Source: a virus
Taxonomy: Duplodnaviria; Caudoviricetes
Virus record (IMG/VR): IMGVR_UViG_3300049844_000087
Span: 14,423-78,422 of that record
Strand: one strand, 5' to 3'
Length of the DNA stretch: 64,000 nt
Shown: piece by piece, positions 1 to 64,000 of the stretch
Numbering within the stretch: position 1 is the first letter of the stretch
Layout of the letters: each line of letters begins with the position of its first letter
The notes under the pieces: model-generated
What the model was told of the DNA's origin: nothing
Database searches by the model: none
What the model saw: only the letters and a program-made list of their open reading frames with translations
Program-made: the position numbers and the translations under genes

Positions 1-1244
1 GCTTGAGAAACTTCGATAGCAGAAGCTTTTCCAGGAGTCCTGAAATCCGCAGCAGCAAAAGTAAAAGTTTCTTCTTCGTCACCAACAGAGACGATGATAG
101 TTTCGCCACCAACTAAGTTGTATGGTTCAGACGACTGAGAGATAAGGTTAGCTTTTACGACAGGAAAGTTCTTCAATTGAAAGAACGACTCTCCACCATT
201 CGCTTTAGAAATTAGAACTTCCAAGCCAATAGGAGCAAGTTCGGGCTCAAGGCCACGACCATTGTCGATGTAAACTTTCGTAGGACCATCTGCAAGAATA
301 ACAGGAGGAATAATGTTGGCAGATACGATACGGCTGTTTGAATTAGGATCTACTAGACCTGTGATTCGAGTTCTAACCGAGTCCTTAGTTCCACGAGAAA
401 GAGATTGAATTGTATCTCTAATACGGTCTCTAAGCTCCTGATCGCTTTCTTGGTCTCGACCATTTACGAAAGGAAGAGGGTTAGTTACTGCGGCAGCAGA
501 GAAAGGCTCGTTTACGAACTCAGTAATGGAATCAGAAGGTACGGAAAATCCGCCAGATTCAAGGGCAGTTACGAGAACGTTATCAATACGATTTTCACCG
601 TCAAGCAATGTTACAGATTGATTAAGTTCAAACAATACAGCTTCAGAAAAATCATTAGGTGGAATACGAACTTCTGTTCCAGCCGTAACAGTTCTGTCTC
701 CAAATTGAGCCAGAATAGCTGTTTCATCTGTACCGTGATCTTTTAAAAGATTGGTGTCAAGTGTAATAGTCCAGTACGAACCGTTATTCACTGGAGCGGC
801 AGAATAAGAAATAATACTCTCAGCATTCTGAGTTCCACGTCCTACATAAATAGAACCGCTGGCAGGAAAAGCAGAGGCATCATCTACGTTGATAGTATTT
901 GAGTTTGCTGTCGGTCCTGGAAGACCAGCGTAGATTTTACTAGAGATTTTGTTGAATCGAGTATCAATTACAGAAACGTAACCACTATGAGGTTGAGCGT
1001 CCAGTCTTGTTAGTCCGAACTCTTTAGCTCGTTTATCAAGGTCTTCTCCACTTGTAGTATCCAGGTTGTAAGCCAGGATGATTTCAAGCATAGCAACGTA
1101 CTGTTGAAAGTCTTCTTGCGCAGCAGCTTCAAGTAACGTTAAAATTACTGAGCCAGGATTGAAGTCGTTAATTGGCGTCTCGGCAGAGACTTTTGCCGCC
1201 ATGCTCGCAACTATTTCTGAATGTGATTTTGGACTAAATGCCAT
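1..1244 (-). CDS. Baseplate J-like wedge protein (runs off the window edge)
   Basis: Not in ORF track. Manual translation from ATG 1244: MAFSPKSHSEIVASMAAKVSAETPINDFNPGSVILTLLEAAAQE...GEDLDKRAKEFGLTR...GRDQESDQELRDRI...SRGT, typical baseplate-J motifs; follows the gp25-like gene. Confidence 0.85.
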   Translation of the reverse strand, partial: MAFSPKSHSEIVASMAAKVSAETPINDFNPGSVILTLLEAAAQEDFQQYVAMLEIILAYNLDTTSGEDLDKRAKEFGLTRLDAQPHSGYVSVIDTRFNKISSKIYAGLPGPTANSNTINVDDASAFPASGSIYVGRGTQNAESIISYSAAPVNNGSYWTITLDTNLLKDHGTDETAILAQFGDRTVTAGTEVRIPPNDFSEAVLFELNQSVTLLDGENRIDNVLVTALESGGFSVPSDSITEFVNEPFSAAAVTNPLPFVNGRDQESDQELRDRIRDTIQSLSRGTKDSVRTRITGLVDPNSNSRIVSANIIPPVILADGPTKVYIDNGRGLEPELAPIGLEVLISKANGGESFFQLKNFPVVKANLISQSSEPYNLVGGETIIVSVGDEEETFTFAAADFRTPGKASAIEVSQ

Positions 1245-1245
1245 G

Positions 1246-1665
1246 TTACTCCACCAACGCTAATTGAAGCGGGACCTCTTGATCAGTATTCTTCAAAGTG
1301 ACAAAGATGTCAAGGATATACGAACTACCTTGGACAGTTACATTCACTCTGGCACTGATAAATCTGGGGTCCAATAAAATTGAATTTAAAACTGAAGTCT
1401 TAACTGCAAACGCATCTTTAGTCTTTTCACCTATTTGCAATTGAGTTCCAATGCTAGGGTGATACGGAAGACTGCCGCTTTCTACTTCCAACTTTAATCT
1501 TAAAGCTTGAGCCGCATTATTTACTCCGGCAACTAACTTCAAATCTTTCAAGTTACTCATTTCCAAATCGCCATCAGCATTGATCTTTAAATCAACTCCC
1601 ATGTCCTTTTCTGTCTGCGACATGCCTTTGGTGATGTTGTACTGTTTATTACGAATAACTGACAT
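1246..1665 (-). CDS. Baseplate wedge / sheath initiator, gp25-like
   Basis: 139 aa; GDL...G..N..QAL..KL..E.GSLPYHPSIG pattern; between LysM gene and baseplate J. Confidence 0.8.
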   Translation of the reverse strand: MSVIRNKQYNITKGMSQTEKDMGVDLKINADGDLEMSNLKDLKLVAGVNNAAQALRLKLEVESGSLPYHPSIGTQLQIGEKTKDAFAVKTSVLNSILLDPRFISARVNVTVQGSSYILDIFVTLKNTDQEVPLQLALVE

Positions 1666-1667
1666 TT

Positions 1668-3467
1668 TTAGTTACCTACCATTAATTTATCACCATACGC
1701 CTTAACCCCATCAGCTTTAGTTTGGGCAATATATGGATATTTTAAACTGTTCAATACTGCCAAATCTACCCAACGAGTAACTGTTCCGTATTCTCTAAGT
1801 GAAATTCTTTCAAGCGTGTCACCTTGCATGATGACGATTTCTTTTACCGAAGCTGGAGATTGTAGCTCAACGATATTCTGTAAAAGCTCTTGATCGTTTT
1901 CAAACGTTGATTCAGTGTCGGTTAAGAACATGCTGTTCGTAGCCAATACCTGATTTAAAGCAGAAATAACTTTGATCGTAGCACCCAACAACAAGAACTC
2001 ATTAGAAGTGGCTTGTCGTAATGGATTTGCAATGATGGTTGGAGTTCTATTCTGAATTACATCATAATCTTCATTTCCAAGATTCACGGCATCAGCAATA
2101 TCATCAGCAAGTTTTTGAGCTTCATCTCTCAATGATTGCACAAAAGACTTAGGAAGTGGTTCTCTTGAAGAACTCTCTAAAGCTGAGATTGTAGAAGTTA
2201 CATAACTGTCCGCTTTAGCTTGATTCAGTAAATTGGTAGAAGTCAGGGGATCTGCTGAACCACGAGTGGAAATCTTTCCAATTGACGAGGGATTGTTTGC
2301 AGAAGCGCCGGAGACAGCAGTTGTGGCGATAAAACCAGAAGCCAGCAAATCAGTAGCCAAATCTTTAGCAGGTTTGGTAAAACGATTTTCTTGAATAGTC
2401 AAAATCGACTCATTCAAGTTTCTTCGCAAAATGGCTGGCACCGCAAGAATATTATCTCGGGCATCAGCAAGGTCGTTAAGAGCAGTTCCAAGAAGTCTGA
2501 GAGGTTGGATGAACGTCTTATCAATCTCTTGAGAAACGCTCTGCACCAATCTGTTTGTCGCTCCTACCGCAGCTCTGAACTGATTGATAGCAGCAACGGT
2601 ATTTCGTGAAATATTTACAATGTTATTTAGAATTCCGCCGACATCGGGAGCGCCGTTTCTCTCAGAAGAGAACACAGCATCCAAAGTGGTAATGCACTTA
2701 AGTACAATCCTGTACTGATATTGCATAGGATTCTTAGAGCTTCGTTCCATGTTGAACTCTAAGGGCTCTACAACAAGGGCCTGTTGATCTTTTTCGTTAA
2801 TGAAAACTAGAAACTTTGAACCTTTGTTTTGGATCTTGCTTTGTGCATACTTCAAAAAGAAAGCTCTAAGAGCCATGAACTCTGCATAGCCAGAGATTAC
2901 TGTGGAACTCTTAGAAGTTCCGTTTTCAGCAACACCGCCAGCCTTTGTAGGAGGTTTGGTGAAGTCTTTAAAGTTGGCCTGGTTTCCGCCAAAGTTATCA
3001 CGAGCGCCTGGAAATACGCCTGTAGTTCCGGCAATTACGATGTCTTTAAACACGACGCCTTCAGACTCAACCACAACCCCTCTGCGTGTTGCAGTGATGT
3101 TTGTGGCGAAGACTTCCTTTTGCGTAATAGCTTGGGGAGGGATGTCTAAGTAATAGGTGGCGACTGTAGATTGACTCGAAGAGCCCAAGCCTAAGTTTGT
3201 TCCGAAATCCTTCAGGTCTATGATCTTGAAACCATATCTTAGGCGCTTTTCGCCTTTGCGATTGGTATTACCTGTCCATCTAGTTGGATCAAAGTCTGCG
3301 GTGTCCGCAGTAAGACCTGTATCTCCAGAGCCTTCAGGACGCACCAAGTCACCTGCCAAACCAAGTTTGCCAGAACCGCCAGTGGTTCCTAAACCAAAGA
3401 TATTATTTAGAGATTTTGTAAAGTCCTCAACAATGCTATTGAACGGACCTAGACTTGGAAAAGCCAT
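1668..3467 (-). CDS. Tail tube initiator-like baseplate protein with C-terminal LysM-like domain
   Basis: 599 aa; C-terminal VIMQGDTLERISLREYG...W..LA.LN is LysM-like; baseplate context. Confidence 0.65.
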   Translation of the reverse strand: MAFPSLGPFNSIVEDFTKSLNNIFGLGTTGGSGKLGLAGDLVRPEGSGDTGLTADTADFDPTRWTGNTNRKGEKRLRYGFKIIDLKDFGTNLGLGSSSQSTVATYYLDIPPQAITQKEVFATNITATRRGVVVESEGVVFKDIVIAGTTGVFPGARDNFGGNQANFKDFTKPPTKAGGVAENGTSKSSTVISGYAEFMALRAFFLKYAQSKIQNKGSKFLVFINEKDQQALVVEPLEFNMERSSKNPMQYQYRIVLKCITTLDAVFSSERNGAPDVGGILNNIVNISRNTVAAINQFRAAVGATNRLVQSVSQEIDKTFIQPLRLLGTALNDLADARDNILAVPAILRRNLNESILTIQENRFTKPAKDLATDLLASGFIATTAVSGASANNPSSIGKISTRGSADPLTSTNLLNQAKADSYVTSTISALESSSREPLPKSFVQSLRDEAQKLADDIADAVNLGNEDYDVIQNRTPTIIANPLRQATSNEFLLLGATIKVISALNQVLATNSMFLTDTESTFENDQELLQNIVELQSPASVKEIVIMQGDTLERISLREYGTVTRWVDLAVLNSLKYPYIAQTKADGVKAYGDKLMVGN

Positions 3468-3514
3468 TCTTATATCCTATTTATTTTATTCTCTGTTCAT
3501 TATAACAGAGCCTA

Positions 3515-4729
3515 TTATGGAATTATACTACCCAATGCAGCGTTTGCACCTGCTAAACCTGCGGCCAAACCTTGAAGCGTAGTTTTCACGCTTTTAGCGT
3601 TCTCCACTGCCCTAAGAGTTCCTCTTTGAGTGTTGCCCCTATTGTTAGCCGTCTGGTATCGTTGTTCGTAATAATCCTCAGTTTGTCCTGTGTAATTAGC
3701 TAGAATCTCACCCAAGCGAATAGTCAGAAACGTTGACCTAAGTCCTCGTTCTGAAGCTAGGCTTGAAATTCCAGTATTTGAAATGTCGGTCGTTAGCAGA
3801 TAGTTCGTTAAGTAGTTTTTACTATTGTTTGCATTCGTAGTGGCAGTCGTAATTTGAGCTGCACCGTCTGCGTCTTCATTTCCTGCTAAGGCCGTCAATT
3901 GTTCATTTAGTCTACTAATTCTGTCATTTATTCTAGCTTCCAATTCGCCTATCAAATAGTCCATGAGCGGTTGGTAGTCAGGGTCCGTTGCAGTTTTAAT
4001 AGTCCGTTCTGGATTGGTAAAACCAGTAAAGGAATCTAAAGTAGTTCCGACAGGGATGGTTCCTGTAGGCGGGACTATGAGTTCAATGTCTAGATTTAGT
4101 TTGTACGGCGGTGGCGTGCCTGGGGGTACTGTGGTGTTTGTAACTTTTACAACGGCTAAATCACCGCCATCAATAAGCAAGAAGATAGTGCCTACCGTTA
4201 TTCCAGTAATCGCAACAGAGGCATCTTCTAGTTCCAAAGTCGTACTGCTAGGAGTCAGTGCCGTGAACGTTTCTAAAGTTGGCGGATAAGTTCCTGGACC
4301 ATAGCCATTCACGAGCACGTCTTCAACGTCGGCTTGATCAGCGATGTGAAGCTGTTCATAATTAGGAGCGATAGATGTATAAGCGCCGTCATCAAACTCA
4401 GGGATTCGTACTATGTCGTTAGCTGGGGGCGTGGGCACAAGACGGCCAGTTGGAGGGTTGCTTCCTACTCCGAGAATGTCAGCCTCGACTACAGGGCTCG
4501 CAACGAACTCACCATTAATAGCTTTGCGCTCTGCGTCATAAAACCCTATTACGTTGGTATTGTAATACTCAAACAAATCTTTGAAAGCATCATCAACTTG
4601 TTGCTTTTGCGCAATAATAGGATCTTGCAAAGGAACTGACTCTGTCAACGCCGCAGCTTGTGCAGCGTTACCTGCCATTTCCGCATTGATTGCTTCTGTC
4701 TGTTCGGGTGTTGGAGTTGGTTTTGCCAT
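3515..4729 (-). CDS. Hypothetical virion protein (baseplate region, Pro/Thr-rich)
   Basis: 404-aa ORF co-directional and tightly packed between spike and LysM genes. Confidence 0.55.
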   Translation of the reverse strand: MAKPTPTPEQTEAINAEMAGNAAQAAALTESVPLQDPIIAQKQQVDDAFKDLFEYYNTNVIGFYDAERKAINGEFVASPVVEADILGVGSNPPTGRLVPTPPANDIVRIPEFDDGAYTSIAPNYEQLHIADQADVEDVLVNGYGPGTYPPTLETFTALTPSSTTLELEDASVAITGITVGTIFLLIDGGDLAVVKVTNTTVPPGTPPPYKLNLDIELIVPPTGTIPVGTTLDSFTGFTNPERTIKTATDPDYQPLMDYLIGELEARINDRISRLNEQLTALAGNEDADGAAQITTATTNANNSKNYLTNYLLTTDISNTGISSLASERGLRSTFLTIRLGEILANYTGQTEDYYEQRYQTANNRGNTQRGTLRAVENAKSVKTTLQGLAAGLAGANAALGSIIP

Positions 4730-4730
4730 A

Positions 4731-5714
4731 TTAGTCTTTCAATTTAACAGACTTACTGAGTAAAGTCGAGGGTGGAGGTACTAATGGTGGCGATGTTGGT
4801 GCGGGTACTGGTCCGCCATCTCCCATGTGCGTGTGCGAAGAAAGCCACGCAATAAGCTGTGGACCTAGAGCGGCCAAAGCCGAAGCACCAGTTCCTACAT
4901 CTACAAGGTCTCCTTTAAGTTCAATTTTTCCAGAGTTTCCATCGACAACGATTTCAGTAGAGCCAGCTTTAACAGTAATGGTTTTAGAACCATCGACAGT
5001 AACTTCGGCTCCGCCTTTCGTGACTACAGTTACCTTATCACCTTTGCCATCAAATGTAACTTTCAAGCCAGACTTGTAAATGAACTCTGTTTTCTCAGCA
5101 TCTACGTCATGAGTTTGCTTGATCGTATCCTTTTTCAAGGATATAAGCATACTTCCCTTTTTATCTAACTTGATAAAACTTGGGCCTGTGGCTTCTGCTG
5201 TAAGTTTTCCATCAGGTCCATAAGGAGACTGATATGTGATAGTCCACTCACCATCTTTATTGATTTCTGTCTTCAAACCTCTAACAACTCGGACATAAGA
5301 AATGCCATCGGCTTTTTTACGTCTTTGCTCTTTAGGGTGTGAAAATGCGCCAATGATTATTGGCCTTTGGAAGTTGTTGCCAAAGAATGCTACAGCTACC
5401 AGAGAACCATTTCGATTCTTAAAAGTATTAGTGTTGTCGTTCTTTCCAGTGGAAGCTGCTTCCGCAGGTTCAAATACAAATTCCTCATAATCATTTCCGC
5501 CGCCAAAACTAGTCAGCGATGGAACATTCTTAAACGTGGACATACCAGAAGACATCTCAACTAGGACTTCGTACTCTACGTCGATCTTTGACAGACTCTC
5601 TGGATCATCTGGATAAATGATCTTTTGGACTTGTGCCTTATAGATGGCAGAGCCTAAGTTGTAAACATTACCTGAATCTGGAGATACTGGTTTGAAATAT
5701 GAACTTACTCTCAT
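4731..5714 (-). CDS. Baseplate central spike (gpV/gp5-like)
   Basis: N-terminal OB-fold-like region (LVAVAFFGNNFQRPIIIGAF), repetitive beta-strand C-half, HTH tip motif (SHTH). Confidence 0.75.
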   Translation of the reverse strand: MRVSSYFKPVSPDSGNVYNLGSAIYKAQVQKIIYPDDPESLSKIDVEYEVLVEMSSGMSTFKNVPSLTSFGGGNDYEEFVFEPAEAASTGKNDNTNTFKNRNGSLVAVAFFGNNFQRPIIIGAFSHPKEQRRKKADGISYVRVVRGLKTEINKDGEWTITYQSPYGPDGKLTAEATGPSFIKLDKKGSMLISLKKDTIKQTHDVDAEKTEFIYKSGLKVTFDGKGDKVTVVTKGGAEVTVDGSKTITVKAGSTEIVVDGNSGKIELKGDLVDVGTGASALAALGPQLIAWLSSHTHMGDGGPVPAPTSPPLVPPPSTLLSKSVKLKD

Positions 5715-7327
5715 AATTTTCTCCCAGGTATATTCTCTAGAACTGATTTAACTACTGTGGTTGACTGCATAGTGTCAATTGCGTTCAGCACATTGTTGGC
5801 TTCATAGCAACCACGAATGACTGAAAAATCTGAAACAAAGCTTATGTTACCGCTTGCGAACTGTTCGTAGGTGTGAGTGTACCCTTCTACATGAAACAAC
5901 TGTTTGATGTCTGAGATATAAATATTAGACCCAACAGAGACATGCTCATCTAAACCTTCAACAGAAACTACGCCGTTGTAATATCTCTCAGAATTAAAAA
6001 ACCATTCTGAAAGAAGATCCACACACAAATTACAGTAAGCTACGAAAGCTTCAGACTTGTTTGCAGCATAGGGAGTTTCCACTACTAGGGATCGTAGACC
6101 ATGTCGTTGAACGCTAGGAGGATTGATCGCTGATTTGTACGCCTCTGGATAAGGCGTTTCAATTCTAGGAACTACAACTATGTGATTGATGCGTTCTGCA
6201 TCAGTCATAGATAGACTTTTTCGTTTGATTATCGAAGAGTCGAATGATGTTCTACGAAGAGCGTGTAAAAATGATCGCTTCTCAGCGGGAACAGATGTTG
6301 ATATTTTCAAATTGCCACTGGACACAGAGTAAGGTAATTGCCTAAAGATTAGAGAAGGTTTCAAACCTTTTGGAGTAAAATCCAAATCGCAAAACAACTC
6401 ATTTAATGCTGCGTTTGAATAATAAGAGAGAACTTGCCAAATGCTTCCCGAAGCTGGCAAATTTTGAATGATGACATTTCCAGGAAGTTTGCCTTTGCTA
6501 ATTCCTTGTCCGCCAGCTAAACCTACAAAAGTCGTGTAGTCAAAGATGTCGATAAATGATGGTTTAGTTTTAGTTTGTATGTCAACTCCAAAGTACGCTG
6601 CCAAAGAAGGCGGAATGTACCAGAGTTCGTGCTCAGTGTTCTTTTTAGAGAATAGACCACCGTAGTAAAAACTGACCAAAGCTTTAATTACTTCATCAGG
6701 AGTTGGAGTAGCTGACGCACCTACAATCTTTAAAGAGTCTGATAAAAAGTCCGCACCAAAATAAGTAGCCGCTTGTTCTGCATTCATTACAGGATTATGA
6801 AAAATCTGAGTCTCAAACACTTTTCCAAAATCTTTTCCGGTAATGGAAAAGTATTGTGAAGGAACTCCTGTTTGTGGATTATCGACTTCTTCTATAGTTA
6901 CTTTTTCCACAATCCCTAACATCTTTATGTTTTTCTTTCCAACTTTAGTGTCGGTTTTGGACATGTAGATTATTACCCAATCACCAGGAGAAACTTTCTC
7001 GATGTAATTGATCATAGGTTTCGTGCTGTACTCGTCGGTATCTTTTCCAACTTTACCCGCTTTGAGTAGCATAGAAAATGATCCGGCATGACTGCCTTTG
7101 TCCTTGTTGACTGAGCACCGAACGATGTCGTTATTAACAACCATCACAGGTCGTTCTTTGTTACTTGCTTCAAAATCTCCACCAATCTTATTATTGGCAT
7201 CAAGCTTTACAACTTGTGGAGTAGCTCTATCCCAACGGTAAAAATGAGCCTCACACGTTGGACGTGCTGCGTTCAATAACGCTGTAGTTCCTGGTACTGC
7301 TGGACGACGTAAAGGAGTATTCTTCAT
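5711..7327 (-). CDS. Baseplate hub protein (gp27/gp44-like)
   Basis: 538 aa between tape measure and spike; GKDFGK and ending VG......LFHVEGYTH typical of hub proteins. Confidence 0.65.
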   Translation of the reverse strand: MKNTPLRRPAVPGTTALLNAARPTCEAHFYRWDRATPQVVKLDANNKIGGDFEASNKERPVMVVNNDIVRCSVNKDKGSHAGSFSMLLKAGKVGKDTDEYSTKPMINYIEKVSPGDWVIIYMSKTDTKVGKKNIKMLGIVEKVTIEEVDNPQTGVPSQYFSITGKDFGKVFETQIFHNPVMNAEQAATYFGADFLSDSLKIVGASATPTPDEVIKALVSFYYGGLFSKKNTEHELWYIPPSLAAYFGVDIQTKTKPSFIDIFDYTTFVGLAGGQGISKGKLPGNVIIQNLPASGSIWQVLSYYSNAALNELFCDLDFTPKGLKPSLIFRQLPYSVSSGNLKISTSVPAEKRSFLHALRRTSFDSSIIKRKSLSMTDAERINHIVVVPRIETPYPEAYKSAINPPSVQRHGLRSLVVETPYAANKSEAFVAYCNLCVDLLSEWFFNSERYYNGVVSVEGLDEHVSVGSNIYISDIKQLFHVEGYTHTYEQFASGNISFVSDFSVIRGCYEANNVLNAIDTMQSTTVVKSVLENIPGRKL

Positions 7328-9660
7328 TATTGTCCTTTAGATCGACCACTACCTGAGTATGTGGGATTTTGAATCTGTTGCATGTTCATATCCTTCAGTA
7401 CCTCATTAAATACTTTGACTGCATCTGAGAAAGCAGTCTTCAAGCGGTCCAAGTCTTTAGCAGTATTTTCGATAGCTGTTTTAAACGTGGTTCGACCTAA
7501 GTCAACCTCCGCTTTAGCTAACTGCGCATTTCGCACAGCCATGCCTTGCTCTTGACTTCCAGCTACTTCTTGATTAGTCATGTCTACGCCAGCCTTCAAA
7601 GTTCCAGCTTTAGTTTTCTCTAGGAAAGCTAGATTTTGTTCAGTTGGCAAGCCCGATGACTGCGACATTAAAAGTGCAGTAGGAGTGCCTAAGAGTTCTT
7701 GAGCTTTCTGACTATTCTGTGCTTTGTTCTGAATAAGCTCAGACAAGAATTCTTTTGCTTTTGGATTCGCTGCTAATTCTGGAGATACCGCTTTCATGGC
7801 GTCTTCTACAGTTGCATTTTGACTTAACCTAGACAAGTTTCCGAAATCTAGGCCGCCCAAATTAATACCGTATTTTTTGCTGGTATCTTGTAAATTTAAA
7901 ATGTTACCTAAGCCGCCGAGTCCACCTTTACCAAAACTTGCTTGGTATTGTTGGTCCATTGCTGTCTTAGCTTGCTGCATTGAAGTGTCATCAATACGAC
8001 CTTCACCAAAAGCTGATGCCAGTGAAGTAAACCTATCAGTTATAGTTCCAGTGTTGGTTTTTGCATACAGCGTACTGCCCTGCAATACACTTGAAGTTTC
8101 TTGTAAGAATTTAGAAGTTTTACTGCGATCTAGTCCATTAGCCATTGCACGAGAGATAACCATCTCAGTGCCCATAGCATTTACACCATAAGCTTGACGA
8201 TTAGCACCAGTTAAAGACTGGATCATCTGTCCAGTATCTCCAACACTTGCTCCAGTGTTTAAATTGATTCTTCGAGCAGTATTAATAGAAGACGCAGCAC
8301 CTTCGTTACCTAGCATATCCTGCAAGGTTCCGTATTGCTGAGCAGCTTCTCCAGGACTAAATCCCATAGCCGCAGCTTGAGCTTCATTGAGATTCAACAG
8401 GGCAGATGAACCACCACGCTTAATCATGTCAAGACGTTGACCATTCAAAGCCATTGCTGCATTAGTAGCATCTTGAAGAGGTTGTGTTTCTTTTTGGAAT
8501 CTTGCTGCTCGTTTCTCTGACATTCCCATGTAAGAGTCGATGCCTTTATAAATGGCTCCACCAAGACCGCCGATCAAGGCTCCTACTGCTGTACCCAAAC
8601 CAGGAATGATTGATCCCAATGCTGCGCCTGTCAAGGCTCCAGCACCAGCACCCATAACGGCTCCGCCAGCAGCGGCTCCAACATGGCTCATGCTAAATTG
8701 ACGACCGCTGTCCCTACTGTATTGAGATACAAACTGTCCACCTAAAAGGTTGGAAGTTGATTCGTGTCTTCGACTTGCTTGAAGCATTTTATAATCTTCA
8801 AACGCATTGGCTGCACCCATCATAGCGCCGCCAGCGGCCATCAAGCCGCCAGTACGTCCAAGCATTCTAAGAAGACCGCCGCCACGACCGCCCATGCCGC
8901 CCACGGACTCTGCTAAAGCACGAGCCTTATCATCAGACACGCCCATTGTTCTAGCAATCCTAGCAGTCACGGATCTATCTAATTGCGATTTACGAACCTG
9001 ATCCTCAAGGTGTTTTTTCTTTAGGAATTCAAAACGTTCTGCAATTGACTTTTTCTCGGAGTTTAAATCCTTCTGGCGCTGCGCCTCTTGACGTTGAATC
9101 TCTTTCTGTTCTATCTTAAGCTTCTGAGCTTGCTCACGCTGTTGCTTAACTTCTGCTCGTTTCGATTCTTGTTGCTCTCGTCGTACTTTTTGTTGTTCTT
9201 CTTTTTGCTTTTGAGATTCAACTCGTTTCGCTTCTTTTTGCTCAGCTTTAATCTTTTGAGCCTGTTCTTTCTCAATTAGAGTTTCGTTTTGCTTGATTTC
9301 TTTTTCAGTAGTCTTCTGTATCCGCTGCTCTTCTTTTTTAGCTTCTTCTTGCTTTCGAGCAGCCATCTTGCTCAGTTCACGAGTAGCCTTCTCTTGCTCA
9401 CGAGTAACTTCTTTCTGACGTTGTGCAAATGCCTTCTCAGTCTGATCTTGTTCTTTCTGACGCTGCCTATAAGCGAGGTTAATTTGCTTTGCTTTTTCCA
9501 AATCAGCAGCAACACCACTCTTTTTAGTAGCTTGTGTTCCTGGAGCACCTGTGACACCACGGCCAACGCTCTCTAGGTCTTTCTTTAAACCCGCAATTTC
9601 AGATTTGAGTTTTTGAGTGCCGAGGCTTACCTCTAGCACTAACTGTTTTTTAATGTCCAT
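7327..9660 (-). CDS. Tape measure protein
   Basis: 777 aa; E/K/Q coiled-coil N-half, Gly/Ala-rich GAxxGA repeats; follows tail chaperones. Confidence 0.85.
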   Translation of the reverse strand: MDIKKQLVLEVSLGTQKLKSEIAGLKKDLESVGRGVTGAPGTQATKKSGVAADLEKAKQINLAYRQRQKEQDQTEKAFAQRQKEVTREQEKATRELSKMAARKQEEAKKEEQRIQKTTEKEIKQNETLIEKEQAQKIKAEQKEAKRVESQKQKEEQQKVRREQQESKRAEVKQQREQAQKLKIEQKEIQRQEAQRQKDLNSEKKSIAERFEFLKKKHLEDQVRKSQLDRSVTARIARTMGVSDDKARALAESVGGMGGRGGGLLRMLGRTGGLMAAGGAMMGAANAFEDYKMLQASRRHESTSNLLGGQFVSQYSRDSGRQFSMSHVGAAAGGAVMGAGAGALTGAALGSIIPGLGTAVGALIGGLGGAIYKGIDSYMGMSEKRAARFQKETQPLQDATNAAMALNGQRLDMIKRGGSSALLNLNEAQAAAMGFSPGEAAQQYGTLQDMLGNEGAASSINTARRINLNTGASVGDTGQMIQSLTGANRQAYGVNAMGTEMVISRAMANGLDRSKTSKFLQETSSVLQGSTLYAKTNTGTITDRFTSLASAFGEGRIDDTSMQQAKTAMDQQYQASFGKGGLGGLGNILNLQDTSKKYGINLGGLDFGNLSRLSQNATVEDAMKAVSPELAANPKAKEFLSELIQNKAQNSQKAQELLGTPTALLMSQSSGLPTEQNLAFLEKTKAGTLKAGVDMTNQEVAGSQEQGMAVRNAQLAKAEVDLGRTTFKTAIENTAKDLDRLKTAFSDAVKVFNEVLKDMNMQQIQNPTYSGSGRSKGQ

Positions 9661-10208
9661 TAAAATCTATTTCCCTTTTTGCAATTATCGGATTTAGAAA
9701 GATATTGAAGATTTGTTTCAATGTGTAGTCCACAAATATTTTTACCCTTTAAAGGGATAACGTGATCTACTTCCATACCGATAGGACAGTTTAAATAAAT
9801 CTGCTCTATTTTTTGTAAATCTGCCCATTTAGGCGTTGCCTTTAAAAGTCGAGCACGTCTTGCCGCTTGAATTTTTCTGTGCTGTTCAGGATTAAGTCTT
9901 CTCCAATTATCTTTTATTAAATTACTTTGCTTTCGATTAGCTTTGGCCCATTTTTTATTTTTTTCATCTAAACGATCTTTGTGAGTTTGGTAGTAACGTT
10001 TTGCATATTCTGGGTCATTGAATTTTTCTGCGTTTTCCTGTCTATACTGTTTATTATAATTTTGTCTTTTAGGATTAGATTTCGTCCAAGCTTTAAAAAG
10101 TTCAGCTCTACAGCATTTACATTCATTTCTATAGCCATCTTTATAAGCCTTAGACTTGGCCATTTCTTCTAACGGTTTTTGTCTGTTGCAACGTTTACAA
10201 AGCTTCAT
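9660..10208 (-). CDS. HNH endonuclease (homing-type)
   Basis: N-terminal CxxC...CxxC, C-terminal EVDHVIPLKGKNICGLHIETNLQYL...N..K.N. Confidence 0.85.
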   Translation of the reverse strand: MKLCKRCNRQKPLEEMAKSKAYKDGYRNECKCCRAELFKAWTKSNPKRQNYNKQYRQENAEKFNDPEYAKRYYQTHKDRLDEKNKKWAKANRKQSNLIKDNWRRLNPEQHRKIQAARRARLLKATPKWADLQKIEQIYLNCPIGMEVDHVIPLKGKNICGLHIETNLQYLSKSDNCKKGNRF

Positions 10209-10657
10209 TCTTCATCCTGCGAGTCAAACGTACTCAGCTTAGGAAATTCTGTAGTAATTCGGTCAGGTAGCTCTCTTAACTTAGCCCGAAGTTCTTGGTC
10301 TTTGTTACGACGCTTATCCTTTTGACTTTCTTCATATTGTAGCATTCCTTGGACCATCTCTTCGTCGGTAACGTACTCCTCTTCCATTTCTTCTCGGAGC
10401 CAACGTTCGTAATCATCCTCGCCATCGGTGATCAATCGTTCTATAGTTTGCGGATCGTCTTGCAACTTGTGCATGTAATAGAACGTAACCAACTCTTCAA
10501 GAGTCAGTTCTTGTAAACGTTCATCATTGGGAGTAGTCTCAAACTTCGTACAAAACCAAGCTATCAAATACCGCTCCAGACCTTCCATCGAAGCAGTATT
10601 GGCATTCACCATTTCGTGAGCCGCTTTTACAAAGTTGAGAACGCCGAGCTTCGACAT
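10205..10657 (-). CDS. Tail assembly chaperone-like protein
   Basis: Acidic 150 aa, position just before tape measure. Confidence 0.55.
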   Translation of the reverse strand: MSKLGVLNFVKAAHEMVNANTASMEGLERYLIAWFCTKFETTPNDERLQELTLEELVTFYYMHKLQDDPQTIERLITDGEDDYERWLREEMEEEYVTDEEMVQGMLQYEESQKDKRRNKDQELRAKLRELPDRITTEFPKLSTFDSQDEE

Positions 10658-10670
10658 CCAAAACCTCTAA

Positions 10671-11090
10671 TTACTTGGCTTTACTAGCTTTGTCAGCCTT
10701 TACGCTTTCTTTAAGCTCTTCTTTAGCTTGCTCTTGATTTCCCCAGACCTTTTCAGTCCACTCGTTTTCAAAATCAACACAAGCCTTATAAACGTCAAAG
10801 ATAACGTTTGTATCATAAAGATCCAACCCAAAGTCGGCTTTCTGCCACCAATCAGGTGTCTGCGACAGGGAATAGCGAAGATTTGCCAAAACATCATGGA
10901 TGAACTTAGTGTCATCATCAAGATTCTTGAGGTCTTCGTTTAGGCGTGCTGCGAGCTTAGCAGCATTAGATTTTGCTCGTAAATTAGGACGTTTATAGGT
11001 GAACGTGCCTTGAAACTGCTGTCCTGTGTCGGACCCTTTCACGTCGATTGTGAAAGTCTTCTCCATAGAGGGGAGGGTAGTGATACTCAT
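10671..11090 (-). CDS. Tail assembly chaperone
   Basis: 139 aa (GTFTYKRPN...PDWW...Y...V.FE) after tail tube; SD AAGGAG. Confidence 0.65.
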   Translation of the reverse strand: MSITTLPSMEKTFTIDVKGSDTGQQFQGTFTYKRPNLRAKSNAAKLAARLNEDLKNLDDDTKFIHDVLANLRYSLSQTPDWWQKADFGLDLYDTNVIFDVYKACVDFENEWTEKVWGNQEQAKEELKESVKADKASKAK

Positions 11091-11161
11091 AAATGCTCCT
11101 TTATTATATTATTGCCAGTTACCTGACTTCTTCATCATATCACATGATAAAGCTAGGAGCA

Positions 11162-11196
11162 CAAAAAGTAAAGGGCTAGACCTAAGTCTAACCCTT
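11162..11196 (-). terminator. Intrinsic terminator after tail tube gene
   Basis: Minus strand AAGGGTTAGAC-TTAG-GTCTAGCCCTT followed by TACTTTTTG. Confidence 0.75.
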
Positions 11197-11335
11197 GTAA
11201 AATGCTGGTTCTGTCTATTCAACCCTTCCGGTCAGGCTGTCAGCAAGTTGTTTTACGTTTTACCCCATTCCTGGGCACTAGAGGTAAGATTTTCGTGTGC
11301 CGTCAGGTTAGAACCTATAAGCCTATCGTTTCAGC

Positions 11336-11749
11336 TTAGAGAGAGCCCTCGTCATCTTGTTTAATTCCAACAAATGACAAAGTAGTTTGACCCAATGAAC
11401 GAGCGTCTACGTTGAAATCCTCTTGAGTACATTTTACTCGTTGGATCAACATTAGAGTGGCTCCAGTGATTCGATCTACCAATTCAGCAGTCAATTCAGG
11501 TTGTGTCAGGATGTCTTGCAGTCTAGGACGCAAGCCAAGAGCCATAGCAGACTGATTTGAAACTCGAAATTGAGTTGCACTGAAATTCACTGTGTAACCA
11601 GTCTCGGCGTACTCAGCGGGTTCCAATTGATCGAGAACATCTACAGGTTGGTGTGCGTGAGCGACTGTGTAATTCAAAGAATTAGCAAAAGCAATCTTTT
11701 GCCCATTTACTCTAAATACAATCCTTGCACCAGTTGAAGTTTGACTCAT
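11336..11749 (-). CDS. Tail tube protein
   Basis: 137 aa, beta-rich (TGARIVFRVNGQKIAFA), downstream of sheath. Confidence 0.8.
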   Translation of the reverse strand: MSQTSTGARIVFRVNGQKIAFANSLNYTVAHAHQPVDVLDQLEPAEYAETGYTVNFSATQFRVSNQSAMALGLRPRLQDILTQPELTAELVDRITGATLMLIQRVKCTQEDFNVDARSLGQTTLSFVGIKQDDEGSL

Positions 11750-11761
11750 TTTATTCTCCTA

Positions 11762-12043
11762 TTACGACTCAATCTCAGCTTCTAGTGCATCACCAGCTTC
11801 TTGCGAAGCCATTGCAACATCTAGAACTTCTTCGTTTTGTTTACTGACTTGTCCACCAGCGGCTTCGATCTGAGCCTTAACATCGGCGGCAAGTTCTTTA
11901 CTTGCCAGACCGCTTGCCAAAATTCTCTCAGTACGTTTAGAAAGGGTAGCATCGCTAAGCATAGCTGCTTCCATTTCTTTTGCGGCTTTCTTGTCGCAAA
12001 GCATGATTTCCAATTCTCGTCTTTGTTTTTTAGTCAATGCCAT
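11762..12043 (-). CDS. Small protein with three tandem ~30-aa helical repeats
   Basis: Repeats begin LTKKQRRELEIML / LSKRTERILASGL / VSKQNEEVLDVAM. Confidence 0.65.
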   Translation of the reverse strand: MALTKKQRRELEIMLCDKKAAKEMEAAMLSDATLSKRTERILASGLASKELAADVKAQIEAAGGQVSKQNEEVLDVAMASQEAGDALEAEIES

Positions 12044-12056
12044 CTTGCCCTACCTT

Positions 12057-13868
12057 TTACGCACTCTGACGAATATTGTCAAGAGTGATTCGGTTAAGGA
12101 TGAAGTCAACACCTTGAACTGGAGTGATTGTGATGTCGATTACAGCAGTGTTGCCGTTGATCGTTACCAACAAGTTCTTAAATCCAAGATTATCATTTGT
12201 GTCGTCTCCGACAATGATATTTGCTCTAAGGAATGAATCCATGATAGAGATGACTGTGTTCTTGATTGCTTGAGCAGTTCCAGTTGCAGCCTTATTTCCG
12301 ATGAAGATAGCTTCCAACTGTTGTCTTAGGTTATAAGCAACATAGTCAGCAGCTTCAATAACAGAAACTCGGTTCCAAACAAAATTCGCATCAATTCCGT
12401 AAGTAGTGTTGTGAACTACTACTCGGAAACCGCCGCTGTCAGCTTCTTCCAAAGGCAACAATCCGGCATCAATAGCCAAGTCAATTTGAGTCTTAGAGTT
12501 GTAATCTTGGTGCTTAATAGCGTTGGCGTTTACAAACTTGAACGTAGCAGGAGTTCCTACTTCTGTTCCAGCCTGGATACCAGCTACCATACAAGCAGCT
12601 CCCCAAGGATCAACAAACTTCAAGTTGCCATCTGCACCCAAGACTTGAACATCTTGGAACAACATTGACGCACGTTCGTGATTCAATGCTTGTGAAGCAG
12701 TTTGCATAGCCGCAAAAGCACCTTTCTTAGAAACGTAACAGTTTCTTTCAGATCGGTTTTTAGTATTTGAAGCGGTAATGCAATGTGTCAAAGCTTGCAA
12801 GTTTACAGCGTCAACAGTGAAAGTAGAAGCGGGATCAGTGTCTCCACTTGCGATCAATGCTGAAGCGTCTTGAGAAATCAAAGGAACAACTTCATTACAA
12901 CGAACTGCCAACAAAGCATCGAAAGCTGCCTGGAAGTTTGAATTCGCAGAAGCTCCTCGTACAGCGCCAGACAAGAAGACAGGTCCTACGTTTGCAGGAA
13001 GTCCTTCGGCATTCGCCACTTGAGACATAGTAACCAATTGTGATTGGCTATTAACGATGTCAAGCAACTCTTGTTGTGCTCTTCGCAGAGTTTTCGCAGA
13101 AGTCTTTACATCCAAAGCTGTGCTGATAAAGTCAAGAGAAGAAGCAGAAGTAGACTTTGCGTTTTGGAATGAGGTTGATGCTGAGTATGAAGCATTTGAA
13201 TCAATAATGTCAACCAAATCCTGTACTGATTTTCCAGGAAGTGAAATGCTCAAATTGTCAGCAGGAGTAGAAGATGTGGTTGCTACCAACGTCTTTACAC
13301 CGCTCAAATTTTGAATAGTGATTGTGCAGCTTGCATCTGCGCCAGTGTATTGCATTTGCATTACAGCAGCATAAGCATTTTCAGTAAGAGTCTCGGTAAC
13401 ACCGTTCTTCTTAATAGTGAATACTTTGTTATTTGCAGACGAACCGTTTGCTACTTGAATGTTGATCAAATTCTCATCTTCGCCAAAGTTAGCAGAAGTG
13501 AGAGTGAACAAATTCGCAGGAGCAGAATTCTGTAGAATTTTAGACGCTTGCGTAGAAGCATTGGTCTTGTAGACTCGGATCATCGAAGCGCCGTTTGGAA
13601 CTCGATTGTCACGAGCAGGTGCTACTAGCAATCTAGCTGCATCTACGATAGGACCGGATTTATATTTTGCGATCAACGAAGCAATATCTTCGCTGGTAAA
13701 CGTTTGCACGCCATCGCTCGATCCAGGCGCACCACCGAGAGCTTCACCAACAATGGCTACAACACCAGTCGCAGACAGTGGAAAACCGCCGGACAGGTTG
13801 ACTCTGGTTTGAGAGTATGCGCCAGGTTTAGCGATACTTGCTCCGTTAAAATTAACTCTAATTGCCAT
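12057..13868 (-). CDS. Tail sheath protein
   Basis: 603 aa; start FNGASIAKPGAYS and C-terminal sheath domain (RVSVIEAADYV...ITITPVQGVDFI). Confidence 0.92.
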   Translation of the reverse strand: MAIRVNFNGASIAKPGAYSQTRVNLSGGFPLSATGVVAIVGEALGGAPGSSDGVQTFTSEDIASLIAKYKSGPIVDAARLLVAPARDNRVPNGASMIRVYKTNASTQASKILQNSAPANLFTLTSANFGEDENLINIQVANGSSANNKVFTIKKNGVTETLTENAYAAVMQMQYTGADASCTITIQNLSGVKTLVATTSSTPADNLSISLPGKSVQDLVDIIDSNASYSASTSFQNAKSTSASSLDFISTALDVKTSAKTLRRAQQELLDIVNSQSQLVTMSQVANAEGLPANVGPVFLSGAVRGASANSNFQAAFDALLAVRCNEVVPLISQDASALIASGDTDPASTFTVDAVNLQALTHCITASNTKNRSERNCYVSKKGAFAAMQTASQALNHERASMLFQDVQVLGADGNLKFVDPWGAACMVAGIQAGTEVGTPATFKFVNANAIKHQDYNSKTQIDLAIDAGLLPLEEADSGGFRVVVHNTTYGIDANFVWNRVSVIEAADYVAYNLRQQLEAIFIGNKAATGTAQAIKNTVISIMDSFLRANIIVGDDTNDNLGFKNLLVTINGNTAVIDITITPVQGVDFILNRITLDNIRQSA

Positions 13869-13884
13869 TTTTTACTCCCTCTTA

Positions 13885-14097
13885 TCAGTAAGACTTGAAG
13901 AGTTCATCAAACTCTGTTCGGGTTGCACTCGACATTCCGTTAGCTTCAGCGTGCTGTCGCATGGGCGGTTTGTGGTGAGCTAAAACCTTTCGTTCCTTCA
14001 AAAGAACCTGAAAGTACACGTCAAACGTCATTTCCTCAGACTCTTCCATTAGATTATCAGCTTCTAGTTCTACTTTTTTGAGTTTCTTATCCTTCAT
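13885..14097 (-). CDS. Hypothetical protein
   Basis: 70-aa ORF with SD GGGGT just upstream of sheath. Confidence 0.6.
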   Translation of the reverse strand: MKDKKLKKVELEADNLMEESEEMTFDVYFQVLLKERKVLAHHKPPMRQHAEANGMSSATRTEFDELFKSY

Positions 14098-14140
14098 TGT
14101 TACCCCTGTATTTTAGCACAGTCTTTTGGCCGTTTTCAGG

Positions 14141-15067
14141 CTACTCATCCTTGGGCTTGACCACTGTCGTGGATGTTGGTGTTATGCCGTCTGGCGCTCT
14201 AATAGTCAGATCAAAGTTATCAATCAGACTTACCTGCTCCTGATTCCAATCGAATTCGGTTATGCAGTTGACTTCCATAAAACGGCTAAAAACATTTTCG
14301 CCTTGATACTCATCGGCCCTATCAAAAATACCGCCGACTCCAAAGTCCAGGTGAATGCCACGTTCAATTAAAGAGTCCATTCTGGACTTTAAAATGTAAG
14401 TGAGTAAATAATACAGGTACTTTGCAATATGCACATCATTGCGAGCATGAACGCCTAAAGAGATAGTCTCTTCCAGTCTGATCATACGTCTAGCTATCCG
14501 TTGAACCCTGATACTACTAATAATCTCACCTGGGTCTACCAAATTGGGGGTATTGCCACCTTTACCAATATTGATATATTTATTCCCAGCTAAGTTACTG
14601 TTTCCACTACCAATTGTAAATTCTACACCGTCTGCGTCAACAAAGATCATTCCAGGAAATACAGGGCCTAAATTGACACTGGGGTCTATTTGAAGTTTTC
14701 CTGTGACCGGATCATACGATAAAGGCTGAACATTGGCCACTCGCACTATAGGGTCAATTTCCGTATCCACTTCTTCAAAGTCATTACTGAATTGTTGAAG
14801 TCTTGGTGTCTCAGAACTCTTAGTTATTTGAATTGAGATACAGGGCGTATTGGTAGGTACTTGAGCAAAAGAGTGGACTATTTTTACTTGATTCTGTTGG
14901 ATAAAGGTTTTAAGCTTGGTGATGTGCGGATCGCCGTATTGGGTATTAAACCAAGTTGCGGTGAACTTGCTAAAGATGTCATCTAAAACAGTAGGATTGG
15001 CTCGGAGAAATCCGATACCATCTCTGATAACTGTTTCGATCACAAATTCAGTAAGTGGGGCACCCAT
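14141..15067 (-). CDS. Tail completion/terminator-like protein
   Basis: 308 aa, position before sheath as in SPO1/Twort-type modules. Confidence 0.55.
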   Translation of the reverse strand: MGAPLTEFVIETVIRDGIGFLRANPTVLDDIFSKFTATWFNTQYGDPHITKLKTFIQQNQVKIVHSFAQVPTNTPCISIQITKSSETPRLQQFSNDFEEVDTEIDPIVRVANVQPLSYDPVTGKLQIDPSVNLGPVFPGMIFVDADGVEFTIGSGNSNLAGNKYINIGKGGNTPNLVDPGEIISSIRVQRIARRMIRLEETISLGVHARNDVHIAKYLYYLLTYILKSRMDSLIERGIHLDFGVGGIFDRADEYQGENVFSRFMEVNCITEFDWNQEQVSLIDNFDLTIRAPDGITPTSTTVVKPKDE

Positions 15068-15070
15068 TTA

Positions 15071-15775
15071 TTATCTCCCTAAGAAACTATCTATCATAGT
15101 AGCAAACAATTGCTCAACTTCCAAGTCCAACCTATCTAGCACTTTTTGGCCAGAATAAGGGCTCGAAGGCCACACGGAATTCTCTCCAACTCGTCGGATA
15201 GTCATATAAGCTACGGAACTATCTTTTTCGTTCTGTGACTTAATTAACCCCTCGACCTTCTTAGCCCTGGCTACCATTCGCTCTTCTTGCTCTACAGCTT
15301 TACCTCGGGAAAACTTTACTTGTTTTCGTTCCGGCTGGGAAAACTGCTTTCGTAATTCGTCGGCATTCTTAAATGATTGAACCTGAAATTTCTGTCCTTG
15401 AATAGATACGTTACCTGCGGAATCAGCATCCTTGTGCATTGGTACATCAACGTAATTTTTACCCTCTGCCTTATTGTGCTGAGCCCTGTTGCCTTGCATG
15501 ATCATGCGAGAAATCTCGCCAGTCTGAATGCCGTCTTCCATCATATTGGCTAGTTTGCCTTCTACAGATATGATGTATAAACCGTCTTCGACTTTTGCAA
15601 ACTTATAGCCTTTAGACCAATTCTTAAATCCACTAGCGCCAAACGATTGACGAGCGTATTCTAGACCTTTCATATAAAGGGCATTAGCTGTCGCTGCTCC
15701 AGCAGCTTTCACTTTTGGCTCTAGATCAGCAGTAATGTCATCGACATTCAAATTTAATTTAGCTTTTATTCTCAT
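15071..15775 (-). CDS. Neck/tail completion protein
   Basis: 234 aa, position in head-tail joining block. Confidence 0.5.
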   Translation of the reverse strand: MRIKAKLNLNVDDITADLEPKVKAAGAATANALYMKGLEYARQSFGASGFKNWSKGYKFAKVEDGLYIISVEGKLANMMEDGIQTGEISRMIMQGNRAQHNKAEGKNYVDVPMHKDADSAGNVSIQGQKFQVQSFKNADELRKQFSQPERKQVKFSRGKAVEQEERMVARAKKVEGLIKSQNEKDSSVAYMTIRRVGENSVWPSSPYSGQKVLDRLDLEVEQLFATMIDSFLGR

Positions 15776-16569
15776 GCTTCATTTGGATCATAATACTCAT
15801 TCGGCTGAAGCTTTGTAGGAGTATTTTGAGTCGCATCCTTTCGGTCTAATAGATAGTCTCTGCGAAGAACCCAAGTCTCTGGCAACTTTACAAAAGTCCT
15901 TCCATTCACAGTCTTTATTGCGGACTGTGGAATCTTTGATGCGGCCAAATCACGCAAGTCATTGTATTGCGAAAAACGGTCTCTGTGTACGGCTTTAGTG
16001 ACACGATATACCGGATGATATAAATAATAAACAGAGTAAATCTCTCTGTCGTTGGGACGATGTGCTCCAGTCCAAACAATTGAACCATTCGTATCTAGCG
16101 TAAAGTCTGTTCCATAGTGGAATCGAACTTTGGCCCCACTACGAATAACAAAGGCCGCAGTAACCTCACAGGCAGGATACTTTAGTTTGTCGATGTTCGT
16201 GGTGATCTGATCTTGTTTCTGAATCAGCTCATAAAACTCTTCTTTAAAGTCTAGAATTTCAACTTTTGCAAATGTTTGCAAACTTGAACCTACTTTAAAC
16301 GTGGCCAAAACTTCGTCGATACTAAACGTACCGTGAACTTTAAACTGCTCTACCAAATCCTGCTGTTGAAACATCGCAGTAGTCTCGTAACAATCAAAGT
16401 CGATCATGTTATTGCTGCACACTGCGCAGTTAGGGTCATGATCCATAGACTCAATAGAAGTCATGTTAGGGCAAGTCGTGGATTTCCACACTCTCACCCT
16501 AACTCCTAAATCTTCGACCAACTGATCGAGATTGACTACATTGATGCCACGAGTTAACTGTTTTGCCAT
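15772..16569 (-). CDS. Neck (head closure-like) protein
   Basis: 265 aa; CP...S...DH...CxxC motif seen in myovirus neck proteins. Confidence 0.6.
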   Translation of the reverse strand: MAKQLTRGINVVNLDQLVEDLGVRVRVWKSTTCPNMTSIESMDHDPNCAVCSNNMIDFDCYETTAMFQQQDLVEQFKVHGTFSIDEVLATFKVGSSLQTFAKVEILDFKEEFYELIQKQDQITTNIDKLKYPACEVTAAFVIRSGAKVRFHYGTDFTLDTNGSIVWTGAHRPNDREIYSVYYLYHPVYRVTKAVHRDRFSQYNDLRDLAASKIPQSAIKTVNGRTFVKLPETWVLRRDYLLDRKDATQNTPTKLQPNEYYDPNEA

Positions 16570-17135
16570 TATTTTTTCTGAGTAAGCTCAGCCTTCAATT
16601 GATCTTCGGTGTACGCTTGGTTTTTAGTTTTTCCAGCAGTTTGCACATAGTCTTGTGGACTCTTTCGTGCGTTATCAAGAACAGAACCAGAAGGGCTGTT
16701 TTTGATTACGGAACCAACTCGGAAATCTTGAAACAAATTGCCAGAGAACTTTACTTCTTTTGTGGCGGTAGGATCTGCAATCTCTTGCGTTCCTGCTGCA
16801 ATGGCTACTTGCTCTGCGGGAGTTTGAGGTTCTTCGCTCTTTTCTAGTTGTACTGCTTTAAGCATTACGTCTACTGAGATAAGCTCTTGCTCTTCTTGTG
16901 TCAATTCTTTGTCACTAAAACTTTTAGCAAGGCGATCTGCAACTTGCTTTTTCAGTTCTTGTGACTTCTGCATTGGCATGTCTTTCATGATCAGAGCCAG
17001 TTGCTTTTTTCGCTTCTGTGCTTCTTCCATGCAAAGTTTCATGTGCTCTTTATCTTGCTTAGCTTGCGCTGCACGCATCATAGCATATAAAGAACTGTCA
17101 ACATCATACTGCCCTAGTTTCGGTTGATTATCCAT
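16569..17135 (-). CDS. Candidate internal head protein
   Basis: 188 aa, charged, several hydrophobic-x-K(S/A) motifs. Confidence 0.5.
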   Translation of the reverse strand: MDNQPKLGQYDVDSSLYAMMRAAQAKQDKEHMKLCMEEAQKRKKQLALIMKDMPMQKSQELKKQVADRLAKSFSDKELTQEEQELISVDVMLKAVQLEKSEEPQTPAEQVAIAAGTQEIADPTATKEVKFSGNLFQDFRVGSVIKNSPSGSVLDNARKSPQDYVQTAGKTKNQAYTEDQLKAELTQKK

Positions 17136-17697
17136 TTTTCTTACTCCTAAAGTTTGTTACAAACTGTTGGTATTTATTTTCTGATTCAATAAAAGCCTCA
17201 AGAGACTTTTTAACTTTACCTGCATATTTTCGTTTGCCGCCGCTAGTTTGGATATATTGACCACCCTTGGGTCCTACCATAACTTGCTTCTTTGCTCGCT
17301 TAGGTTGAGACGCACTTTCTTGTTTTTTGTGCTTCTGTTCCTTAACCTCTCCCTTGGCCCTCTTGTGCGGCTTTGTCACGCCTGTAATAGAAACTTGTCC
17401 CAAAAGCTTCTTCTTCTTTCGCTTTAGTTTGCGAATTACACTCTTAATCTTGTCACGCTTGATTGAACTCTCAGCAGCGGGGTCTAAAGCTTTAGTTAAA
17501 GACTTTTCAACCTCTTTAAGCTTGTCGTAATACTTTGGATCTTCAGTTAAATGATCCATAGCAATTTCCTGAGCTACTTTTTTATCGTCAGTGTGTTCCA
17601 TTTCAATCTTTACTCCCTGAGCCAAAGCTTTCTTATCGAAATCTTCAGGCGACTTTTTGTCAGCTTTTCCGCCAGGAATCTTGTCTTTGTGCTTCAT
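17128..17697 (-). CDS. DUF5661-like, Lys-rich candidate internal head protein
   Basis: GVKIEMEHTDD..VA.EIAMDHLTEDP.YY..L matches DUF5661 as recalled. Confidence 0.65.
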   Translation of the reverse strand: MKHKDKIPGGKADKKSPEDFDKKALAQGVKIEMEHTDDKKVAQEIAMDHLTEDPKYYDKLKEVEKSLTKALDPAAESSIKRDKIKSVIRKLKRKKKKLLGQVSITGVTKPHKRAKGEVKEQKHKKQESASQPKRAKKQVMVGPKGGQYIQTSGGKRKYAGKVKKSLEAFIESENKYQQFVTNFRSKKNG

Positions 17698-18464
17698 TAG
17701 AAGTTCTCCTTCTTTCTGCGCTCTACCGATGCCTTGATGTCGGTTTTAAACTGCTCAAAAGCTTTTTTATATTCGTCTTGCATCGCAAAAACTTTTTTAC
17801 GAGTCAGTTGTCCTTCAGGTAACTTCTGACGATCATCTTGATGAGCCATGTCTAGCATATTCATAGCCTTCTGTTTTAATAGCATAAGGTCTTTCATTTG
17901 ACGTTGCAACTTCATCTTATCACCAGGATGCACGTTGTTCTTAGCGGTCTCAAAGAATGAGTCGCCTTGTGCTTGTGCTTCTGGACTTAACTCTTGAGCA
18001 TCGTGTGTATTATGTTCACTGTGCGCTTCGCCTGTTGCAATATTTACCCACATAGTCTTGCCTGTGCGCTTACTGACTACTTTTTTACGGCCATTTCTCA
18101 CGGTGCCCACTGGATCTGTGGGTTTTGCTGTCGAGGCTTTGCCGCCAGCACTTGCCGAAGGTTTTGCATTCTGCCCAATCTCGCCAACTAGGGTTTTAGG
18201 CTTGGCTCCATAATGTTCTGCTTTTTCCACAGATTCACCAGATGTTTTACTTAACATCTTGGTAATTGCGTCACGAGCATAAGCGATCTTATTAGAACGA
18301 TTATCTTCGAGTATGACGATCTTTGAGTCAGGCTTTGTTAACACTTTATAGTCATTATTGAAAAGCGTAATAAAAGAACCTTGTTCTGGAATTTTTCCTT
18401 CCACAACCGACTTCTTAAAAGCAGCAGCTTTTCTAGAAATGATAAAGTCCTTAAACTTCGACAT
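17697..18464 (-). CDS. Candidate internal head protein
   Basis: 255 aa, basic, FKKS and VEKA motifs. Confidence 0.5.
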   Translation of the reverse strand: MSKFKDFIISRKAAAFKKSVVEGKIPEQGSFITLFNNDYKVLTKPDSKIVILEDNRSNKIAYARDAITKMLSKTSGESVEKAEHYGAKPKTLVGEIGQNAKPSASAGGKASTAKPTDPVGTVRNGRKKVVSKRTGKTMWVNIATGEAHSEHNTHDAQELSPEAQAQGDSFFETAKNNVHPGDKMKLQRQMKDLMLLKQKAMNMLDMAHQDDRQKLPEGQLTRKKVFAMQDEYKKAFEQFKTDIKASVERRKKENF

Positions 18465-19129
18465 TACTTCCTCGATATTTGGCGAATAGCAAATAATGTC
18501 TGACTAAAGCTTTCTCGGTGAGCTTCCCAATTAGCGATAATAGCTTGAGCAGCTTCTCTATCAGACTCGAAACGAGAAAATTGTTGAGAGCGTCTCCAAG
18601 AACGAATAGCCTTTCTTAAGATTTCCTCGTCTTCTGTTTTTCCTTTTTTAAAGTCGTCCACGAATCTACGAATAGATTTTCGTAACTGTATTTCAACATC
18701 ACCAAATTTAATAGTAACTTGTGGAGAATTTGCTACTGAAGCTACAGGAGCAACTGGTGCTTGAGGTTCGTAATCCTCACCTTCACCGTATAAATCAAAA
18801 TCCGTAACTCTACCTTTAACTATCAAAGTCTTAGCAACTATCTCAAGAGTGTGTGCTTCAAACTTCTCTACAATTTGACCTTCACCATCGGTGAAAAACC
18901 CACTATACAAATTTGAGTCTTTATTGGCTAAGGTTAACAATCCCTTTTGAAGTTGAATCTTGTGGACTGTGTCTCCCTTTTTAATCTGACTGCGAAGCTT
19001 TTCTATAAAAGCCGAAGGAGTTCCCTCTTCAGCCGCCTGTTGATCTTTAGCATCAATGGTGGTCAAAGTGTCAGGATAGTCGTAGGACTTCTTAAAATGC
19101 TGTGCAAATGACTTGGGGTCTCTCTTCAT
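18464..19129 (-). CDS. Candidate internal head protein
   Basis: 221 aa, FKKS, LRKS and LRKA motifs. Confidence 0.5.
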   Translation of the reverse strand: MKRDPKSFAQHFKKSYDYPDTLTTIDAKDQQAAEEGTPSAFIEKLRSQIKKGDTVHKIQLQKGLLTLANKDSNLYSGFFTDGEGQIVEKFEAHTLEIVAKTLIVKGRVTDFDLYGEGEDYEPQAPVAPVASVANSPQVTIKFGDVEIQLRKSIRRFVDDFKKGKTEDEEILRKAIRSWRRSQQFSRFESDREAAQAIIANWEAHRESFSQTLFAIRQISRK

Positions 19130-19137
19130 AAAATTCC

Positions 19138-19917
19138 TTACGGCACTGTGAACGCAATTCCGTTATAGTATTTGTGCGCCACTTTCAAATACTCATCTAG
19201 CTTTTTCTGGTAAGAATCAATTCTGGCTCCAAAAGGTCCAGTAGCTCCAAGTTGTCTTCCTGTAGCTGCACCATCAATACTAGTGTTCTCGCCAGAGACA
19301 GGTCCAAAAACTGTATCTCGTAAAATATGAAACATAGAAATGGCGGCTTGTAGTCCGATCATTTCATTCAAAATTACAGGTATTTGATCATCACAAAAGC
19401 CAGCAGTGTAAGATACCTCAAACATGTGCGGCCAAGAGTCCTTAGTTCCAAACAACAAAGGAACGTAAGATCCACCATTAGTAATAATCAATCCATTAAA
19501 AGTTCCCTCAATAGGAGCAAGCTGCAATTGCGCTGCTTCTTTTTCTATAACAAACCACTCTTTTGGAAAATCCACAAGAACTCGGTTATTTGGAAACTTA
19601 GCTTTTAATTCGGTAACTTCCATTACCGGACGTTTTTTTAATTGCAGAAAATTGAATTCCTGGTAGTCAACTTGACGCATGTCGTGCTTGTCTACGATCT
19701 TAGTTGGGAAAATAATGATGTCAAGCTTGTGCTCAATATAAGAGACTGCGGCATTTATCTGATGCTGTAAGACTTCTGGAGGAATTTCTTTTCCATGACG
19801 ATCAGTCATGTCCACGCCAAAGAAATAGCGTTGCTTTAACTGCTCTGGTGTGATAATAGCTTCCCCTCTGGTAAAACCAGCGGAAGAAACTGAATTTGGA
19901 GGAAATTGAAATCCCAT
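19138..19917 (-). CDS. Head-tail adaptor / head completion protein
   Basis: 259 aa; early A..YIEHKLDI, later V.YTAGF...IP..L.E.I...AAI typical adaptor pattern. Confidence 0.7.
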   Translation of the reverse strand: MGFQFPPNSVSSAGFTRGEAIITPEQLKQRYFFGVDMTDRHGKEIPPEVLQHQINAAVSYIEHKLDIIIFPTKIVDKHDMRQVDYQEFNFLQLKKRPVMEVTELKAKFPNNRVLVDFPKEWFVIEKEAAQLQLAPIEGTFNGLIITNGGSYVPLLFGTKDSWPHMFEVSYTAGFCDDQIPVILNEMIGLQAAISMFHILRDTVFGPVSGENTSIDGAATGRQLGATGPFGARIDSYQKKLDEYLKVAHKYYNGIAFTVP

Positions 19918-19924
19918 TTATACC

Positions 19925-20185
19925 TCAAACATGAAAAAATGGATCTGCTTGCGTGTTGCAATAGATCATCTTATGAGGATTCTCTTCTGCAATTTTCTCG
20001 ATCACATACGTTGGATTGTGTTCCAACATTCTGTCAAAAAGCGCAGACTTAAGAGCCGTCTTAGTCTCGCTGTTTGCGTTTTTGTAGCGTTCTACCATTT
20101 TAGCAAAAAACACTTCGTCGTTCGGATTGTTCCTTGCGTATTCTAAGTCCTCTTCAAGTTGTTGAAGATTTGCATAAGCATTCAT
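19925..20185 (-). CDS. Hypothetical protein
   Basis: 86-aa ORF, co-directional. Confidence 0.55.
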   Translation of the reverse strand: MNAYANLQQLEEDLEYARNNPNDEVFFAKMVERYKNANSETKTALKSALFDRMLEHNPTYVIEKIAEENPHKMIYCNTQADPFFHV

Positions 20186-20188
20186 AAC

Positions 20189-20611
20189 TCACTTCTTTGT
20201 GCGAAAGTCCCAGCGAGCTTTCACGCCTTTCTGCTGCAAGCTCCTGCTGTCAACGTGTGTGAAGGTGTCATATCTACCCAAACCATTAAAAATTGGTTCA
20301 GCTAAATCAGCAACTTGATCAGGAGTTAAGCCAAGAACTTGAATGTCAGAAGCGTATCCCAAAACGTGCTGTGAGTTAGAAACTCCGCCAACAGCTTTGT
20401 TGTGCTCTGGACACCTATAGCCACAAGTTTGCTTGATTGGCTTTCCTAGTTTATCCCTTAGCGTTTGCATATTTTTTACATGATCTAGGTCAATAATAGT
20501 TTGTTTGCAAGAGGGCAATTTACAATTGCAATCGAATTCCGTAGAAGAAAAATTCTTCGTTAACGGAACATTTACACCTTTTACAAAAATCTTAACATTG
20601 GCCATTAACAA
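20189..20611 (-). CDS. Peptidase M15A family Zn peptidase (probable endolysin)
   Basis: GYRCPEHNKAVGG..NSQH..G.ASDI...GLGRYDTFTHVDSR = R/H/D/H M15 motifs. Confidence 0.88.
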   Translation of the reverse strand: MLMANVKIFVKGVNVPLTKNFSSTEFDCNCKLPSCKQTIIDLDHVKNMQTLRDKLGKPIKQTCGYRCPEHNKAVGGVSNSQHVLGYASDIQVLGLTPDQVADLAEPIFNGLGRYDTFTHVDSRSLQQKGVKARWDFRTKK

Positions 20612-20985
20612 TTACTTCCATCTGTAATAACTTTAGACAATCCGTACTGAAGCACAGCCAATTGCACATTGGCTCCTTCTTGAACTTTTACTATTAGATT
20701 TTGTCCAATGACATCAACCGTTTCTACAGCAGATAGATCAAATTCAATAATTGATCTGTCATCTGCGAACGTAAAGGCACAAGTCTTAGTTAAGAGTGTA
20801 CCATCAGACTTTTTTAAGTCAATGGTAATCGTAGCTGCTACATCTGGAATGTATCTGATATTCTTGTCCGGCTGCATCAAGCGCATTGTAACTTTTGCAG
20901 TCTCGCCAGAAGCAAAGGTAAATTGTTTACCGACCAGGAAAGAATTTAATTGTGGGTTTTTTGATAGGATTTCAAGTGTTAACAT
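20605..20985 (-). CDS. Hypothetical virion beta-sandwich protein
   Basis: 126-aa beta-rich ORF. Confidence 0.5.
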   Translation of the reverse strand: MLTLEILSKNPQLNSFLVGKQFTFASGETAKVTMRLMQPDKNIRYIPDVAATITIDLKKSDGTLLTKTCAFTFADDRSIIEFDLSAVETVDVIGQNLIVKVQEGANVQLAVLQYGLSKVITDGSNC

Positions 20986-20986
20986 C

Positions 20987-21382
20987 TTAACTTCCTGAGA
21001 GCAATTTGATTAGCTCGACAATTCCCGCCACAGAAGCGGCTACGGCTGCTAACCACATAATGCCCTTTTTAGTGGTTAGAATCCATTTCCACGGCGTTTC
21101 TAACACCGAGATACGATTGTCTAATTGTTTCGTAGTTACAGTAAAGTCCTGTCTTAGTGCAGCTTCACGAAGTTTGTTATCTAGCTCTAAACGATCACTT
21201 CGTTTTGCATGTTCTGCTAATAGTTCGTTTTGTTGATTGTCTAGTTTACGAATTGCGTCAAATTCTTGCTCTGTGCGCAAAGCGTGTAGGTCCAGCTTCT
21301 TATCTAGTGTTGTCACTACCTCATGCGTTTTATCTAACTTGTCCAGCATTCTGGAGATAAGTTGCTCGTCCAATTTACTCAT
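20987..21382 (-). CDS. Holin-like protein (coiled coil plus C-terminal TM helix)
   Basis: Ends GIMWLAAVAASVAGIVELIKLL; close to endolysin. Confidence 0.55.
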   Translation of the reverse strand: MSKLDEQLISRMLDKLDKTHEVVTTLDKKLDLHALRTEQEFDAIRKLDNQQNELLAEHAKRSDRLELDNKLREAALRQDFTVTTKQLDNRISVLETPWKWILTTKKGIMWLAAVAASVAGIVELIKLLSGS

Positions 21383-21903
21383 AACGACAATTCCTCTACC
21401 CTTACTTCTTGTGCTTTAATTTGAGCTAGGCTATCTTCAATTTGATCCGGTCTGACCAGATGGGCAGGACGAGTAAAAACTGCACCTAACCCTATCAGAA
21501 GCTCTGCTAAAAGCTCTGAACAGATATAACCTCTGCTATTCTCTACCATTTTACACTGAAAGCCAAGCAAATCACAGGTATCTTTTACTAGTATTTTGAT
21601 CAGTTCGGCATATCCGTAATTTATGCCAGATAAATCAATGCACTTCTGTATCAAACTCTTATATTGTTCGTCCGTAAGCCAAATCTCATACAGTTTTACT
21701 ATTTTGTTCTCTTCTAAGAAAAGCCCCGAAGAGCGAAAGTGTACTGAACCGTGGGCTGCGTGATAGAGTAATACTCTACTAAATTGGTCACTTTTCCAAG
21801 CTACAAAAACATGTGAATAGGGCTTTTTGATCCACGCTTTAATTGCCTGGGCTCCTATCTTAAATGTTTTGGGAGTTGAGAATCCAATGTAGATTTTGTG
21901 CAT
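21379..21903 (-). CDS. Permuted papain-like (YiiX/YaeF, NlpC/P60 superfamily) amidase
   Basis: Catalytic His first (YSHVFV) then Cys (YICSELLA), G..YG in between. Confidence 0.75.
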   Translation of the reverse strand: MHKIYIGFSTPKTFKIGAQAIKAWIKKPYSHVFVAWKSDQFSRVLLYHAAHGSVHFRSSGLFLEENKIVKLYEIWLTDEQYKSLIQKCIDLSGINYGYAELIKILVKDTCDLLGFQCKMVENSRGYICSELLAELLIGLGAVFTRPAHLVRPDQIEDSLAQIKAQEVRVEELSL

Positions 21904-21910
21904 AAGCTTC

Positions 21911-22459
21911 CTAAACGGACAGAGGTAGTCCTAAGAACGTCTCTATGCTGTTTTTCATGCTCAGCAATCGACTGTCAGTGATGAACGGAGATAAGCCGTC
22001 GTATTCTGTAGGATTGTCTCTGACATGCTGGATTATTGATCTGGACACATACAGGCTTCCAGTATCAAAAGAAGCTTTTAAAGATACTGGCTTAGAAATT
22101 CCAGCTATGGTGTACTGCTTTTCAAACAAACCCAAAACATCTCCGGTTTTCCCAGCTTGGGTGATTCCCATAGAAATGTTCTCGGCAGCGAAAGTTCTGA
22201 TCAAATTTTGAATAAAAGGGAAAACCTGAATATCTAGATAAGCTGAAAGTTGCTGTGCTGAAGTGGCACCAGTGTGCGCCGTTACAATGCCCTCTAAAGA
22301 GGTCTGTTCTTCGGAGGTCAATTCAATGTTGAAGTTTACAACAAGACTAGTACCCAGGGCAGAGGCGTTTGCGTACTTGGCTTTAAGGGCAGTGTTTGCT
22401 TGAATCTCAAGATTAAGTTGCTCTAAATAGACGGATTTTGTAAAATTATAAGAAAACAT
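21911..22459 (-). CDS. Hypothetical virion protein (tail fibre associated)
   Basis: ORF track 21911-22477; second ATG at 22459 avoids overlap. Confidence 0.5.
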   Translation of the reverse strand: MFSYNFTKSVYLEQLNLEIQANTALKAKYANASALGTSLVVNFNIELTSEEQTSLEGIVTAHTGATSAQQLSAYLDIQVFPFIQNLIRTFAAENISMGITQAGKTGDVLGLFEKQYTIAGISKPVSLKASFDTGSLYVSRSIIQHVRDNPTEYDGLSPFITDSRLLSMKNSIETFLGLPLSV

Positions 22460-22460
22460 C

Positions 22461-23252
22461 TTAAATCTCTGGTCCAAGACGTATAAGTGTTAAGGATCTG
22501 TCGTAGACGGTCAAAGTTCCACCATCTCTACGAACTCGCATGTCAATAGCTTGTGTGCCATTGACAGAGATAACTGTTTGAGTCGGACAAGGAAAATCTG
22601 TACTTGCTGCTCCAAAACGAGCCCCTCTACGAGAGTCAGAGATTATACTTCCGCCTTTATACAAAGTCCAAAAATTTGTTGCCGAACCGTTAGAGTTCTG
22701 CATCCTGGCATTGCTCCAAACAGCATAGCGTCCAGCAACAGGAGTTACAGTAAATCCAGTTATTAAAGTGTCCGTTGCAGATGTAGTAGAAAAAGTTACA
22801 GAAGATGTAACGTTATAACTCAGAATTCCAGTTGCAAATCCAGATACGACGTATCCTGTCCATACTCCGGCAGAAGTTCCATTGGACTGAAGAAAAATAG
22901 TGGCTATGGATTCTGCCAATACTTCAAATAACTGAGTTCCAGTAAAATCATTTATATGTACGGCTGCCGAACTTTCATTTACTACGATATAAAGTTGACC
23001 ATTAAAAAGCGTAGTTGCGTTGGGAAGGGTTAAATCATGATTGATAGCTGAACCTGTAAAAAACTGCAACGTGCTACTTGTGGTGTCAAGTGGCGTATTT
23101 CCGTTCAGAGTAGTGACTGTATATTGAGGGTCGTAAACAGTTTGCTTTCTGAGTTCTTCAGCAACTTCCTGCAAATTAGTGCTTCTAATGCTGGTACTGA
23201 CTGGGTCAAAGGGAGTGCCTCTGGCATGTTGAATAAAAGCGTCTCTAGACAT
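22461..23252 (-). CDS. Fibre/decoration-like virion protein
   Basis: Thr/Ser-rich beta protein; LTLPNATTL..GQ.YIVVN repeat type; C-terminal BclA-like domain. Confidence 0.55.
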   Translation of the reverse strand: MSRDAFIQHARGTPFDPVSTSIRSTNLQEVAEELRKQTVYDPQYTVTTLNGNTPLDTTSSTLQFFTGSAINHDLTLPNATTLFNGQLYIVVNESSAAVHINDFTGTQLFEVLAESIATIFLQSNGTSAGVWTGYVVSGFATGILSYNVTSSVTFSTTSATDTLITGFTVTPVAGRYAVWSNARMQNSNGSATNFWTLYKGGSIISDSRRGARFGAASTDFPCPTQTVISVNGTQAIDMRVRRDGGTLTVYDRSLTLIRLGPEI

Positions 23253-23560
23253 TATGCCCTCTCCGCTACAACTACGTCAATCGTACCAGCGGCAGCTAAA
23301 ACAAAAATTTTCTGCTTAGGCCCCGCTTCGTATGTCTCTTTAGTATTTTTATAGTGATCAAAGCCGTTTGCTAAAACTGTAGCAGCAGATGGAGTTTCGC
23401 CATCATTAGCAAAATAAACCTTCATATTTCCAGAAGGTTGCATAGAAACTACTTGACGATCAGTCAAGGGAGATGCGCCAGCTTTTGCTTCGACCGGAGT
23501 CGAAGTTCCGACGCTAGTTAATTTAGATTGTACTGATGGTCCATCTAGGGGTTGAAGCAT
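23252..23560 (-). CDS. Small beta-sandwich decoration-like protein
   Basis: 102 aa resembling the C-terminus of 23862-24671. Confidence 0.55.
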   Translation of the reverse strand: MLQPLDGPSVQSKLTSVGTSTPVEAKAGASPLTDRQVVSMQPSGNMKVYFANDGETPSAATVLANGFDHYKNTKETYEAGPKQKIFVLAAAGTIDVVVAERA

Positions 23561-23781
23561 TATTCACCTTGTTTTGCTGCGTCTTTATTTTCCGTAATCT
23601 TTTTTACTTCTAAAATGTTTGCGTCGATCTTAGGTATCAGCACTTGCTGCATAAAAGACAGAAGTTTAAAATAAGCGATTACTTCACTAGTATTCAATTT
23701 AAAGTCGGCATTAGCAGCAACCATGTTCAAAAATTGAACTACTTTCTGTTTGTCTTCTTCCGTAAAATTCAAAGGTCCCAT
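23560..23781 (-). CDS. Hypothetical protein
   Basis: ATG 23781 with GGAGG SD; track start 23796 overlaps the terminator U-tract. Confidence 0.6.
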   Translation of the reverse strand: MGPLNFTEEDKQKVVQFLNMVAANADFKLNTSEVIAYFKLLSFMQQVLIPKIDANILEVKKITENKDAAKQGE

Positions 23782-23794
23782 TACACCTGCCTCC

Positions 23795-23832
23795 AAAATA
23801 AAAATAGGGGTACACTATCAGCATACCCCTAC
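23795..23832 (-). terminator. Intrinsic terminator
   Basis: TAGGGGTA...TACCCCTA hairpin followed by TTTTTATTTT on minus strand. Confidence 0.65.
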
Positions 23833-23848
23833 TAGATGGATTTTACAA
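23820..23848 (-). promoter_or_regulatory. sigma70-like promoter overlapping the terminator hairpin
   Basis: TTGTAA-17-TATGCT on minus strand. Confidence 0.55.
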
Positions 23849-23861
23849 GTTGTATTAGAGA

Positions 23862-24671
23862 TTAGCTCAACTCAAGAGTTCTAATTTCTGGGGTTTTTCC
23901 TGATTGTCCTACGAAGAAAGGAGAGATTGCAGGACCCGCTCGAAGTTCCATAACGGAACCAGGAGACAACGGAAATCCGTTTGCTGCTGTCACTCCAGAC
24001 TGTCCGATAAACACCTTCGTGTTATCGTTGTTGTAGATCATCAGATATTTTCTATTTGCGAGTGCAGAGGCTTTAACTGCCTCCGCCGTGTCTGCAACGT
24101 TTAGAGGATTTGCTGCTGCTAAAATTGCTGTATTTGCCAAAGCTGCATCATTAACTGAGATGGTATTCGCAATATATACGTCTAGAGCTTGTTTGCCGCC
24201 TTCCAGAGTAGAAGTTAAAGCAGTTCCAGCTCCATCGTGCATCCAAGACTCAACGCTATCCTGTGCGGCGCTAAGATCACGAATATCGAGGTCAGTAGCA
24301 CTAACGGTGATGTTTTCCAATGCGGCCAAAGTAGCAGAATCAAGAGAAACCTCAGATCCACTAACATCGACTTTATCAGTTGCAAAAGCAAGGTCACGAA
24401 TGTCTAAATTTGTCGCCTGGACAGTAACAGCGTTTGTAATGCTGTCAATAGTCCATGTGCCGCCTTGATGAGCGGTTACAGAGTCGTCTGCGAAGTTTAA
24501 ATCAACTTCTACGTTGATACCTTCAGCTACACGAACGTCAAGGGCCTTTTTACCACCGACATCGGTATGCGTTAGAAGAGTACCATCTGCGGAACGTAGA
24601 TACGCACCAACGCTATCGCTATCTGCAATACTTTGTGCGTCTGTGGTATCAAAAATTAACTGGTCTTTCAT
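23862..24671 (-). CDS. Decoration/fibre-like virion protein with internal repeats
   Basis: Repeated (A)TDLDIRDL and GKQALDV segments; C-terminal small beta-sandwich. Confidence 0.6.
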   Translation of the reverse strand: MKDQLIFDTTDAQSIADSDSVGAYLRSADGTLLTHTDVGGKKALDVRVAEGINVEVDLNFADDSVTAHQGGTWTIDSITNAVTVQATNLDIRDLAFATDKVDVSGSEVSLDSATLAALENITVSATDLDIRDLSAAQDSVESWMHDGAGTALTSTLEGGKQALDVYIANTISVNDAALANTAILAAANPLNVADTAEAVKASALANRKYLMIYNNDNTKVFIGQSGVTAANGFPLSPGSVMELRAGPAISPFFVGQSGKTPEIRTLELS

Positions 24672-24687
24672 GGTTCAAACTCCTGAG

Positions 24688-25158
24688 CTACGCTCGCCAT
24701 GTTTCAATTTCTACTGTAGTTCCGCCGAGTTCGATCTTGTTTAACTGAAAGTAAATAGATGTGGGCACGTCAAAACTAAGTCCAGATATTTTTCGGCTTG
24801 ACCCTGGTCTAACCTGTATAAAGTTTACACCGGATTGGCCTACCTGGAAGCTATATCTTAGCACGATAGCTTTATTACTTTTTACTCGAATAGTAAAAAT
24901 TTCAGTCTTAGCGGGAAGAACTACTGAAAATTCAGTGTTCGCCGCTGTGACCAACGTATTGAATACGCCTTGGGTATCAGGTCTTGTGGCACTTAGATTT
25001 ATTATGGCATCTGTGGGAAGAGGGTTATCCTGATTTACAGGATTTCCATTCTCGTCTACGAGAAGGACTCTTTTCGCATCTGCTTTTTCCTCGTGCTCAT
25101 TTTGATTTATGGTCCGAGGATCTGTGATCTGGTTGCCACGAATCCTTTGATTAGGCAT
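24688..25158 (-). CDS. Decoration-like virion protein
   Basis: VLLVDENGNPVNQDNPLP linker plus beta-sandwich. Confidence 0.55.
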   Translation of the reverse strand: MPNQRIRGNQITDPRTINQNEHEEKADAKRVLLVDENGNPVNQDNPLPTDAIINLSATRPDTQGVFNTLVTAANTEFSVVLPAKTEIFTIRVKSNKAIVLRYSFQVGQSGVNFIQVRPGSSRKISGLSFDVPTSIYFQLNKIELGGTTVEIETWRA

Positions 25159-25168
25159 CGTGACTCCA

Positions 25169-25567
25169 TTATGGACGCATTACAATTACTTGAACACCTG
25201 CGTCAGAAGTTCTCAATTTAAGAGACTTCATTTCTGAACTTGCAATTCCAGTAAAGATCATCAATGTAGAATTAGGGGCAATTGCCATTCCAGTAGTTAT
25301 ATCAACGGTAGCTGGAACAGCATCATGATCTGTTACCGAAACATATTGCCAACTAGCAGTGGTATTTGCGATTCGTACTGATCCTCGCTCTGGGACATTT
25401 GCTCCGGCAACAGCGGTGTGTTCAGCCGAAGGTACAATTCGCTCTACAGCGTGAATATCTCCATTCGCTGATCTACTTGTTCCTGAAGCATCATTGTGTT
25501 GATCATTTGCGATTGAAGAAGGGTTTCTAGAAGTCTTCTTCAAATTTAGGTTTTGATTGCTACTCAT
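25169..25567 (-). CDS. Decoration-like virion protein
   Basis: 132 aa, beta-rich C-terminus like its neighbours. Confidence 0.5.
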   Translation of the reverse strand: MSSNQNLNLKKTSRNPSSIANDQHNDASGTSRSANGDIHAVERIVPSAEHTAVAGANVPERGSVRIANTTASWQYVSVTDHDAVPATVDITTGMAIAPNSTLMIFTGIASSEMKSLKLRTSDAGVQVIVMRP

Positions 25568-25862
25568 TTTCTTCCTCTTCGTTTAGATCGGCTTCAACTG
25601 AAGAAGCTCTTTTCTTAATCAAACTTCTATTCACTTTCTCAATTTCATTTCTAAAAAAGAAAAGTAAATCTCTGTATCGTTTGTAATCTGATCGCATAAA
25701 GTCTAGTTGAAGATCCCTACCCTGCCCTAGAGAATCTTGAAAAACAAATAATACTGTAGGCTTGTCATGCTTACCTACTGTAACTTCTGTCCTTAAAAAT
25801 TTCAATCCATTCATTTCTAAAAATGGACATAGTGCAAGATTATCAGTCTTAAACTCTTTCAT
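25560..25862 (-). CDS. DUF5659-like small protein
   Basis: F.T.NLAL..FL...G........V.FVF pattern as recalled for DUF5659. Confidence 0.55.
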   Translation of the reverse strand: MKEFKTDNLALCPFLEMNGLKFLRTEVTVGKHDKPTVLFVFQDSLGQGRDLQLDFMRSDYKRYRDLLFFFRNEIEKVNRSLIKKRASSVEADLNEEEENE

Positions 25863-25869
25863 AGATTAC

Positions 25870-25898
25870 AGACTATCTCAAGTTTAGCATAAAGGCAA
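25870..25898 (-). promoter_or_regulatory. sigma70-like promoter, probably giving a leaderless mRNA
   Basis: TTGCCT-17-TAGTCT ending 7 nt before ATG 25862; no SD. Confidence 0.55.
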
Positions 25899-25908
25899 GC
25901 CACTATTC

Positions 25909-25940
25909 AAAAAAAGGCCCCTGGCAGAACGCCAGAGGCC
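25909..25940 (-). terminator. Intrinsic terminator
   Basis: GGCCTCTGGC-GTTCT-GCCAGGGGCC then T7 on minus strand. Confidence 0.75.
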
Positions 25941-26037
25941 AAGGAGGAGGAAGTAACTGAGGAGGGGATCTTTCAGTTACAAGACCCTTGCGGTCCTATA
26001 CTAAATATAACACTTTTCGTCTACTTTTCAAGCCCAG

Positions 26038-26070
26038 AAAAAGAAAAGGGCCGATCCTAAGACCAGCCCT
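26038..26070 (-). terminator. Intrinsic terminator after major capsid gene
   Basis: AGGGCTGGTC-TTAG-GATCGGCCCT then TTTCTTTTT. Confidence 0.8.
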
Positions 26071-26099
26071 CTATTTGAGATTTAATTTCTCAGTTTGGA

Positions 26100-27560
26100 T
26101 TAAGCAGCTCGACCGATATTCTCAATCAAGAAGTTCTTGCGAGGAGCGTAAACAATCGGAGTTCCGTACAAGAGTTGCATCCAGCGATAAGCAGTAGCAA
26201 CAACTGCAAGGTCCATCTTCATCAGAGGAGCCAATTGTTTGAAGCGGAGAACCTCTGCATCCTTAGTCAACAGGTAAGCCTGTGAAAGACCAGGAAGCTT
26301 GTGGTTCAGGTCTCGCATAGTAGCGTTACCACCAACAGCCGCAGGAGCAATGTATCCAATGAACTCATGTCCAGTAGAAGCACCAAGCGGTGAGCGATAA
26401 ACTGCATAAGCGATTGCACCAGCAACACCTACGATAGAAACTTCTACTCGCTGACCAGCAGCTACAGCTTGAGCCGCAGAAACAGGAGAGATAGGTCCTT
26501 CGCCGGATTCAGTGATGGCAGAAGCACGGTAAGTGTAGTTACCAGCATCAGCAGCAGTGAACTTTGAAAGAGCGTCCGCAGCAACAGCCAAAGTAGGAGC
26601 AGCAGGAGCAGCAATTCCAGCCAAAGGAGCAGCAGGAGTGCGCTTAGGTCGCATGAACACTGAACTCATGAGTTGGAACTCACCAGCAGCAGCTACGAAC
26701 GACTGAAGAACGAAACCAGCTTTACCTTGAGCGATACCCATTGGGTTAACACGCTCTTTAGGGAAGAACTGACGGCCAAGGTCAGAGTGAGCCTTAGTGT
26801 CCATCAACATGATTGAAGGAATACCGAAGTTTTCACCGACAACACGAGCAGCATCTTCAAGCAAGTCGCTATCCAAAACATCACCACGGATGTCACGGAT
26901 TACGTCTTCTTCAACACCGTAACCAGTGAAAGCCTTTGCTTTAGCAGACGCATCAGTGTTACCTTTGCGGATTTGCTTATCAAGACCTTCCCAAGCAGTG
27001 TCATCATCAAGGATCGCAGCGTCCGAACCATCATGAACACCAGACGCAGAAGCGTAGTGACCACGACCGTCAACCAATGCTCGCTCGACGATTTCGAGGA
27101 TTCGCATAGTTCCGTTTCGGATTTCACGAGCGATTGCGTCGCCGTGAGCGTTACGAACCAACGTGTAAACGTGAGTCAACTCACGAGTAACGCCGATGAA
27201 ACGTACTCTTTGGATTTGACGAGTGTAGCTCGAATCCTCAGAGCGGGGAAGAGCGCCTTCCTTAATGAAGCCACGGCCTTGATCACCGTATGCGTCAGTT
27301 CGGTTGTACTCTTCGATTGTGTTGAACGCCTGATCTTTGTCGATCATAGGCCACAACTTCAGGTGTTTCATTTCATAGGTAACAGACTTCAAAGACGAAT
27401 CAAGAGATTCAACTTGTAGTGCTCCGCCACCAGTTAGAGAAGAGGGGGCACCTGCGTAACCTGCACCTGCTTCCAAGGCTTTATTCAGTTCACCAACTTC
27501 CATTGCAGTGGTAGCACCGAATCCTTCGCCAAAATTTACGAAGTTATAATTTTGAGACAT
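26100..27560 (-). CDS. Major capsid protein (SPO1/Twort-type HK97 fold)
   Basis: ELNKALEAG...GGGALQVESLD..LK...EEYN...YG...FIKEG.LP...DS.Y.R; C-terminal WMQLLYGTP....P.K...I.NIG. Confidence 0.95.
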   Translation of the reverse strand: MSQNYNFVNFGEGFGATTAMEVGELNKALEAGAGYAGAPSSLTGGGALQVESLDSSLKSVTYEMKHLKLWPMIDKDQAFNTIEEYNRTDAYGDQGRGFIKEGALPRSEDSSYTRQIQRVRFIGVTRELTHVYTLVRNAHGDAIAREIRNGTMRILEIVERALVDGRGHYASASGVHDGSDAAILDDDTAWEGLDKQIRKGNTDASAKAKAFTGYGVEEDVIRDIRGDVLDSDLLEDAARVVGENFGIPSIMLMDTKAHSDLGRQFFPKERVNPMGIAQGKAGFVLQSFVAAAGEFQLMSSVFMRPKRTPAAPLAGIAAPAAPTLAVAADALSKFTAADAGNYTYRASAITESGEGPISPVSAAQAVAAGQRVEVSIVGVAGAIAYAVYRSPLGASTGHEFIGYIAPAAVGGNATMRDLNHKLPGLSQAYLLTKDAEVLRFKQLAPLMKMDLAVVATAYRWMQLLYGTPIVYAPRKNFLIENIGRAA

Positions 27561-27583
27561 AGTTTCTCCTTAATAAGAACTAT

Positions 27584-28501
27584 TTAGTTTGAAAAACGTT
27601 TTTTAGTTTCTTCCATTACAAGAGCTTTTACTTGAGGGTTACTTAAATTCTTAGTAGCCTCAAATTCAGCAATGTGTCGGCTGTTGATGCCTTTACCAGC
27701 TTTCTGAAGTTCCAACATAGTGTCTAGGACTTGAGATTTTGAAATAGTGACTTCGCTAGAACCACTCTTCTCGATTGTCTCAAGGCTATCAACTGATTGC
27801 CGACCATGAGCAGGTTGTGTAGAGAGTTTCTTGACTTCTACACTCAACGATTTGATCATATCATCCTTTTCGGACAATTTTTGTTCAAAAGATTTTTTGA
27901 TGTCTTCAAGTTGAGCACCTACTGCTTGAGCAACAGATTTTGCGATGTCAACAGAACTCTCTTGTTCTTCTGATTCATCGTTCTCTTCTCTCCAAGCTTT
28001 GATTAACTCAAGCTCTTCAGCATCTACTCCAGCAGCAGCAAGTTCTTCGATAGATTTTTTCATCTTCTTGTTCTTGTGCATTTCTTTTTCGTGCTCATCA
28101 ACTTCTTTGTCTGCTTCTTTATCAGCAATTTTCTTTGCTTCTTCTTTAGAAACAGCCTTTTTCAAGTCAGCTTCAGACTGCGCAGACTTTTCAGATTTTT
28201 CATCATCCTCGTCTTCATCGTCTTCTTCTTTCTCTTTTTTAGCTTTGGCTTTTTTAGCAGCTTCAGCTTTTTGCTCTTCGCTCATAGGAGCGCCAGACTT
28301 AATTTTGTCTTCGCCACCATTAGCTTGCTTATTTTCGTCTTTTGACTCTTCAGACTTAGCAACGGTTTCAGTCGAAGCGGGTTTCTCAGAAACAACCTCT
28401 TCATCTTTCCCCATAGTCTCGTCGATGATTGCATCGAGCGACTTCAGAATTTCTTCTTCAGTCATTTTTTTCTTAGCTTCAGACATCTTTTTCTCCTTCA
28501 A
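27584..28501 (-). CDS. Capsid scaffold protein
   Basis: Highly charged 305 aa between protease and MCP, many xKS motifs. Confidence 0.75.
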   Translation of the reverse strand: MKEKKMSEAKKKMTEEEILKSLDAIIDETMGKDEEVVSEKPASTETVAKSEESKDENKQANGGEDKIKSGAPMSEEQKAEAAKKAKAKKEKEEDDEDEDDEKSEKSAQSEADLKKAVSKEEAKKIADKEADKEVDEHEKEMHKNKKMKKSIEELAAAGVDAEELELIKAWREENDESEEQESSVDIAKSVAQAVGAQLEDIKKSFEQKLSEKDDMIKSLSVEVKKLSTQPAHGRQSVDSLETIEKSGSSEVTISKSQVLDTMLELQKAGKGINSRHIAEFEATKNLSNPQVKALVMEETKKRFSN

Positions 28502-29330
28502 TGCTCTTGAGCTTTGATGCGATCACCTTGAGCAAATCACGAGGATCTTCTTCAGGGTGCAGTTCGCACATGCGCTGCAAGATTGATTTTAACATTCGTT
28601 TTTGACTTTTTTTGTCTTTTTTGTTCATACGTTTGAGCTTAGACTCTAAAGACTCTTTAGAAAGTGCCTCTCCGCCTGTTCGCATAGCAGGAGCCAAAGC
28701 GGGGCCAGCACCAGCAGCTAGAGCTTTTGCAACTCCAACTTCAATAGCTTTTTCAAGTTCTGTTCTTTCCATAGTCAGATAAGCTGGCTCTGGAATCTCT
28801 TCCATATTGCCAGAAGCTAGTGATTTAGATAGATCAGCATAGGTGTATGGGTTGACAGGGTCTAACGTCAACGCAACCTTATCAATTCGAGCATTTCTGA
28901 TCACTGATTTATTAACAGTATCTCGCTGAAGAATCTTACCTTCGATACTCATGTGAACACGAGGCGCACTGCCTTTCTTCACTGATTTCATGATGTTATA
29001 GAATGCTTGCGCACGAGGTTGATGCTTAAAAAGATAACCTTTAACCATCAAAACTTTCTTACCATCTGACTTCACAAATTCAGCATCTTCAATTTGACCA
29101 ATGACGTTTTCTGGTCCTTTCTGATGATCGACATTAAACAATCCACGTCCGGCCTTTAAAGGAGATATATCCAGACCATTTTGGTCAACTACTTCACCTT
29201 GAAGATCCTGATCTGGAGTCGAAGCGATACCCTTGACGATCCAAGTATCTTCGCCATCAGCGTCTTTTGATTTTTCAAGTTCCACAGGAACGTGGATTTG
29301 AAATGATTTTACGAGTTTTTCATCAGACAC
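28479..29330 (-). CDS. Prohead protease
   Basis: IVKGIASTPDQDLQGEVV...G.FNVDH...IG; MSIEG; VALT..PVNP. Confidence 0.9.
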   Translation of the reverse strand: MSDEKLVKSFQIHVPVELEKSKDADGEDTWIVKGIASTPDQDLQGEVVDQNGLDISPLKAGRGLFNVDHQKGPENVIGQIEDAEFVKSDGKKVLMVKGYLFKHQPRAQAFYNIMKSVKKGSAPRVHMSIEGKILQRDTVNKSVIRNARIDKVALTLDPVNPYTYADLSKSLASGNMEEIPEPAYLTMERTELEKAIEVGVAKALAAGAGPALAPAMRTGGEALSKESLESKLKRMNKKDKKSQKRMLKSILQRMCELHPEEDPRDLLKVIASKLKSIEGEKDV

Positions 29331-29376
29331 GATTAATTCCTAGAATCCTGACTATGCAGGTTCAGCATTTAGATTA

Positions 29377-29631
29377 TCACAAGCCCTTGAGCTTTTTTAC
29401 TTTCTCAAGGTCTGCCATCTTTCGCTGGACCTTTGCCAAGGCTTTTTTCTCGATTGCGGTGACTGCTGCGATTGACATTCCCAGTAACTTACCAATTTCG
29501 TTCAATGTGTGAGGTCGTGCATTATGACGCATGTATGTAAAAAAGCAATTATAGAACGCAGGAGCGTTTACACGCCATTCCTCTGGGTTCTCATTGCACT
29601 TACAATTGTCACGGTGTACGATCTTACTCAT
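29377..29631 (-). CDS. Small sigma70 region-4-like HTH protein with Cys-rich N-terminus
   Basis: HTLNEIGKLLGMSIAAVTAIEKKALAKVQR matches sigma R4 (TLxEIGxxLGxSxxxVxxIExxALxKLR). Confidence 0.75.
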   Translation of the reverse strand: MSKIVHRDNCKCNENPEEWRVNAPAFYNCFFTYMRHNARPHTLNEIGKLLGMSIAAVTAIEKKALAKVQRKMADLEKVKKLKGL

Positions 29632-29646
29632 GTCTCAAAGTTAGAC
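29632..29646. promoter_or_regulatory. Palindrome GTCTCA-AAG-TTAGAC overlapping the -10 box
   Basis: 1 mismatch to GTCTCA-N3-TGAGAC; same variant as the copy at 51132. Confidence 0.55.
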
Positions 29647-29666
29647 GAGTAATGCTAAGTTGTCAA
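29638..29666 (-). promoter_or_regulatory. sigma70-like promoter for the HTH gene / late module, leaderless
   Basis: TTGACA-17-TAACTT; -10 ends 6 nt before ATG 29631. Confidence 0.65.
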
Positions 29667-29680
29667 GTTCACTCATGTTT

Positions 29681-29695
29681 TAACGCACTGCGTCA
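29681..29695. promoter_or_regulatory. Palindrome TAACGCA-C-TGCGTCA (second operator family)
   Basis: Matches copies at 48415, 48537 and 48675. Confidence 0.55.
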
Positions 29696-29974
29696 ACCTG
29701 TAATTGTTATATCGGACTTGACAGTCGTTTAAAAAATCCTTTACTTTGAGGGGTAGGGGAGTCTTATTCACCTATTGCTACTAAATACTCAGAACTTAAA
29801 TAATACTCTGAATGTATAAGATCAGAGTATTAATACTCTGTTATCCATTTTCGCAGGAATTCGACATATTTCAAATTCCTAGCACCCAAAGGTTTGTTCC
29901 GCCGCTCGGCCATGTAAAATTTACCTATTTTATTTTTCTATTGACTAAAAACGAGAATCCGCAGAAGATAAGTT

Positions 29975-30148
29975 TGTGTGGCAGCGGAAGTTTAGCAGGA
30001 TTCGGTTTGTTACCGAGGAGCGAGCCGCCCTGACCAGAAAGCTCGTAAAACCGCCTGTCTGCTAGTTCAGCAGGTTGAGTGAGTACACCTGATAGGGTTC
30101 GCTTAGGGTGTAAAAGCGGCAAGTCGGAGTATGCGTCCGACCCACACA
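29975..30148 (+). ncRNA. Candidate structured ncRNA with tRNA-top-half-like end
   Basis: TGTGTGG(29975-81)/CCACACA(30142-48) closing stem stacked on GTCGGA-7nt-TCCGAC; five further nested helices. Confidence 0.5.
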
Positions 30149-30169
30149 CTTTAGTTTGTTTTAAAATTA

Positions 30170-30247
30170 TGCGGGATGGACTGGAAGTAGTGCCAGCTTA
30201 GGCTCATAACCTAAACGATGTGAGTGCAAGTCTCACTCCCGCAACCA
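30170..30247 (+). tRNA. tRNA with CAT anticodon, initiator(fMet)-like
   Basis: TGCGGGA/TCCCGCA acceptor plus ACCA; TTAGG-CTCATAA-CCTAA anticodon arm; GTGAG-TGCAAGT-CTCAC T arm. Confidence 0.9.
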
Positions 30248-30316
30248 GTCCACAACAGCCAGTGTTGGTCCGAGCTGGAGGAAGAGTGGGTTTCGGACCC
30301 CATTTTGAGGAGAGGT

Positions 30317-31231
30317 ATGGGAGCGGGATTTAAAGTTAGATCGAATAAACAGAAGCCCAAAGTCAAAGGGCAGTTTAGAGTTTGGGCAGATGGATCTATT
30401 TCTGCACAAAAAACTCCAATAGATAGTTTTAATTTTGTAATGCACTACGGTGCTCCTGCCGTATGGGAAGGAATTAGAAGTTATCGCAAAGCCGATGGGA
30501 CAACGCACATTTGGCTTTTAAAGCAGCACATCGTTAGACTTTTCAATTCAGCAAAAATTCTTAATATCGAAATTCCTTATTCAGTTGAACAGTTAGTCGA
30601 AGCTTGTAACGAAGTTGTAGAAGCTGCTGGTGGCGGAGATTTATATTTACGTCCGATTGCTTATGCCACACAAGACGCAGAATCCGTTCGTGCGCAGACA
30701 ACGAGAATAGCTGTAGATATTTACTGTTTTCCAATTAATCCGCCTAACAGAGAAGCTGGAATAAAAGCAAGAATTTCATCCACTCCTCGTGGGTATCCGA
30801 ATTATCACATGCAAGCAAAAACTACTGCAAACTACGCTGTGCTACACAATTGTAAAAATGAGTTTCAAGGTGTAGACGAAGTTTTGTTTTGTGACAACGA
30901 GGGGTATGTGGTAGAAGCTTCGGTAGCAAATCTTTTCATAGTGAAACAAGGCGTAGTGTTTACGCCTCCACAAACAGGCTCGATTCTTTCTGGACTAACT
31001 CGACAATGGGTTGCACAAAAACTGGCCGAATTAAATATCCCAGTTATAGAACGACGATTAACTAGACCAGACGTTTTTACAGCAGATGAAGTTTTTATTA
31101 CTGGAACGTATGTTGAAACGGCTGGATTGATTGAAGTAGACGGTAGGGTAATAGGTTCGGGTGAACCTGGACAGATTTCACGAATGATTCGTTTTGAACT
31201 TTCAAAAGCAACAAGAGGAATTGAACGATGA
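30317..31231 (+). CDS. ilvE: Branched-chain amino-acid aminotransferase (class IV PLP enzyme)
   Basis: MHYG..VWEGIRSY, YLRP, AKTTANY (PLP Lys), EASVANLF, ILSGLTR, ADEVFITGT; ATG 30317 after GAGGAGAGG. Confidence 0.88.
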   Translation: MGAGFKVRSNKQKPKVKGQFRVWADGSISAQKTPIDSFNFVMHYGAPAVWEGIRSYRKADGTTHIWLLKQHIVRLFNSAKILNIEIPYSVEQLVEACNEVVEAAGGGDLYLRPIAYATQDAESVRAQTTRIAVDIYCFPINPPNREAGIKARISSTPRGYPNYHMQAKTTANYAVLHNCKNEFQGVDEVLFCDNEGYVVEASVANLFIVKQGVVFTPPQTGSILSGLTRQWVAQKLAELNIPVIERRLTRPDVFTADEVFITGTYVETAGLIEVDGRVIGSGEPGQISRMIRFELSKATRGIER

Positions 31232-31509
31232 TAAATATTGAACTTGTGGATACAAACGAACAACCAAACTTAAAGACTATCGCTTTGCGAGAATCTAACT
31301 TGTGGATGGAGCCGACGACCGTAAAAAGTGATATGGACTTTTGGGTTAAGCGGTTTAAAAGCGAAAAGATTCCATTCGTGCTAGTCAAATATGACACCGA
31401 ATTGATGAATGAACGAAAAGAAAAAATGTATCGAAGAGTTTATGGATTATTTATTGATATGAAATCTTGGGAGAAGCAACATGATGAATGTAAAACCAAT
31501 AAGTCTTGA
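31228..31509 (+). CDS. Hypothetical protein
   Basis: Overlapping stop/start in operon. Confidence 0.6.
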   Translation: MINIELVDTNEQPNLKTIALRESNLWMEPTTVKSDMDFWVKRFKSEKIPFVLVKYDTELMNERKEKMYRRVYGLFIDMKSWEKQHDECKTNKS

Positions 31510-32017
31510 AAGTAAAGAAACTTGGAAAACTAAGCTCACTGAGCTTTTTTGGCCAGTTGTGAGATTTTACAGAAAGGTAGCTAGGTCTTTGGCTTTTGCT
31601 AGAATCGGATGGAATAACTACGATTGGGATCATGCCTATCTTTTAAAACTCATGATTTTTAAAATGAAGCGTATGCAAAAGGCGTGCTTTGAGGAAGGGC
31701 ATCATATTCCAGAAAAATTGCCACAGCAAAGTCTCAGGTTGTGTATAAAACTTGGAGAGAAGCTTCTAGAAGATGATTACTTCTATTTCACAGGTTTGCA
31801 TAACGAGAAGTGGGGTGACATTGAATTCATCGAGAAAGTGGACCAAGAAGGTCGCAAATACACTGGAATGGGAAGACCAGGAGTACCGCCGGAAAAAGAA
31901 GCAGAAGAACGAGCAGAGTTTGTGGAAGCATATAAAAAAGACGATTCAGTTAAAGCTCGGGACACTCGTTGGTTTTTTGGGATTATGGCGAAGTATCAAG
32001 AGTCATGGTGGGATTAA
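31481..32017 (+). CDS. Conserved phage hypothetical protein
   Basis: YDWDHAYLLKL...K..RM...ESWWD pattern. Confidence 0.65.
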   Translation: MMNVKPISLESKETWKTKLTELFWPVVRFYRKVARSLAFARIGWNNYDWDHAYLLKLMIFKMKRMQKACFEEGHHIPEKLPQQSLRLCIKLGEKLLEDDYFYFTGLHNEKWGDIEFIEKVDQEGRKYTGMGRPGVPPEKEAEERAEFVEAYKKDDSVKARDTRWFFGIMAKYQESWWD

Positions 32018-32027
32018 GGAGAAAAAT

Positions 32028-32216
32028 ATGAAGCAAAGAATTAAGAAATCAGAATTTGTTGGAAAGTGTATGGACCTTGCGGAGAAGCTTACTCGCAAAG
32101 AACATAACTTGCGAGAAGAATCACATCTAAGTCATCAGCACTGGTTGTTTAGAAATGGAGCTATGGCTATGGCGGTTGAATTGCTAAAAGAGCAATATGA
32201 AGTTGTAGAGGACTAA
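32028..32216 (+). CDS. Hypothetical protein
   Basis: ATG 32028 after AAGGAG (3' part of track ORF 31773). Confidence 0.55.
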   Translation: MKQRIKKSEFVGKCMDLAEKLTRKEHNLREESHLSHQHWLFRNGAMAMAVELLKEQYEVVED

Positions 32217-32217
32217 A

Positions 32218-32892
32218 ATGAAAGTCAAGCTTATTGCTAAAACTATAATCTGTGACGAAGAAGTAAAAGCTGCTTTGAACGGTTTTGATAACCCTGAGCA
32301 GTTGGTGATGTATTGCGCCAGAGTGTCAAATCCCAATAATCAGAATTCTGGTAAACCAGGACTTTTGAAGTATTGTCTGGAGCATGGCCACGTTTCTATT
32401 TTTGAAATGGGAAATATGGTTTTTGAGATTGAGACTTCTCGGGCAATTGCCGCCCAGATACTCAGACACCGTTCGTTCTCTTTTCAAGAGTTCAGTCAGC
32501 GTTATGCAGAAGCGCAGAACATCGAAGTTTACGAAGCTAGAAGCCAAGATCCTAAAAATCGTCAAAACTCTAAAGACGACATGACTGATGAAGAAAAGGC
32601 TTGGTTTATTCACGCTCAGAAAAAGCACAATGAGAATTGCATAAAGCTTTACAAAGAAGCTCTTGCTAGGGGAGTAGCTAAGGAACAGGCGAGATTTTTG
32701 TTGCCGCTTTCTACTACGACGAAACTCTACATGAACGGTTCACTTCGCTCATGGATTCACTATCTAGCTCTGCGCACTGGAAACGGCACGCAAAAGGAGC
32801 ACCAGGAAATAGCTTTAGCGATTCGGGAGATTTTTGTAAAAGAACTCCCTACTATTGGGGAGGCGCTCGGATGGACGACCAAGGCGGAATAA
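32218..32892 (+). CDS. thyX: Flavin-dependent thymidylate synthase
   Basis: ARVS, H.SIFE, QILRHRSFSFQEFSQRY signature, EQARFLLP, NGSLRSWIHY. Confidence 0.97.
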   Translation: MKVKLIAKTIICDEEVKAALNGFDNPEQLVMYCARVSNPNNQNSGKPGLLKYCLEHGHVSIFEMGNMVFEIETSRAIAAQILRHRSFSFQEFSQRYAEAQNIEVYEARSQDPKNRQNSKDDMTDEEKAWFIHAQKKHNENCIKLYKEALARGVAKEQARFLLPLSTTTKLYMNGSLRSWIHYLALRTGNGTQKEHQEIALAIREIFVKELPTIGEALGWTTKAE

Positions 32893-33080
32893 ACGATCCA
32901 AAGGTCATCATGACTAAAACAGACCTTGAAATGATTAGGTCTCAGGCCATTAGGCTCTATGTGGATCTTAATCCGCAAAAGCTAAAGATGGATGATTCTC
33001 AATTTAGGACATATTGTTATGTCCAAGCAGTACAGGCGTGGCTCAGAACGAGAGGGCTTTTAAAAATAATTATTGACTAA
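32871..33080 (+). CDS. Hypothetical protein
   Basis: ATG 32871 after GGGGAGG. Confidence 0.5.
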   Translation: MDDQGGINDPKVIMTKTDLEMIRSQAIRLYVDLNPQKLKMDDSQFRTYCYVQAVQAWLRTRGLLKIIID

Positions 33081-33117
33081 TTTTGTAGGCTATGACAGTA
33101 TGGAAACAGGAGGACTC

Positions 33118-33363
33118 ATGAATAAATGGAAAACTTGCAACCATAACTGGAAAGCCGTAGCAGTGTACTCCGTGTACGGAACTGTCTACCAAGACGAATG
33201 CACTGAATGTGGGTGTATCGGGGTTCTAGCAGAGGAACCGGATGAGCATGGTTTTTATAAAATCGTAGCTCAACCTATGGCAGACGTAATTGATTTAAAC
33301 GAATATAGAAAGAGAAAGGAACAAAAGAATGTCCAACCAAGCAAAGAAACTGTCGGCGGCTGA
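33118..33363 (+). CDS. Small Zn-ribbon-like protein
   Basis: CNH...CTECG; ATG 33118 after AGGAGG. Confidence 0.55.
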   Translation: MNKWKTCNHNWKAVAVYSVYGTVYQDECTECGCIGVLAEEPDEHGFYKIVAQPMADVIDLNEYRKRKEQKNVQPSKETVGG

Positions 33364-33628
33364 TGCAATTGTTATAGCAAAGAAAAACTCGCTCGCTCGT
33401 AAGCAAAAAGTTGCCCGAGGGTTGAGACAACTTTGTTTTGAAAAAATCGGAGAAATGGTAGCTAATGGAGTAGTGAGTGTTTACGTTCCGATGAACGAAG
33501 AACAACACTTCTGGGGTTTGGCGATTATTCAGAAAGAACTAGAAGACCTTGGCTATAAAGTTATCTTGCACGAAGATGAAGAGAGCGAAACTCCTGATTT
33601 GGAACTCTCAATTGAACACTTGAAATGA
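33329..33628 (+). CDS. Hypothetical protein
   Basis: 99-aa ORF in operon. Confidence 0.6.
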   Translation: MSNQAKKLSAADAIVIAKKNSLARKQKVARGLRQLCFEKIGEMVANGVVSVYVPMNEEQHFWGLAIIQKELEDLGYKVILHEDEESETPDLELSIEHLK

Positions 33629-33635
33629 GGACTAA

Positions 33636-34472
33636 ATGAATGTCGATTACGAATTCCTTGGTGGACAAAATTCTGACGAAACCGTAAGAGCCTATAAAAC
33701 GGATCTTGAGCAGTTTCAAGTTATTGCTGGTGGAGAGTTGACTAGAGGCGGAGTCATCCTTTTTAGGGATGAGTTGCTCAAACAAGGACTGTCCCCTTCT
33801 ACAGTTGCCCGAAAGATGTCTACAATTCGTAGTTACTGTGAATTCCTGCGAGGCCAAGGAAAACTTAGCATTGATCCCTTTGCTGGCGTCAAAGCACCTA
33901 AAGTGTCAGTGTCCGAGCCTACTCAAGCTTTTACCGACGATGAAGTTCGTAAAATGTTCAAAGTAGTAGAGAAGACGCAAAAACCAGTAGAGCGTGAGCG
34001 AGATAAGCTGGTATTGGGATTTTTGTTTTATGCAGGATTGCGCAGATCAGAGATTGCTAGTCTAAAATTCTCTGACATCAAAGAACTTGAAGGCCAAATA
34101 GTTATTCGAGTATTTGGTAAAGGCGGAAAGTACAGAATGATTCCTGCGCACCCAAAGCTCGCCGAAATGCTGTTACCACATTTGGTAAGCACTCCGTTGT
34201 GGCCTAAAGCATCCGATAGATCCCTTCTAGATATTAGCGGCGGAACAATTTACGCCATTGTAAAGAAATATGCAAAAATGGTTGGAGTTACGAGAAGCGT
34301 GTCTCCTCACTCTTGCAGAGCAACGGCAATCTCTCAGTTGTTAGAAAACGGAGAATCGCCAAGAAACGTTGCAGATTTTGCAGGTCATGCCAGTGTCAAT
34401 ACGACTATTGGCTCTTATGACAAAAAACGAGATGGAATTAAAAACAGCGCAGCAATGAAGTTGCGATTTTAA
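33636..34472 (+). CDS. Tyrosine recombinase (XerC/D-like)
   Basis: SAM-like N-domain (T..RKMSTIRSY..FL); YAGLRRSE, GKGGK, HSCR, GHAS..TT..Y catalytic set. Confidence 0.93.
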   Translation: MNVDYEFLGGQNSDETVRAYKTDLEQFQVIAGGELTRGGVILFRDELLKQGLSPSTVARKMSTIRSYCEFLRGQGKLSIDPFAGVKAPKVSVSEPTQAFTDDEVRKMFKVVEKTQKPVERERDKLVLGFLFYAGLRRSEIASLKFSDIKELEGQIVIRVFGKGGKYRMIPAHPKLAEMLLPHLVSTPLWPKASDRSLLDISGGTIYAIVKKYAKMVGVTRSVSPHSCRATAISQLLENGESPRNVADFAGHASVNTTIGSYDKKRDGIKNSAAMKLRF

Positions 34473-34484
34473 GAAAGGCACAAA

Positions 34485-35054
34485 ATGAAATATCTAGTTT
34501 TGGATACGGAGACCGGAGGATTTGAAGGCACTTCGTTACTTACTGCTTATTTTTCCGTGCATGATGAAGTTTTCAACGAGTTAGATACTATGCTCTTGGA
34601 AATGAAGCCAGAAGACGGAAAATACATCGTTACCGCAGAAGCTCTAAGAATTAATGGAATTGATTTGAAATTGCACGATCAAAGGGCAATTACTTATAAA
34701 GAGGCTGGAACTAGGCTCTACAACTTCTTAAACGGAAATTCTGTACTAGGCTCAGACAAACTCATTCCAGTTGGTCACAACGTTCAGTTTGACATTCAAA
34801 AGTTGCTTGAGTTCTTGATGAGCAAGCAGACGTGGCAAAAGTTTGTTTCTTATAGAACTATGGACACCGGAGTGATTGCTAGAGCTTGTATTCAAGCAGG
34901 TCTATTGCCGTCTTCAATCTCTGGAAGTTTGGGTTCTATTGCTGAGCATTTTAAGATCGACACTACGCAAGCGCACACGGCAGATCATGATGTTTTTATG
35001 ACTGTTACAGTTCTTGAAAAAATGTTGGAGTTGATGCGCAATGGAAAACGATGA
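34485..35054 (+). CDS. DEDDh 3'-5' exonuclease
   Basis: VLDTETGG, GHNVQFD, MDT, HTADHDV. Confidence 0.9.
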   Translation: MKYLVLDTETGGFEGTSLLTAYFSVHDEVFNELDTMLLEMKPEDGKYIVTAEALRINGIDLKLHDQRAITYKEAGTRLYNFLNGNSVLGSDKLIPVGHNVQFDIQKLLEFLMSKQTWQKFVSYRTMDTGVIARACIQAGLLPSSISGSLGSIAEHFKIDTTQAHTADHDVFMTVTVLEKMLELMRNGKR

Positions 35055-35490
35055 TCTGTATAAGTTAGTCCTACATCCTAACACTTCTCTGAAAGAAAAA
35101 CTTTCAGAGGAGGTCCATTGGGTGACTGATGAACATAAAGCTATAGCAGAGAAGATGCTACGCACTATGTATGCAAAGAAGGGCTGTGGCCTTTCTACGC
35201 CGCAGGTAGGACTTAAGATCAGATTAATCGTGTACGATGCAGGAGACGGTCCTAAAGTTATGTTTAATCCCTTTATCACCAATCGCTTACCTAAAAAGGA
35301 ACGTGCGGGAGAGGGGTGTTTAAGTTTTCCAAAATTGGGCATTTTTGTTCAACGTTTCAAAACCATTCTAGTTCGTTATAGAGGTTTAGATAATATTGTG
35401 CGAGAAGAACAATTTTCTGATTTTGAAGCTAGAATCATCCAGCATGAAATAGATCATCTCGATGGAATAACTTTCTTACAAAGGAAATAA
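35041..35490 (+). CDS. def: Peptide deformylase
   Basis: GCGLSTPQVG, EGCLS, QHEIDHLDG. Confidence 0.93.
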   Translation: MENDDLYKLVLHPNTSLKEKLSEEVHWVTDEHKAIAEKMLRTMYAKKGCGLSTPQVGLKIRLIVYDAGDGPKVMFNPFITNRLPKKERAGEGCLSFPKLGIFVQRFKTILVRYRGLDNIVREEQFSDFEARIIQHEIDHLDGITFLQRK

Positions 35491-35491
35491 T

Positions 35492-35749
35492 ATGGCTGAG
35501 CAAGTTTTTGTAAAACCTACAGATGTACTTTCGGCACCAAAGCTTTTGAAGCTTTTGTCCGATACAGTAGAAAAACTTCGTAATCAAATCGTCACCGAGA
35601 CTGATGAAACTAAGCGGTATGCTCTCGGCGGTGCAGCAGAAATGCTAGTTGATTTGCACAACGTAATTCTAGAAGATATTAAAAAGCAAAGACTCACAGA
35701 AAGCTTCGATGACAATTCAGGCCGAGGCGATGGGCACTTTGATGCTTAA
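35492..35749 (+). CDS. Hypothetical protein
   Basis: 85-aa ORF in operon. Confidence 0.55.
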   Translation: MAEQVFVKPTDVLSAPKLLKLLSDTVEKLRNQIVTETDETKRYALGGAAEMLVDLHNVILEDIKKQRLTESFDDNSGRGDGHFDA

Positions 35750-36107
35750 GCTTTTGTTGGTAGGCGACAAGCCATCAAAAAAGAACAAAGATCCAAACGT
35801 TGCGTTTGTTGGCACAGCTTCGCACAAGCGCATTCAAGAATGGCTCAATAAAATTCTGACTTCAAAAGCTAAGATTCTAATGGTCAATAGGGTAGATCCA
35901 CAGTTTCATAGAACCCTTATTCACGCCACGCTTAATCAATATAAAATTGTAGCGTTGGGTAATGAGGCCGCTCAAGCTTTAGTTGAGTATGGCATTGTTA
36001 ATTTTTTCAAATTACCCCATCCATCGGGTAAAAATAGAAAACTTAACAATAAAGCTTTTGTAGCTGCTGAGTTGGCTAATTGCAAAACCTGGATAGAAGG
36101 GGATTAG
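35742..36107 (+). CDS. Minimal uracil-DNA-glycosylase-superfamily protein
   Basis: LLLVGDKPS...F.G.AS..RI..W...IVALG..A...LPHPSG (motifs A and B). Confidence 0.7.
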   Translation: MLKLLLVGDKPSKKNKDPNVAFVGTASHKRIQEWLNKILTSKAKILMVNRVDPQFHRTLIHATLNQYKIVALGNEAAQALVEYGIVNFFKLPHPSGKNRKLNNKAFVAAELANCKTWIEGD

Positions 36108-36436
36108 AAATCTATGCGGAAGTTTACTGTAGTTTCTTTTTCGCCAACAGTCATTCGTATAGATGAGTTTTTAATGCTTGGGTTTGGAATGGCTATTGTG
36201 GCACTTCTTCTTGCAACTATTTGTGCGGTATATCCAGCTACGGCAGCCGCCATTTCGACTTCTGCTGAAGGATCTATGTACTGTATGACATCTCGTTCGG
36301 TTCTCTTGGCAACTCTTTCAAAAGCTCCAGCAAAACCACTTTGCGCCGCACCTTGTTCTAAGGCAGCTTTACAAGCGTCCGTGTATGTCGGACCTGTGTT
36401 TACGCATAATGCAACTATTAAAGGCGATAACGTCAT
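36104..36436 (-). CDS. Lone antisense gene, possibly exported protein
   Basis: Hydrophobic N-terminus MTLSPLIVALC, ends in alternating beta strand VNFRIDF; fills the gap between plus genes exactly. Confidence 0.5.
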   Translation of the reverse strand: MTLSPLIVALCVNTGPTYTDACKAALEQGAAQSGFAGAFERVAKRTERDVIQYIDPSAEVEMAAAVAGYTAQIVARRSATIAIPNPSIKNSSIRMTVGEKETTVNFRIDF

Positions 36437-36453
36437 AGTAAAAGGATACCACA

Positions 36454-36651
36454 ATGAAAATTATTAGAAAAGCACTTTGGGGAATTGTTCTCATTTTGAT
36501 ATTAACGAATGTGTGTTTGGAGTTTTGGCATCGTGGCTTTGATTCTGGTTACAGTATGGCGATGTCCGATGTGTTGCTTCAAATTGAGACACCTGAAAAT
36601 TATTTCATAAAAAAGTTTGACATACAGATACCTCGTAGAGTACAACAATAA
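36454..36651 (+). CDS. Small membrane protein
   Basis: N-terminal TM helix. Confidence 0.5.
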   Translation: MKIIRKALWGIVLILILTNVCLEFWHRGFDSGYSMAMSDVLLQIETPENYFIKKFDIQIPRRVQQ

Positions 36652-36663
36652 CAGGAGGCGGAA

Positions 36664-36927
36664 GTGATTAAAGTAAAAGGAATAGAAGATTCAGAACTTG
36701 AGTGGAACTATACTTCTCCACCTAAGTTTTACAAGAAAATCAGCAAGACTCCAGACTCAGATGGAATCTTTAAAGTAGAAGTTTTTAAGCTGAAGAGTTT
36801 TAACGTTTTCACTAAGGAAGCTGTTTATGTGAAAGCAAAGAACGAGAAAATGCGTTCTACTCTTCCAGCAGAGCAACAGTTTAATTATGCTACGCCTAAG
36901 AAACGTGGCTATGATATTGAAGATTAA
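36664..36927 (+). CDS. Hypothetical protein
   Basis: GTG start after AGGAGG. Confidence 0.6.
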   Translation: MIKVKGIEDSELEWNYTSPPKFYKKISKTPDSDGIFKVEVFKLKSFNVFTKEAVYVKAKNEKMRSTLPAEQQFNYATPKKRGYDIED

Positions 36928-36952
36928 TAACCGAAGTAACATAGGAGGGAAA

Positions 36953-37462
36953 ATGTCTACTTCAAAAACGCAGAATAATAAATTGGCCGTAACCGTAGCT
37001 GCTTCTAGCCGCTATAAAATCCAAAAGAACGGAGTTATTAAAAAACTCACGTCTAGTGGAAATTATCGTGCAATTGGCACAGAAAGGCACGGATATAACG
37101 TTATATCTGTTGGCGGTAAAAAAATCGTCACAGCTCGAATCTTGGCAGCAAAGCAGTATTTACAACTTGGCTTTTCTCCTCAGTACGTTGTCGAGCTTTT
37201 GAATAAACGAGTGGTGGTTCGCAGAAATGGTAAAAGCCTTGACGACCGAAGAGTAAATCTTACGGCTGTAACTTCTACAGCACTTGTTAGAAAAGAGACT
37301 ACAAAACGTTTAACGCAAAAACAAATTGATCGAATGGTCGAATTGTTTTTCGATGGTTACTCTGTTGCAAAAATTGCTCGTCGATTTCGACGTAAAGTCT
37401 CTCGTTCTCACATCAGTCGCATTATTCGCAAAGAACTCGGTATTGAAACGGTAGGAGCATAA
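36953..37462 (+). CDS. Degenerate NUMOD4/HNH-like protein with C-terminal HTH
   Basis: YKIQKNG.I..., RRNGKSLDDRRVNL where HxxGxxxNN..xNL is expected; LTQKQI..M..LF.DGYSVAKIARRF...SRSHISRI HTH. Confidence 0.55.
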   Translation: MSTSKTQNNKLAVTVAASSRYKIQKNGVIKKLTSSGNYRAIGTERHGYNVISVGGKKIVTARILAAKQYLQLGFSPQYVVELLNKRVVVRRNGKSLDDRRVNLTAVTSTALVRKETTKRLTQKQIDRMVELFFDGYSVAKIARRFRRKVSRSHISRIIRKELGIETVGA

Positions 37463-37463
37463 A

Positions 37464-37775
37464 ATGAAAAGCGCAAAAGGCAAAAAGAAGTCAACAGAAG
37501 AAAAAGGCCCAAATCCTTACGATTTTTCTCTGAAACGTCAAACACGTTTAGATAAAGCTGCGGCCAATACTAAACCAGCTCGTCCTGAACTAATGGCGGC
37601 TGGAATGCTTAAGGCACACGGCTTGGAGAAAGCAAAGCGAATTGTAGAGCCTTTGACAGTTACGTCCTTCAAGGATAAAGATGGCAATCCAGTTGCTCCC
37701 AACGAGTCCGCAAATTATTGGAAGCACGTCCTGCAATACCTTAACAAAGGAAAAAGGAATGCAATCGCAAGTTAA
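37464..37775 (+). CDS. Hypothetical protein
   Basis: 103-aa ORF in operon. Confidence 0.6.
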   Translation: MKSAKGKKKSTEEKGPNPYDFSLKRQTRLDKAAANTKPARPELMAAGMLKAHGLEKAKRIVEPLTVTSFKDKDGNPVAPNESANYWKHVLQYLNKGKRNAIAS

Positions 37776-37980
37776 AACTATTCAGTTCAGAATAACTACT
37801 AAAGATTTGATGGAAGTCAAGGACGCATACAATTTGTACGACACACGCTCGGCAATCAAATTTATGTTCGAGCAGCAATTTCCACAGAAAGAAGTTATTC
37901 TTGAGCACGGATTTTGCTCAGACCCTTGTCCTGTAAACTCAGATGCGGTAGTAATTACCGTGAAAGCGAGAGATAAATGA
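37759..37980 (+). CDS. Hypothetical protein
   Basis: ATG 37759 after AAGGA. Confidence 0.5.
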   Translation: MQSQVKTIQFRITTKDLMEVKDAYNLYDTRSAIKFMFEQQFPQKEVILEHGFCSDPCPVNSDAVVITVKARDK

Positions 37981-38396
37981 ATTTGATTTTTCATAATAGA
38001 GAACAACCAGATGCTTGGGATGGATCTTATGGACATCGCTCAACTGTGGTTCTAGAAAAGCCCGATGTTCGAGAGATTATGCAAGAACTGCGAAAACAGT
38101 TCATCCCTTCTTGCATGAAGATTCCTAAAATCACAGTAAATGTTGGAGTTGCCAAAGTTCATCCAAAAGACTCATTTAATAAGAAGCTCGGCAGAAAGCT
38201 TGCCGAATCTCGAATGAAGCCTATCGAGATGACTATCGGCATTCACGATATGTATCAGAACTCAGAAGAAGCTATTTGGCTAGTTCTTACTGGAATTGAT
38301 TCTGAGAAACAGATTCATTACTCTTTGAACGTTAAAGTTTACAGAGACTCTGGAACAATGCGAGCACTCGCTTGTTACACGAGGAGTTGGCGATGA
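37977..38396 (+). CDS. Conserved phage hypothetical protein
   Basis: GVAKVHPKDSFNKKLGRKLAESR motif common in phage ORFs. Confidence 0.65.
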   Translation: MNLIFHNREQPDAWDGSYGHRSTVVLEKPDVREIMQELRKQFIPSCMKIPKITVNVGVAKVHPKDSFNKKLGRKLAESRMKPIEMTIGIHDMYQNSEEAIWLVLTGIDSEKQIHYSLNVKVYRDSGTMRALACYTRSWR

Positions 38397-38593
38397 AAAT
38401 CTACCTCGTTTACATGGGAGAAAGTTTTGAGTCTGCCGTAAAACGGCATGGTGATAACTTTTTTAAAAGTGTGAATGAAGCTGTAGATTTTGGAAAGCTA
38501 ATGTTGGAGCCAGGGCAGCGATTTTGGGTTTGTGATGAAAACGGCGGAGTTTTGGTTATTAGCCAAGCTCCGAGAATTGTAGGTAAGGCGTGA
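38393..38593 (+). CDS. Hypothetical protein
   Basis: ATGA overlap with upstream stop. Confidence 0.5.
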   Translation: MKIYLVYMGESFESAVKRHGDNFFKSVNEAVDFGKLMLEPGQRFWVCDENGGVLVISQAPRIVGKA

Positions 38594-38859
38594 ACAAACG
38601 TCAACAAATAAACGCCGAAATATTAAAACAGCTAGAAGCAGCAAACTCTGCCCTACCTGATCAACGTTTTAGCCAGTTGCTTGTGAATGCGGGGATAACG
38701 CACGACGTATCTAAGAATTTAGAAGGATGGCAAGCTCCTGTTCACATGGTTTTTTATAACGAAGAGTCTGAAGTTACTTTGAAGCGTCTTCTAGAAACAC
38801 TGGAAGACCTTTACGCAAAGATGTTGGAGGGATCTGATGTTGATCGTGAAGAAGTGTAA
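38590..38859 (+). CDS. Hypothetical protein
   Basis: PDQRFSQLL.N.G....FY.ES..TL.RL phage pattern. Confidence 0.6.
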   Translation: MNKRQQINAEILKQLEAANSALPDQRFSQLLVNAGITHDVSKNLEGWQAPVHMVFYNEESEVTLKRLLETLEDLYAKMLEGSDVDREEV

Positions 38860-39190
38860 ATACGGTAGGGGAGTTTTTACTACTGCCAAAATAGAAGCTG
38901 GCGATGTTCTATTGGTGGATGATCTATTGCTGATTACTCCTGAAGATAGACTTGGAAGTCTTACCCTACGGCGTTATGATTTTGCTTTTCACGATACTAA
39001 GGAAGCTGAGAGTGGAATTGCGTTAGGTCTGGCATCTTTGCTTAATCATTCTTCTAGGCCAAATGCTGAGTTCGATACGGCGTATAATAGTAAAGGCTTG
39101 CCTGTAGTTTTTGTAACGGCGATCAAAGACATTAAAGCTGGCTCTCAAATTACTATTGATTACGGCTACGATCCTTTGGAGGTTACATGA
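38837..39190 (+). CDS. SET-domain protein (putative Lys methyltransferase)
   Basis: YGRGVFT, SLLNHSSRPNA, TAIKDIKAGSQITIDYG. Confidence 0.9.
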   Translation: MLIVKKCKYGRGVFTTAKIEAGDVLLVDDLLLITPEDRLGSLTLRRYDFAFHDTKEAESGIALGLASLLNHSSRPNAEFDTAYNSKGLPVVFVTAIKDIKAGSQITIDYGYDPLEVT

Positions 39191-39498
39191 GCGTACTTAA
39201 TGAGATTGCGCAGCTTTGCGAACAAAAGACGCTAGAAACATTGCGAATTCCAGTATTGGCAAAAGTTCCTTCTAGCAAGTACAAAGAACTTATAGAACAG
39301 ATGAAAGGTATTATGCGCCTACCGCCAATGGAGATGGTCCATGGTGAAAATGGATGGCGTATGGAAACTGCACAAGAGTATAGCGAGCGTATTAATAAAC
39401 CGCCTACTTATGTGACTCTTACGTTAACAACTGGAACGCTGAGAATCGTACCGCATTCTGGAATTAACATCGAGGTGGAATTTGAAAAAGAAAATTAG
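39187..39498 (+). CDS. Hypothetical protein
   Basis: 103-aa ORF in operon. Confidence 0.55.
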   Translation: MSVLNEIAQLCEQKTLETLRIPVLAKVPSSKYKELIEQMKGIMRLPPMEMVHGENGWRMETAQEYSERINKPPTYVTLTLTTGTLRIVPHSGINIEVEFEKEN

Positions 39499-39703
39499 TT
39501 TAATACTGCCGCTTGACACTGTTGACAGATTGCGCTCTATAGCAGAGCTTGCAGGAGTGACTTTTGACGACGTGATTGGTGTGGTACTTGCAACGAAAAT
39601 TATAAAATTACGAGAGGAAGAAAATGGACGCTCAAAGAAAAGCTCAAATAAAAAAAGTAATGCTAGATCATCTTCAAAGTCTAGGCTGGCCAAACGTAAA
39701 TGA
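39482..39703 (+). CDS. Ribbon-helix-helix-like DNA-binding protein
   Basis: KISLILPLDTVDRLRSIAELAGVTFDDVI fits RHH pattern; basic tail. Confidence 0.5.
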   Translation: MKKKISLILPLDTVDRLRSIAELAGVTFDDVIGVVLATKIIKLREEENGRSKKSSNKKSNARSSSKSRLAKRK

Positions 39704-39857
39704 TCCAGAGACTTTTGCTTTCAATCAGTCGGAAGTCATGTTTAAATTACTTCTGCGTTTGAATCTCGTGAAATATGCAGATTGGGAATCTTACTACATG
39801 GCCGCTATTCAGCAGTACGAAAGAGCCCAAATGCGAAAAGCTGGATTTCCAGTATGA
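39624..39857 (+). CDS. Hypothetical protein
   Basis: ATG after GAGGAAG. Confidence 0.55.
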   Translation: MDAQRKAQIKKVMLDHLQSLGWPNVNDPETFAFNQSEVMFKLLLRLNLVKYADWESYYMAAIQQYERAQMRKAGFPV

Positions 39858-39882
39858 ATCACGTTTTTAATGGAGGTACTCT

Positions 39883-40761
39883 GTGAATATTGATAATTAT
39901 AAACTCATTCAGTCCGGTGGCGACGGTGGAGACACTTGTCATAGAATGTTTACAGTCGCTTTGCGAATTCTCGTGAACTTCAAGATGGTACTCAGCGATA
40001 GGCAACCTGTTCCAGACATCGTAAAGAATCCAGTATGGAGTGAAATTGCTTCTATCGAGAAGTCTTTCGAGTTGTTGGAAGATTCTCCTGGAATTTACAA
40101 ACGTCACTGTGACCCTAACTTTTGGGGTTCTGATCCAAACAACTGCTCTCGTGATCAATTGACCCCAGTAATTTGTACGCTTGCCTTTTTAGCGGCTCGT
40201 TCTGGAGATATTGGTAAAACTTATAGAGCTAAACTGACTGCCCTACTGAAGCAATCTCTTAAGCGTTTTATGTTTGCGCAGAACATTTACCCTAACTGGG
40301 TTGATGCTCGAAAAGACTCCACGGTCAAAAAGAAAACTCCTGACTTCTTGAATTTTGAGTTGTGGGGAGTTTTTGCTCGTGGATACTTGGGTACGATCTT
40401 CGCTCCTTTGGCTCTGCTGTTTGTCATCTTTGGCGATCTTGTTTTAGTGCTATCTGCACTATTTAAAGTTTTTGCCCCAATCACTAAGGATGGCACGCTG
40501 GAATTTCGTATGCCTACTCCTGACGACGTGGACGATGACAATATGAATAATGTGCTCATGGTAACTCAGCATGTTTTTCAAACTCCGCTTTCTTGGTTAG
40601 CTCGCAAGATTTACAAACGTTTTAGAGCTAAGAACTTCGGCAATACCGTTCTAGGAGAATCAGATCCTATAATGGGAGCATTGGCCTATTACCACAGGGC
40701 TGACGCACAAGGTAATCCAGAGATTGCCGAACTTGCTCGTCCCATTGTGAAACACTATTAA
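39883..40761 (+). CDS. Uncharacterised all-alpha protein
   Basis: 292 aa after GGAGG; DGGDT, YKRH.DP, SRDQ motifs; hydrophobic helix near residue 180. Confidence 0.7.
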   Translation: MNIDNYKLIQSGGDGGDTCHRMFTVALRILVNFKMVLSDRQPVPDIVKNPVWSEIASIEKSFELLEDSPGIYKRHCDPNFWGSDPNNCSRDQLTPVICTLAFLAARSGDIGKTYRAKLTALLKQSLKRFMFAQNIYPNWVDARKDSTVKKKTPDFLNFELWGVFARGYLGTIFAPLALLFVIFGDLVLVLSALFKVFAPITKDGTLEFRMPTPDDVDDDNMNNVLMVTQHVFQTPLSWLARKIYKRFRAKNFGNTVLGESDPIMGALAYYHRADAQGNPEIAELARPIVKHY

Positions 40762-40768
40762 ATAATCG

Positions 40769-40797
40769 TTGACTTTTTTAGTCAAATGCTACAGTCT
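40769..40797 (+). promoter_or_regulatory. sigma70-like promoter containing inverted repeat TTGACT-5-AGTCAA
   Basis: TTGACT-15-TACAGTCT. Confidence 0.45.
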
Positions 40798-40814
40798 AGG
40801 TAAACGGAGGACGT

Positions 40815-41015
40815 ATGGATAAAAAAGTAAGCATAACAGTTGGACCTGGACTCGGTGGACTTTTAACAGTTCTATTCGTTGCCCTTAAGCTGACAAACCA
40901 TATAGATTGGTCTTGGCTTTGGGTACTTAGCCCTTTATGGATTCCGTGGGCTATCATTTTTAGTATTTTCTTAGGCGCACTGTTGGTTTCCTTCATTGCG
41001 GCATTATTGAAATAA
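40815..41015 (+). CDS. Small two-TM membrane protein
   Basis: LLTVLFVALKLT.HIDWSWLWVLSPLW, a common phage membrane family. Confidence 0.75.
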   Translation: MDKKVSITVGPGLGGLLTVLFVALKLTNHIDWSWLWVLSPLWIPWAIIFSIFLGALLVSFIAALLK

Positions 41016-41027
41016 AGAAAGGGTTTT

Positions 41028-41942
41028 ATGAAGAAGCGAGAAGTTAGTTACGACGGTTACTCAAGAGATAACGACAAATATTACGTTTTGCCAAAAGCGG
41101 TGAATCGTGAATCAAAGATCCCAACTGGGATTTATCGTATGGATTTTAACCACGAAAGCAAGCGTGCTTATCTGTACGAGACTGAGTTGACACATGATGA
41201 CATTTTGGATCTTCCTAGCGAAGAGTATGTCGAAGTCATGCGAACCATGTCTCGATTTCTTCTTCCAGAGGTTCGAGCGGGTTACGAGCGACTTGGATAC
41301 TTGTATAAGCGTAACTTGCTTATGCACGGAGTTCCTGGCGCTGGAAAGACGATCTTGGTTAATCGAATCACTGAGTCTGCGGTTAAGAACCAAAATGCGA
41401 TTTGTATTTTCGTAGATCGTAAAACTGCAACTGGAAACGTAGATGGCGTGCTTTTGTTGGAACTGGTCATGAATTGGTTTAAGGATACTAACCCAGATAG
41501 TTTGCTGGTTTTGATCTTGGAAGAAGTTGACGAGATGATTGCTCGAAGTGAGCACCAATTGCTCGTTTTCTTGGACGGTCAGATGCAGCGACCAAATACT
41601 ATCGTGCTCGGGACTACAAACTACATTCACAAGATTCCACCTAGATTCTTGCGTCCTGGTCGATTCAGTCAGACTATCGAAGTTAAGTTGCCTTCGCTCA
41701 AAGCTCGTAAGCACTATTTGACTCACAAGCTTGGTAAAGATTTCGAGCATCTTGACACTTGGGCAAAAGAGACAAAACAATTCTCTATTGATGATTTGAA
41801 AGAAGTTATTCAATCCTGTTACCTCATCGGCGAGCCGTTCAAGAAAGTTGTTGAACGTCTGCGTAAGACCAAAGGTCTGAGTGGTGATGAACCGGAGGAT
41901 AATCAATGGGATGACACTGAGTCCTTCGAGGTTGTTGAGTAA
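41028..41942 (+). CDS. AAA+ ATPase
   Basis: GVPGAGKT Walker A, ILEEVDE Walker B, TTN sensor, FLRPGRF. Confidence 0.9.
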   Translation: MKKREVSYDGYSRDNDKYYVLPKAVNRESKIPTGIYRMDFNHESKRAYLYETELTHDDILDLPSEEYVEVMRTMSRFLLPEVRAGYERLGYLYKRNLLMHGVPGAGKTILVNRITESAVKNQNAICIFVDRKTATGNVDGVLLLELVMNWFKDTNPDSLLVLILEEVDEMIARSEHQLLVFLDGQMQRPNTIVLGTTNYIHKIPPRFLRPGRFSQTIEVKLPSLKARKHYLTHKLGKDFEHLDTWAKETKQFSIDDLKEVIQSCYLIGEPFKKVVERLRKTKGLSGDEPEDNQWDDTESFEVVE

Positions 41943-42020
41943 AGGATTTGAATTGGAAGTTAAAGAAGTTATGCGCAAAATGGCGCAGTCTTTAGCAAAG
42001 TCATTTGAGGGAGGGAATAA

Positions 42021-42377
42021 ATGACGACTAGATTACAACTATCAGGAAAAGCATCAGATCAGTTTGCAATTATTGACTCGGAAGATTTTGAGAAGGTAAA
42101 AGGCTACAACTGGTATATCGGATCAAATGTGAAGAAGCGCAAGGACGGTACTGTAGGGTATCGTCGATATTACGTCTTTACTACTATTAATGGGAAAACC
42201 GTTCGATTGCACCGTTTACTTAAAGATGTCACAGACTCCTCTTTAGACGTAGACCACATTGACGACGATTTCCTAAATAACACTAAAGCTAACTTGTGTG
42301 TCATGGATCACGTTTCGCACGCAAAGAAAAGCTGTATGCGTAGAAAAGAAATTCAGAAACTAAGGAAGAGTGCATGA
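42021..42377 (+). CDS. HNH endonuclease
   Basis: RLHRLL...VDHIDDDFLNNTKANL. Confidence 0.85.
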   Translation: MTTRLQLSGKASDQFAIIDSEDFEKVKGYNWYIGSNVKKRKDGTVGYRRYYVFTTINGKTVRLHRLLKDVTDSSLDVDHIDDDFLNNTKANLCVMDHVSHAKKSCMRRKEIQKLRKSA

Positions 42378-43102
42378 GATGGTTCACTAGCGATATTCAC
42401 TTCTGGCATCGCAATGTCATTCAGTATTGCAATAGACCTTGGTCTACTGTCGAAGAAATGAATCAAGGTATTATTGATAATTTTAATGCTCTAGTTAAGC
42501 CTGAAGACTTGGTGTATTGCTTGGGTGATTTCAGCCTCAGTTATCAAGGTGCCGAGATGCGCAAGTATCTTAACGGTACTTGGTTTCTAGTTCCTGGCAA
42601 TCACGATAAGTGTCATCAAGTGTTTCACAAAAACAGAGAAGAGAAAAAAGCCAACTCAGAGAAGCGTTACGCAGATATGGGTTTCATTATTCTGCCAGAA
42701 CGCTACTCTACGATTTTGACTGATCAAGGTGAAGAGATTGCTGCACAGATTTGTCATTTCCCATTTCAAGAGGATCATGGAAACTTCGAGCAACAACCTC
42801 GGTATCAGAAGCTAAGACCTTCTCCCACTTGTTTGACGCAAGTTCTTCTCAATGGTCATGTCCACAATGCGTGGAAGTCTCGAATGTTCAAGTTTGAAGA
42901 GGAAAATCGTTTTATTCCTCAGATCAATCTTGGAGTTGACGTTTGGGATTGGAAACCTGTATCCGAGCCTGAATTGTTTCAATTTGCGAAAAGCGAAATC
43001 ATCAGGGCTGAAGAATTGACAAATTTGAGCAATTCGCTAATAAAGGTTGACTTGGGGCCTGATGCGAGTAAGAATTATAAAAAAGACTTATTTGAGGATT
43101 AA
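42374..43102 (+). CDS. Calcineurin-like metallophosphoesterase
   Basis: SDIH, LGD, GNHD, CHFP, GHVH. Confidence 0.92.
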   Translation: MRWFTSDIHFWHRNVIQYCNRPWSTVEEMNQGIIDNFNALVKPEDLVYCLGDFSLSYQGAEMRKYLNGTWFLVPGNHDKCHQVFHKNREEKKANSEKRYADMGFIILPERYSTILTDQGEEIAAQICHFPFQEDHGNFEQQPRYQKLRPSPTCLTQVLLNGHVHNAWKSRMFKFEEENRFIPQINLGVDVWDWKPVSEPELFQFAKSEIIRAEELTNLSNSLIKVDLGPDASKNYKKDLFED

Positions 43103-43104
43103 TT

Positions 43105-43437
43105 ATGAAAGTACACCAAATGATAGTAAACAACAAACCTGAACTAGTGGCCGACATCAGAGCTAATGCAATGCAGGTAGGATTAGACAAGCTGGACTAT
43201 GAAGGCTTTTACACGTTGAAGAAACTCGGTGCCAAGAATGAATCTCCACTCGGGTATCCAAATCAGTACACAGTAATCAAAGGTTCGGTGTGCTTGATTG
43301 GTAATGAGGACTTCGTTGCGATTTATATGACTGGCATCAGTGAGTGGTTTAAGACTAGTCCGGTGATGTCGTGCAAGAAGACTAAGCAAGGTTTTAAGAT
43401 CGAAACTGAAAATTCATTTTATCTACTGGAGAAGTAA
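43105..43437 (+). CDS. Hypothetical protein
   Basis: WFKTSPV....K....F..ETENS.Y phage pattern. Confidence 0.6.
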   Translation: MKVHQMIVNNKPELVADIRANAMQVGLDKLDYEGFYTLKKLGAKNESPLGYPNQYTVIKGSVCLIGNEDFVAIYMTGISEWFKTSPVMSCKKTKQGFKIETENSFYLLEK

Positions 43438-43779
43438 ATGAGAATCGGACGATACGAGTTTGGATTAGTAGAGCCTTTGACGTTTAGGTGGAAGATGTGG
43501 AAAACTGCCGCTGAAAACCCTTGTGGCTGCACTATCTGGGAGTGGGGATTTTGGTACTTCACTATTTTGCGCTACGCTTGCGCAGGAGAACCAGATACTC
43601 GCTCTATTAGTAAATCTGAAATGAAACGCTTGAACGTGCTCAACAACCGTCCGATGATGGAAGGTATTTCGGAGCTAAAGCAATTGCCTCCAGATAAAAT
43701 CAAAAAGGCACGCAAAGCTCTGAAAAGGCTTGATATGAAAATTAAACCGAAGCGTAAGCGTCGGAAGAAAAAGAACTAA
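43438..43779 (+). CDS. Hypothetical protein, basic C-terminus
   Basis: 113-aa ORF in operon. Confidence 0.55.
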   Translation: MRIGRYEFGLVEPLTFRWKMWKTAAENPCGCTIWEWGFWYFTILRYACAGEPDTRSISKSEMKRLNVLNNRPMMEGISELKQLPPDKIKKARKALKRLDMKIKPKRKRRKKKN

Positions 43780-43882
43780 GGGTGCAGTGGATGTGGTGGA
43801 GTTGGGTGGCATCGCTCTCGCTTGAAGCCGGAATATATGGCGAGAAACGTAATGACCAGACAAGACCAAGAGTTGCTGAGCC

Positions 43883-43950
43883 TGGGGTAAGGTAGTTGGG
43901 TAACTACACCGTAGCAACGGAGATTGGGAGTTCGAGTCTCTCTACCCCGA
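43883..43950 (+). ncRNA. tRNA-like RNA with truncated anticodon arm
   Basis: TGGGGTA/TACCCCG acceptor, GTAG/CTAC D stem, GGGAG-TTCGAGT-CTCTC T arm, but anticodon arm only 12 nt (CCGT-AGCA-ACGG); followed by T7. Confidence 0.6.
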
Positions 43951-43960
43951 ATTTTTTTAG

Positions 43961-43989
43961 TTGACAAAAACAGTTAAGTATTATAAGGT
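43961..43989 (+). promoter_or_regulatory. sigma70-like promoter
   Basis: TTGACA-17-TAAGGT. Confidence 0.6.
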
Positions 43990-43995
43990 GGGTAC

Positions 43996-44217
43996 ATGAG
44001 TCAAATAATGATAAAGAAGAAAAAGCCTAAGAGGGTTTACAAAATGGAAGAACTAACTAAGAGTGACATTGAGTTGTTGATTCAAGCTGCTAGTACGCCA
44101 CCAGAGTATTTTTTCTGCTTTGGGATGGCTTGGTACAAACTGTTCGCTTTGGGTTTGATTGATGAAGATACTCGGGTGACTCAGGATGGGATTATGGCGA
44201 TAAGGAGTTTTCAATGA
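43996..44217 (+). CDS. Hypothetical protein
   Basis: 73-aa ORF after promoter. Confidence 0.5.
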   Translation: MSQIMIKKKKPKRVYKMEELTKSDIELLIQAASTPPEYFFCFGMAWYKLFALGLIDEDTRVTQDGIMAIRSFQ

Positions 44218-44504
44218 AAAGGAAAGAGCGAATTCGTGTTTTAAAATATTTGGCGGTAGAGGGTCTGGCTCTTCTGGCAGCAATCTACCTAGTGCTTTCT
44301 ATTGGTGCATTTCTAGGTGGGGCATCGGATTCTGGTTACACCAATAAGTATTCAAATGATTTGGATCAATGCTATGACACTCCTCTGCGAATAGAACAAG
44401 CTTTCCCATCTTACCGACTTGGTTGTTATATCTTTGGTCTGCAAGGCAAAAGTTATGACTATTGGTCTTTAAAGGAAGTTCAAAATGAACGCTCAGGAAA
44501 TTAA
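44214..44504 (+). CDS. Membrane-anchored hypothetical protein
   Basis: N-terminal TM helix. Confidence 0.55.
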   Translation: MKRKERIRVLKYLAVEGLALLAAIYLVLSIGAFLGGASDSGYTNKYSNDLDQCYDTPLRIEQAFPSYRLGCYIFGLQGKSYDYWSLKEVQNERSGN

Positions 44505-44709
44505 GACCATTATCGAAGAGGTGATCAATCCTGCACTCGAAGGACACATGGGCTGCTGCGAATTCCAGTCTTTTGAAGCTGGCATTGTGACCGTAAAGAT
44601 GGCTGGCTCTTGTCAGGCATGTCCTGGTAAGAAGCGAACATTTGAACAGGGCATCAAACCATTTTTGATGGAGCACTGCCCTGAAGTGAAGGATGTGGTG
44701 CTGGTGTGA
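44485..44709 (+). CDS. NifU/NfuA C-terminal-like Fe-S scaffold domain
   Basis: IEEVINPALEGHMG..E......VTVKMAGSCQACP....TFEQGI. Confidence 0.85.
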   Translation: MNAQEIKTIIEEVINPALEGHMGCCEFQSFEAGIVTVKMAGSCQACPGKKRTFEQGIKPFLMEHCPEVKDVVLV

Positions 44710-44939
44710 ACAAATGGTCCAAACCCCACACTAAAGGCAAAGATTGTAAAATCTGCTGTTGCAGCGGACCTGAGAAATGTAAAGAGCCAGGTTGTGACGG
44801 TTGGGTTCATCAAGACGTAGTTGACGAGATTGAGTACGAAGAAGGCGACTGGGCCTGGATGCACAACTACAAATGTGACACTTGTGGCAAAACGGAATAT
44901 TTTAACTCCGAAGAGGGGTATGAAGTGGAGATTGAATGA
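44706..44939 (+). CDS. Cys-rich small protein
   Basis: CKICCC, CKEPGC, CDTCG. Confidence 0.55.
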   Translation: MNKWSKPHTKGKDCKICCCSGPEKCKEPGCDGWVHQDVVDEIEYEEGDWAWMHNYKCDTCGKTEYFNSEEGYEVEIE

Positions 44940-45262
44940 AAAATCTTGCAATTAGCTTAGGAGCTTTGTGCTTATTGATTACGGTCATACTGCTTCTCTC
45001 TTTCAGAGAAAACGCCAATCTAAAGCGAGAACTTACGTTAGAACGAGGAGATGAAGTCGAAATCATTTACATGTCTGAATCTGAACGTGAGAATCGTTTA
45101 TTTGAGGGGTGCAGCGCACACTACATTACTGGCGTAGCCACTAGCGTAGGAAACGTGGTTCTGTTGACCCTTCGAGACTGCGCTCATCCATTTTTTAAAG
45201 ACAAGCCAGTTTATCCAGAATTACGAAACAGAGAGACTATCAGAAAGAAGTTGAATATATGA
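44936..45262 (+). CDS. Membrane-anchored hypothetical protein
   Basis: N-terminal TM helix. Confidence 0.55.
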   Translation: MKNLAISLGALCLLITVILLLSFRENANLKRELTLERGDEVEIIYMSESERENRLFEGCSAHYITGVATSVGNVVLLTLRDCAHPFFKDKPVYPELRNRETIRKKLNI

Positions 45263-45522
45263 GAGTCGGCTATCTTGGACTTCAGATGTGTAATGGATTT
45301 TCGGACAGAATGCAAGAAGGTCCGATGCAACGCTTAGTGTTCACCATTGACTGTTGGATCGAAAAGAATACCGGACTCATCTCGGAAATCACGGTCTCCC
45401 CGAAGTTCTACCACGCTCTGACCAAAGAAGTTGGTTATCCAGTCCTATTCGTAGAAACATTAGTCGGCGGCACCGAAATAGTGGTTAAGCCCATGCAAGA
45501 CACTGAAATCGAGGTTAGATGA
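45259..45522 (+). CDS. Hypothetical protein
   Basis: 87-aa ORF in operon. Confidence 0.5.
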   Translation: MRVGYLGLQMCNGFSDRMQEGPMQRLVFTIDCWIEKNTGLISEITVSPKFYHALTKEVGYPVLFVETLVGGTEIVVKPMQDTEIEVR

Positions 45523-46166
45523 TGAGACAAGTAAAGTGCGTTAGACCTTTAGGCCATTTGACGAAAGACCGCATCTACACTGTGGTCGGTGAACCCGCTA
45601 AAGATGCCAAGTGGTTAACAGTGGTAGATGACCGAGGTGAATGCGCAACTTATGATGCTGCTAGGTTCGAGGCTCTTTTAGCACCGCAGGTCGCACCAAA
45701 TTTTCGCCAGATGCAACAGATTGCAGATGAGGTAAAAATTACATGCCCTGTGGTTGAAGAAGCCGAGGCTCGCAAAGCGCAGCCCAAGACCATCATGCAA
45801 GAGTACACAGATAACCCCCAACTAGATACTTCAACTGTCCCGCTACCCGCTGCCTCAGACGTTCCATACGACGCTAACGGTCACATAACCCTAAGTGCCG
45901 AAGACTTTGACAAACTAGTCGAAGACCTAGAATCCGACCTTCCTCCATCCCCTGCCCTGCTATCCGCTAGAATTCGATTCCTATCATTAAAACTCCAAGA
46001 TTCTAAAAAAGAAGTTGACAGATTGAATCAAGTATTACAAGATAAAGACTTAGAGATTGAGACCTTAAGACGGTATGGGAATAAGGACTGTACCGCTATG
46101 GCAGAGGAAGAATTAGAAAGAGTAAGGGAAGAGTGGAAGCAAAGAATACTGAGGGGTGGAGTTTGA
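45519..46166 (+). CDS. Mosaic protein: SH3-like N-terminus, DUF1778-like segment, coiled-coil tail
   Basis: VKCVRPLGHLTKDRIYTV; ITLSAEDFDKLVEDLESDLPPSPAL; LRRYGNKDCTAMAEE. Confidence 0.55.
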   Translation: MMRQVKCVRPLGHLTKDRIYTVVGEPAKDAKWLTVVDDRGECATYDAARFEALLAPQVAPNFRQMQQIADEVKITCPVVEEAEARKAQPKTIMQEYTDNPQLDTSTVPLPAASDVPYDANGHITLSAEDFDKLVEDLESDLPPSPALLSARIRFLSLKLQDSKKEVDRLNQVLQDKDLEIETLRRYGNKDCTAMAEEELERVREEWKQRILRGGV

Positions 46167-46327
46167 GTTTGGTAAATCTTAAAAGCGAACTTTCTTCTAT
46201 ACGAACTTGGGGCATTAACTTTGTGTGGCGCAATTCGGAATGTTATCGGTATTTCAGGATTAACTTGTATATGGGCAGAAAGCATTATCAATGGGATTTC
46301 TTTCGTAAGGAGAAGTTTTTACAATGA
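46133..46327 (+). CDS. Hypothetical protein
   Basis: 64-aa ORF, start uncertain. Confidence 0.4.
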   Translation: MEAKNTEGWSLSLVNLKSELSSIRTWGINFVWRNSECYRYFRINLYMGRKHYQWDFFRKEKFLQ

Positions 46328-46530
46328 TCAAACTAGGTGGGACCATCTGCGACATGTGCCGTATCATCATCAGAGATGGAAATGCTATGTACGAGCGACA
46401 CACTAAGAAAGGTCGAATAATGCACTTTTGTTCGGACAAGTGCAAAGACAAGGATACAACTCCTGGACTGCTTAAAGCTGATTTAGGTCCGAATGCTAGT
46501 AAGAATTATAAAAAGGATCTGTTTAAATGA
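46324..46530 (+). CDS. Small Zn-finger protein with shared C-terminal tag
   Basis: CDMC...HFCSDKC; ends DLGPNASKNYKKDLFK. Confidence 0.6.
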   Translation: MIKLGGTICDMCRIIIRDGNAMYERHTKKGRIMHFCSDKCKDKDTTPGLLKADLGPNASKNYKKDLFK

Positions 46531-46982
46531 ACATATTTGTCGTTAGCCCAGAACCGTGGAAATGTGCAAGCTACCTAGACGATAAGAGGGTAGTGAAGAT
46601 GGTATTGGAGACTGCTCAACTGTTAGCGACGGCAATCAATGTATCTGGCGGAAAAGCTTCGTATAGAACAACTCATGTGAATCACCCTTGCTCGATATGG
46701 GTCAGGCAGTCTAAAGGTAATTATCAGTGGACTTTGCAGCTATTTAAGGAATTGCTTCAGGAATATGAAAACCGATACGGACGTATTCATAAGTGTAGAG
46801 ATTACATGCTTGAGTTCTGTTCTGGTGTTGATTTGATGCCAGAGGGTGAAATGACGCCTTTTGTAAACTGTACTCCATTTAAAGATGAGGCAGATGTTTT
46901 TGTTGCGTATAAAGCCTGTCTTCAAGAGAAATGGAAAAACGATAAACGGAAACCGACTTGGAAAGGTTTGAGTCATGGATGA
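46527..46982 (+). CDS. Pyrimidine-dimer DNA glycosylase / endonuclease V family
   Basis: MNIF....P..CA..L.DKRVVKM.LETAQLL...Y..TH.NHPCSIWV. Confidence 0.85.
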   Translation: MNIFVVSPEPWKCASYLDDKRVVKMVLETAQLLATAINVSGGKASYRTTHVNHPCSIWVRQSKGNYQWTLQLFKELLQEYENRYGRIHKCRDYMLEFCSGVDLMPEGEMTPFVNCTPFKDEADVFVAYKACLQEKWKNDKRKPTWKGLSHG

Positions 46983-47172
46983 GGTAAAAACCGGATACAT
47001 GTGCCAAACCGATTGGAACTGGGAATTGGGTGAAGCTTTAGGCGGAACCACGATTTACCCTACAATCGAGGATTTGAAAACGGAGCGCAAGTGTACGGAT
47101 TCTTGTGGCGTTGTGAAAGTAAAGATTGAACTTATCGAAGTTGTCGAACCAGGCAAGGAGTGGGGAAAATGA
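46975..47172 (+). CDS. Hypothetical protein
   Basis: 65-aa ORF in operon. Confidence 0.55.
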   Translation: MDEVKTGYMCQTDWNWELGEALGGTTIYPTIEDLKTERKCTDSCGVVKVKIELIEVVEPGKEWGK

Positions 47173-47325
47173 AAAACGAGAAGAGTGACAATTATTTCCT
47201 AAATAAAATTAGGGACTTTTATGAGAATGGTGGAGGCAAAGAACTAGAACAATTGCCAGACAACGTCTCATTTCTAAGAGATGAAGACGTAGAGCACTTT
47301 GTAGAACAAGTGCGAAAGGAAAAAG

Positions 47326-47628
47326 ATGAAGCGAAGTGAGGCTCTAAAACTCATAGCAAACCAATTGGATTTCCTAAATGGACGTTTTCATGGATTGCGT
47401 GTAAATTTTACAGAACAAGAATTGAAGAGTGCTGATGTCATCTTGACCACGCTCGAACAAGCCGGAATGCAACCGCCAGTTAGATACGTTCATTTTGCAG
47501 ATGGACAAAAAGTTCCTGGAAGTTACGAGTATGGAGTGGCCGATTACACTTGGGAACCTGAAGATGGCGCTCAACAAGATCAGCGAGCTTTTTGGGATGA
47601 TGACAATCGTGGTAGTGGTGCGGTATGA
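47326..47628 (+). CDS. Hypothetical protein
   Basis: MKRSE...A..IL..LEQAGMQPP...WEPE phage pattern. Confidence 0.6.
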   Translation: MKRSEALKLIANQLDFLNGRFHGLRVNFTEQELKSADVILTTLEQAGMQPPVRYVHFADGQKVPGSYEYGVADYTWEPEDGAQQDQRAFWDDDNRGSGAV

Positions 47629-47775
47629 GCAAGAACGTAATGAAAGCCATTTTGATCAACGTTTGCTTATTGTTGGGAGCTTTGTCCGAAACGCCAGAGC
47701 GAAAAGCAGTCGCAATGTACTTTGTACTGGTGGCAGCTCTAGTTGCTGCTGATCATGTAAAAAATATACTAAACG

Positions 47776-47943
47776 ATGAAAACTAAAGACTACGTTGCCG
47801 AGAGATTGAAAATCTGTAAAGCCTGTCCTGCTAACCGTGGTTTTCGTTGTTCGGTGTGTAAATGTTTCATAGAGGTCAAGGTGAGAGTGAAATGGGCTTC
47901 GTGCCCAAAGGGGAAATGGGGAGAGTACCGTGAGTCACGATAA
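47776..47943 (+). CDS. DUF6171-like Cys-rich miniprotein
   Basis: Below track cutoff; MKTKDYVAERLKICKACP...CSVCKCFIEVK...ASCPKGKW. Confidence 0.7.
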   Translation: MKTKDYVAERLKICKACPANRGFRCSVCKCFIEVKVRVKWASCPKGKWGEYRESR

Positions 47944-48175
47944 TTTGCTTATTCAGGTAGAAAACACCAAATTTGCTATTTGTCTAATAACGGACAACCA
48001 TAAGCAGCATGTGCTGGCTCATTTGCGTTATGCCTACAAGCCTCGTATCATGAGACATATACTTGACCATTTGTATCTGTGGTTTAGAGCTAGACGAATG
48101 GGAATTCCAAATATCAGCCTCGAAGAAGTTTTGTCCAGCGTTCGAGGATTGCAGAAAGAAAAGGGGAATAAGTGA
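47930..48175 (+). CDS. Hypothetical protein
   Basis: 81-aa ORF. Confidence 0.45.
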   Translation: MSHDNLLIQVENTKFAICLITDNHKQHVLAHLRYAYKPRIMRHILDHLYLWFRARRMGIPNISLEEVLSSVRGLQKEKGNK

Positions 48176-48286
48176 TGTACGAAAGTTTCGCAGCCCGACT
48201 ATTAGCATTTTGGATACCAGTCATAGCATCCTTGATTTTAGGATACCTGCTGGGAATGAATACCGGACACGTTCAAGTGATCAAAG

Positions 48287-48529
48287 ATGATGGGACGATC
48301 TGTGCGGAAATTAAGTGACCGACTCGAAACCGCAGTTTTCTGGACGTGCTTAATCGGAACTTCGATTGCCGTCCTGACGATCCTATTCTTTAAAGGTGCC
48401 ACCAAAGAAACCGTTAACGCAGTGCGTCAGAAGATACGTCCTACTTGTAGCAAACGTTCCTGCCCACTTCCACCGGAGTTCGGAATTCCTTCCGATGAGC
48501 CCTCCGAACCCGAAGATTTACGCAAATAG
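48287..48529 (+). CDS. Small membrane protein, last gene of middle block
   Basis: TM helix; contains a TAACGCAGTGCGTCA site. Confidence 0.5.
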   Translation: MMGRSVRKLSDRLETAVFWTCLIGTSIAVLTILFFKGATKETVNAVRQKIRPTCSKRSCPLPPEFGIPSDEPSEPEDLRK

Positions 48530-48689
48530 TAATTTATGACACCATGCGTCATTTAGGTGTGCAAAAATTACAAAAAGTAGTAGAACTATCAAGAACTTAT
48601 TACACACTATAAAAAAAATTTTTCAATCAGAATTTTGACCCGATGGAACCAAACTTTCGGGGCGGTTGAAATCTTGACGCAGTGCGTCA
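48415..48689. repeat. Three 15-bp palindromes TGACGCA-N-TGCGTCA
   Basis: 48415 TAACGCAGTGCGTCA, 48537 TGACACCATGCGTCA, 48675 TGACGCAGTGCGTCA. Confidence 0.7.
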
Positions 48690-48799
48690 TCTAATATAAT
48701 ACAAAAAAATTTTGTGACAGACTACTAGGCACAGGTATTGGGCTCGGCACTGCAAGGCAGCTATCCCCCCGTAACCACTAGGGAATCCCATATTGATAC

Positions 48800-48827
48800 A
48801 TTGATGATAATGTATATTATCGTCAGA
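48800..48827. other. dif-like tyrosine-recombinase site
   Basis: ATTGATGATAA-TGTATA-TTATCGTCAGA: 11-6-11 layout, core ATAATGTATATTAT identical to E. coli dif, arms nearly symmetric. Confidence 0.7.
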
Positions 48828-49025
48828 GTCTCATTTTGAGACGCTCATTTTGTTTTTTCTTTTTTATCTTATAAGGTCTTGAAAGTTTAGGATTGAAAGC
48901 CTTATGCGCTCGACTAGATACTGTCTAGACGGCTTTCGTCTGTCTTGCAAGCCGTTGACTTTCGTCTTGAAACCGCTGTCAGTCTCATTCTGAGAATTTA
49001 TTTTTGATTTTTTTGCTTTCAAGCC

Positions 49026-49052
49026 TTAAGTCCTGTCAATTGACGCCGATAA
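49026..49052 (+). promoter_or_regulatory. sigma28-type promoter 1
   Basis: TTAAGTCC-11-GCCGATAA. Confidence 0.7.
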
Positions 49053-49099
49053 GTATAAGGTCAAGACAAGCAAGTCTTGCAAAACAAAGGAGTATCAAA

Positions 49100-49351
49100 A
49101 TGAAACGAAATTCAATCAACGGACATCTTGTTTCAATATGGAACGAAATCGTTGACCAACTAAGTCTGTCTCAATATGAGTCAACTATGGGTGGCGACAT
49201 GTCTTATAAGTCTAAGGCGGAAAGGGCAATGCAAGTGTCTCGAAATAAGACGGTTCATGCCTTATGTCTCGAATTGATAAACGTCTATGATTCTCATTTC
49301 GGGACAAGTGCCTTAACTGTCTCAAATAGAGACTTTTCTGATTTTGAGTGA
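49100..49351 (+). CDS. Early hypothetical protein
   Basis: ATG 49100 after AAAGGAGTATCAAA. Confidence 0.7.
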   Translation: MKRNSINGHLVSIWNEIVDQLSLSQYESTMGGDMSYKSKAERAMQVSRNKTVHALCLELINVYDSHFGTSALTVSNRDFSDFE

Positions 49352-49383
49352 TTTTCACGGTCTGTCAATATAAGGCTTTCGTC

Positions 49384-49415
49384 AAGGCGGCGGTTTCAAG
49401 ACCGCCGTTTTATTT
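49384..49415 (+). terminator. Intrinsic terminator
   Basis: GGCGGCGGT-TTCAAG-ACCGCCGT then TTTTATTTTT. Confidence 0.7.
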
Positions 49416-49606
49416 TTGCTTATCCTTATCAGTCCTGAAAGCCGTTGACCTGTCTTGTCTGTCCTTATGCCTTTCGGTCTGTCTTATCCTGTCTTGTCCT
49501 TATGTTTCCTTATACGGTCTTAAGACTTTCAATTTATTTTTTGCTGTCTAAGGCATTGAATTCAAGGTCGAATCTCATTTTGAGAATAAATAGTTGACTT
49601 TTTCTC

Positions 49607-49633
49607 TCAAGTTTTATAAACTGAAACCGATAA
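49607..49633 (+). promoter_or_regulatory. sigma28-type promoter 2, overlapping sigma70-like TTGACT-17-TAAACT (49594-49622)
   Basis: TCAAGTTT-11-ACCGATAA. Confidence 0.8.
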
Positions 49634-49681
49634 GACAGTATAAGCAAGTCAAGACGGCTTGCAAAACAAAGGAGTATCAAA

Positions 49682-49855
49682 ATGAGAATACCTAAGTTGC
49701 CAATTGGACAAGCGAACGTGTGTATCAAAAAGATACGGACAGCGAAAGCGCAAGGCTGCAAAATGCTGAAAGGCTGGAAAGCGATGAAATCGGCTCAAAT
49801 TGAGACGGCTTTCAATACGCCAGTCCTTTGTATCAAAGTGAGACGTGCGGCATAA
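49682..49855 (+). CDS. Early 57-aa basic protein
   Basis: Below track cutoff; MRIPKLPIGQANVCIKKIRTAK... after the conserved SD. Confidence 0.7.
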   Translation: MRIPKLPIGQANVCIKKIRTAKAQGCKMLKGWKAMKSAQIETAFNTPVLCIKVRRAA

Positions 49856-49884
49856 GTTTTTTTTGATTTTTTTGCTTTCAGGTC

Positions 49885-49911
49885 TCAAGTTTATTTTTGA
49901 TTGACCGATAA
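49885..49911 (+). promoter_or_regulatory. sigma28-type promoter 3
   Basis: TCAAGTTT-11-ACCGATAA. Confidence 0.8.
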
Positions 49912-49961
49912 GACAGTATAAGCGGCGAAATGATTCGACCGCAAAAACAAGGAGTATCAAA

Positions 49962-50756
49962 ATGAGTCAGATTCAAGTTTTCGACAAAAATGCAGGTTTC
50001 AACGTATCAGAACGATACAAGGCTGTTAACACGGCGACTTTGGTGTCTCAATTCGAGGCGGCTGGCTATACAGTGTCTCAAGTTAAGACGGCTCGTGTTC
50101 GCTTGCCTGAAAAGCAAGGCTTTCAAAAACACCTTATCAGATTGAGACATCCGTCGTTGACAGTCAATGCGCTTTCAGGCTTGACGCCCGAAATCGTTGT
50201 CTCAAATTCATACGATGGCACGGCGGCTTTCCGTCTCATGATGGGAATTTTCCGCATTGTCTGCTCGAACGGTCTCATTGTGGGACAGGCTTATGAGTCA
50301 ATTCGAGTCGTCCACGTTGGCGACGCATTGACTAAGGTCTTGCAAGCCGCAAATCGAGTTCAGTCTCAAACTGATACGATTGCGTCTCAAATCGAGAAAT
50401 GGTCGTCAATCCAATTGACCGATGCACAAGCGTCTCAATTTGCGACAGCAGCAAGCAAGTTGCTTTTGCCGTCTCAAAGTGATACAAACGTGATTCCATT
50501 GGTTCGTTCTGAGACACTTTTGAAAGTCCGCCGTCTTGACGATAGGTCTCAAGACCTTTGGACCGTATTCAATCGAATTCAGGAAAATGCTTTGCAAGGC
50601 GGTCTGTCTTATACTCGACTCGGCGGTCAAGGTCAAGTCCGAAACATGACGGCACGTCGAATCAATTCGATTGACCGATCAATCGAAGTCAATCGGGCCT
50701 TATGGGATCTTGCGTCTCAGATTGAGACAAGCGGTGGCATTATTCAAGCCGCATAA
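49962..50756 (+). CDS. DUF932/DUF945 family protein
   Basis: SERY......L......G....Q...R...K..FQKH.IRLR...PEIVV.NSYDG..AF.LM.GIFR.VCSNGLIVG. Confidence 0.85.
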   Translation: MSQIQVFDKNAGFNVSERYKAVNTATLVSQFEAAGYTVSQVKTARVRLPEKQGFQKHLIRLRHPSLTVNALSGLTPEIVVSNSYDGTAAFRLMMGIFRIVCSNGLIVGQAYESIRVVHVGDALTKVLQAANRVQSQTDTIASQIEKWSSIQLTDAQASQFATAASKLLLPSQSDTNVIPLVRSETLLKVRRLDDRSQDLWTVFNRIQENALQGGLSYTRLGGQGQVRNMTARRINSIDRSIEVNRALWDLASQIETSGGIIQAA

Positions 50757-50771
50757 GGTCAAGACCTTGAA

Positions 50772-50805
50772 ACGGCGGCGCTTTCGAGCGCCGTCGATTT
50801 TTTTG
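50772..50805 (+). terminator. Intrinsic terminator
   Basis: ACGGCGGCGC-TTTCGA-GCGCCGT hairpin then T-tract. Confidence 0.65.
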
Positions 50806-50814
50806 ATTTTTGCC

Positions 50815-50841
50815 TTAAGTTTTATTTTTTTGCGCCGATAA
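50815..50841 (+). promoter_or_regulatory. sigma28-type promoter 4
   Basis: TTAAGTTT-11-GCCGATAA. Confidence 0.85.
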
Positions 50842-50885
50842 GCATAAGGTCAAGGCATTGACGCCGAGACCGAAGGAGTATCAAA

Positions 50886-51173
50886 ATGAGAACATTCAAG
50901 TTTATAAGGTTTCAAGACTTGACAGGGACAAGCGGCGTCGGTCACGTTGCAAGCGGTCAAGTTGACGCAAGCGGCTTGACTCAAGTCCGCTGGACCGTTG
51001 ACGCAAGACTTGCGGACGGCTCGACTCGCAAGATCAATTCAGTGACTCAATTTGAGACGTGGACTGATGCGGTCTTGCTTCACGGTCACGGCGGACGGAC
51101 TGTCTTAGTTTGGGACGACACCAACGAAACTGTCTCAGATTTAGACATCTTAGGCTTGAAAGCCGCCGCATAA
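50886..51173 (+). CDS. Conserved phage hypothetical protein
   Basis: MRTF...R..D.TG.SG.G.VA.G......G....RW......HGHGG.T..VW. Confidence 0.75.
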   Translation: MRTFKFIRFQDLTGTSGVGHVASGQVDASGLTQVRWTVDARLADGSTRKINSVTQFETWTDAVLLHGHGGRTVLVWDDTNETVSDLDILGLKAAA

Positions 51174-51202
51174 GTTTTTTTTGATTTTTTTGCTTTCAGG
51201 TC

Positions 51203-51229
51203 TCAAGTTTTAAAACTTTCGACCGATAA
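51203..51229 (+). promoter_or_regulatory. sigma28-type promoter 5
   Basis: TCAAGTTT-11-ACCGATAA. Confidence 0.8.
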
Positions 51230-51277
51230 GACAGTATAAGCAAGTCAAGACGGCTTGCAAAACAAAGGAGTATCAAA

Positions 51278-52024
51278 ATGAGATTGTTAACTGAAGCCCA
51301 TGCCAATGCGAAAACCGCAAAAAATGCCTCAAAAGGAGATTTTCTGTCCTATATTTTGCATTTTGCGCCTTATAAGCTTTCAGGCGTCAACGTCTGTCCA
51401 ATGGCAAGCCGTGGATGCGCCGCCGCTTGCCTTAACACGGCTGGACGTGGCCGTTTCGATTCGATACAACAGGCTCGTATCAAAAAGACACAACGATTTT
51501 TTAAAGACCGTCAAGGTTTCCTTGCGGACTTAGTTAAGGACTTGCAAGCGGTCGAGCGCAAGGCAAAAAAACACGGCTTGCAAGCGGTCGTGAGACTCAA
51601 CGGGACAAGTGACATTGACTGGACCGCTGTCAAGACAGACGACGGTCAAAACGTGTTCGAGCGTTTCAAAACGATACAGTTTTACGACTATACCAAAGTG
51701 ATACGCCGTCTCGAAAAGATGCGTCTCAATCCGATACCTAATTATCATTTGACATTTTCTCGAAGTGAGTCAAATCATGCTGACTGTCTCAAAGCGATAC
51801 AGTTAGGTTTCAACGTTGCCGCCGTGTTTCAAACTGAGGCGTTTCCTGAAACCTTTGAAAGCCGTCCAGTGATTGACGGCGACTCTCACGACTTGCGTTT
51901 CCTTGACTTGAAACCGCTGGACGGTCAAGGCGCTTTCGTTGCCTTGAAAGCCAAAGGACAGGCAAAAAAAGACCTTTCAGGTTTCGTGATTCAACTTGAG
52001 ACAGCCATCGGAAAGGTGGCTTAA
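51278..52024 (+). CDS. GP88-family protein (radical-SAM-related)
   Basis: NAKT.K, VCPMASRGCAAACL, RLNGTSDI, QFYDYTK, YHLTFSRSE, DGD.HDLRFLD. Confidence 0.85.
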   Translation: MRLLTEAHANAKTAKNASKGDFLSYILHFAPYKLSGVNVCPMASRGCAAACLNTAGRGRFDSIQQARIKKTQRFFKDRQGFLADLVKDLQAVERKAKKHGLQAVVRLNGTSDIDWTAVKTDDGQNVFERFKTIQFYDYTKVIRRLEKMRLNPIPNYHLTFSRSESNHADCLKAIQLGFNVAAVFQTEAFPETFESRPVIDGDSHDLRFLDLKPLDGQGAFVALKAKGQAKKDLSGFVIQLETAIGKVA

Positions 52025-52025
52025 T

Positions 52026-52217
52026 ATGAGACAAATCAAATTAAAACAGTCAATGATTCAAGATGAGACACTATGCTGTCCGTACTGCATGGACGAAGTG
52101 TCTCAAGATGATACAGGTTGTTGTGGCGAGTCGTCGGCTCATTTTGAGAAAGCTTATGTGACTCAAGATGAGACATATCTTGACTCTGAGGTCGAAATCA
52201 TTGACGACTCAAATTGA
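52026..52217 (+). CDS. Small Cys-rich acidic protein
   Basis: CCPYC...GCCGES; ATG 52026. Confidence 0.6.
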   Translation: MRQIKLKQSMIQDETLCCPYCMDEVSQDDTGCCGESSAHFEKAYVTQDETYLDSEVEIIDDSN

Positions 52218-52243
52218 TTCAAAAATAAAGTTGACCGAAAGTC

Positions 52244-52270
52244 TCAAGTTTTAAAACTTTCGACCGATAA
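52244..52270 (+). promoter_or_regulatory. sigma28-type promoter 6
   Basis: TCAAGTTT-11-ACCGATAA. Confidence 0.8.
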
Positions 52271-52334
52271 GGATAAGGACAGCAAAAAAACCGAGACCGT
52301 CAAGACGGCGGTCTCAAAACAAAGGAGTATCAAA

Positions 52335-52814
52335 ATGGGATATACGCATTATTTCACTTTCAAAAAAGCGCCGAAAGGCAAGGCGTCTCAAATCGAGACG
52401 AACTATCAAAAGGCATTGATTGACTGTCAACGTATCATTTTGGCATATAGCAACGTCAACGGCGGTCTGTCCGGTTTCAGTGCCCATACCAAATTGGGAC
52501 AGTATGGCGGTCTCAATGTGAATGGCTCAAAAGAAGACGGTCACGAGACTTTCGTCTTGCGTGAACACTTTTCTCAAAATGAGTCATTCAATTTTTGCAA
52601 GACCGCTCGAAAGCCTTATGATACGGTCGTCACGGCTTGCCTTATCGTCTTGTCTTATCGACTCGGCGCTTGCATTGACGTGTCAAGCGACGGCGACGCA
52701 ACGGACTGGACCGAAGGCTTGCGGCTTGCGCAAAAAGTTCTCAAATTGAAACGATTACAAATTCCATCAGGTGTCTCAAATCGAGACAACGATTCAATGG
52801 ATGAGTCGGCTTGA
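52335..52814 (+). CDS. Conserved phage hypothetical protein (MGYTHY family)
   Basis: MGYTHY...HETF...FNFCKTARKPYD..V.A.L...SSDG. Confidence 0.75.
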   Translation: MGYTHYFTFKKAPKGKASQIETNYQKALIDCQRIILAYSNVNGGLSGFSAHTKLGQYGGLNVNGSKEDGHETFVLREHFSQNESFNFCKTARKPYDTVVTACLIVLSYRLGACIDVSSDGDATDWTEGLRLAQKVLKLKRLQIPSGVSNRDNDSMDESA

Positions 52815-52878
52815 TACTCCACGCCCCTGTCTCATTTTGGGGCAGGGGCTTTCTTAACATAAGCAAAGGAGTCTCACA

Positions 52879-53073
52879 ATGGAACGTATCAAAATGCAAC
52901 GAAGTGTTTGGTGGCCTATCAAATTGAAACAAGGTCAAACTGTCTCATTTCAAGGCAAGACTTATAAGGTCGTGTCTCAAACTGAGAAACCTTCTGATTC
53001 ATGGTGTTTCAGAATGAGATACTACACGTCTCTAATCGAGACAGAAATGGAGTCTCAAAATGGGATCAACTAA
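52879..53073 (+). CDS. Early hypothetical protein
   Basis: SD AAAGGAG. Confidence 0.6.
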   Translation: MERIKMQRSVWWPIKLKQGQTVSFQGKTYKVVSQTEKPSDSWCFRMRYYTSLIETEMESQNGIN

Positions 53074-53665
53074 TATCGAATTGATACAAAAAGGAAAGCT
53101 GTCTCGAAATGAGATTTACGACGCTTTCAAAAATCAGCAAGATCAAGACCGTCTCGAAAATGGACATCAATCGGGATATTCTGGCGACTTTCAAACTGTC
53201 TCAAAAGTAGACTATCGACTTGATCAAGTCTTTACGTCTCAATCTGAGGCACATGATTTTTGTTTGAAACATGCCTCAAAATGGGACACTGTGGTGGCCG
53301 TCTATTTTCTTGACCTGAAAGTCGAAAGCAAGCGCATTGATAAGGCAAGGCAAGCGGTCAAGGCATTGACTCAAGACCTTGCAAGCCTTGAATCGACGCC
53401 GCTTGATAAGTCCAGCGGTTTCAAGACTTGCGGCGCTTGCAAGTCTCGACTTTCAATGAGTCACGTCAAGCGGTCTTGCTGTCCAGTCTGTCAATCGGAC
53501 TTAAGACCGAAAGCCTTAGTCAAGCGCATTGAAAGCCTGAAAGCAAAAATCAAGGCGGCGCAAGACAGGCTCGAAAGTCTTGTCAAGTCCGAAAGGCAAA
53601 AAGCATTGACGAAAGCAAAACCGTCTCAATTTAGTACGATGCTGGCTGGCTGGGGAGCGTGTTAA
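53060..53665 (+). CDS. Early protein with Zn ribbon and coiled coils
   Basis: GH.SGYSGD, CGACKS...CCPVC; ends AGWGAC. Confidence 0.7.
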   Translation: MGSTNIELIQKGKLSRNEIYDAFKNQQDQDRLENGHQSGYSGDFQTVSKVDYRLDQVFTSQSEAHDFCLKHASKWDTVVAVYFLDLKVESKRIDKARQAVKALTQDLASLESTPLDKSSGFKTCGACKSRLSMSHVKRSCCPVCQSDLRPKALVKRIESLKAKIKAAQDRLESLVKSERQKALTKAKPSQFSTMLAGWGAC

Positions 53666-53684
53666 TTTGAGACACAAAAATCCC

Positions 53685-53712
53685 TTAAGTTTTTGAGCGT
53701 TTCGACCGATAA
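53685..53712 (+). promoter_or_regulatory. sigma28-type promoter 7
   Basis: TTAAGTTT-12-ACCGATAA. Confidence 0.7.
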
Positions 53713-53743
53713 GGTTTCAGACAATAAACAAAGGAGTATCAAA

Positions 53744-53992
53744 ATGAGTCAATCAAATGTTATCAAGTTGAATGATCGTCGAGCAAGTCCAGTCAATGAG
53801 GAAAGTCTTTTGCTGGTCAACCTTGCGCAAGTATTGATCGAAGTCGTGAGGCAACACGGAGCCCACACGACATTGACAGCGGTCCAAGGCATGATTCAAG
53901 AGGCACAAAAACAAGTCCGCACCGAGCGTCAACACAAGCCGACAAAGACCAATCTACCTGTCTCAAAACGAGCCGTTGGGGGTGCCAAGTGA
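53744..53992 (+). CDS. Early hypothetical protein
   Basis: ATG 53744 after the conserved SD. Confidence 0.65.
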   Translation: MSQSNVIKLNDRRASPVNEESLLLVNLAQVLIEVVRQHGAHTTLTAVQGMIQEAQKQVRTERQHKPTKTNLPVSKRAVGGAK

Positions 53993-54198
53993 AATGTCTC
54001 ATTGTGAAGCATACCCTTGGCGGTCGTTCTTGGTACATGGTCCAGCAAGGCGCTTTGACCTTATCGACTCCGCTCGACACTTTCGAGCAAGCTACCGAGT
54101 GGATCAAGTCAATGGCTGGTGTCCAGCGTCTCGGATGCTACCGCATAAGCGACGACTTGACAGCGGTCCATTTTGAAGAGTCGAAAGGAGTCTCATAA
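53989..54198 (+). CDS. Early hypothetical protein
   Basis: GTGA overlap. Confidence 0.5.
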   Translation: MKCLIVKHTLGGRSWYMVQQGALTLSTPLDTFEQATEWIKSMAGVQRLGCYRISDDLTAVHFEESKGVS

Positions 54199-54500
54199 TG
54201 GAACAGCCTAAGCTTATCGCAAGGCTCGAAGAGATTGTCAAAGGTATTGACAGACATCAACGAGTCAATGCGTCGGACATGCCAATGCTGGCACAGTTTT
54301 TGAAAGTAGAGATTGCAAGGCTTAAGCGTATCAATTCAGCGCAAACAGTCGAGCGCATGAGACAAATTTCGGAGCGGCTTAGCGACTTAAGTCCAAAGAT
54401 TGACAGCGGTCGTTTCAAGTATTCCGAAAAGCAAGAAAAGGACAGGCTTGTCAATGAGTATCTAGAATTGGAACAACAAATTGAAGGGGTTTCAAAATGA
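54198..54500 (+). CDS. Early coiled-coil protein
   Basis: SD AAAGGAG, TAATG overlap. Confidence 0.6.
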   Translation: MEQPKLIARLEEIVKGIDRHQRVNASDMPMLAQFLKVEIARLKRINSAQTVERMRQISERLSDLSPKIDSGRFKYSEKQEKDRLVNEYLELEQQIEGVSK

Positions 54501-54715
54501 AACGTAATGCGTATCTCTTTGAGACAGATGCCTTTCAAGTGAGAGTTTACAACGAAGCCGAGACCGTTGACATGTTTGGTCAAGACTACCTCGAAGAGTA
54601 CGGTCACACGGTCCCGATTGAATTGCTCGAAAGGTATCGAAAGGCTTTCGTCGAAATGCAAGCCGTACAAGATCAATTGAGAGCCATTATAAAGACTCAA
54701 GAAAAGGAGTATTAA
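54497..54715 (+). CDS. Early hypothetical protein
   Basis: ATGA overlap. Confidence 0.6.
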   Translation: MKRNAYLFETDAFQVRVYNEAETVDMFGQDYLEEYGHTVPIELLERYRKAFVEMQAVQDQLRAIIKTQEKEY

Positions 54716-54716
54716 A

Positions 54717-54938
54717 ATGATACTAATTAAAGGTCAATCCAAATATGCCAGAGTTGAGCGTCTTGTCCATAAGTTAGACGATGACATACTGTCTTGGATC
54801 GAGTCACTTGAGGAGTCGGGTTTCGTGATCTTGTTCACCAATCTACCGTCTCACATTAATACACATGAGGTGTACGCCGCAATTCTACTTGATCAGTTCG
54901 CAGATATGTATCTACCTGAGACATCTACAGGTCACTAG
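54717..54938 (+). CDS. Early hypothetical protein
   Basis: SD AAGGAG. Confidence 0.55.
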   Translation: MILIKGQSKYARVERLVHKLDDDILSWIESLEESGFVILFTNLPSHINTHEVYAAILLDQFADMYLPETSTGH

Positions 54939-54975
54939 GGTGACATTTTTTTATTGTAATACTTGATAATTTTGC

Positions 54976-55003
54976 TAAAGTATTTCAATCAACCTACCGA
55001 TGA
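54976..55003 (+). promoter_or_regulatory. Possible variant sigma28 promoter
   Basis: TAAAGTAT-12-ACCGATGA, -10 inside CCTAC...GTAGG hairpin. Confidence 0.45.
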
Positions 55004-55027
55004 GAGTAGGAGAAAGGCAAGGGACCA

Positions 55028-55816
55028 ATGTTTAAGTTTGAATCAATAGACCAATTAGACACAAAGGGCAACACAAGCTGGCTCATTGAGGGACTTTTGC
55101 CAGAGTCGTCAACTTGTCTCGTGGCAGGTGATCCCAAGACGAGAAAGTCTTGGTTGGCAGGGGAATTGCTAGTCAGTATTGCCACAGGTGAGAAGTGTTT
55201 CGGAGTTTACAACGTTGTCAAGCAAGGTCGAGTGATGATGATACAAGGCGAGGACAGCGGTGCAATCATTCGAGAGCGTCTAGAGCAAATCAATCGAGCC
55301 AAGCAAGGCAGTGCCAAGGCATTGAAAGAGAATGTTTCAATCGTGGCAGGTCAAAGCTTTGCGCTTGATAATGATGAACACTTTGAGGCATTGCGCTTGC
55401 AAGTCTTAAAGGAAAGGCCATTGCTTATCATTTTAGACCCTTTGGTCCGTCTCATTCCGAACACTGCCGAAGGTTCAACGTCTCAGATGTCTAAGATTTT
55501 GACAAAGCTTCGTCACTTGCAACGTGACAGCGGGACATCAATCATGCTGGTGCATCACAACAAGACATCGAAGTCTAAGAATGCCGCTGACAATATCCGA
55601 GGCAGTTCAGACTTGCGGTCCTGGTATGATGCGGCGTATTTCCTGACCAAGCCAGTCGGACACGTCACGCAAATTGATTTTGAATTCAAGGCTTTCGGCG
55701 AGCAACCTGCTTTCTTCTTTGAATTAAAGAATGCGAACACTGGACTTGCGCCGATGGGACTTGTATCAATGGAAGACATTAGAAAGTTGGTTAAAAATGA
55801 AAACGATATTGTATAA
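55028..55816 (+). CDS. AAA_25 / RecA-fold (RepA-helicase-like) ATPase
   Basis: WLIEGLLP, GDPKTRKSW, MIQGED, IILDPL, LVHHNK, IRGSS. Confidence 0.85.
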   Translation: MFKFESIDQLDTKGNTSWLIEGLLPESSTCLVAGDPKTRKSWLAGELLVSIATGEKCFGVYNVVKQGRVMMIQGEDSGAIIRERLEQINRAKQGSAKALKENVSIVAGQSFALDNDEHFEALRLQVLKERPLLIILDPLVRLIPNTAEGSTSQMSKILTKLRHLQRDSGTSIMLVHHNKTSKSKNAADNIRGSSDLRSWYDAAYFLTKPVGHVTQIDFEFKAFGEQPAFFFELKNANTGLAPMGLVSMEDIRKLVKNENDIV

Positions 55817-56033
55817 ACGACACATTGCATTCCATATTGGAGACGTTTTACTTGTCTCATTTTCAGACAAGCCTTCTCGTTTTCAAGTTGTTGAAGTTAA
55901 CAAGCGCAAAAACATTTTAAAAATTGAGGTATTAGAGGATCATTACAAAGATCCGTTTCAAGTTGGAGCAGTCGTCGATATAGGAACGCAGATTTTTAAA
56001 AAGTATTGGTTTTTTAATTTTGAAAACCGCTAA
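55797..56033 (+). CDS. SH3/KOW-like small protein
   Basis: FHIGDVLLV; ATG 55797. Confidence 0.5.
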   Translation: MKTILYKRHIAFHIGDVLLVSFSDKPSRFQVVEVNKRKNILKIEVLEDHYKDPFQVGAVVDIGTQIFKKYWFFNFENR

Positions 56034-56057
56034 AGTTTTTCAGAATTGTGCCGATAA
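56031..56057 (+). promoter_or_regulatory. sigma28-type promoter 8 (perfect consensus)
   Basis: TAAAGTTT-11-GCCGATAA. Confidence 0.9.
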
Positions 56058-56077
56058 GCATTGAAATAGGAGAGAAC

Positions 56078-56290
56078 ATGGGACCGTATGCTTACGCAAT
56101 TAAAATTAACTATGGAAAGCAGAAAGTGCAAACGAGTCACAAAGCTTTGTTGCCAGACACGGCGATAAATATCGAACAATTGCAAGAGATTGTAGGCCAT
56201 AACACTTTTGTTTTTGTTGCAGAGGATAGCTCATTCTCGCAAGACATTTTTGTTTGTTGGAATACTTATCGAGATGAGACTGATGAATAG
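56078..56290 (+). CDS. Early hypothetical protein
   Basis: ATG 56078 after AGGAG. Confidence 0.55.
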   Translation: MGPYAYAIKINYGKQKVQTSHKALLPDTAINIEQLQEIVGHNTFVFVAEDSSFSQDIFVCWNTYRDETDE

Positions 56291-56359
56291 CAAGCGTCTC
56301 GAATTGCGAAAGACGAAGCTTACATGGCTGAGTATAGAAAAAGAAATTCAAAATAACGC

Positions 56360-56386
56360 TAAAGTTTTTTGGAAAGCTGCCGATAA
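56360..56386 (+). promoter_or_regulatory. sigma28-type promoter 9 (perfect consensus), before rIIA
   Basis: TAAAGTTT-11-GCCGATAA. Confidence 0.9.
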
Positions 56387-56431
56387 GTATTATATGAAAG
56401 GCAATGAAGCCGAGTAACAAGGAGTAATAAA

Positions 56432-58498
56432 ATGAGAATCGCAGGACACGGTAACAAATACGAAAGCAATCAACAAACTGAGACACAGTCGTTTGGCATC
56501 GGTGATGCAAGCGTGGTGATCGAAATCCTGCGCAATAGATTGTATGAGCATAAGATTCGCACACTCGTTCAAGAGTATATGAGCAATGCTCGTGATGCTC
56601 ATCGTGAGGCTGGACAGACACGACGCATTGAAGTTGTGGCACCGACTCAACTTGAGCCAACATTCAAGGTTCGAGACTTTGGTCCTGGCATTAGTCCAGA
56701 CCGCATGGCTAACGTGTTCGTGCTTTACGGAGCATCAACAAAGCGTCAAAACAATACACAAACTGGTGGCTTTGGCATCGGTGCTAAGTCCGCATGGTCT
56801 TATGCTGATGGTTTCATCATCGTGTCAACGGTCAACGGCACTCGTCGCACTTATCATGCACACGTTGGAGCGTCTAACGTTGGTCAACTTGACTTGCTGT
56901 CTACTGAAAAGACAGACGATCCGAATGGATGCGAAATTCAAGTGGCAGTCAATCCTCGTGATGTTACAGAATTTTGTAACTCGATCAAGCGTGCATGTTA
57001 CTTCTGGAATAAAGAAGAGACTCCACTGCTTAAGAATGTGACACTCCCTGATGCGCTGTCAACTTATGATGTCAACGCTTTGAGCATCGTACCTAGCAAC
57101 GTGTCAATGCCTGACTTCTTGAATGCTTATGGTCGCACTGACTTGCTAGTCGTTGACGGCATCATTTACAACCTTAACAGAGACTTGCTCGACAAGGTGC
57201 CACAGTTGCGAGACCTTCGCAACGAATTGAATGGCTCGATGGTGATCCGTATCCCTAATGGTCTTGTGCAAGTATCAGCAAGCCGTGAGAAGCTTGACGA
57301 CTCAGACTTCACTCGTAAAGGTCTTGCTAAGATTGGCACGAAACTATTGACTGACGTAAAGAAACACGTTTCAGATAAGATCGGCGCAATCTCTACTGTC
57401 AAAGGTTTCGTTGAGACTTATCACAGCATGTTCCGTTTCTTTGTGATGCAGAACAACGAGTACAAAGGTTTCCGTTTCGATGGACAGTTCCTTTACACTC
57501 CCCTTTTGGGTTCAGTTCACTTCGCAAAGTACACTGAATTCAGAGACAAGGTCAAGGCATCGTCTACCAAGGGAATTCCTTTCGAGCACATGGACAGAAT
57601 TTTCTTGCAAACTAAAGACGAGAATGCGGTCACATTCAATCGCAGAGTTCGAGCGTATCTCGCAAACAACCCTGAAATGTATGTGATCAGAGAGCGTCAA
57701 ACTACCTCTATCGACTCGACTGGAGCAACGGTCCAATTGAAGTTTGATGTTCCACCTGCGAAAGCCATGAAAGAATTGCAAGCTGTCTTGAACAAGTTTC
57801 AAGACTTTCATTCGATCAGTTTCGTAGTTCCACCTCGAACGCCGAAAGCCATGAAAGCCGCAAAGCTTGCGTCACAGCAAAGTTTTCACTACTTGAATGG
57901 CTGGGGCCGAGATACTCAAAACACGACCGTCACAGACTTGCAGTCCAAAGGTCGGGAGTACATTTACTTGCTGGTCTCTGAGTGGCAGAACGAAGGAAAG
58001 TACAAGTACAATCCGATGATCAAAGAATTCGGCGGTGACAGACGTGATCCTAAGTGCAAAAAGCCGATCTTTATCGCCGTGTCCAATACCACTGCGGACA
58101 TCATTAAGGACGAAGCTGGCTTCACTCCTTATGCTGATTGGATTGCCGGAGTCAAGTTAACTAATGATCTGCGTCTCAGAATGATGAATGCTAAAGCGTT
58201 GAATTCAGACGTGATTGAGAAACTGTCTCAACTTGAGGGTGTTAAGAATAAAAAGTTGACTAAAATGGTCGATCATTATAAGCTGATGAAGAAAGCCGCA
58301 AGTCAAGTTCACGGTTCGGAAGTACCTGACATGCTGGTAAAGATGTTTAAAGATGATGCGGACTATGTATCTTTCCTTGAGCAAGATCAAGAATTGAAAA
58401 CCTTGATCAATGATAAGTATCCGTTGCTTAAGCACATGGACCGATACTCGCACGCTGAATGTAAACGTGAAATGACTTGGTATTTGAACAATAAATAA
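56432..58498 (+). CDS. rIIA: RIIA-like protein (GHKL ATPase N-terminus)
   Basis: ILRNRLYEHKIRTLVQEYMSNARDAH, VRDFGPGIS, YGASTK, GGFGIGAKS. Confidence 0.85.
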   Translation: MRIAGHGNKYESNQQTETQSFGIGDASVVIEILRNRLYEHKIRTLVQEYMSNARDAHREAGQTRRIEVVAPTQLEPTFKVRDFGPGISPDRMANVFVLYGASTKRQNNTQTGGFGIGAKSAWSYADGFIIVSTVNGTRRTYHAHVGASNVGQLDLLSTEKTDDPNGCEIQVAVNPRDVTEFCNSIKRACYFWNKEETPLLKNVTLPDALSTYDVNALSIVPSNVSMPDFLNAYGRTDLLVVDGIIYNLNRDLLDKVPQLRDLRNELNGSMVIRIPNGLVQVSASREKLDDSDFTRKGLAKIGTKLLTDVKKHVSDKIGAISTVKGFVETYHSMFRFFVMQNNEYKGFRFDGQFLYTPLLGSVHFAKYTEFRDKVKASSTKGIPFEHMDRIFLQTKDENAVTFNRRVRAYLANNPEMYVIRERQTTSIDSTGATVQLKFDVPPAKAMKELQAVLNKFQDFHSISFVVPPRTPKAMKAAKLASQQSFHYLNGWGRDTQNTTVTDLQSKGREYIYLLVSEWQNEGKYKYNPMIKEFGGDRRDPKCKKPIFIAVSNTTADIIKDEAGFTPYADWIAGVKLTNDLRLRMMNAKALNSDVIEKLSQLEGVKNKKLTKMVDHYKLMKKAASQVHGSEVPDMLVKMFKDDADYVSFLEQDQELKTLINDKYPLLKHMDRYSHAECKREMTWYLNNK

Positions 58499-58527
58499 AC
58501 AGACCGAAAGGTCAGAAAGAAGGATTT

Positions 58528-58851
58528 ATGGAAACAATTAGCATTAACCGCATCATGGCTCGATCATTTATGAATACGTTGCAGTACGCAATGGTGATTG
58601 ATCAAGCCGCTCCAGTATTGCAATTAGACCGAGTCGGAGCCTTGCGGTTTCGATTGCTGAGCGATGCACAGTTGTCGGTTCTTTACAGCCTTGCGGCGCA
58701 TGTAACTGACCGCAATGAGGTCTTGGCCGAATATGATCTGATGATAAACACTGTTAAAGAGAAGTCACCTGACAATGCTTTCGTGCTTTCAGCATTGACA
58801 GAAGGTCGAGAGGCTTTGACAGAATTGTTAATTCAAGCAAAAAGTCACTAA
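58528..58851 (+). CDS. Hypothetical protein between rIIA and rIIB
   Basis: SD GAAGGA. Confidence 0.55.
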   Translation: METISINRIMARSFMNTLQYAMVIDQAAPVLQLDRVGALRFRLLSDAQLSVLYSLAAHVTDRNEVLAEYDLMINTVKEKSPDNAFVLSALTEGREALTELLIQAKSH

Positions 58852-58875
58852 AGTTTTTTGAAAAGTTGCCGATAA
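58849..58875 (+). promoter_or_regulatory. sigma28-type promoter 10 (perfect consensus), before rIIB
   Basis: TAAAGTTT-11-GCCGATAA. Confidence 0.9.
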
Positions 58876-58898
58876 GAGTAATAACAAAGGAGAATTGT

Positions 58899-59834
58899 AT
58901 GACACAAGTAAACTATCACATCACTCAAAATAGCGTGACTGTGAATTTTGAAGGAAAAACGTTTGCGATTGCTCGTGGCGACGAAAGGTTTCCAAGAGTT
59001 ATCGCAGCAATCAAGGAAAGCCGCTTGACAGATATTCCAGACATCGTGGATATTTACAAGCAATTTCAAGCTGATGGGCTTCGCTTGGTTGACGGTCAAG
59101 TCGTCACTTCAGACGGCGAGGCATTGCCAACGGAACTAAATGCTCGAATTCTTGAGTTTAGACGTGAGGGTTTGCCCTTTGAACACTTGCTCAAGTTCTG
59201 GGAAAACCTTAAGAGCAATCCTAGCTTTCGGTCTCGTGAACAGTTGTTCAAGTTTCTTGAACACAATGGACATCCGTTGACTGAGGACGGCTGCTTCATT
59301 GCCTACCGAGGCGTGACAAGCGACTTCAAAGATAAGCACACCGGAAAGTTTGACAACTCCCCTGGTGCCATTTGCGAAATGCCTCGAACGCAGGTTGATG
59401 ATGATCCTACTAGGACTTGCAGCGCAGGTCTGCACGTCGCAGCGTGGGAGTATGCTTCAGGCTTTGGCGAGACAAAGATAGAAGTTAAGGTCAATCCAAA
59501 GGACGTTGTTGCGGTGCCAGTTGATTACAACGGTCAAAAGATGCGTGTTTGTCGCTTTGAAGTGATTCAGCAATGTCACGACATGCGTGCTGATGAAGCT
59601 TTGTACGGTCGCAAGAACACGTTCCAAGACGAGGAAGTAGATCCGTTTGATTATGAAAACGAAGAAGACCACGGCTATGAGGGTATTGATGAGTCAGTTA
59701 GAGAAGACATTCTCCACTTGGCAAATCAACACTCACAGTACGAAGGTGAAGCTTTGGTTATGCGAGTGTGTGAGGATTCATTTGAAGAAGAAGAAACGAT
59801 TAGGCAAATTTTGTCAGATGATGGTCGTATTTAA
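58899..59834 (+). CDS. rIIB: RIIB-like protein
   Basis: FWENL..NP, FL......LTEDG.FIAYRGV, DNSPG, MPR.QVDDDP..TCS.GLHV, V.P.DVV.VP.DYN..K.R.C. Confidence 0.9.
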   Translation: MTQVNYHITQNSVTVNFEGKTFAIARGDERFPRVIAAIKESRLTDIPDIVDIYKQFQADGLRLVDGQVVTSDGEALPTELNARILEFRREGLPFEHLLKFWENLKSNPSFRSREQLFKFLEHNGHPLTEDGCFIAYRGVTSDFKDKHTGKFDNSPGAICEMPRTQVDDDPTRTCSAGLHVAAWEYASGFGETKIEVKVNPKDVVAVPVDYNGQKMRVCRFEVIQQCHDMRADEALYGRKNTFQDEEVDPFDYENEEDHGYEGIDESVREDILHLANQHSQYEGEALVMRVCEDSFEEEETIRQILSDDGRI

Positions 59835-59858
59835 TAAAAACTAAAAGGAGAAAATAAA

Positions 59859-60551
59859 ATGAAAAACGTAATGATTTTGCTAGTAATGGTTCTTATCGCA
59901 GGTTGTGCTAATGATCGAAATCTAGAGGCAACGGTCACGGCTATTGATGGTCGAAATGGTCACTCAATCGTGTCCGAGTACAAACAGTCTACCCAATTGG
60001 AGTGTGAGTCGTCGGGGTCACGTCTTGACATGTATATCGACATGGATGATTCGTTGACAGTATCTCAAGGCGATGTTTATGCCAATAGTTTGATTGCGTG
60101 CAACGGTCTCAATGGTCTTCAAGGTATCCAAGGCTTGCCAGGTACTAACGGCTCGAACGGTTCGGATGGAGCACAGGGTATTCCAGGTGCTCAAGGGCCA
60201 CAAGGTATTCAAGGAATTGCAGGTCCGCAAGGGGCTCCAGGATTGGACGGTGCTGATGGACAGCCTGGACCAACTGGTCCACAAGGCCCTCAAGGACCGC
60301 AGGGGATTCAAGGTCCGGCTGGCTCGTCTGGTGCTACAATCGTCTCATTCTCAGGAAGTTCTTGCACTCGATTGACAGGCACAAACTCTTACTTGAAGGC
60401 TTCAAATAACAATTATGCACTCTATACGAGTAGCAATTGTTCTAGCAACTCTAAGTTTGCTGAAGTTTCAGAAGGCGAGTCTTATTGGGTTAGTGCGAAT
60501 GCTTTGGCAGTTTATTCTGACACTGGACTTCGAGTAATTACTTTTAACTAA
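59859..60551 (+). CDS. Collagen-like lipoprotein
   Basis: Lipobox LIAGC; about 25 G-X-Y repeats. Confidence 0.8.
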
Positions 60552-60562
60552 GGAGAATTTAT

Positions 60563-61054
60563 ATGAAATACGCAATTGTTTTTATGATTATGTTTCTTGT
60601 GAGTGTTGTAAATGCGGCTGAAAATTGCTCTGAGTCTGCGCAAGTGGAAACTCAAGACGTAGTTTACGAAGTGAACACTGAACTTCCCAAGCACTTAAAG
60701 GGAGCGACTATCACTGTGACGCTTGCCGATGGAAAGACTAGTACGGTTCCCGCTGAGAAGTTTATGGTCGTGCCTCGTAAGCAGAAAACTTTAGTTGGGC
60801 AAAATCAAACTCTCACTAAGAAGTTGTACTGTAAAGTTTCAGGCAAAAAGAACATCATTATGGGAGAAGCTCGTAAAGATGTTACCGAGATTGAAACGAC
60901 AACCAACGGTAAGAGCGCATCAGTTCACAGCAAAAAAGAAGTTGTGCCTGGATTGAACTACTACCGAAGAGAATTGTTTGATAGTCCGATTGGTGCTGGC
61001 GTAGGTGTTGACACTAACGGAACTGTTAAAGGAATGATTGGTCTAGATTTTTAA
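60563..61054 (+). CDS. Secreted protein
   Basis: Signal peptide ending VVNA-A; C-terminal beta strands ending GLDF. Confidence 0.65.
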   Translation: MKYAIVFMIMFLVSVVNAAENCSESAQVETQDVVYEVNTELPKHLKGATITVTLADGKTSTVPAEKFMVVPRKQKTLVGQNQTLTKKLYCKVSGKKNIIMGEARKDVTEIETTTNGKSASVHSKKEVVPGLNYYRRELFDSPIGAGVGVDTNGTVKGMIGLDF

Positions 61055-61064
61055 AGGAAGTTTT

Positions 61065-61778
61065 ATGAGTAAAGCCTTGATTTTCTTATCTACTGTGTTC
61101 ATAGTTTCTTGCATATCATCCTTTGGACGAGATGTACCGAAGCCTGTGGTAAGTAAGAGAATCAAGGTTATGATCATTGACACTGGCATCTACACCCATC
61201 CTAAGATAAAGCCGTACCTATCTACCAAGAATAGAAAATCTGAGCTAGTGGACACTCACGGACACGGCACTCACGTCGCAGGTTTAGTTTTATACGGGCC
61301 TGAATTGAATGATCCAGTTTGTAAAGAAGTTGAAGTCTACTCTTGTAGGTTTTTTGGGCCGCAGAGTCATTCTACTGATACTTGTTTGGAGTACGCCAAT
61401 AAGCTAGGAGTAGAGTTTATCAATTTTTCTGGTGGTGGTTACGAGTATATGAAAGAAGAAGTGGTAGAGATTAGACGCTCAAAGGCCACGGTTGTTGTTG
61501 CTGCCGGAAATGACTCAGTAAACATATCAACAAAACCTTATTATCCTGCTGCCTTGCCGCTTAAAAATTTAATTGCAGTCGGCAACGGCGTAAGTGAACG
61601 ATTAAAATCAAAGAGTTCTAACTTTGGCTTGAGCAAACTAGTTTGGCGTGACGGCGAAGCCAAGAAATCCTTTTCACAGAAAGGCTTTGCTTATATGAGT
61701 GGAACTTCTCAAGCCACGGCAATCTACACACACGAACTACTAAAGAAGCGTTGTCAAGACTTTCGGTCTACTAAGTAG
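61065..61778 (+). CDS. Subtilase (S8) serine protease, probably a lipoprotein
   Basis: IIDTG, HGHGTHVAG, AAGND, MSGTSQA; N-terminal IVSC. Confidence 0.92.
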   Translation: MSKALIFLSTVFIVSCISSFGRDVPKPVVSKRIKVMIIDTGIYTHPKIKPYLSTKNRKSELVDTHGHGTHVAGLVLYGPELNDPVCKEVEVYSCRFFGPQSHSTDTCLEYANKLGVEFINFSGGGYEYMKEEVVEIRRSKATVVVAAGNDSVNISTKPYYPAALPLKNLIAVGNGVSERLKSKSSNFGLSKLVWRDGEAKKSFSQKGFAYMSGTSQATAIYTHELLKKRCQDFRSTK

Positions 61779-61975
61779 TCCTTAAGCTGCTGAAGAAACC
61801 TTTCACCATCAGCATCCAAGCACTGAAGGGCATTTCGATTTTGCTTTCTCGGAATGGGTTTCTCTAGGTACTCAACCACTTCTTCAAGTGTGAGACCGAA
61901 GTCAAGCTTGTCACCATACGATAGCATGTGGACCAACTCAACTAAGAGGCGATCCCTTTCCGACAACCTTCTCAT
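61754..61975 (-). CDS. Hypothetical protein
   Basis: 73 aa, last gene of converging minus block. Confidence 0.5.
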   Translation of the reverse strand: MRRLSERDRLLVELVHMLSYGDKLDFGLTLEEVVEYLEKPIPRKQNRNALQCLDADGERFLQQLKDYLVDRKS

Positions 61976-62331
61976 TACAACACCGTGATAGTTGAGATTA
62001 CTCGCATCAATTCTGAGTGTACGGCTTGGTTAAGCTGCGTACTTTCTTCAGAAGGGACTGCGTGTTTCAACTGTTTTGCGGCTTCAACGGCGTCCATTAC
62101 TTCAAGCAGAGTCATGCCTACTAGCTCACGGCCAGAAACATAACCTCCACCTGGGCCACGCACAGAGCGAAGAGCGCCATGAATGCGCAAAGCCCTAGCA
62201 ACTTGCTCCAAGAAGTTAAGATCAAGTTGGTGCTTTTGTGCCACCGACTTCAATTTCACTGGACGACCATCTGCCTGGTCTCGAACTTCTCGCAAGAGAG
62301 TTAGAGCATATTGAACTTTTGCAGTGATCAT
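61975..62331 (-). CDS. Rrf2-family winged-helix regulator without Fe-S cysteines
   Basis: YAL..L, LEQV...L...G.L.SVRGPGGGY; no Cys; ATG 62331. Confidence 0.85.
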   Translation of the reverse strand: MITAKVQYALTLLREVRDQADGRPVKLKSVAQKHQLDLNFLEQVARALRIHGALRSVRGPGGGYVSGRELVGMTLLEVMDAVEAAKQLKHAVPSEESTQLNQAVHSELMRVISTITVL

Positions 62332-62332
62332 T

Positions 62333-63079
62333 TTAGATACCTCCGATAAACTCTCGAAGCAGTTCGAGAGGAACAAATAAACTACCATACACTTTACTTC
62401 TGTCTTTTGCATGACCTGTGCGCTTCTCTGACGTAAGGAGATTAGACATTACGCCTACCACTTCGCCATCACTATTAATTACCGCAGAGCCACTGATACC
62501 GTACCAAGCAAGCATGTTTGACTCGTTGTAAATACCCAGCCAATAAGGATCATGTTTCTTAATCACACCTTTCAAGTAGACAGGACCGCCTTGAGGAAAT
62601 CCATACGAAGAAACGACATCGCCAATTTTATAACTCTTAGCAATCTTCAAAGTATGTTTAAAGCGCATGGGAGTGTAGATTAAACAAAGATCAGCATTCT
62701 GTGACACTTTAATGATCTGTCCTGGGCTCTTCTTTCCATTTCGTCTAGTCACTTCAGCAAATCCGAATCTATAGACATCTTGCCCATACGTTCGCTGTTC
62801 TTGCGGCCTGAATATTCCGTTAGAGCAGACGTGCTTATTAGTAACGATGAAGGCACCTTGTTCAGTCTGACTGACTACAAAACCAGTTCCACCACTGCAC
62901 GCATTTCTATAAATACACACTGATAGTTGAACCGTAGCATCTTTCAAGTCTTCTTCGATCTGCGTAGCTCTGTACTCTTTGTACTCTAAGTTGAGGTGTC
63001 TAACTCCCCCAACTGCCGCAACTAGCAGGGCAAAGACTAGAGCAATTCTCACGCCTTTAATAATTCTTCGTAGTATCAC
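62333..63079 (-). CDS. Trypsin-like (S1) serine protease, membrane anchored
   Basis: GTGF, VTNKHVC, DLCL, GISGSAV; N-terminal TM. Confidence 0.9.
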   Translation of the reverse strand: MILRRIIKGVRIALVFALLVAAVGGVRHLNLEYKEYRATQIEEDLKDATVQLSVCIYRNACSGGTGFVVSQTEQGAFIVTNKHVCSNGIFRPQEQRTYGQDVYRFGFAEVTRRNGKKSPGQIIKVSQNADLCLIYTPMRFKHTLKIAKSYKIGDVVSSYGFPQGGPVYLKGVIKKHDPYWLGIYNESNMLAWYGISGSAVINSDGEVVGVMSNLLTSEKRTGHAKDRSKVYGSLFVPLELLREFIGGI

Positions 63080-63087
63080 AACATCTC

Positions 63088-63342
63088 CTAATTGAAAGTT
63101 TCCGTATTGGAATTTGTTTCATTGATAAGACCTGTCAAAAAGTTTAAGATGTTGCCCAAATCAGTAATCTCTTGAAACATCTCAAGAGTAGCTGGATGTT
63201 GGTCTCCAAATTGTTCTTTGACTGAAAGGAATACATTAGTTCTATCCTGGTGGTAAACTGTTAGCGCCTGTATTCCTGCTAAAAAATCTTTGCGCTTGAT
63301 GACCACATTTCTTTCTCTCTTTTTAAGTTTCTTCTGTGACAT
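63088..63342 (-). CDS. Hypothetical protein
   Basis: 84-aa ORF in operon. Confidence 0.55.
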   Translation of the reverse strand: MSQKKLKKRERNVVIKRKDFLAGIQALTVYHQDRTNVFLSVKEQFGDQHPATLEMFQEITDLGNILNFLTGLINETNSNTETFN

Positions 63343-63913
63343 GATCCACCAAGCCTAGTTCAAGAACTTCTTCTGCACGAATGTAATGGTCTTTCGCACA
63401 TAGTTTCTTCCACTGCTTAGCAGATATTTTTTTGCCTGACAGACGCTCATACAAGTGGTACATTTGCTCTTGTACTTTATTGTGGTGCGCAAGGTCGTGA
63501 TTCATATCGTCAGTCTTACCTCGGATACTGTCACTAGCTTGATGCACCATCACCCAAGAGTTTGGCCCAATTGAACGTTCGTCTCCGGCAGCTAAAATAA
63601 ATGTTGCAGCAGACATGATCTTCCCCAAGCCTCGGGTTATTACCGTACAAGGGGAAGCTTTGATTCGGTCAATAATACCGAACATGTCGTACACCGACCC
63701 TCCATAAGAGGAGACCTCGATGCGAATGGGCTTATCAGGCGCATTCTCCATTTCGTCGAAAGCTTTCTGGATAACTTCCAGAGAACATTCGTCGATTTCA
63801 TCATTTAGATAGATGACTCGCTCTTTGAAGTTGACGTTATACTCGAATAAATTCTCGTAGTGCGTCGAATCTTTAGTGCGAGTCGAGTTAGTTTTGTTCG
63901 CTCGACTCGACAT
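63323..63913 (-). CDS. ClpP-like (S14) protease
   Basis: RVIYLNDEID, SSYGGSV, IMSAAT, MVHQ. Confidence 0.88.
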   Translation of the reverse strand: MSSRANKTNSTRTKDSTHYENLFEYNVNFKERVIYLNDEIDECSLEVIQKAFDEMENAPDKPIRIEVSSYGGSVYDMFGIIDRIKASPCTVITRGLGKIMSAATFILAAGDERSIGPNSWVMVHQASDSIRGKTDDMNHDLAHHNKVQEQMYHLYERLSGKKISAKQWKKLCAKDHYIRAEEVLELGLVDHVTEET

Positions 63914-63916
63914 AAA

Positions 63917-64000
63917 TTACGCCTCTTGCTGAGTAGAAGACTCCTGCTGTTGAGCAGCGGCCTGTTGCTCCGCAGCTTTCTTCGTAGCACGCTCTTTCTG
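63917..64000 (-). CDS. 3' end of a gene entering from beyond the window
   Basis: Open frame QKERATKKAAEQQAAAQQQESSTQQEA-stop. Confidence 0.6.
   Translation of the reverse strand, partial: QKERATKKAAEQQAAAQQQESSTQQEA

Follow-up and report, generated by a model that had tools for sequence, protein, structure and literature searches.

Candidate host-FliA promoters and a host-type palindrome in the early-type module of a probable Bdellovibrionales phage

Using a 64,000-nt window (the whole stretch of viral DNA analysed here), we identified eleven sigma28-type sites, which we explain, with fair confidence, as early promoters for the host FliA (sigma28) RNA polymerase holoenzyme, carried by a phage of the Bdellovibrionales that copies the promoter design of the host attack phase. 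These sites would head the early module (host takeover and anti-defence) of a myovirus of ~118 kb, and the copied design would combine a near-consensus FliA core with predicted sites for a host regulator, in the form of a 15-bp palindrome. Following entry into a free-swimming attack-phase cell, host FliA would transcribe between one and four small genes from each promoter, probably helped by the regulator that binds the palindrome, with the replication and virion genes served by predicted sigma70-type promoters; a palindrome lying over the virion-arm promoter may keep this promoter off while the regulator is bound. We infer the FliA dependence of the sites, their timing, the identity of the host and whether the regulator activates or represses; the chances that it acts as an activator plus late repressor are about even.

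The first-pass annotation of this region listed ten sigma28-type sites, all of which proved to be real and to lie on the + strand at the coordinates claimed, and it overlooked an eleventh at 54976, with a 12-nt spacer and located ahead of an AAA_25 gene. With a relaxed pattern, all 11 sites fall within 49.0-58.9 kb and on the + strand, and there are zero matches elsewhere in the 78-kb contig. Markov simulations (orders 1-4, trained on the region itself) gave chance expectations with means of 0.015-0.12 sites and never more than 2 over 200 runs. The sites contain a TAAAG-type -35 and a GCCGATAA-type -10, with these boxes 11-12 nt apart, and they are located upstream of genes, co-oriented with them, and conserved in position, i.e., as sigma28 promoters are. 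As originally described, the sites at 56031, 56360 and 58849 match the consensus perfectly and the site at 53685 has a 12-nt spacer; the -35 of the site at 49026 (TTAAGTCC, 3 mismatches vs consensus) falls outside the pattern under which that site had been listed. Two further features attributed to the ten sites hold for some of them: a run of at least five T is present within 40 nt upstream in 6 of the 10 and not in the rest, and an SD block follows 7 of the 10 (0-3 mismatches) and is absent after the last three. A G follows the -10 octamer in 39 of 39 sites of the phage clade and, by our own count, in ~26 of the 34 sites sharing that -10 core in B. bacteriovorus HD100. The statement that FliA dominates attack-phase transcription in Bdellovibrio is also correct, with the FliA motif found in 92 of 140 attack-phase promoters (PMC3627812).

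Examination of the genes downstream of each site (P1 to P11, all on the + strand) showed that P1 (49026..49052, weak -35) precedes an 83-aa gene (49100-49351) and P2 (49607..49633) a 57-aa ORF (49682-49855). Sigma70-like promoters serve the other modules, and at least one sigma28 site is overlapped by such a promoter, since a sigma70-like pair at 49594-49622, kept in the relative L213, overlaps P2. A palindrome half-site is fused to the -35 of P3 (49885..49911), which precedes a DUF932 gene (49962-50756), and a terminator-like hairpin (50773-50796) is present before P4 (50815..50841), which precedes a gene for a 95-aa Acb5-like protein (50886..51173, +). Further downstream, P5 (51203..51229) precedes a GP88 gene (51278-52024), P6 (52244..52270) a 159-aa gene (52335-52814), P7 (53685..53712, with the 12-nt spacer) a small-gene operon from 53744, and P8 (54976..55003), which is conserved in the relatives G001, L211 and L213, the AAA_25 gene (55028-55816). 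The three perfect promoters P9 (56031..56057), P10 (56360..56386) and P11 (58849..58875) precede a 70-aa gene starting at 56078, rIIA (56432-58498) and rIIB (58899-59834), respectively. Acb5 (PF26761) is a family of anti-CBASS proteins that cleave 3'3'-cGAMP; our 95-aa protein has no direct Pfam match, shares 80% identity with a protein that is marked as PF26761 Acb5 in a relative, and contains R8, W36 and His residues that by eye appear to fit those named for Acb5. Gene content and layout, together with the sigma70 promoters at equivalent positions in relatives, suggest that the eleven sites head a block of early-type (host-takeover and anti-defence) genes.

The sigma28 sites are kept ahead of the same genes in six relatives, where rIIA is 42-95% identical. 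In four distant relatives (L150, L214, L215 and L216), the homologous module lacks sigma28 sites on its coding strand and carries sigma70 or sigma54 consensus promoters in their place, with 0-1 palindromes vs 13-63 in the sigma28 clade. An rIIA tree places the close sigma28 clade with good support and has long branches, compatible with one or several origins. This positional swap with sigma70 and sigma54, and the lack of a detectable phage sigma in a complete relative (G001, 117,954 bp), support the reading of the sites as host-FliA promoters. A phage-encoded sigma, named in the first-pass annotation as the finding that would count against it, was searched for and not found: G001 contains no Sigma70_r2 match, no TIGR02937 match over the cut-off, and no RNA polymerase catalytic motif, so that no phage sigma or RNA polymerase appears to account for the motif, with a very divergent factor conceivable. 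A weak FliA match (E 0.004) after the portal gene was rejected as a sigma, as it resembles VG15-like viral clusters instead.

We consider it highly improbable that a phage specificity factor, i.e., a very divergent sigma, or a region-4 protein acting with the host polymerase, reads the sites as middle or late promoters. The capsid is like that of SPO1, a phage with sigmas of its own; the available sequence lacks 33% of this genome, and an 84-aa protein with a lone Sigma70_r4 domain (29377..29631, - strand) is conserved in the clade, all of which would suit such a factor. This protein is not a full sigma factor, since region 2 is absent, and its gene belongs to the virion arm, which is headed by a sigma70-like promoter (29632..29666, - strand, conserved in G001); this location argues against this role, as do the missing region-2 match in G001, the viral resemblance of the post-portal protein, the identity of the motif with the host consensus, and the host sigma70/sigma54 promoters at the equivalent sites of relatives. 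The single-sequence structure model of the 84-aa protein was poor. It was also rejected as a host-derived binder of the palindrome, with no chromosomal homologue in 61 genomes.

The region also contains a carpet of a 15-bp palindrome, GTCTCA-N3-TGAGAC, with 59 copies (up to 2 mismatches) at 48828..55000. This palindrome was overlooked in the first-pass annotation. It belongs both to the promoter design and to the SD block described there, the repeated SD/start block being a palindrome copy that spans the ATG. Copies are located 54-135 bp upstream of most sigma28 sites, and one copy lies over the -10/+1 region of the virion-arm promoter. The palindrome is an odd-length dyad with a 3-nt centre, fits T-N11-A, and is placed at activator distances. 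Its dyad form is similar to that of NtrC/Fis-type operators (the NtrC site is an odd-length dyad with a 3-nt centre) and LysR-type operators (T-N11-A), with a different half-site.

Our search of host genomes found the palindrome in 70 of 81 Bdellovibrionales genomes, with 598 exact copies vs 12 for a reversed control. There were 12 exact copies in 41 genomes from another class of the same phylum and none in E. coli K-12 or in two proteobacterial megaplasmids; among Bacteroidota, 4 of 41 genomes were positive. The palindrome is enriched in Bdellovibrionales and at background level in the other groups sampled, which left out Myxococcota, Desulfobacterota, Bacillota and Spirochaetota; the phage carries what we predict to be a regulatory motif enriched in this order relative to these few control groups. 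In HD100, the centres of 8 of 25 exact palindromes fall 53-96 bp upstream of start sites mapped for the attack phase (promoter-based null, binomial p 2e-4 to 1.5e-3), and one copy is located 203 bp upstream of fliA. The palindrome is merged with the -35 in host promoters L164 and L191, and lies over the start codon in L227, L230 and L231, in both cases as in the phage. It could belong to a general regulator, since the HD100 start sites were mapped for the attack phase only. Neither PMC3627812 nor the other literature searched describes the palindrome, which seems to be a new cis-element of promoters in the Bdellovibrionales, also near fliA. As candidate binders, the annotated attack-phase regulators Bd3465 and Bd3101 were rejected, having no DNA-binding domain by Pfam; a 100-aa protein of Bdellovibrionales, encoded by a gene with a leader of the same design, found no support as a possible self-regulating binder, with no Pfam family and no fold match above Z 4.6.

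It is possible, rather than probable, that the main role of the carpet is that of a decoy or coat, where ~60 sites titrate a host regulator (e.g., an attack-phase repressor) or cover the first-entering DNA, leaving the sigma28 reading unchanged. The 44 copies within coding sequence (4.0 expected after synonymous recoding) far exceed what activation would require, some host copies lie across the -35, the spacer or the start codon in an operator-like manner, and the unrelated phages L221 and L047 contain a similar carpet beside sigma28 sites; the distances of the phage upstream copies, which match those at host attack-phase promoters, argue against this role. The two readings are compatible. A conjecture that we hold tentatively is that the host life-cycle switch serves as the phage clock: FliA and an order-wide attack-phase regulator would start the early module and keep the virion arm silent; sigma70-led growth in prey would then free replication and assembly without a phage sigma, with the carpet also titrating or recruiting the regulator and hinting at a missing attack-to-growth regulator.

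A predatory Bdellovibrionota host, as first proposed for this phage, is supported by the order-enriched palindrome and by co-binning, with a 93%-identical capsid gene present on a phage contig in the Bdellovibrionales MAG SG_bin7, which has FliA; the host is most likely a Bdellovibrio-like predatory bacterium. Co-binning is weak alone, because bins of Saccharibacteria and Chitinophaga also contain relatives, on short contigs. A search of 384 Bdellovibrionales genomes yielded neither a CRISPR spacer nor a prophage link, the short DNA matches being a leader, an SD region and a collagen repeat. Auxiliary genes (ClpP, NifU) were uninformative as to host. Near-consensus sites are readable also by the FliA of other bacteria. 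That the phage infects another flagellated host with FliA, SigD or WhiG, and itself encodes the palindrome-binding protein, is in our view distinctly improbable: the core motif matches a consensus that is universal for sigma28, no spacer link was found, NifU gave no host signal, and the capsid is nearest to Bacillus phages among cultured records (35%), but the palindrome is enriched, and arranged as in the phage, in phage-free Bdellovibrionales chromosomes, and the SG_bin7 co-binning also points to this order.

With the same promoters and host, the phage might instead rest in the attack-phase cell as an episome or as an element integrated by a tyrosine recombinase, with FliA driving anti-defence and exclusion genes until prey entry, which we regard as unlikely. 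The phage encodes a tyrosine recombinase, a conserved 28-mer resembling dif lies directly beside the first palindrome, and attack-phase cells are non-replicating (PMC3627812). No integrated copy was found in the 384 genomes of the order or among GTDB capsid matches, four host genomes contain nothing that matches the dif-like site well, and the same module is on sigma70/sigma54 in relatives, all of which count against such persistence. If infection merely pauses, this reading overlaps with that of host-FliA early promoters.

In textbook lytic phages, the first transcription depends on the housekeeping sigma or on a phage polymerase, and our literature searches identified no sigma28 early programme in a lytic phage. 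The early modules of SPO1, T4 and T5 are small-gene clusters with many strong, co-oriented host-type promoters, terminators, rIIA/rIIB and anti-defence cargo, and are read by the housekeeping sigma (sigmaA/sigma70) before a later switch via phage factors. The present module shares the small-gene cluster, co-oriented promoters, terminators, rIIA/rIIB and anti-defence cargo, but appears to be headed by the flagellar sigma; no region-2 sigma of a cascade such as that of SPO1 gp28/gp34 or T4 gp55 was found, the lone region-4 protein being the only match. An entire early module run by the flagellar sigma would suit a host that is exposed during an attack phase governed by FliA; one phage family appears to have this module rewired to sigma70, sigma54 or sigma28. 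The 6-kb natural array of palindromes is ready bait for the binding protein and bears on the attack/growth switch, and the sigma28 motif and palindrome together may help to mark the host of phages that are uncultured. Among cultured isolates, the Bdellovibrio phages phi1402 and phi1422 (PMC3391216) are also myoviruses of the proposed host order, but are much smaller and contain neither a sigma28 cluster nor a palindrome carpet. The FliA attack-phase promoters of HD100 (PMC3627812) have the same -35/-10 boxes and spacing as the phage sites, which are clustered and nearer to consensus. The Enterobacter prophage flagellin gene fliC_P, with its FliA promoter (bioRxiv 10.1101/2023.11.30.569447), is likewise a phage gene using the host FliA programme; it is a single flagellar cargo gene in a lysogen, whereas here a non-flagellar, early-type module carries 11 predicted promoters and apparent mimicry of host regulator sites.

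A relaxed sigma28 pattern returned 11 FliA-type sites, all on the + strand between 49.0 and 58.9 kb of the window, and zero matches in the remainder of the 78,422-bp contig. These comprise all ten sites proposed in the first-pass annotation and an eleventh at 54976. Under Markov models fitted to this region, 0.015-0.12 sites per run are expected by chance (maximum 2), and the clustering is a real feature. The -35 element at 49026 is weaker than the pattern proposed; an SD block comes after seven of the sites, and a T-tract lies upstream of 6 of 10.

The virus studied here (G000; 67% complete, IMG/VR virus) is a myovirus, with a tail sheath and a capsid showing 35% identity to SPO1-like Bacillus phages. 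Each sigma28 site heads one to four genes, with terminator-like hairpins separating some units, and these include small genes, DUF932, an Acb5-like gene, GP88, AAA_25, rIIA and rIIB, a layout that we take to be an early, host-takeover module. Conserved sigma70-like promoters precede other modules (29666, 29718 and 43961). The window also contains a tRNA-Met gene (30170-30247) and host-like genes for a class IV aminotransferase, a NifU domain, an Rrf2 regulator and ClpP (30224-31231, 44485-44709, 61975-62412 and 63323-63913).

A motif scan identified relatives of this virus, among them G001, which is complete (117,954 bp), colinear and has a capsid 90.5% identical. In G001 (44663-48278) we observed a probable GroEL, judged by its sequence, and a PHB_acc_N DNA-binding protein. 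Relatives including G001 carry 7-8 sigma28 sites on a single strand ahead of the same genes, and five others (L211, L212, L213, L123 and L124) show an agreeing arrangement. More distant family members (L150, L214, L215 and L216) are a natural control: the coding strand of their homologous module has no sigma28 site, with sigma70 or sigma54 consensus promoters instead, similarly spaced from the start codons. The early modules of L214, L215 and L216 (rIIA flanks) hold 3-4 sigma54-type and several sigma70-type promoters, and a lone sigma54-type site precedes the first early gene of G001 (92574, - strand).

A phage-encoded sigma elsewhere, the alternative raised in the first-pass annotation, was sought in the complete G001 and not found: the genome lacks any Sigma70_r2 match, none of its matches to the sigma70 family passed the cut-off, and catalytic motifs of RNA polymerase are absent. 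The one product resembling a sigma is an 84-aa protein with region 4 alone; it heads the virion arm (29377..29631, - strand) and has no melting domain. Because of the conservation among relatives, the sigma70/sigma54 swap and the undetected phage sigma and polymerase, the simplest reading of these sequences is that the sites would be promoters read by host FliA, which would place them within host-promoter mimicry, a known phenomenon. The dominance of FliA in attack-phase transcription, asserted previously, is borne out in Bdellovibrio bacteriovorus HD100, where its motif marks 66% of mapped attack-phase promoters (PMC3627812), and in reporter tests attack-phase strength tended to be higher for FliA-motif promoters (PMC12622784).

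The strongly skewed word content of 48.8-55 kb resolves to a 15-bp palindrome, GTCTCA-N3-TGAGAC, with 59 copies (<=2 mismatches) in this block. Intragenic copies number 44 against 4.0 expected under synonymous recoding (maximum 7), and the SD block that recurs here is one of the palindrome's copies and spans the start codon. At 8 of 11 inferred sigma28 start sites a palindrome lies 54-135 bp upstream, and one covers -10/+1 of a sigma70-like virion-arm promoter in both G000 and G001. G001 carries the same carpet of palindromes; the sigma54/sigma70 relatives have 0-1 copies. Two unrelated uncultured phages (L221 and L047) contain both motifs, and an unrelated virus contig, L005, has near its end a 17-bp tandem array of five palindromes (11286-11354) upstream of a perfect sigma28 site.

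The exact palindrome is present in 70 of 81 Bdellovibrionales genomes (598 copies in total; reversed control, 12), mostly intergenic. Another class of the same phylum has 12 copies among 41 genomes, 4 of 41 Bacteroidota genomes contain it, and it is absent from E. coli and two megaplasmids. In HD100 (genome G177, assigned by its matching promoter sequences), the palindrome centre precedes a mapped attack-phase start by 53, 60, 64, 64, 71, 75, 86 or 96 bp in 8 of 25 exact copies (p 2e-4 to 1.5e-3 under a promoter-based null); one copy stands 203 bp ahead of fliA. Host promoters share with the phage a palindrome merged into the -35. A second shared fusion is seen at a conserved 100-aa host gene, which has a sigma28 site, a palindrome over the start codon in three genomes, and a leader nearly matching a phage leader (53705-53752). 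Its helical product (L227:1207-1509, - strand), whose gene keeps the sigma28 site and has a palindrome close by, gave no fold match above Z 4.6 and, within our phylum sample, occurs only in Bdellovibrionales-type genomes.

The palindrome distribution is stronger evidence than co-binning for the predatory Bdellovibrionota host proposed earlier. The MAG SG_bin7, whose name matches the Bdellovibrionales family SG-bin7 (PMC11080526), includes a 15-kb phage contig with a capsid gene 93% identical and encodes a FliA with 72% identity to that of HD100. Two further capsid matches fall on short contigs of unrelated bins, which makes co-binning weak evidence alone. CRISPR spacers, suggested as a host check, gave no link in 384 genomes, nor was there a prophage link in these. 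The cultured Bdellovibrio phages phi1402 and phi1422 contain neither motif, so the design is not universal among such phages.

The attack-phase cell is the phage-exposed stage, since growth takes place inside prey. On entry, FliA holoenzyme would read the phage DNA, probably assisted by a putative palindrome-binding host regulator. The first products would be anti-defence and takeover proteins, and sigma70-type promoters would then drive replication and assembly, perhaps mainly once prey is entered. A search for this regulator through Pfam domains, homologues in host genomes and fold comparison yielded no binder. An activator would fit the HD100 distances, and a repressor the copy lying over the virion-arm promoter, a pairing that we regard as about as likely as not; the intragenic excess needs an additional role, as decoy or coat. 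The Acb5-like protein (50886-51173) sits under a sigma28 promoter. Its target could include host signalling besides CBASS, because Bdellovibrio uses 3'3'-cGAMP as a life-cycle signal, made through Bd0367 (PMC9140294), and Bd0367 in turn is among the genes assigned a FliA promoter in attack phase.

A persistence state in the attack-phase cell is a less likely reading, suggested by a phage tyrosine recombinase (33636-34472) and a dif-like 28-mer with palindromic arms at the module edge (48800-48827), directly ahead of the first palindrome and kept in G001 with 4 mismatches; in four host genomes nothing resembled this 28-mer well. A second palindrome family, TGACGCA-N-TGCGTCA, has three copies just upstream of the early module (48415, 48537 and 48675) and one before the region-4 gene promoter (29681). 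It is conserved in G001, L212 and L127, and is a candidate operator for the 84-aa region-4 protein.

In a literature search of incomplete coverage we found no paper describing sigma28 control of an early module in a lytic phage, nor one on the palindrome. The nearest published case is one prophage flagellin gene under FliA (bioRxiv 10.1101/2023.11.30.569447).
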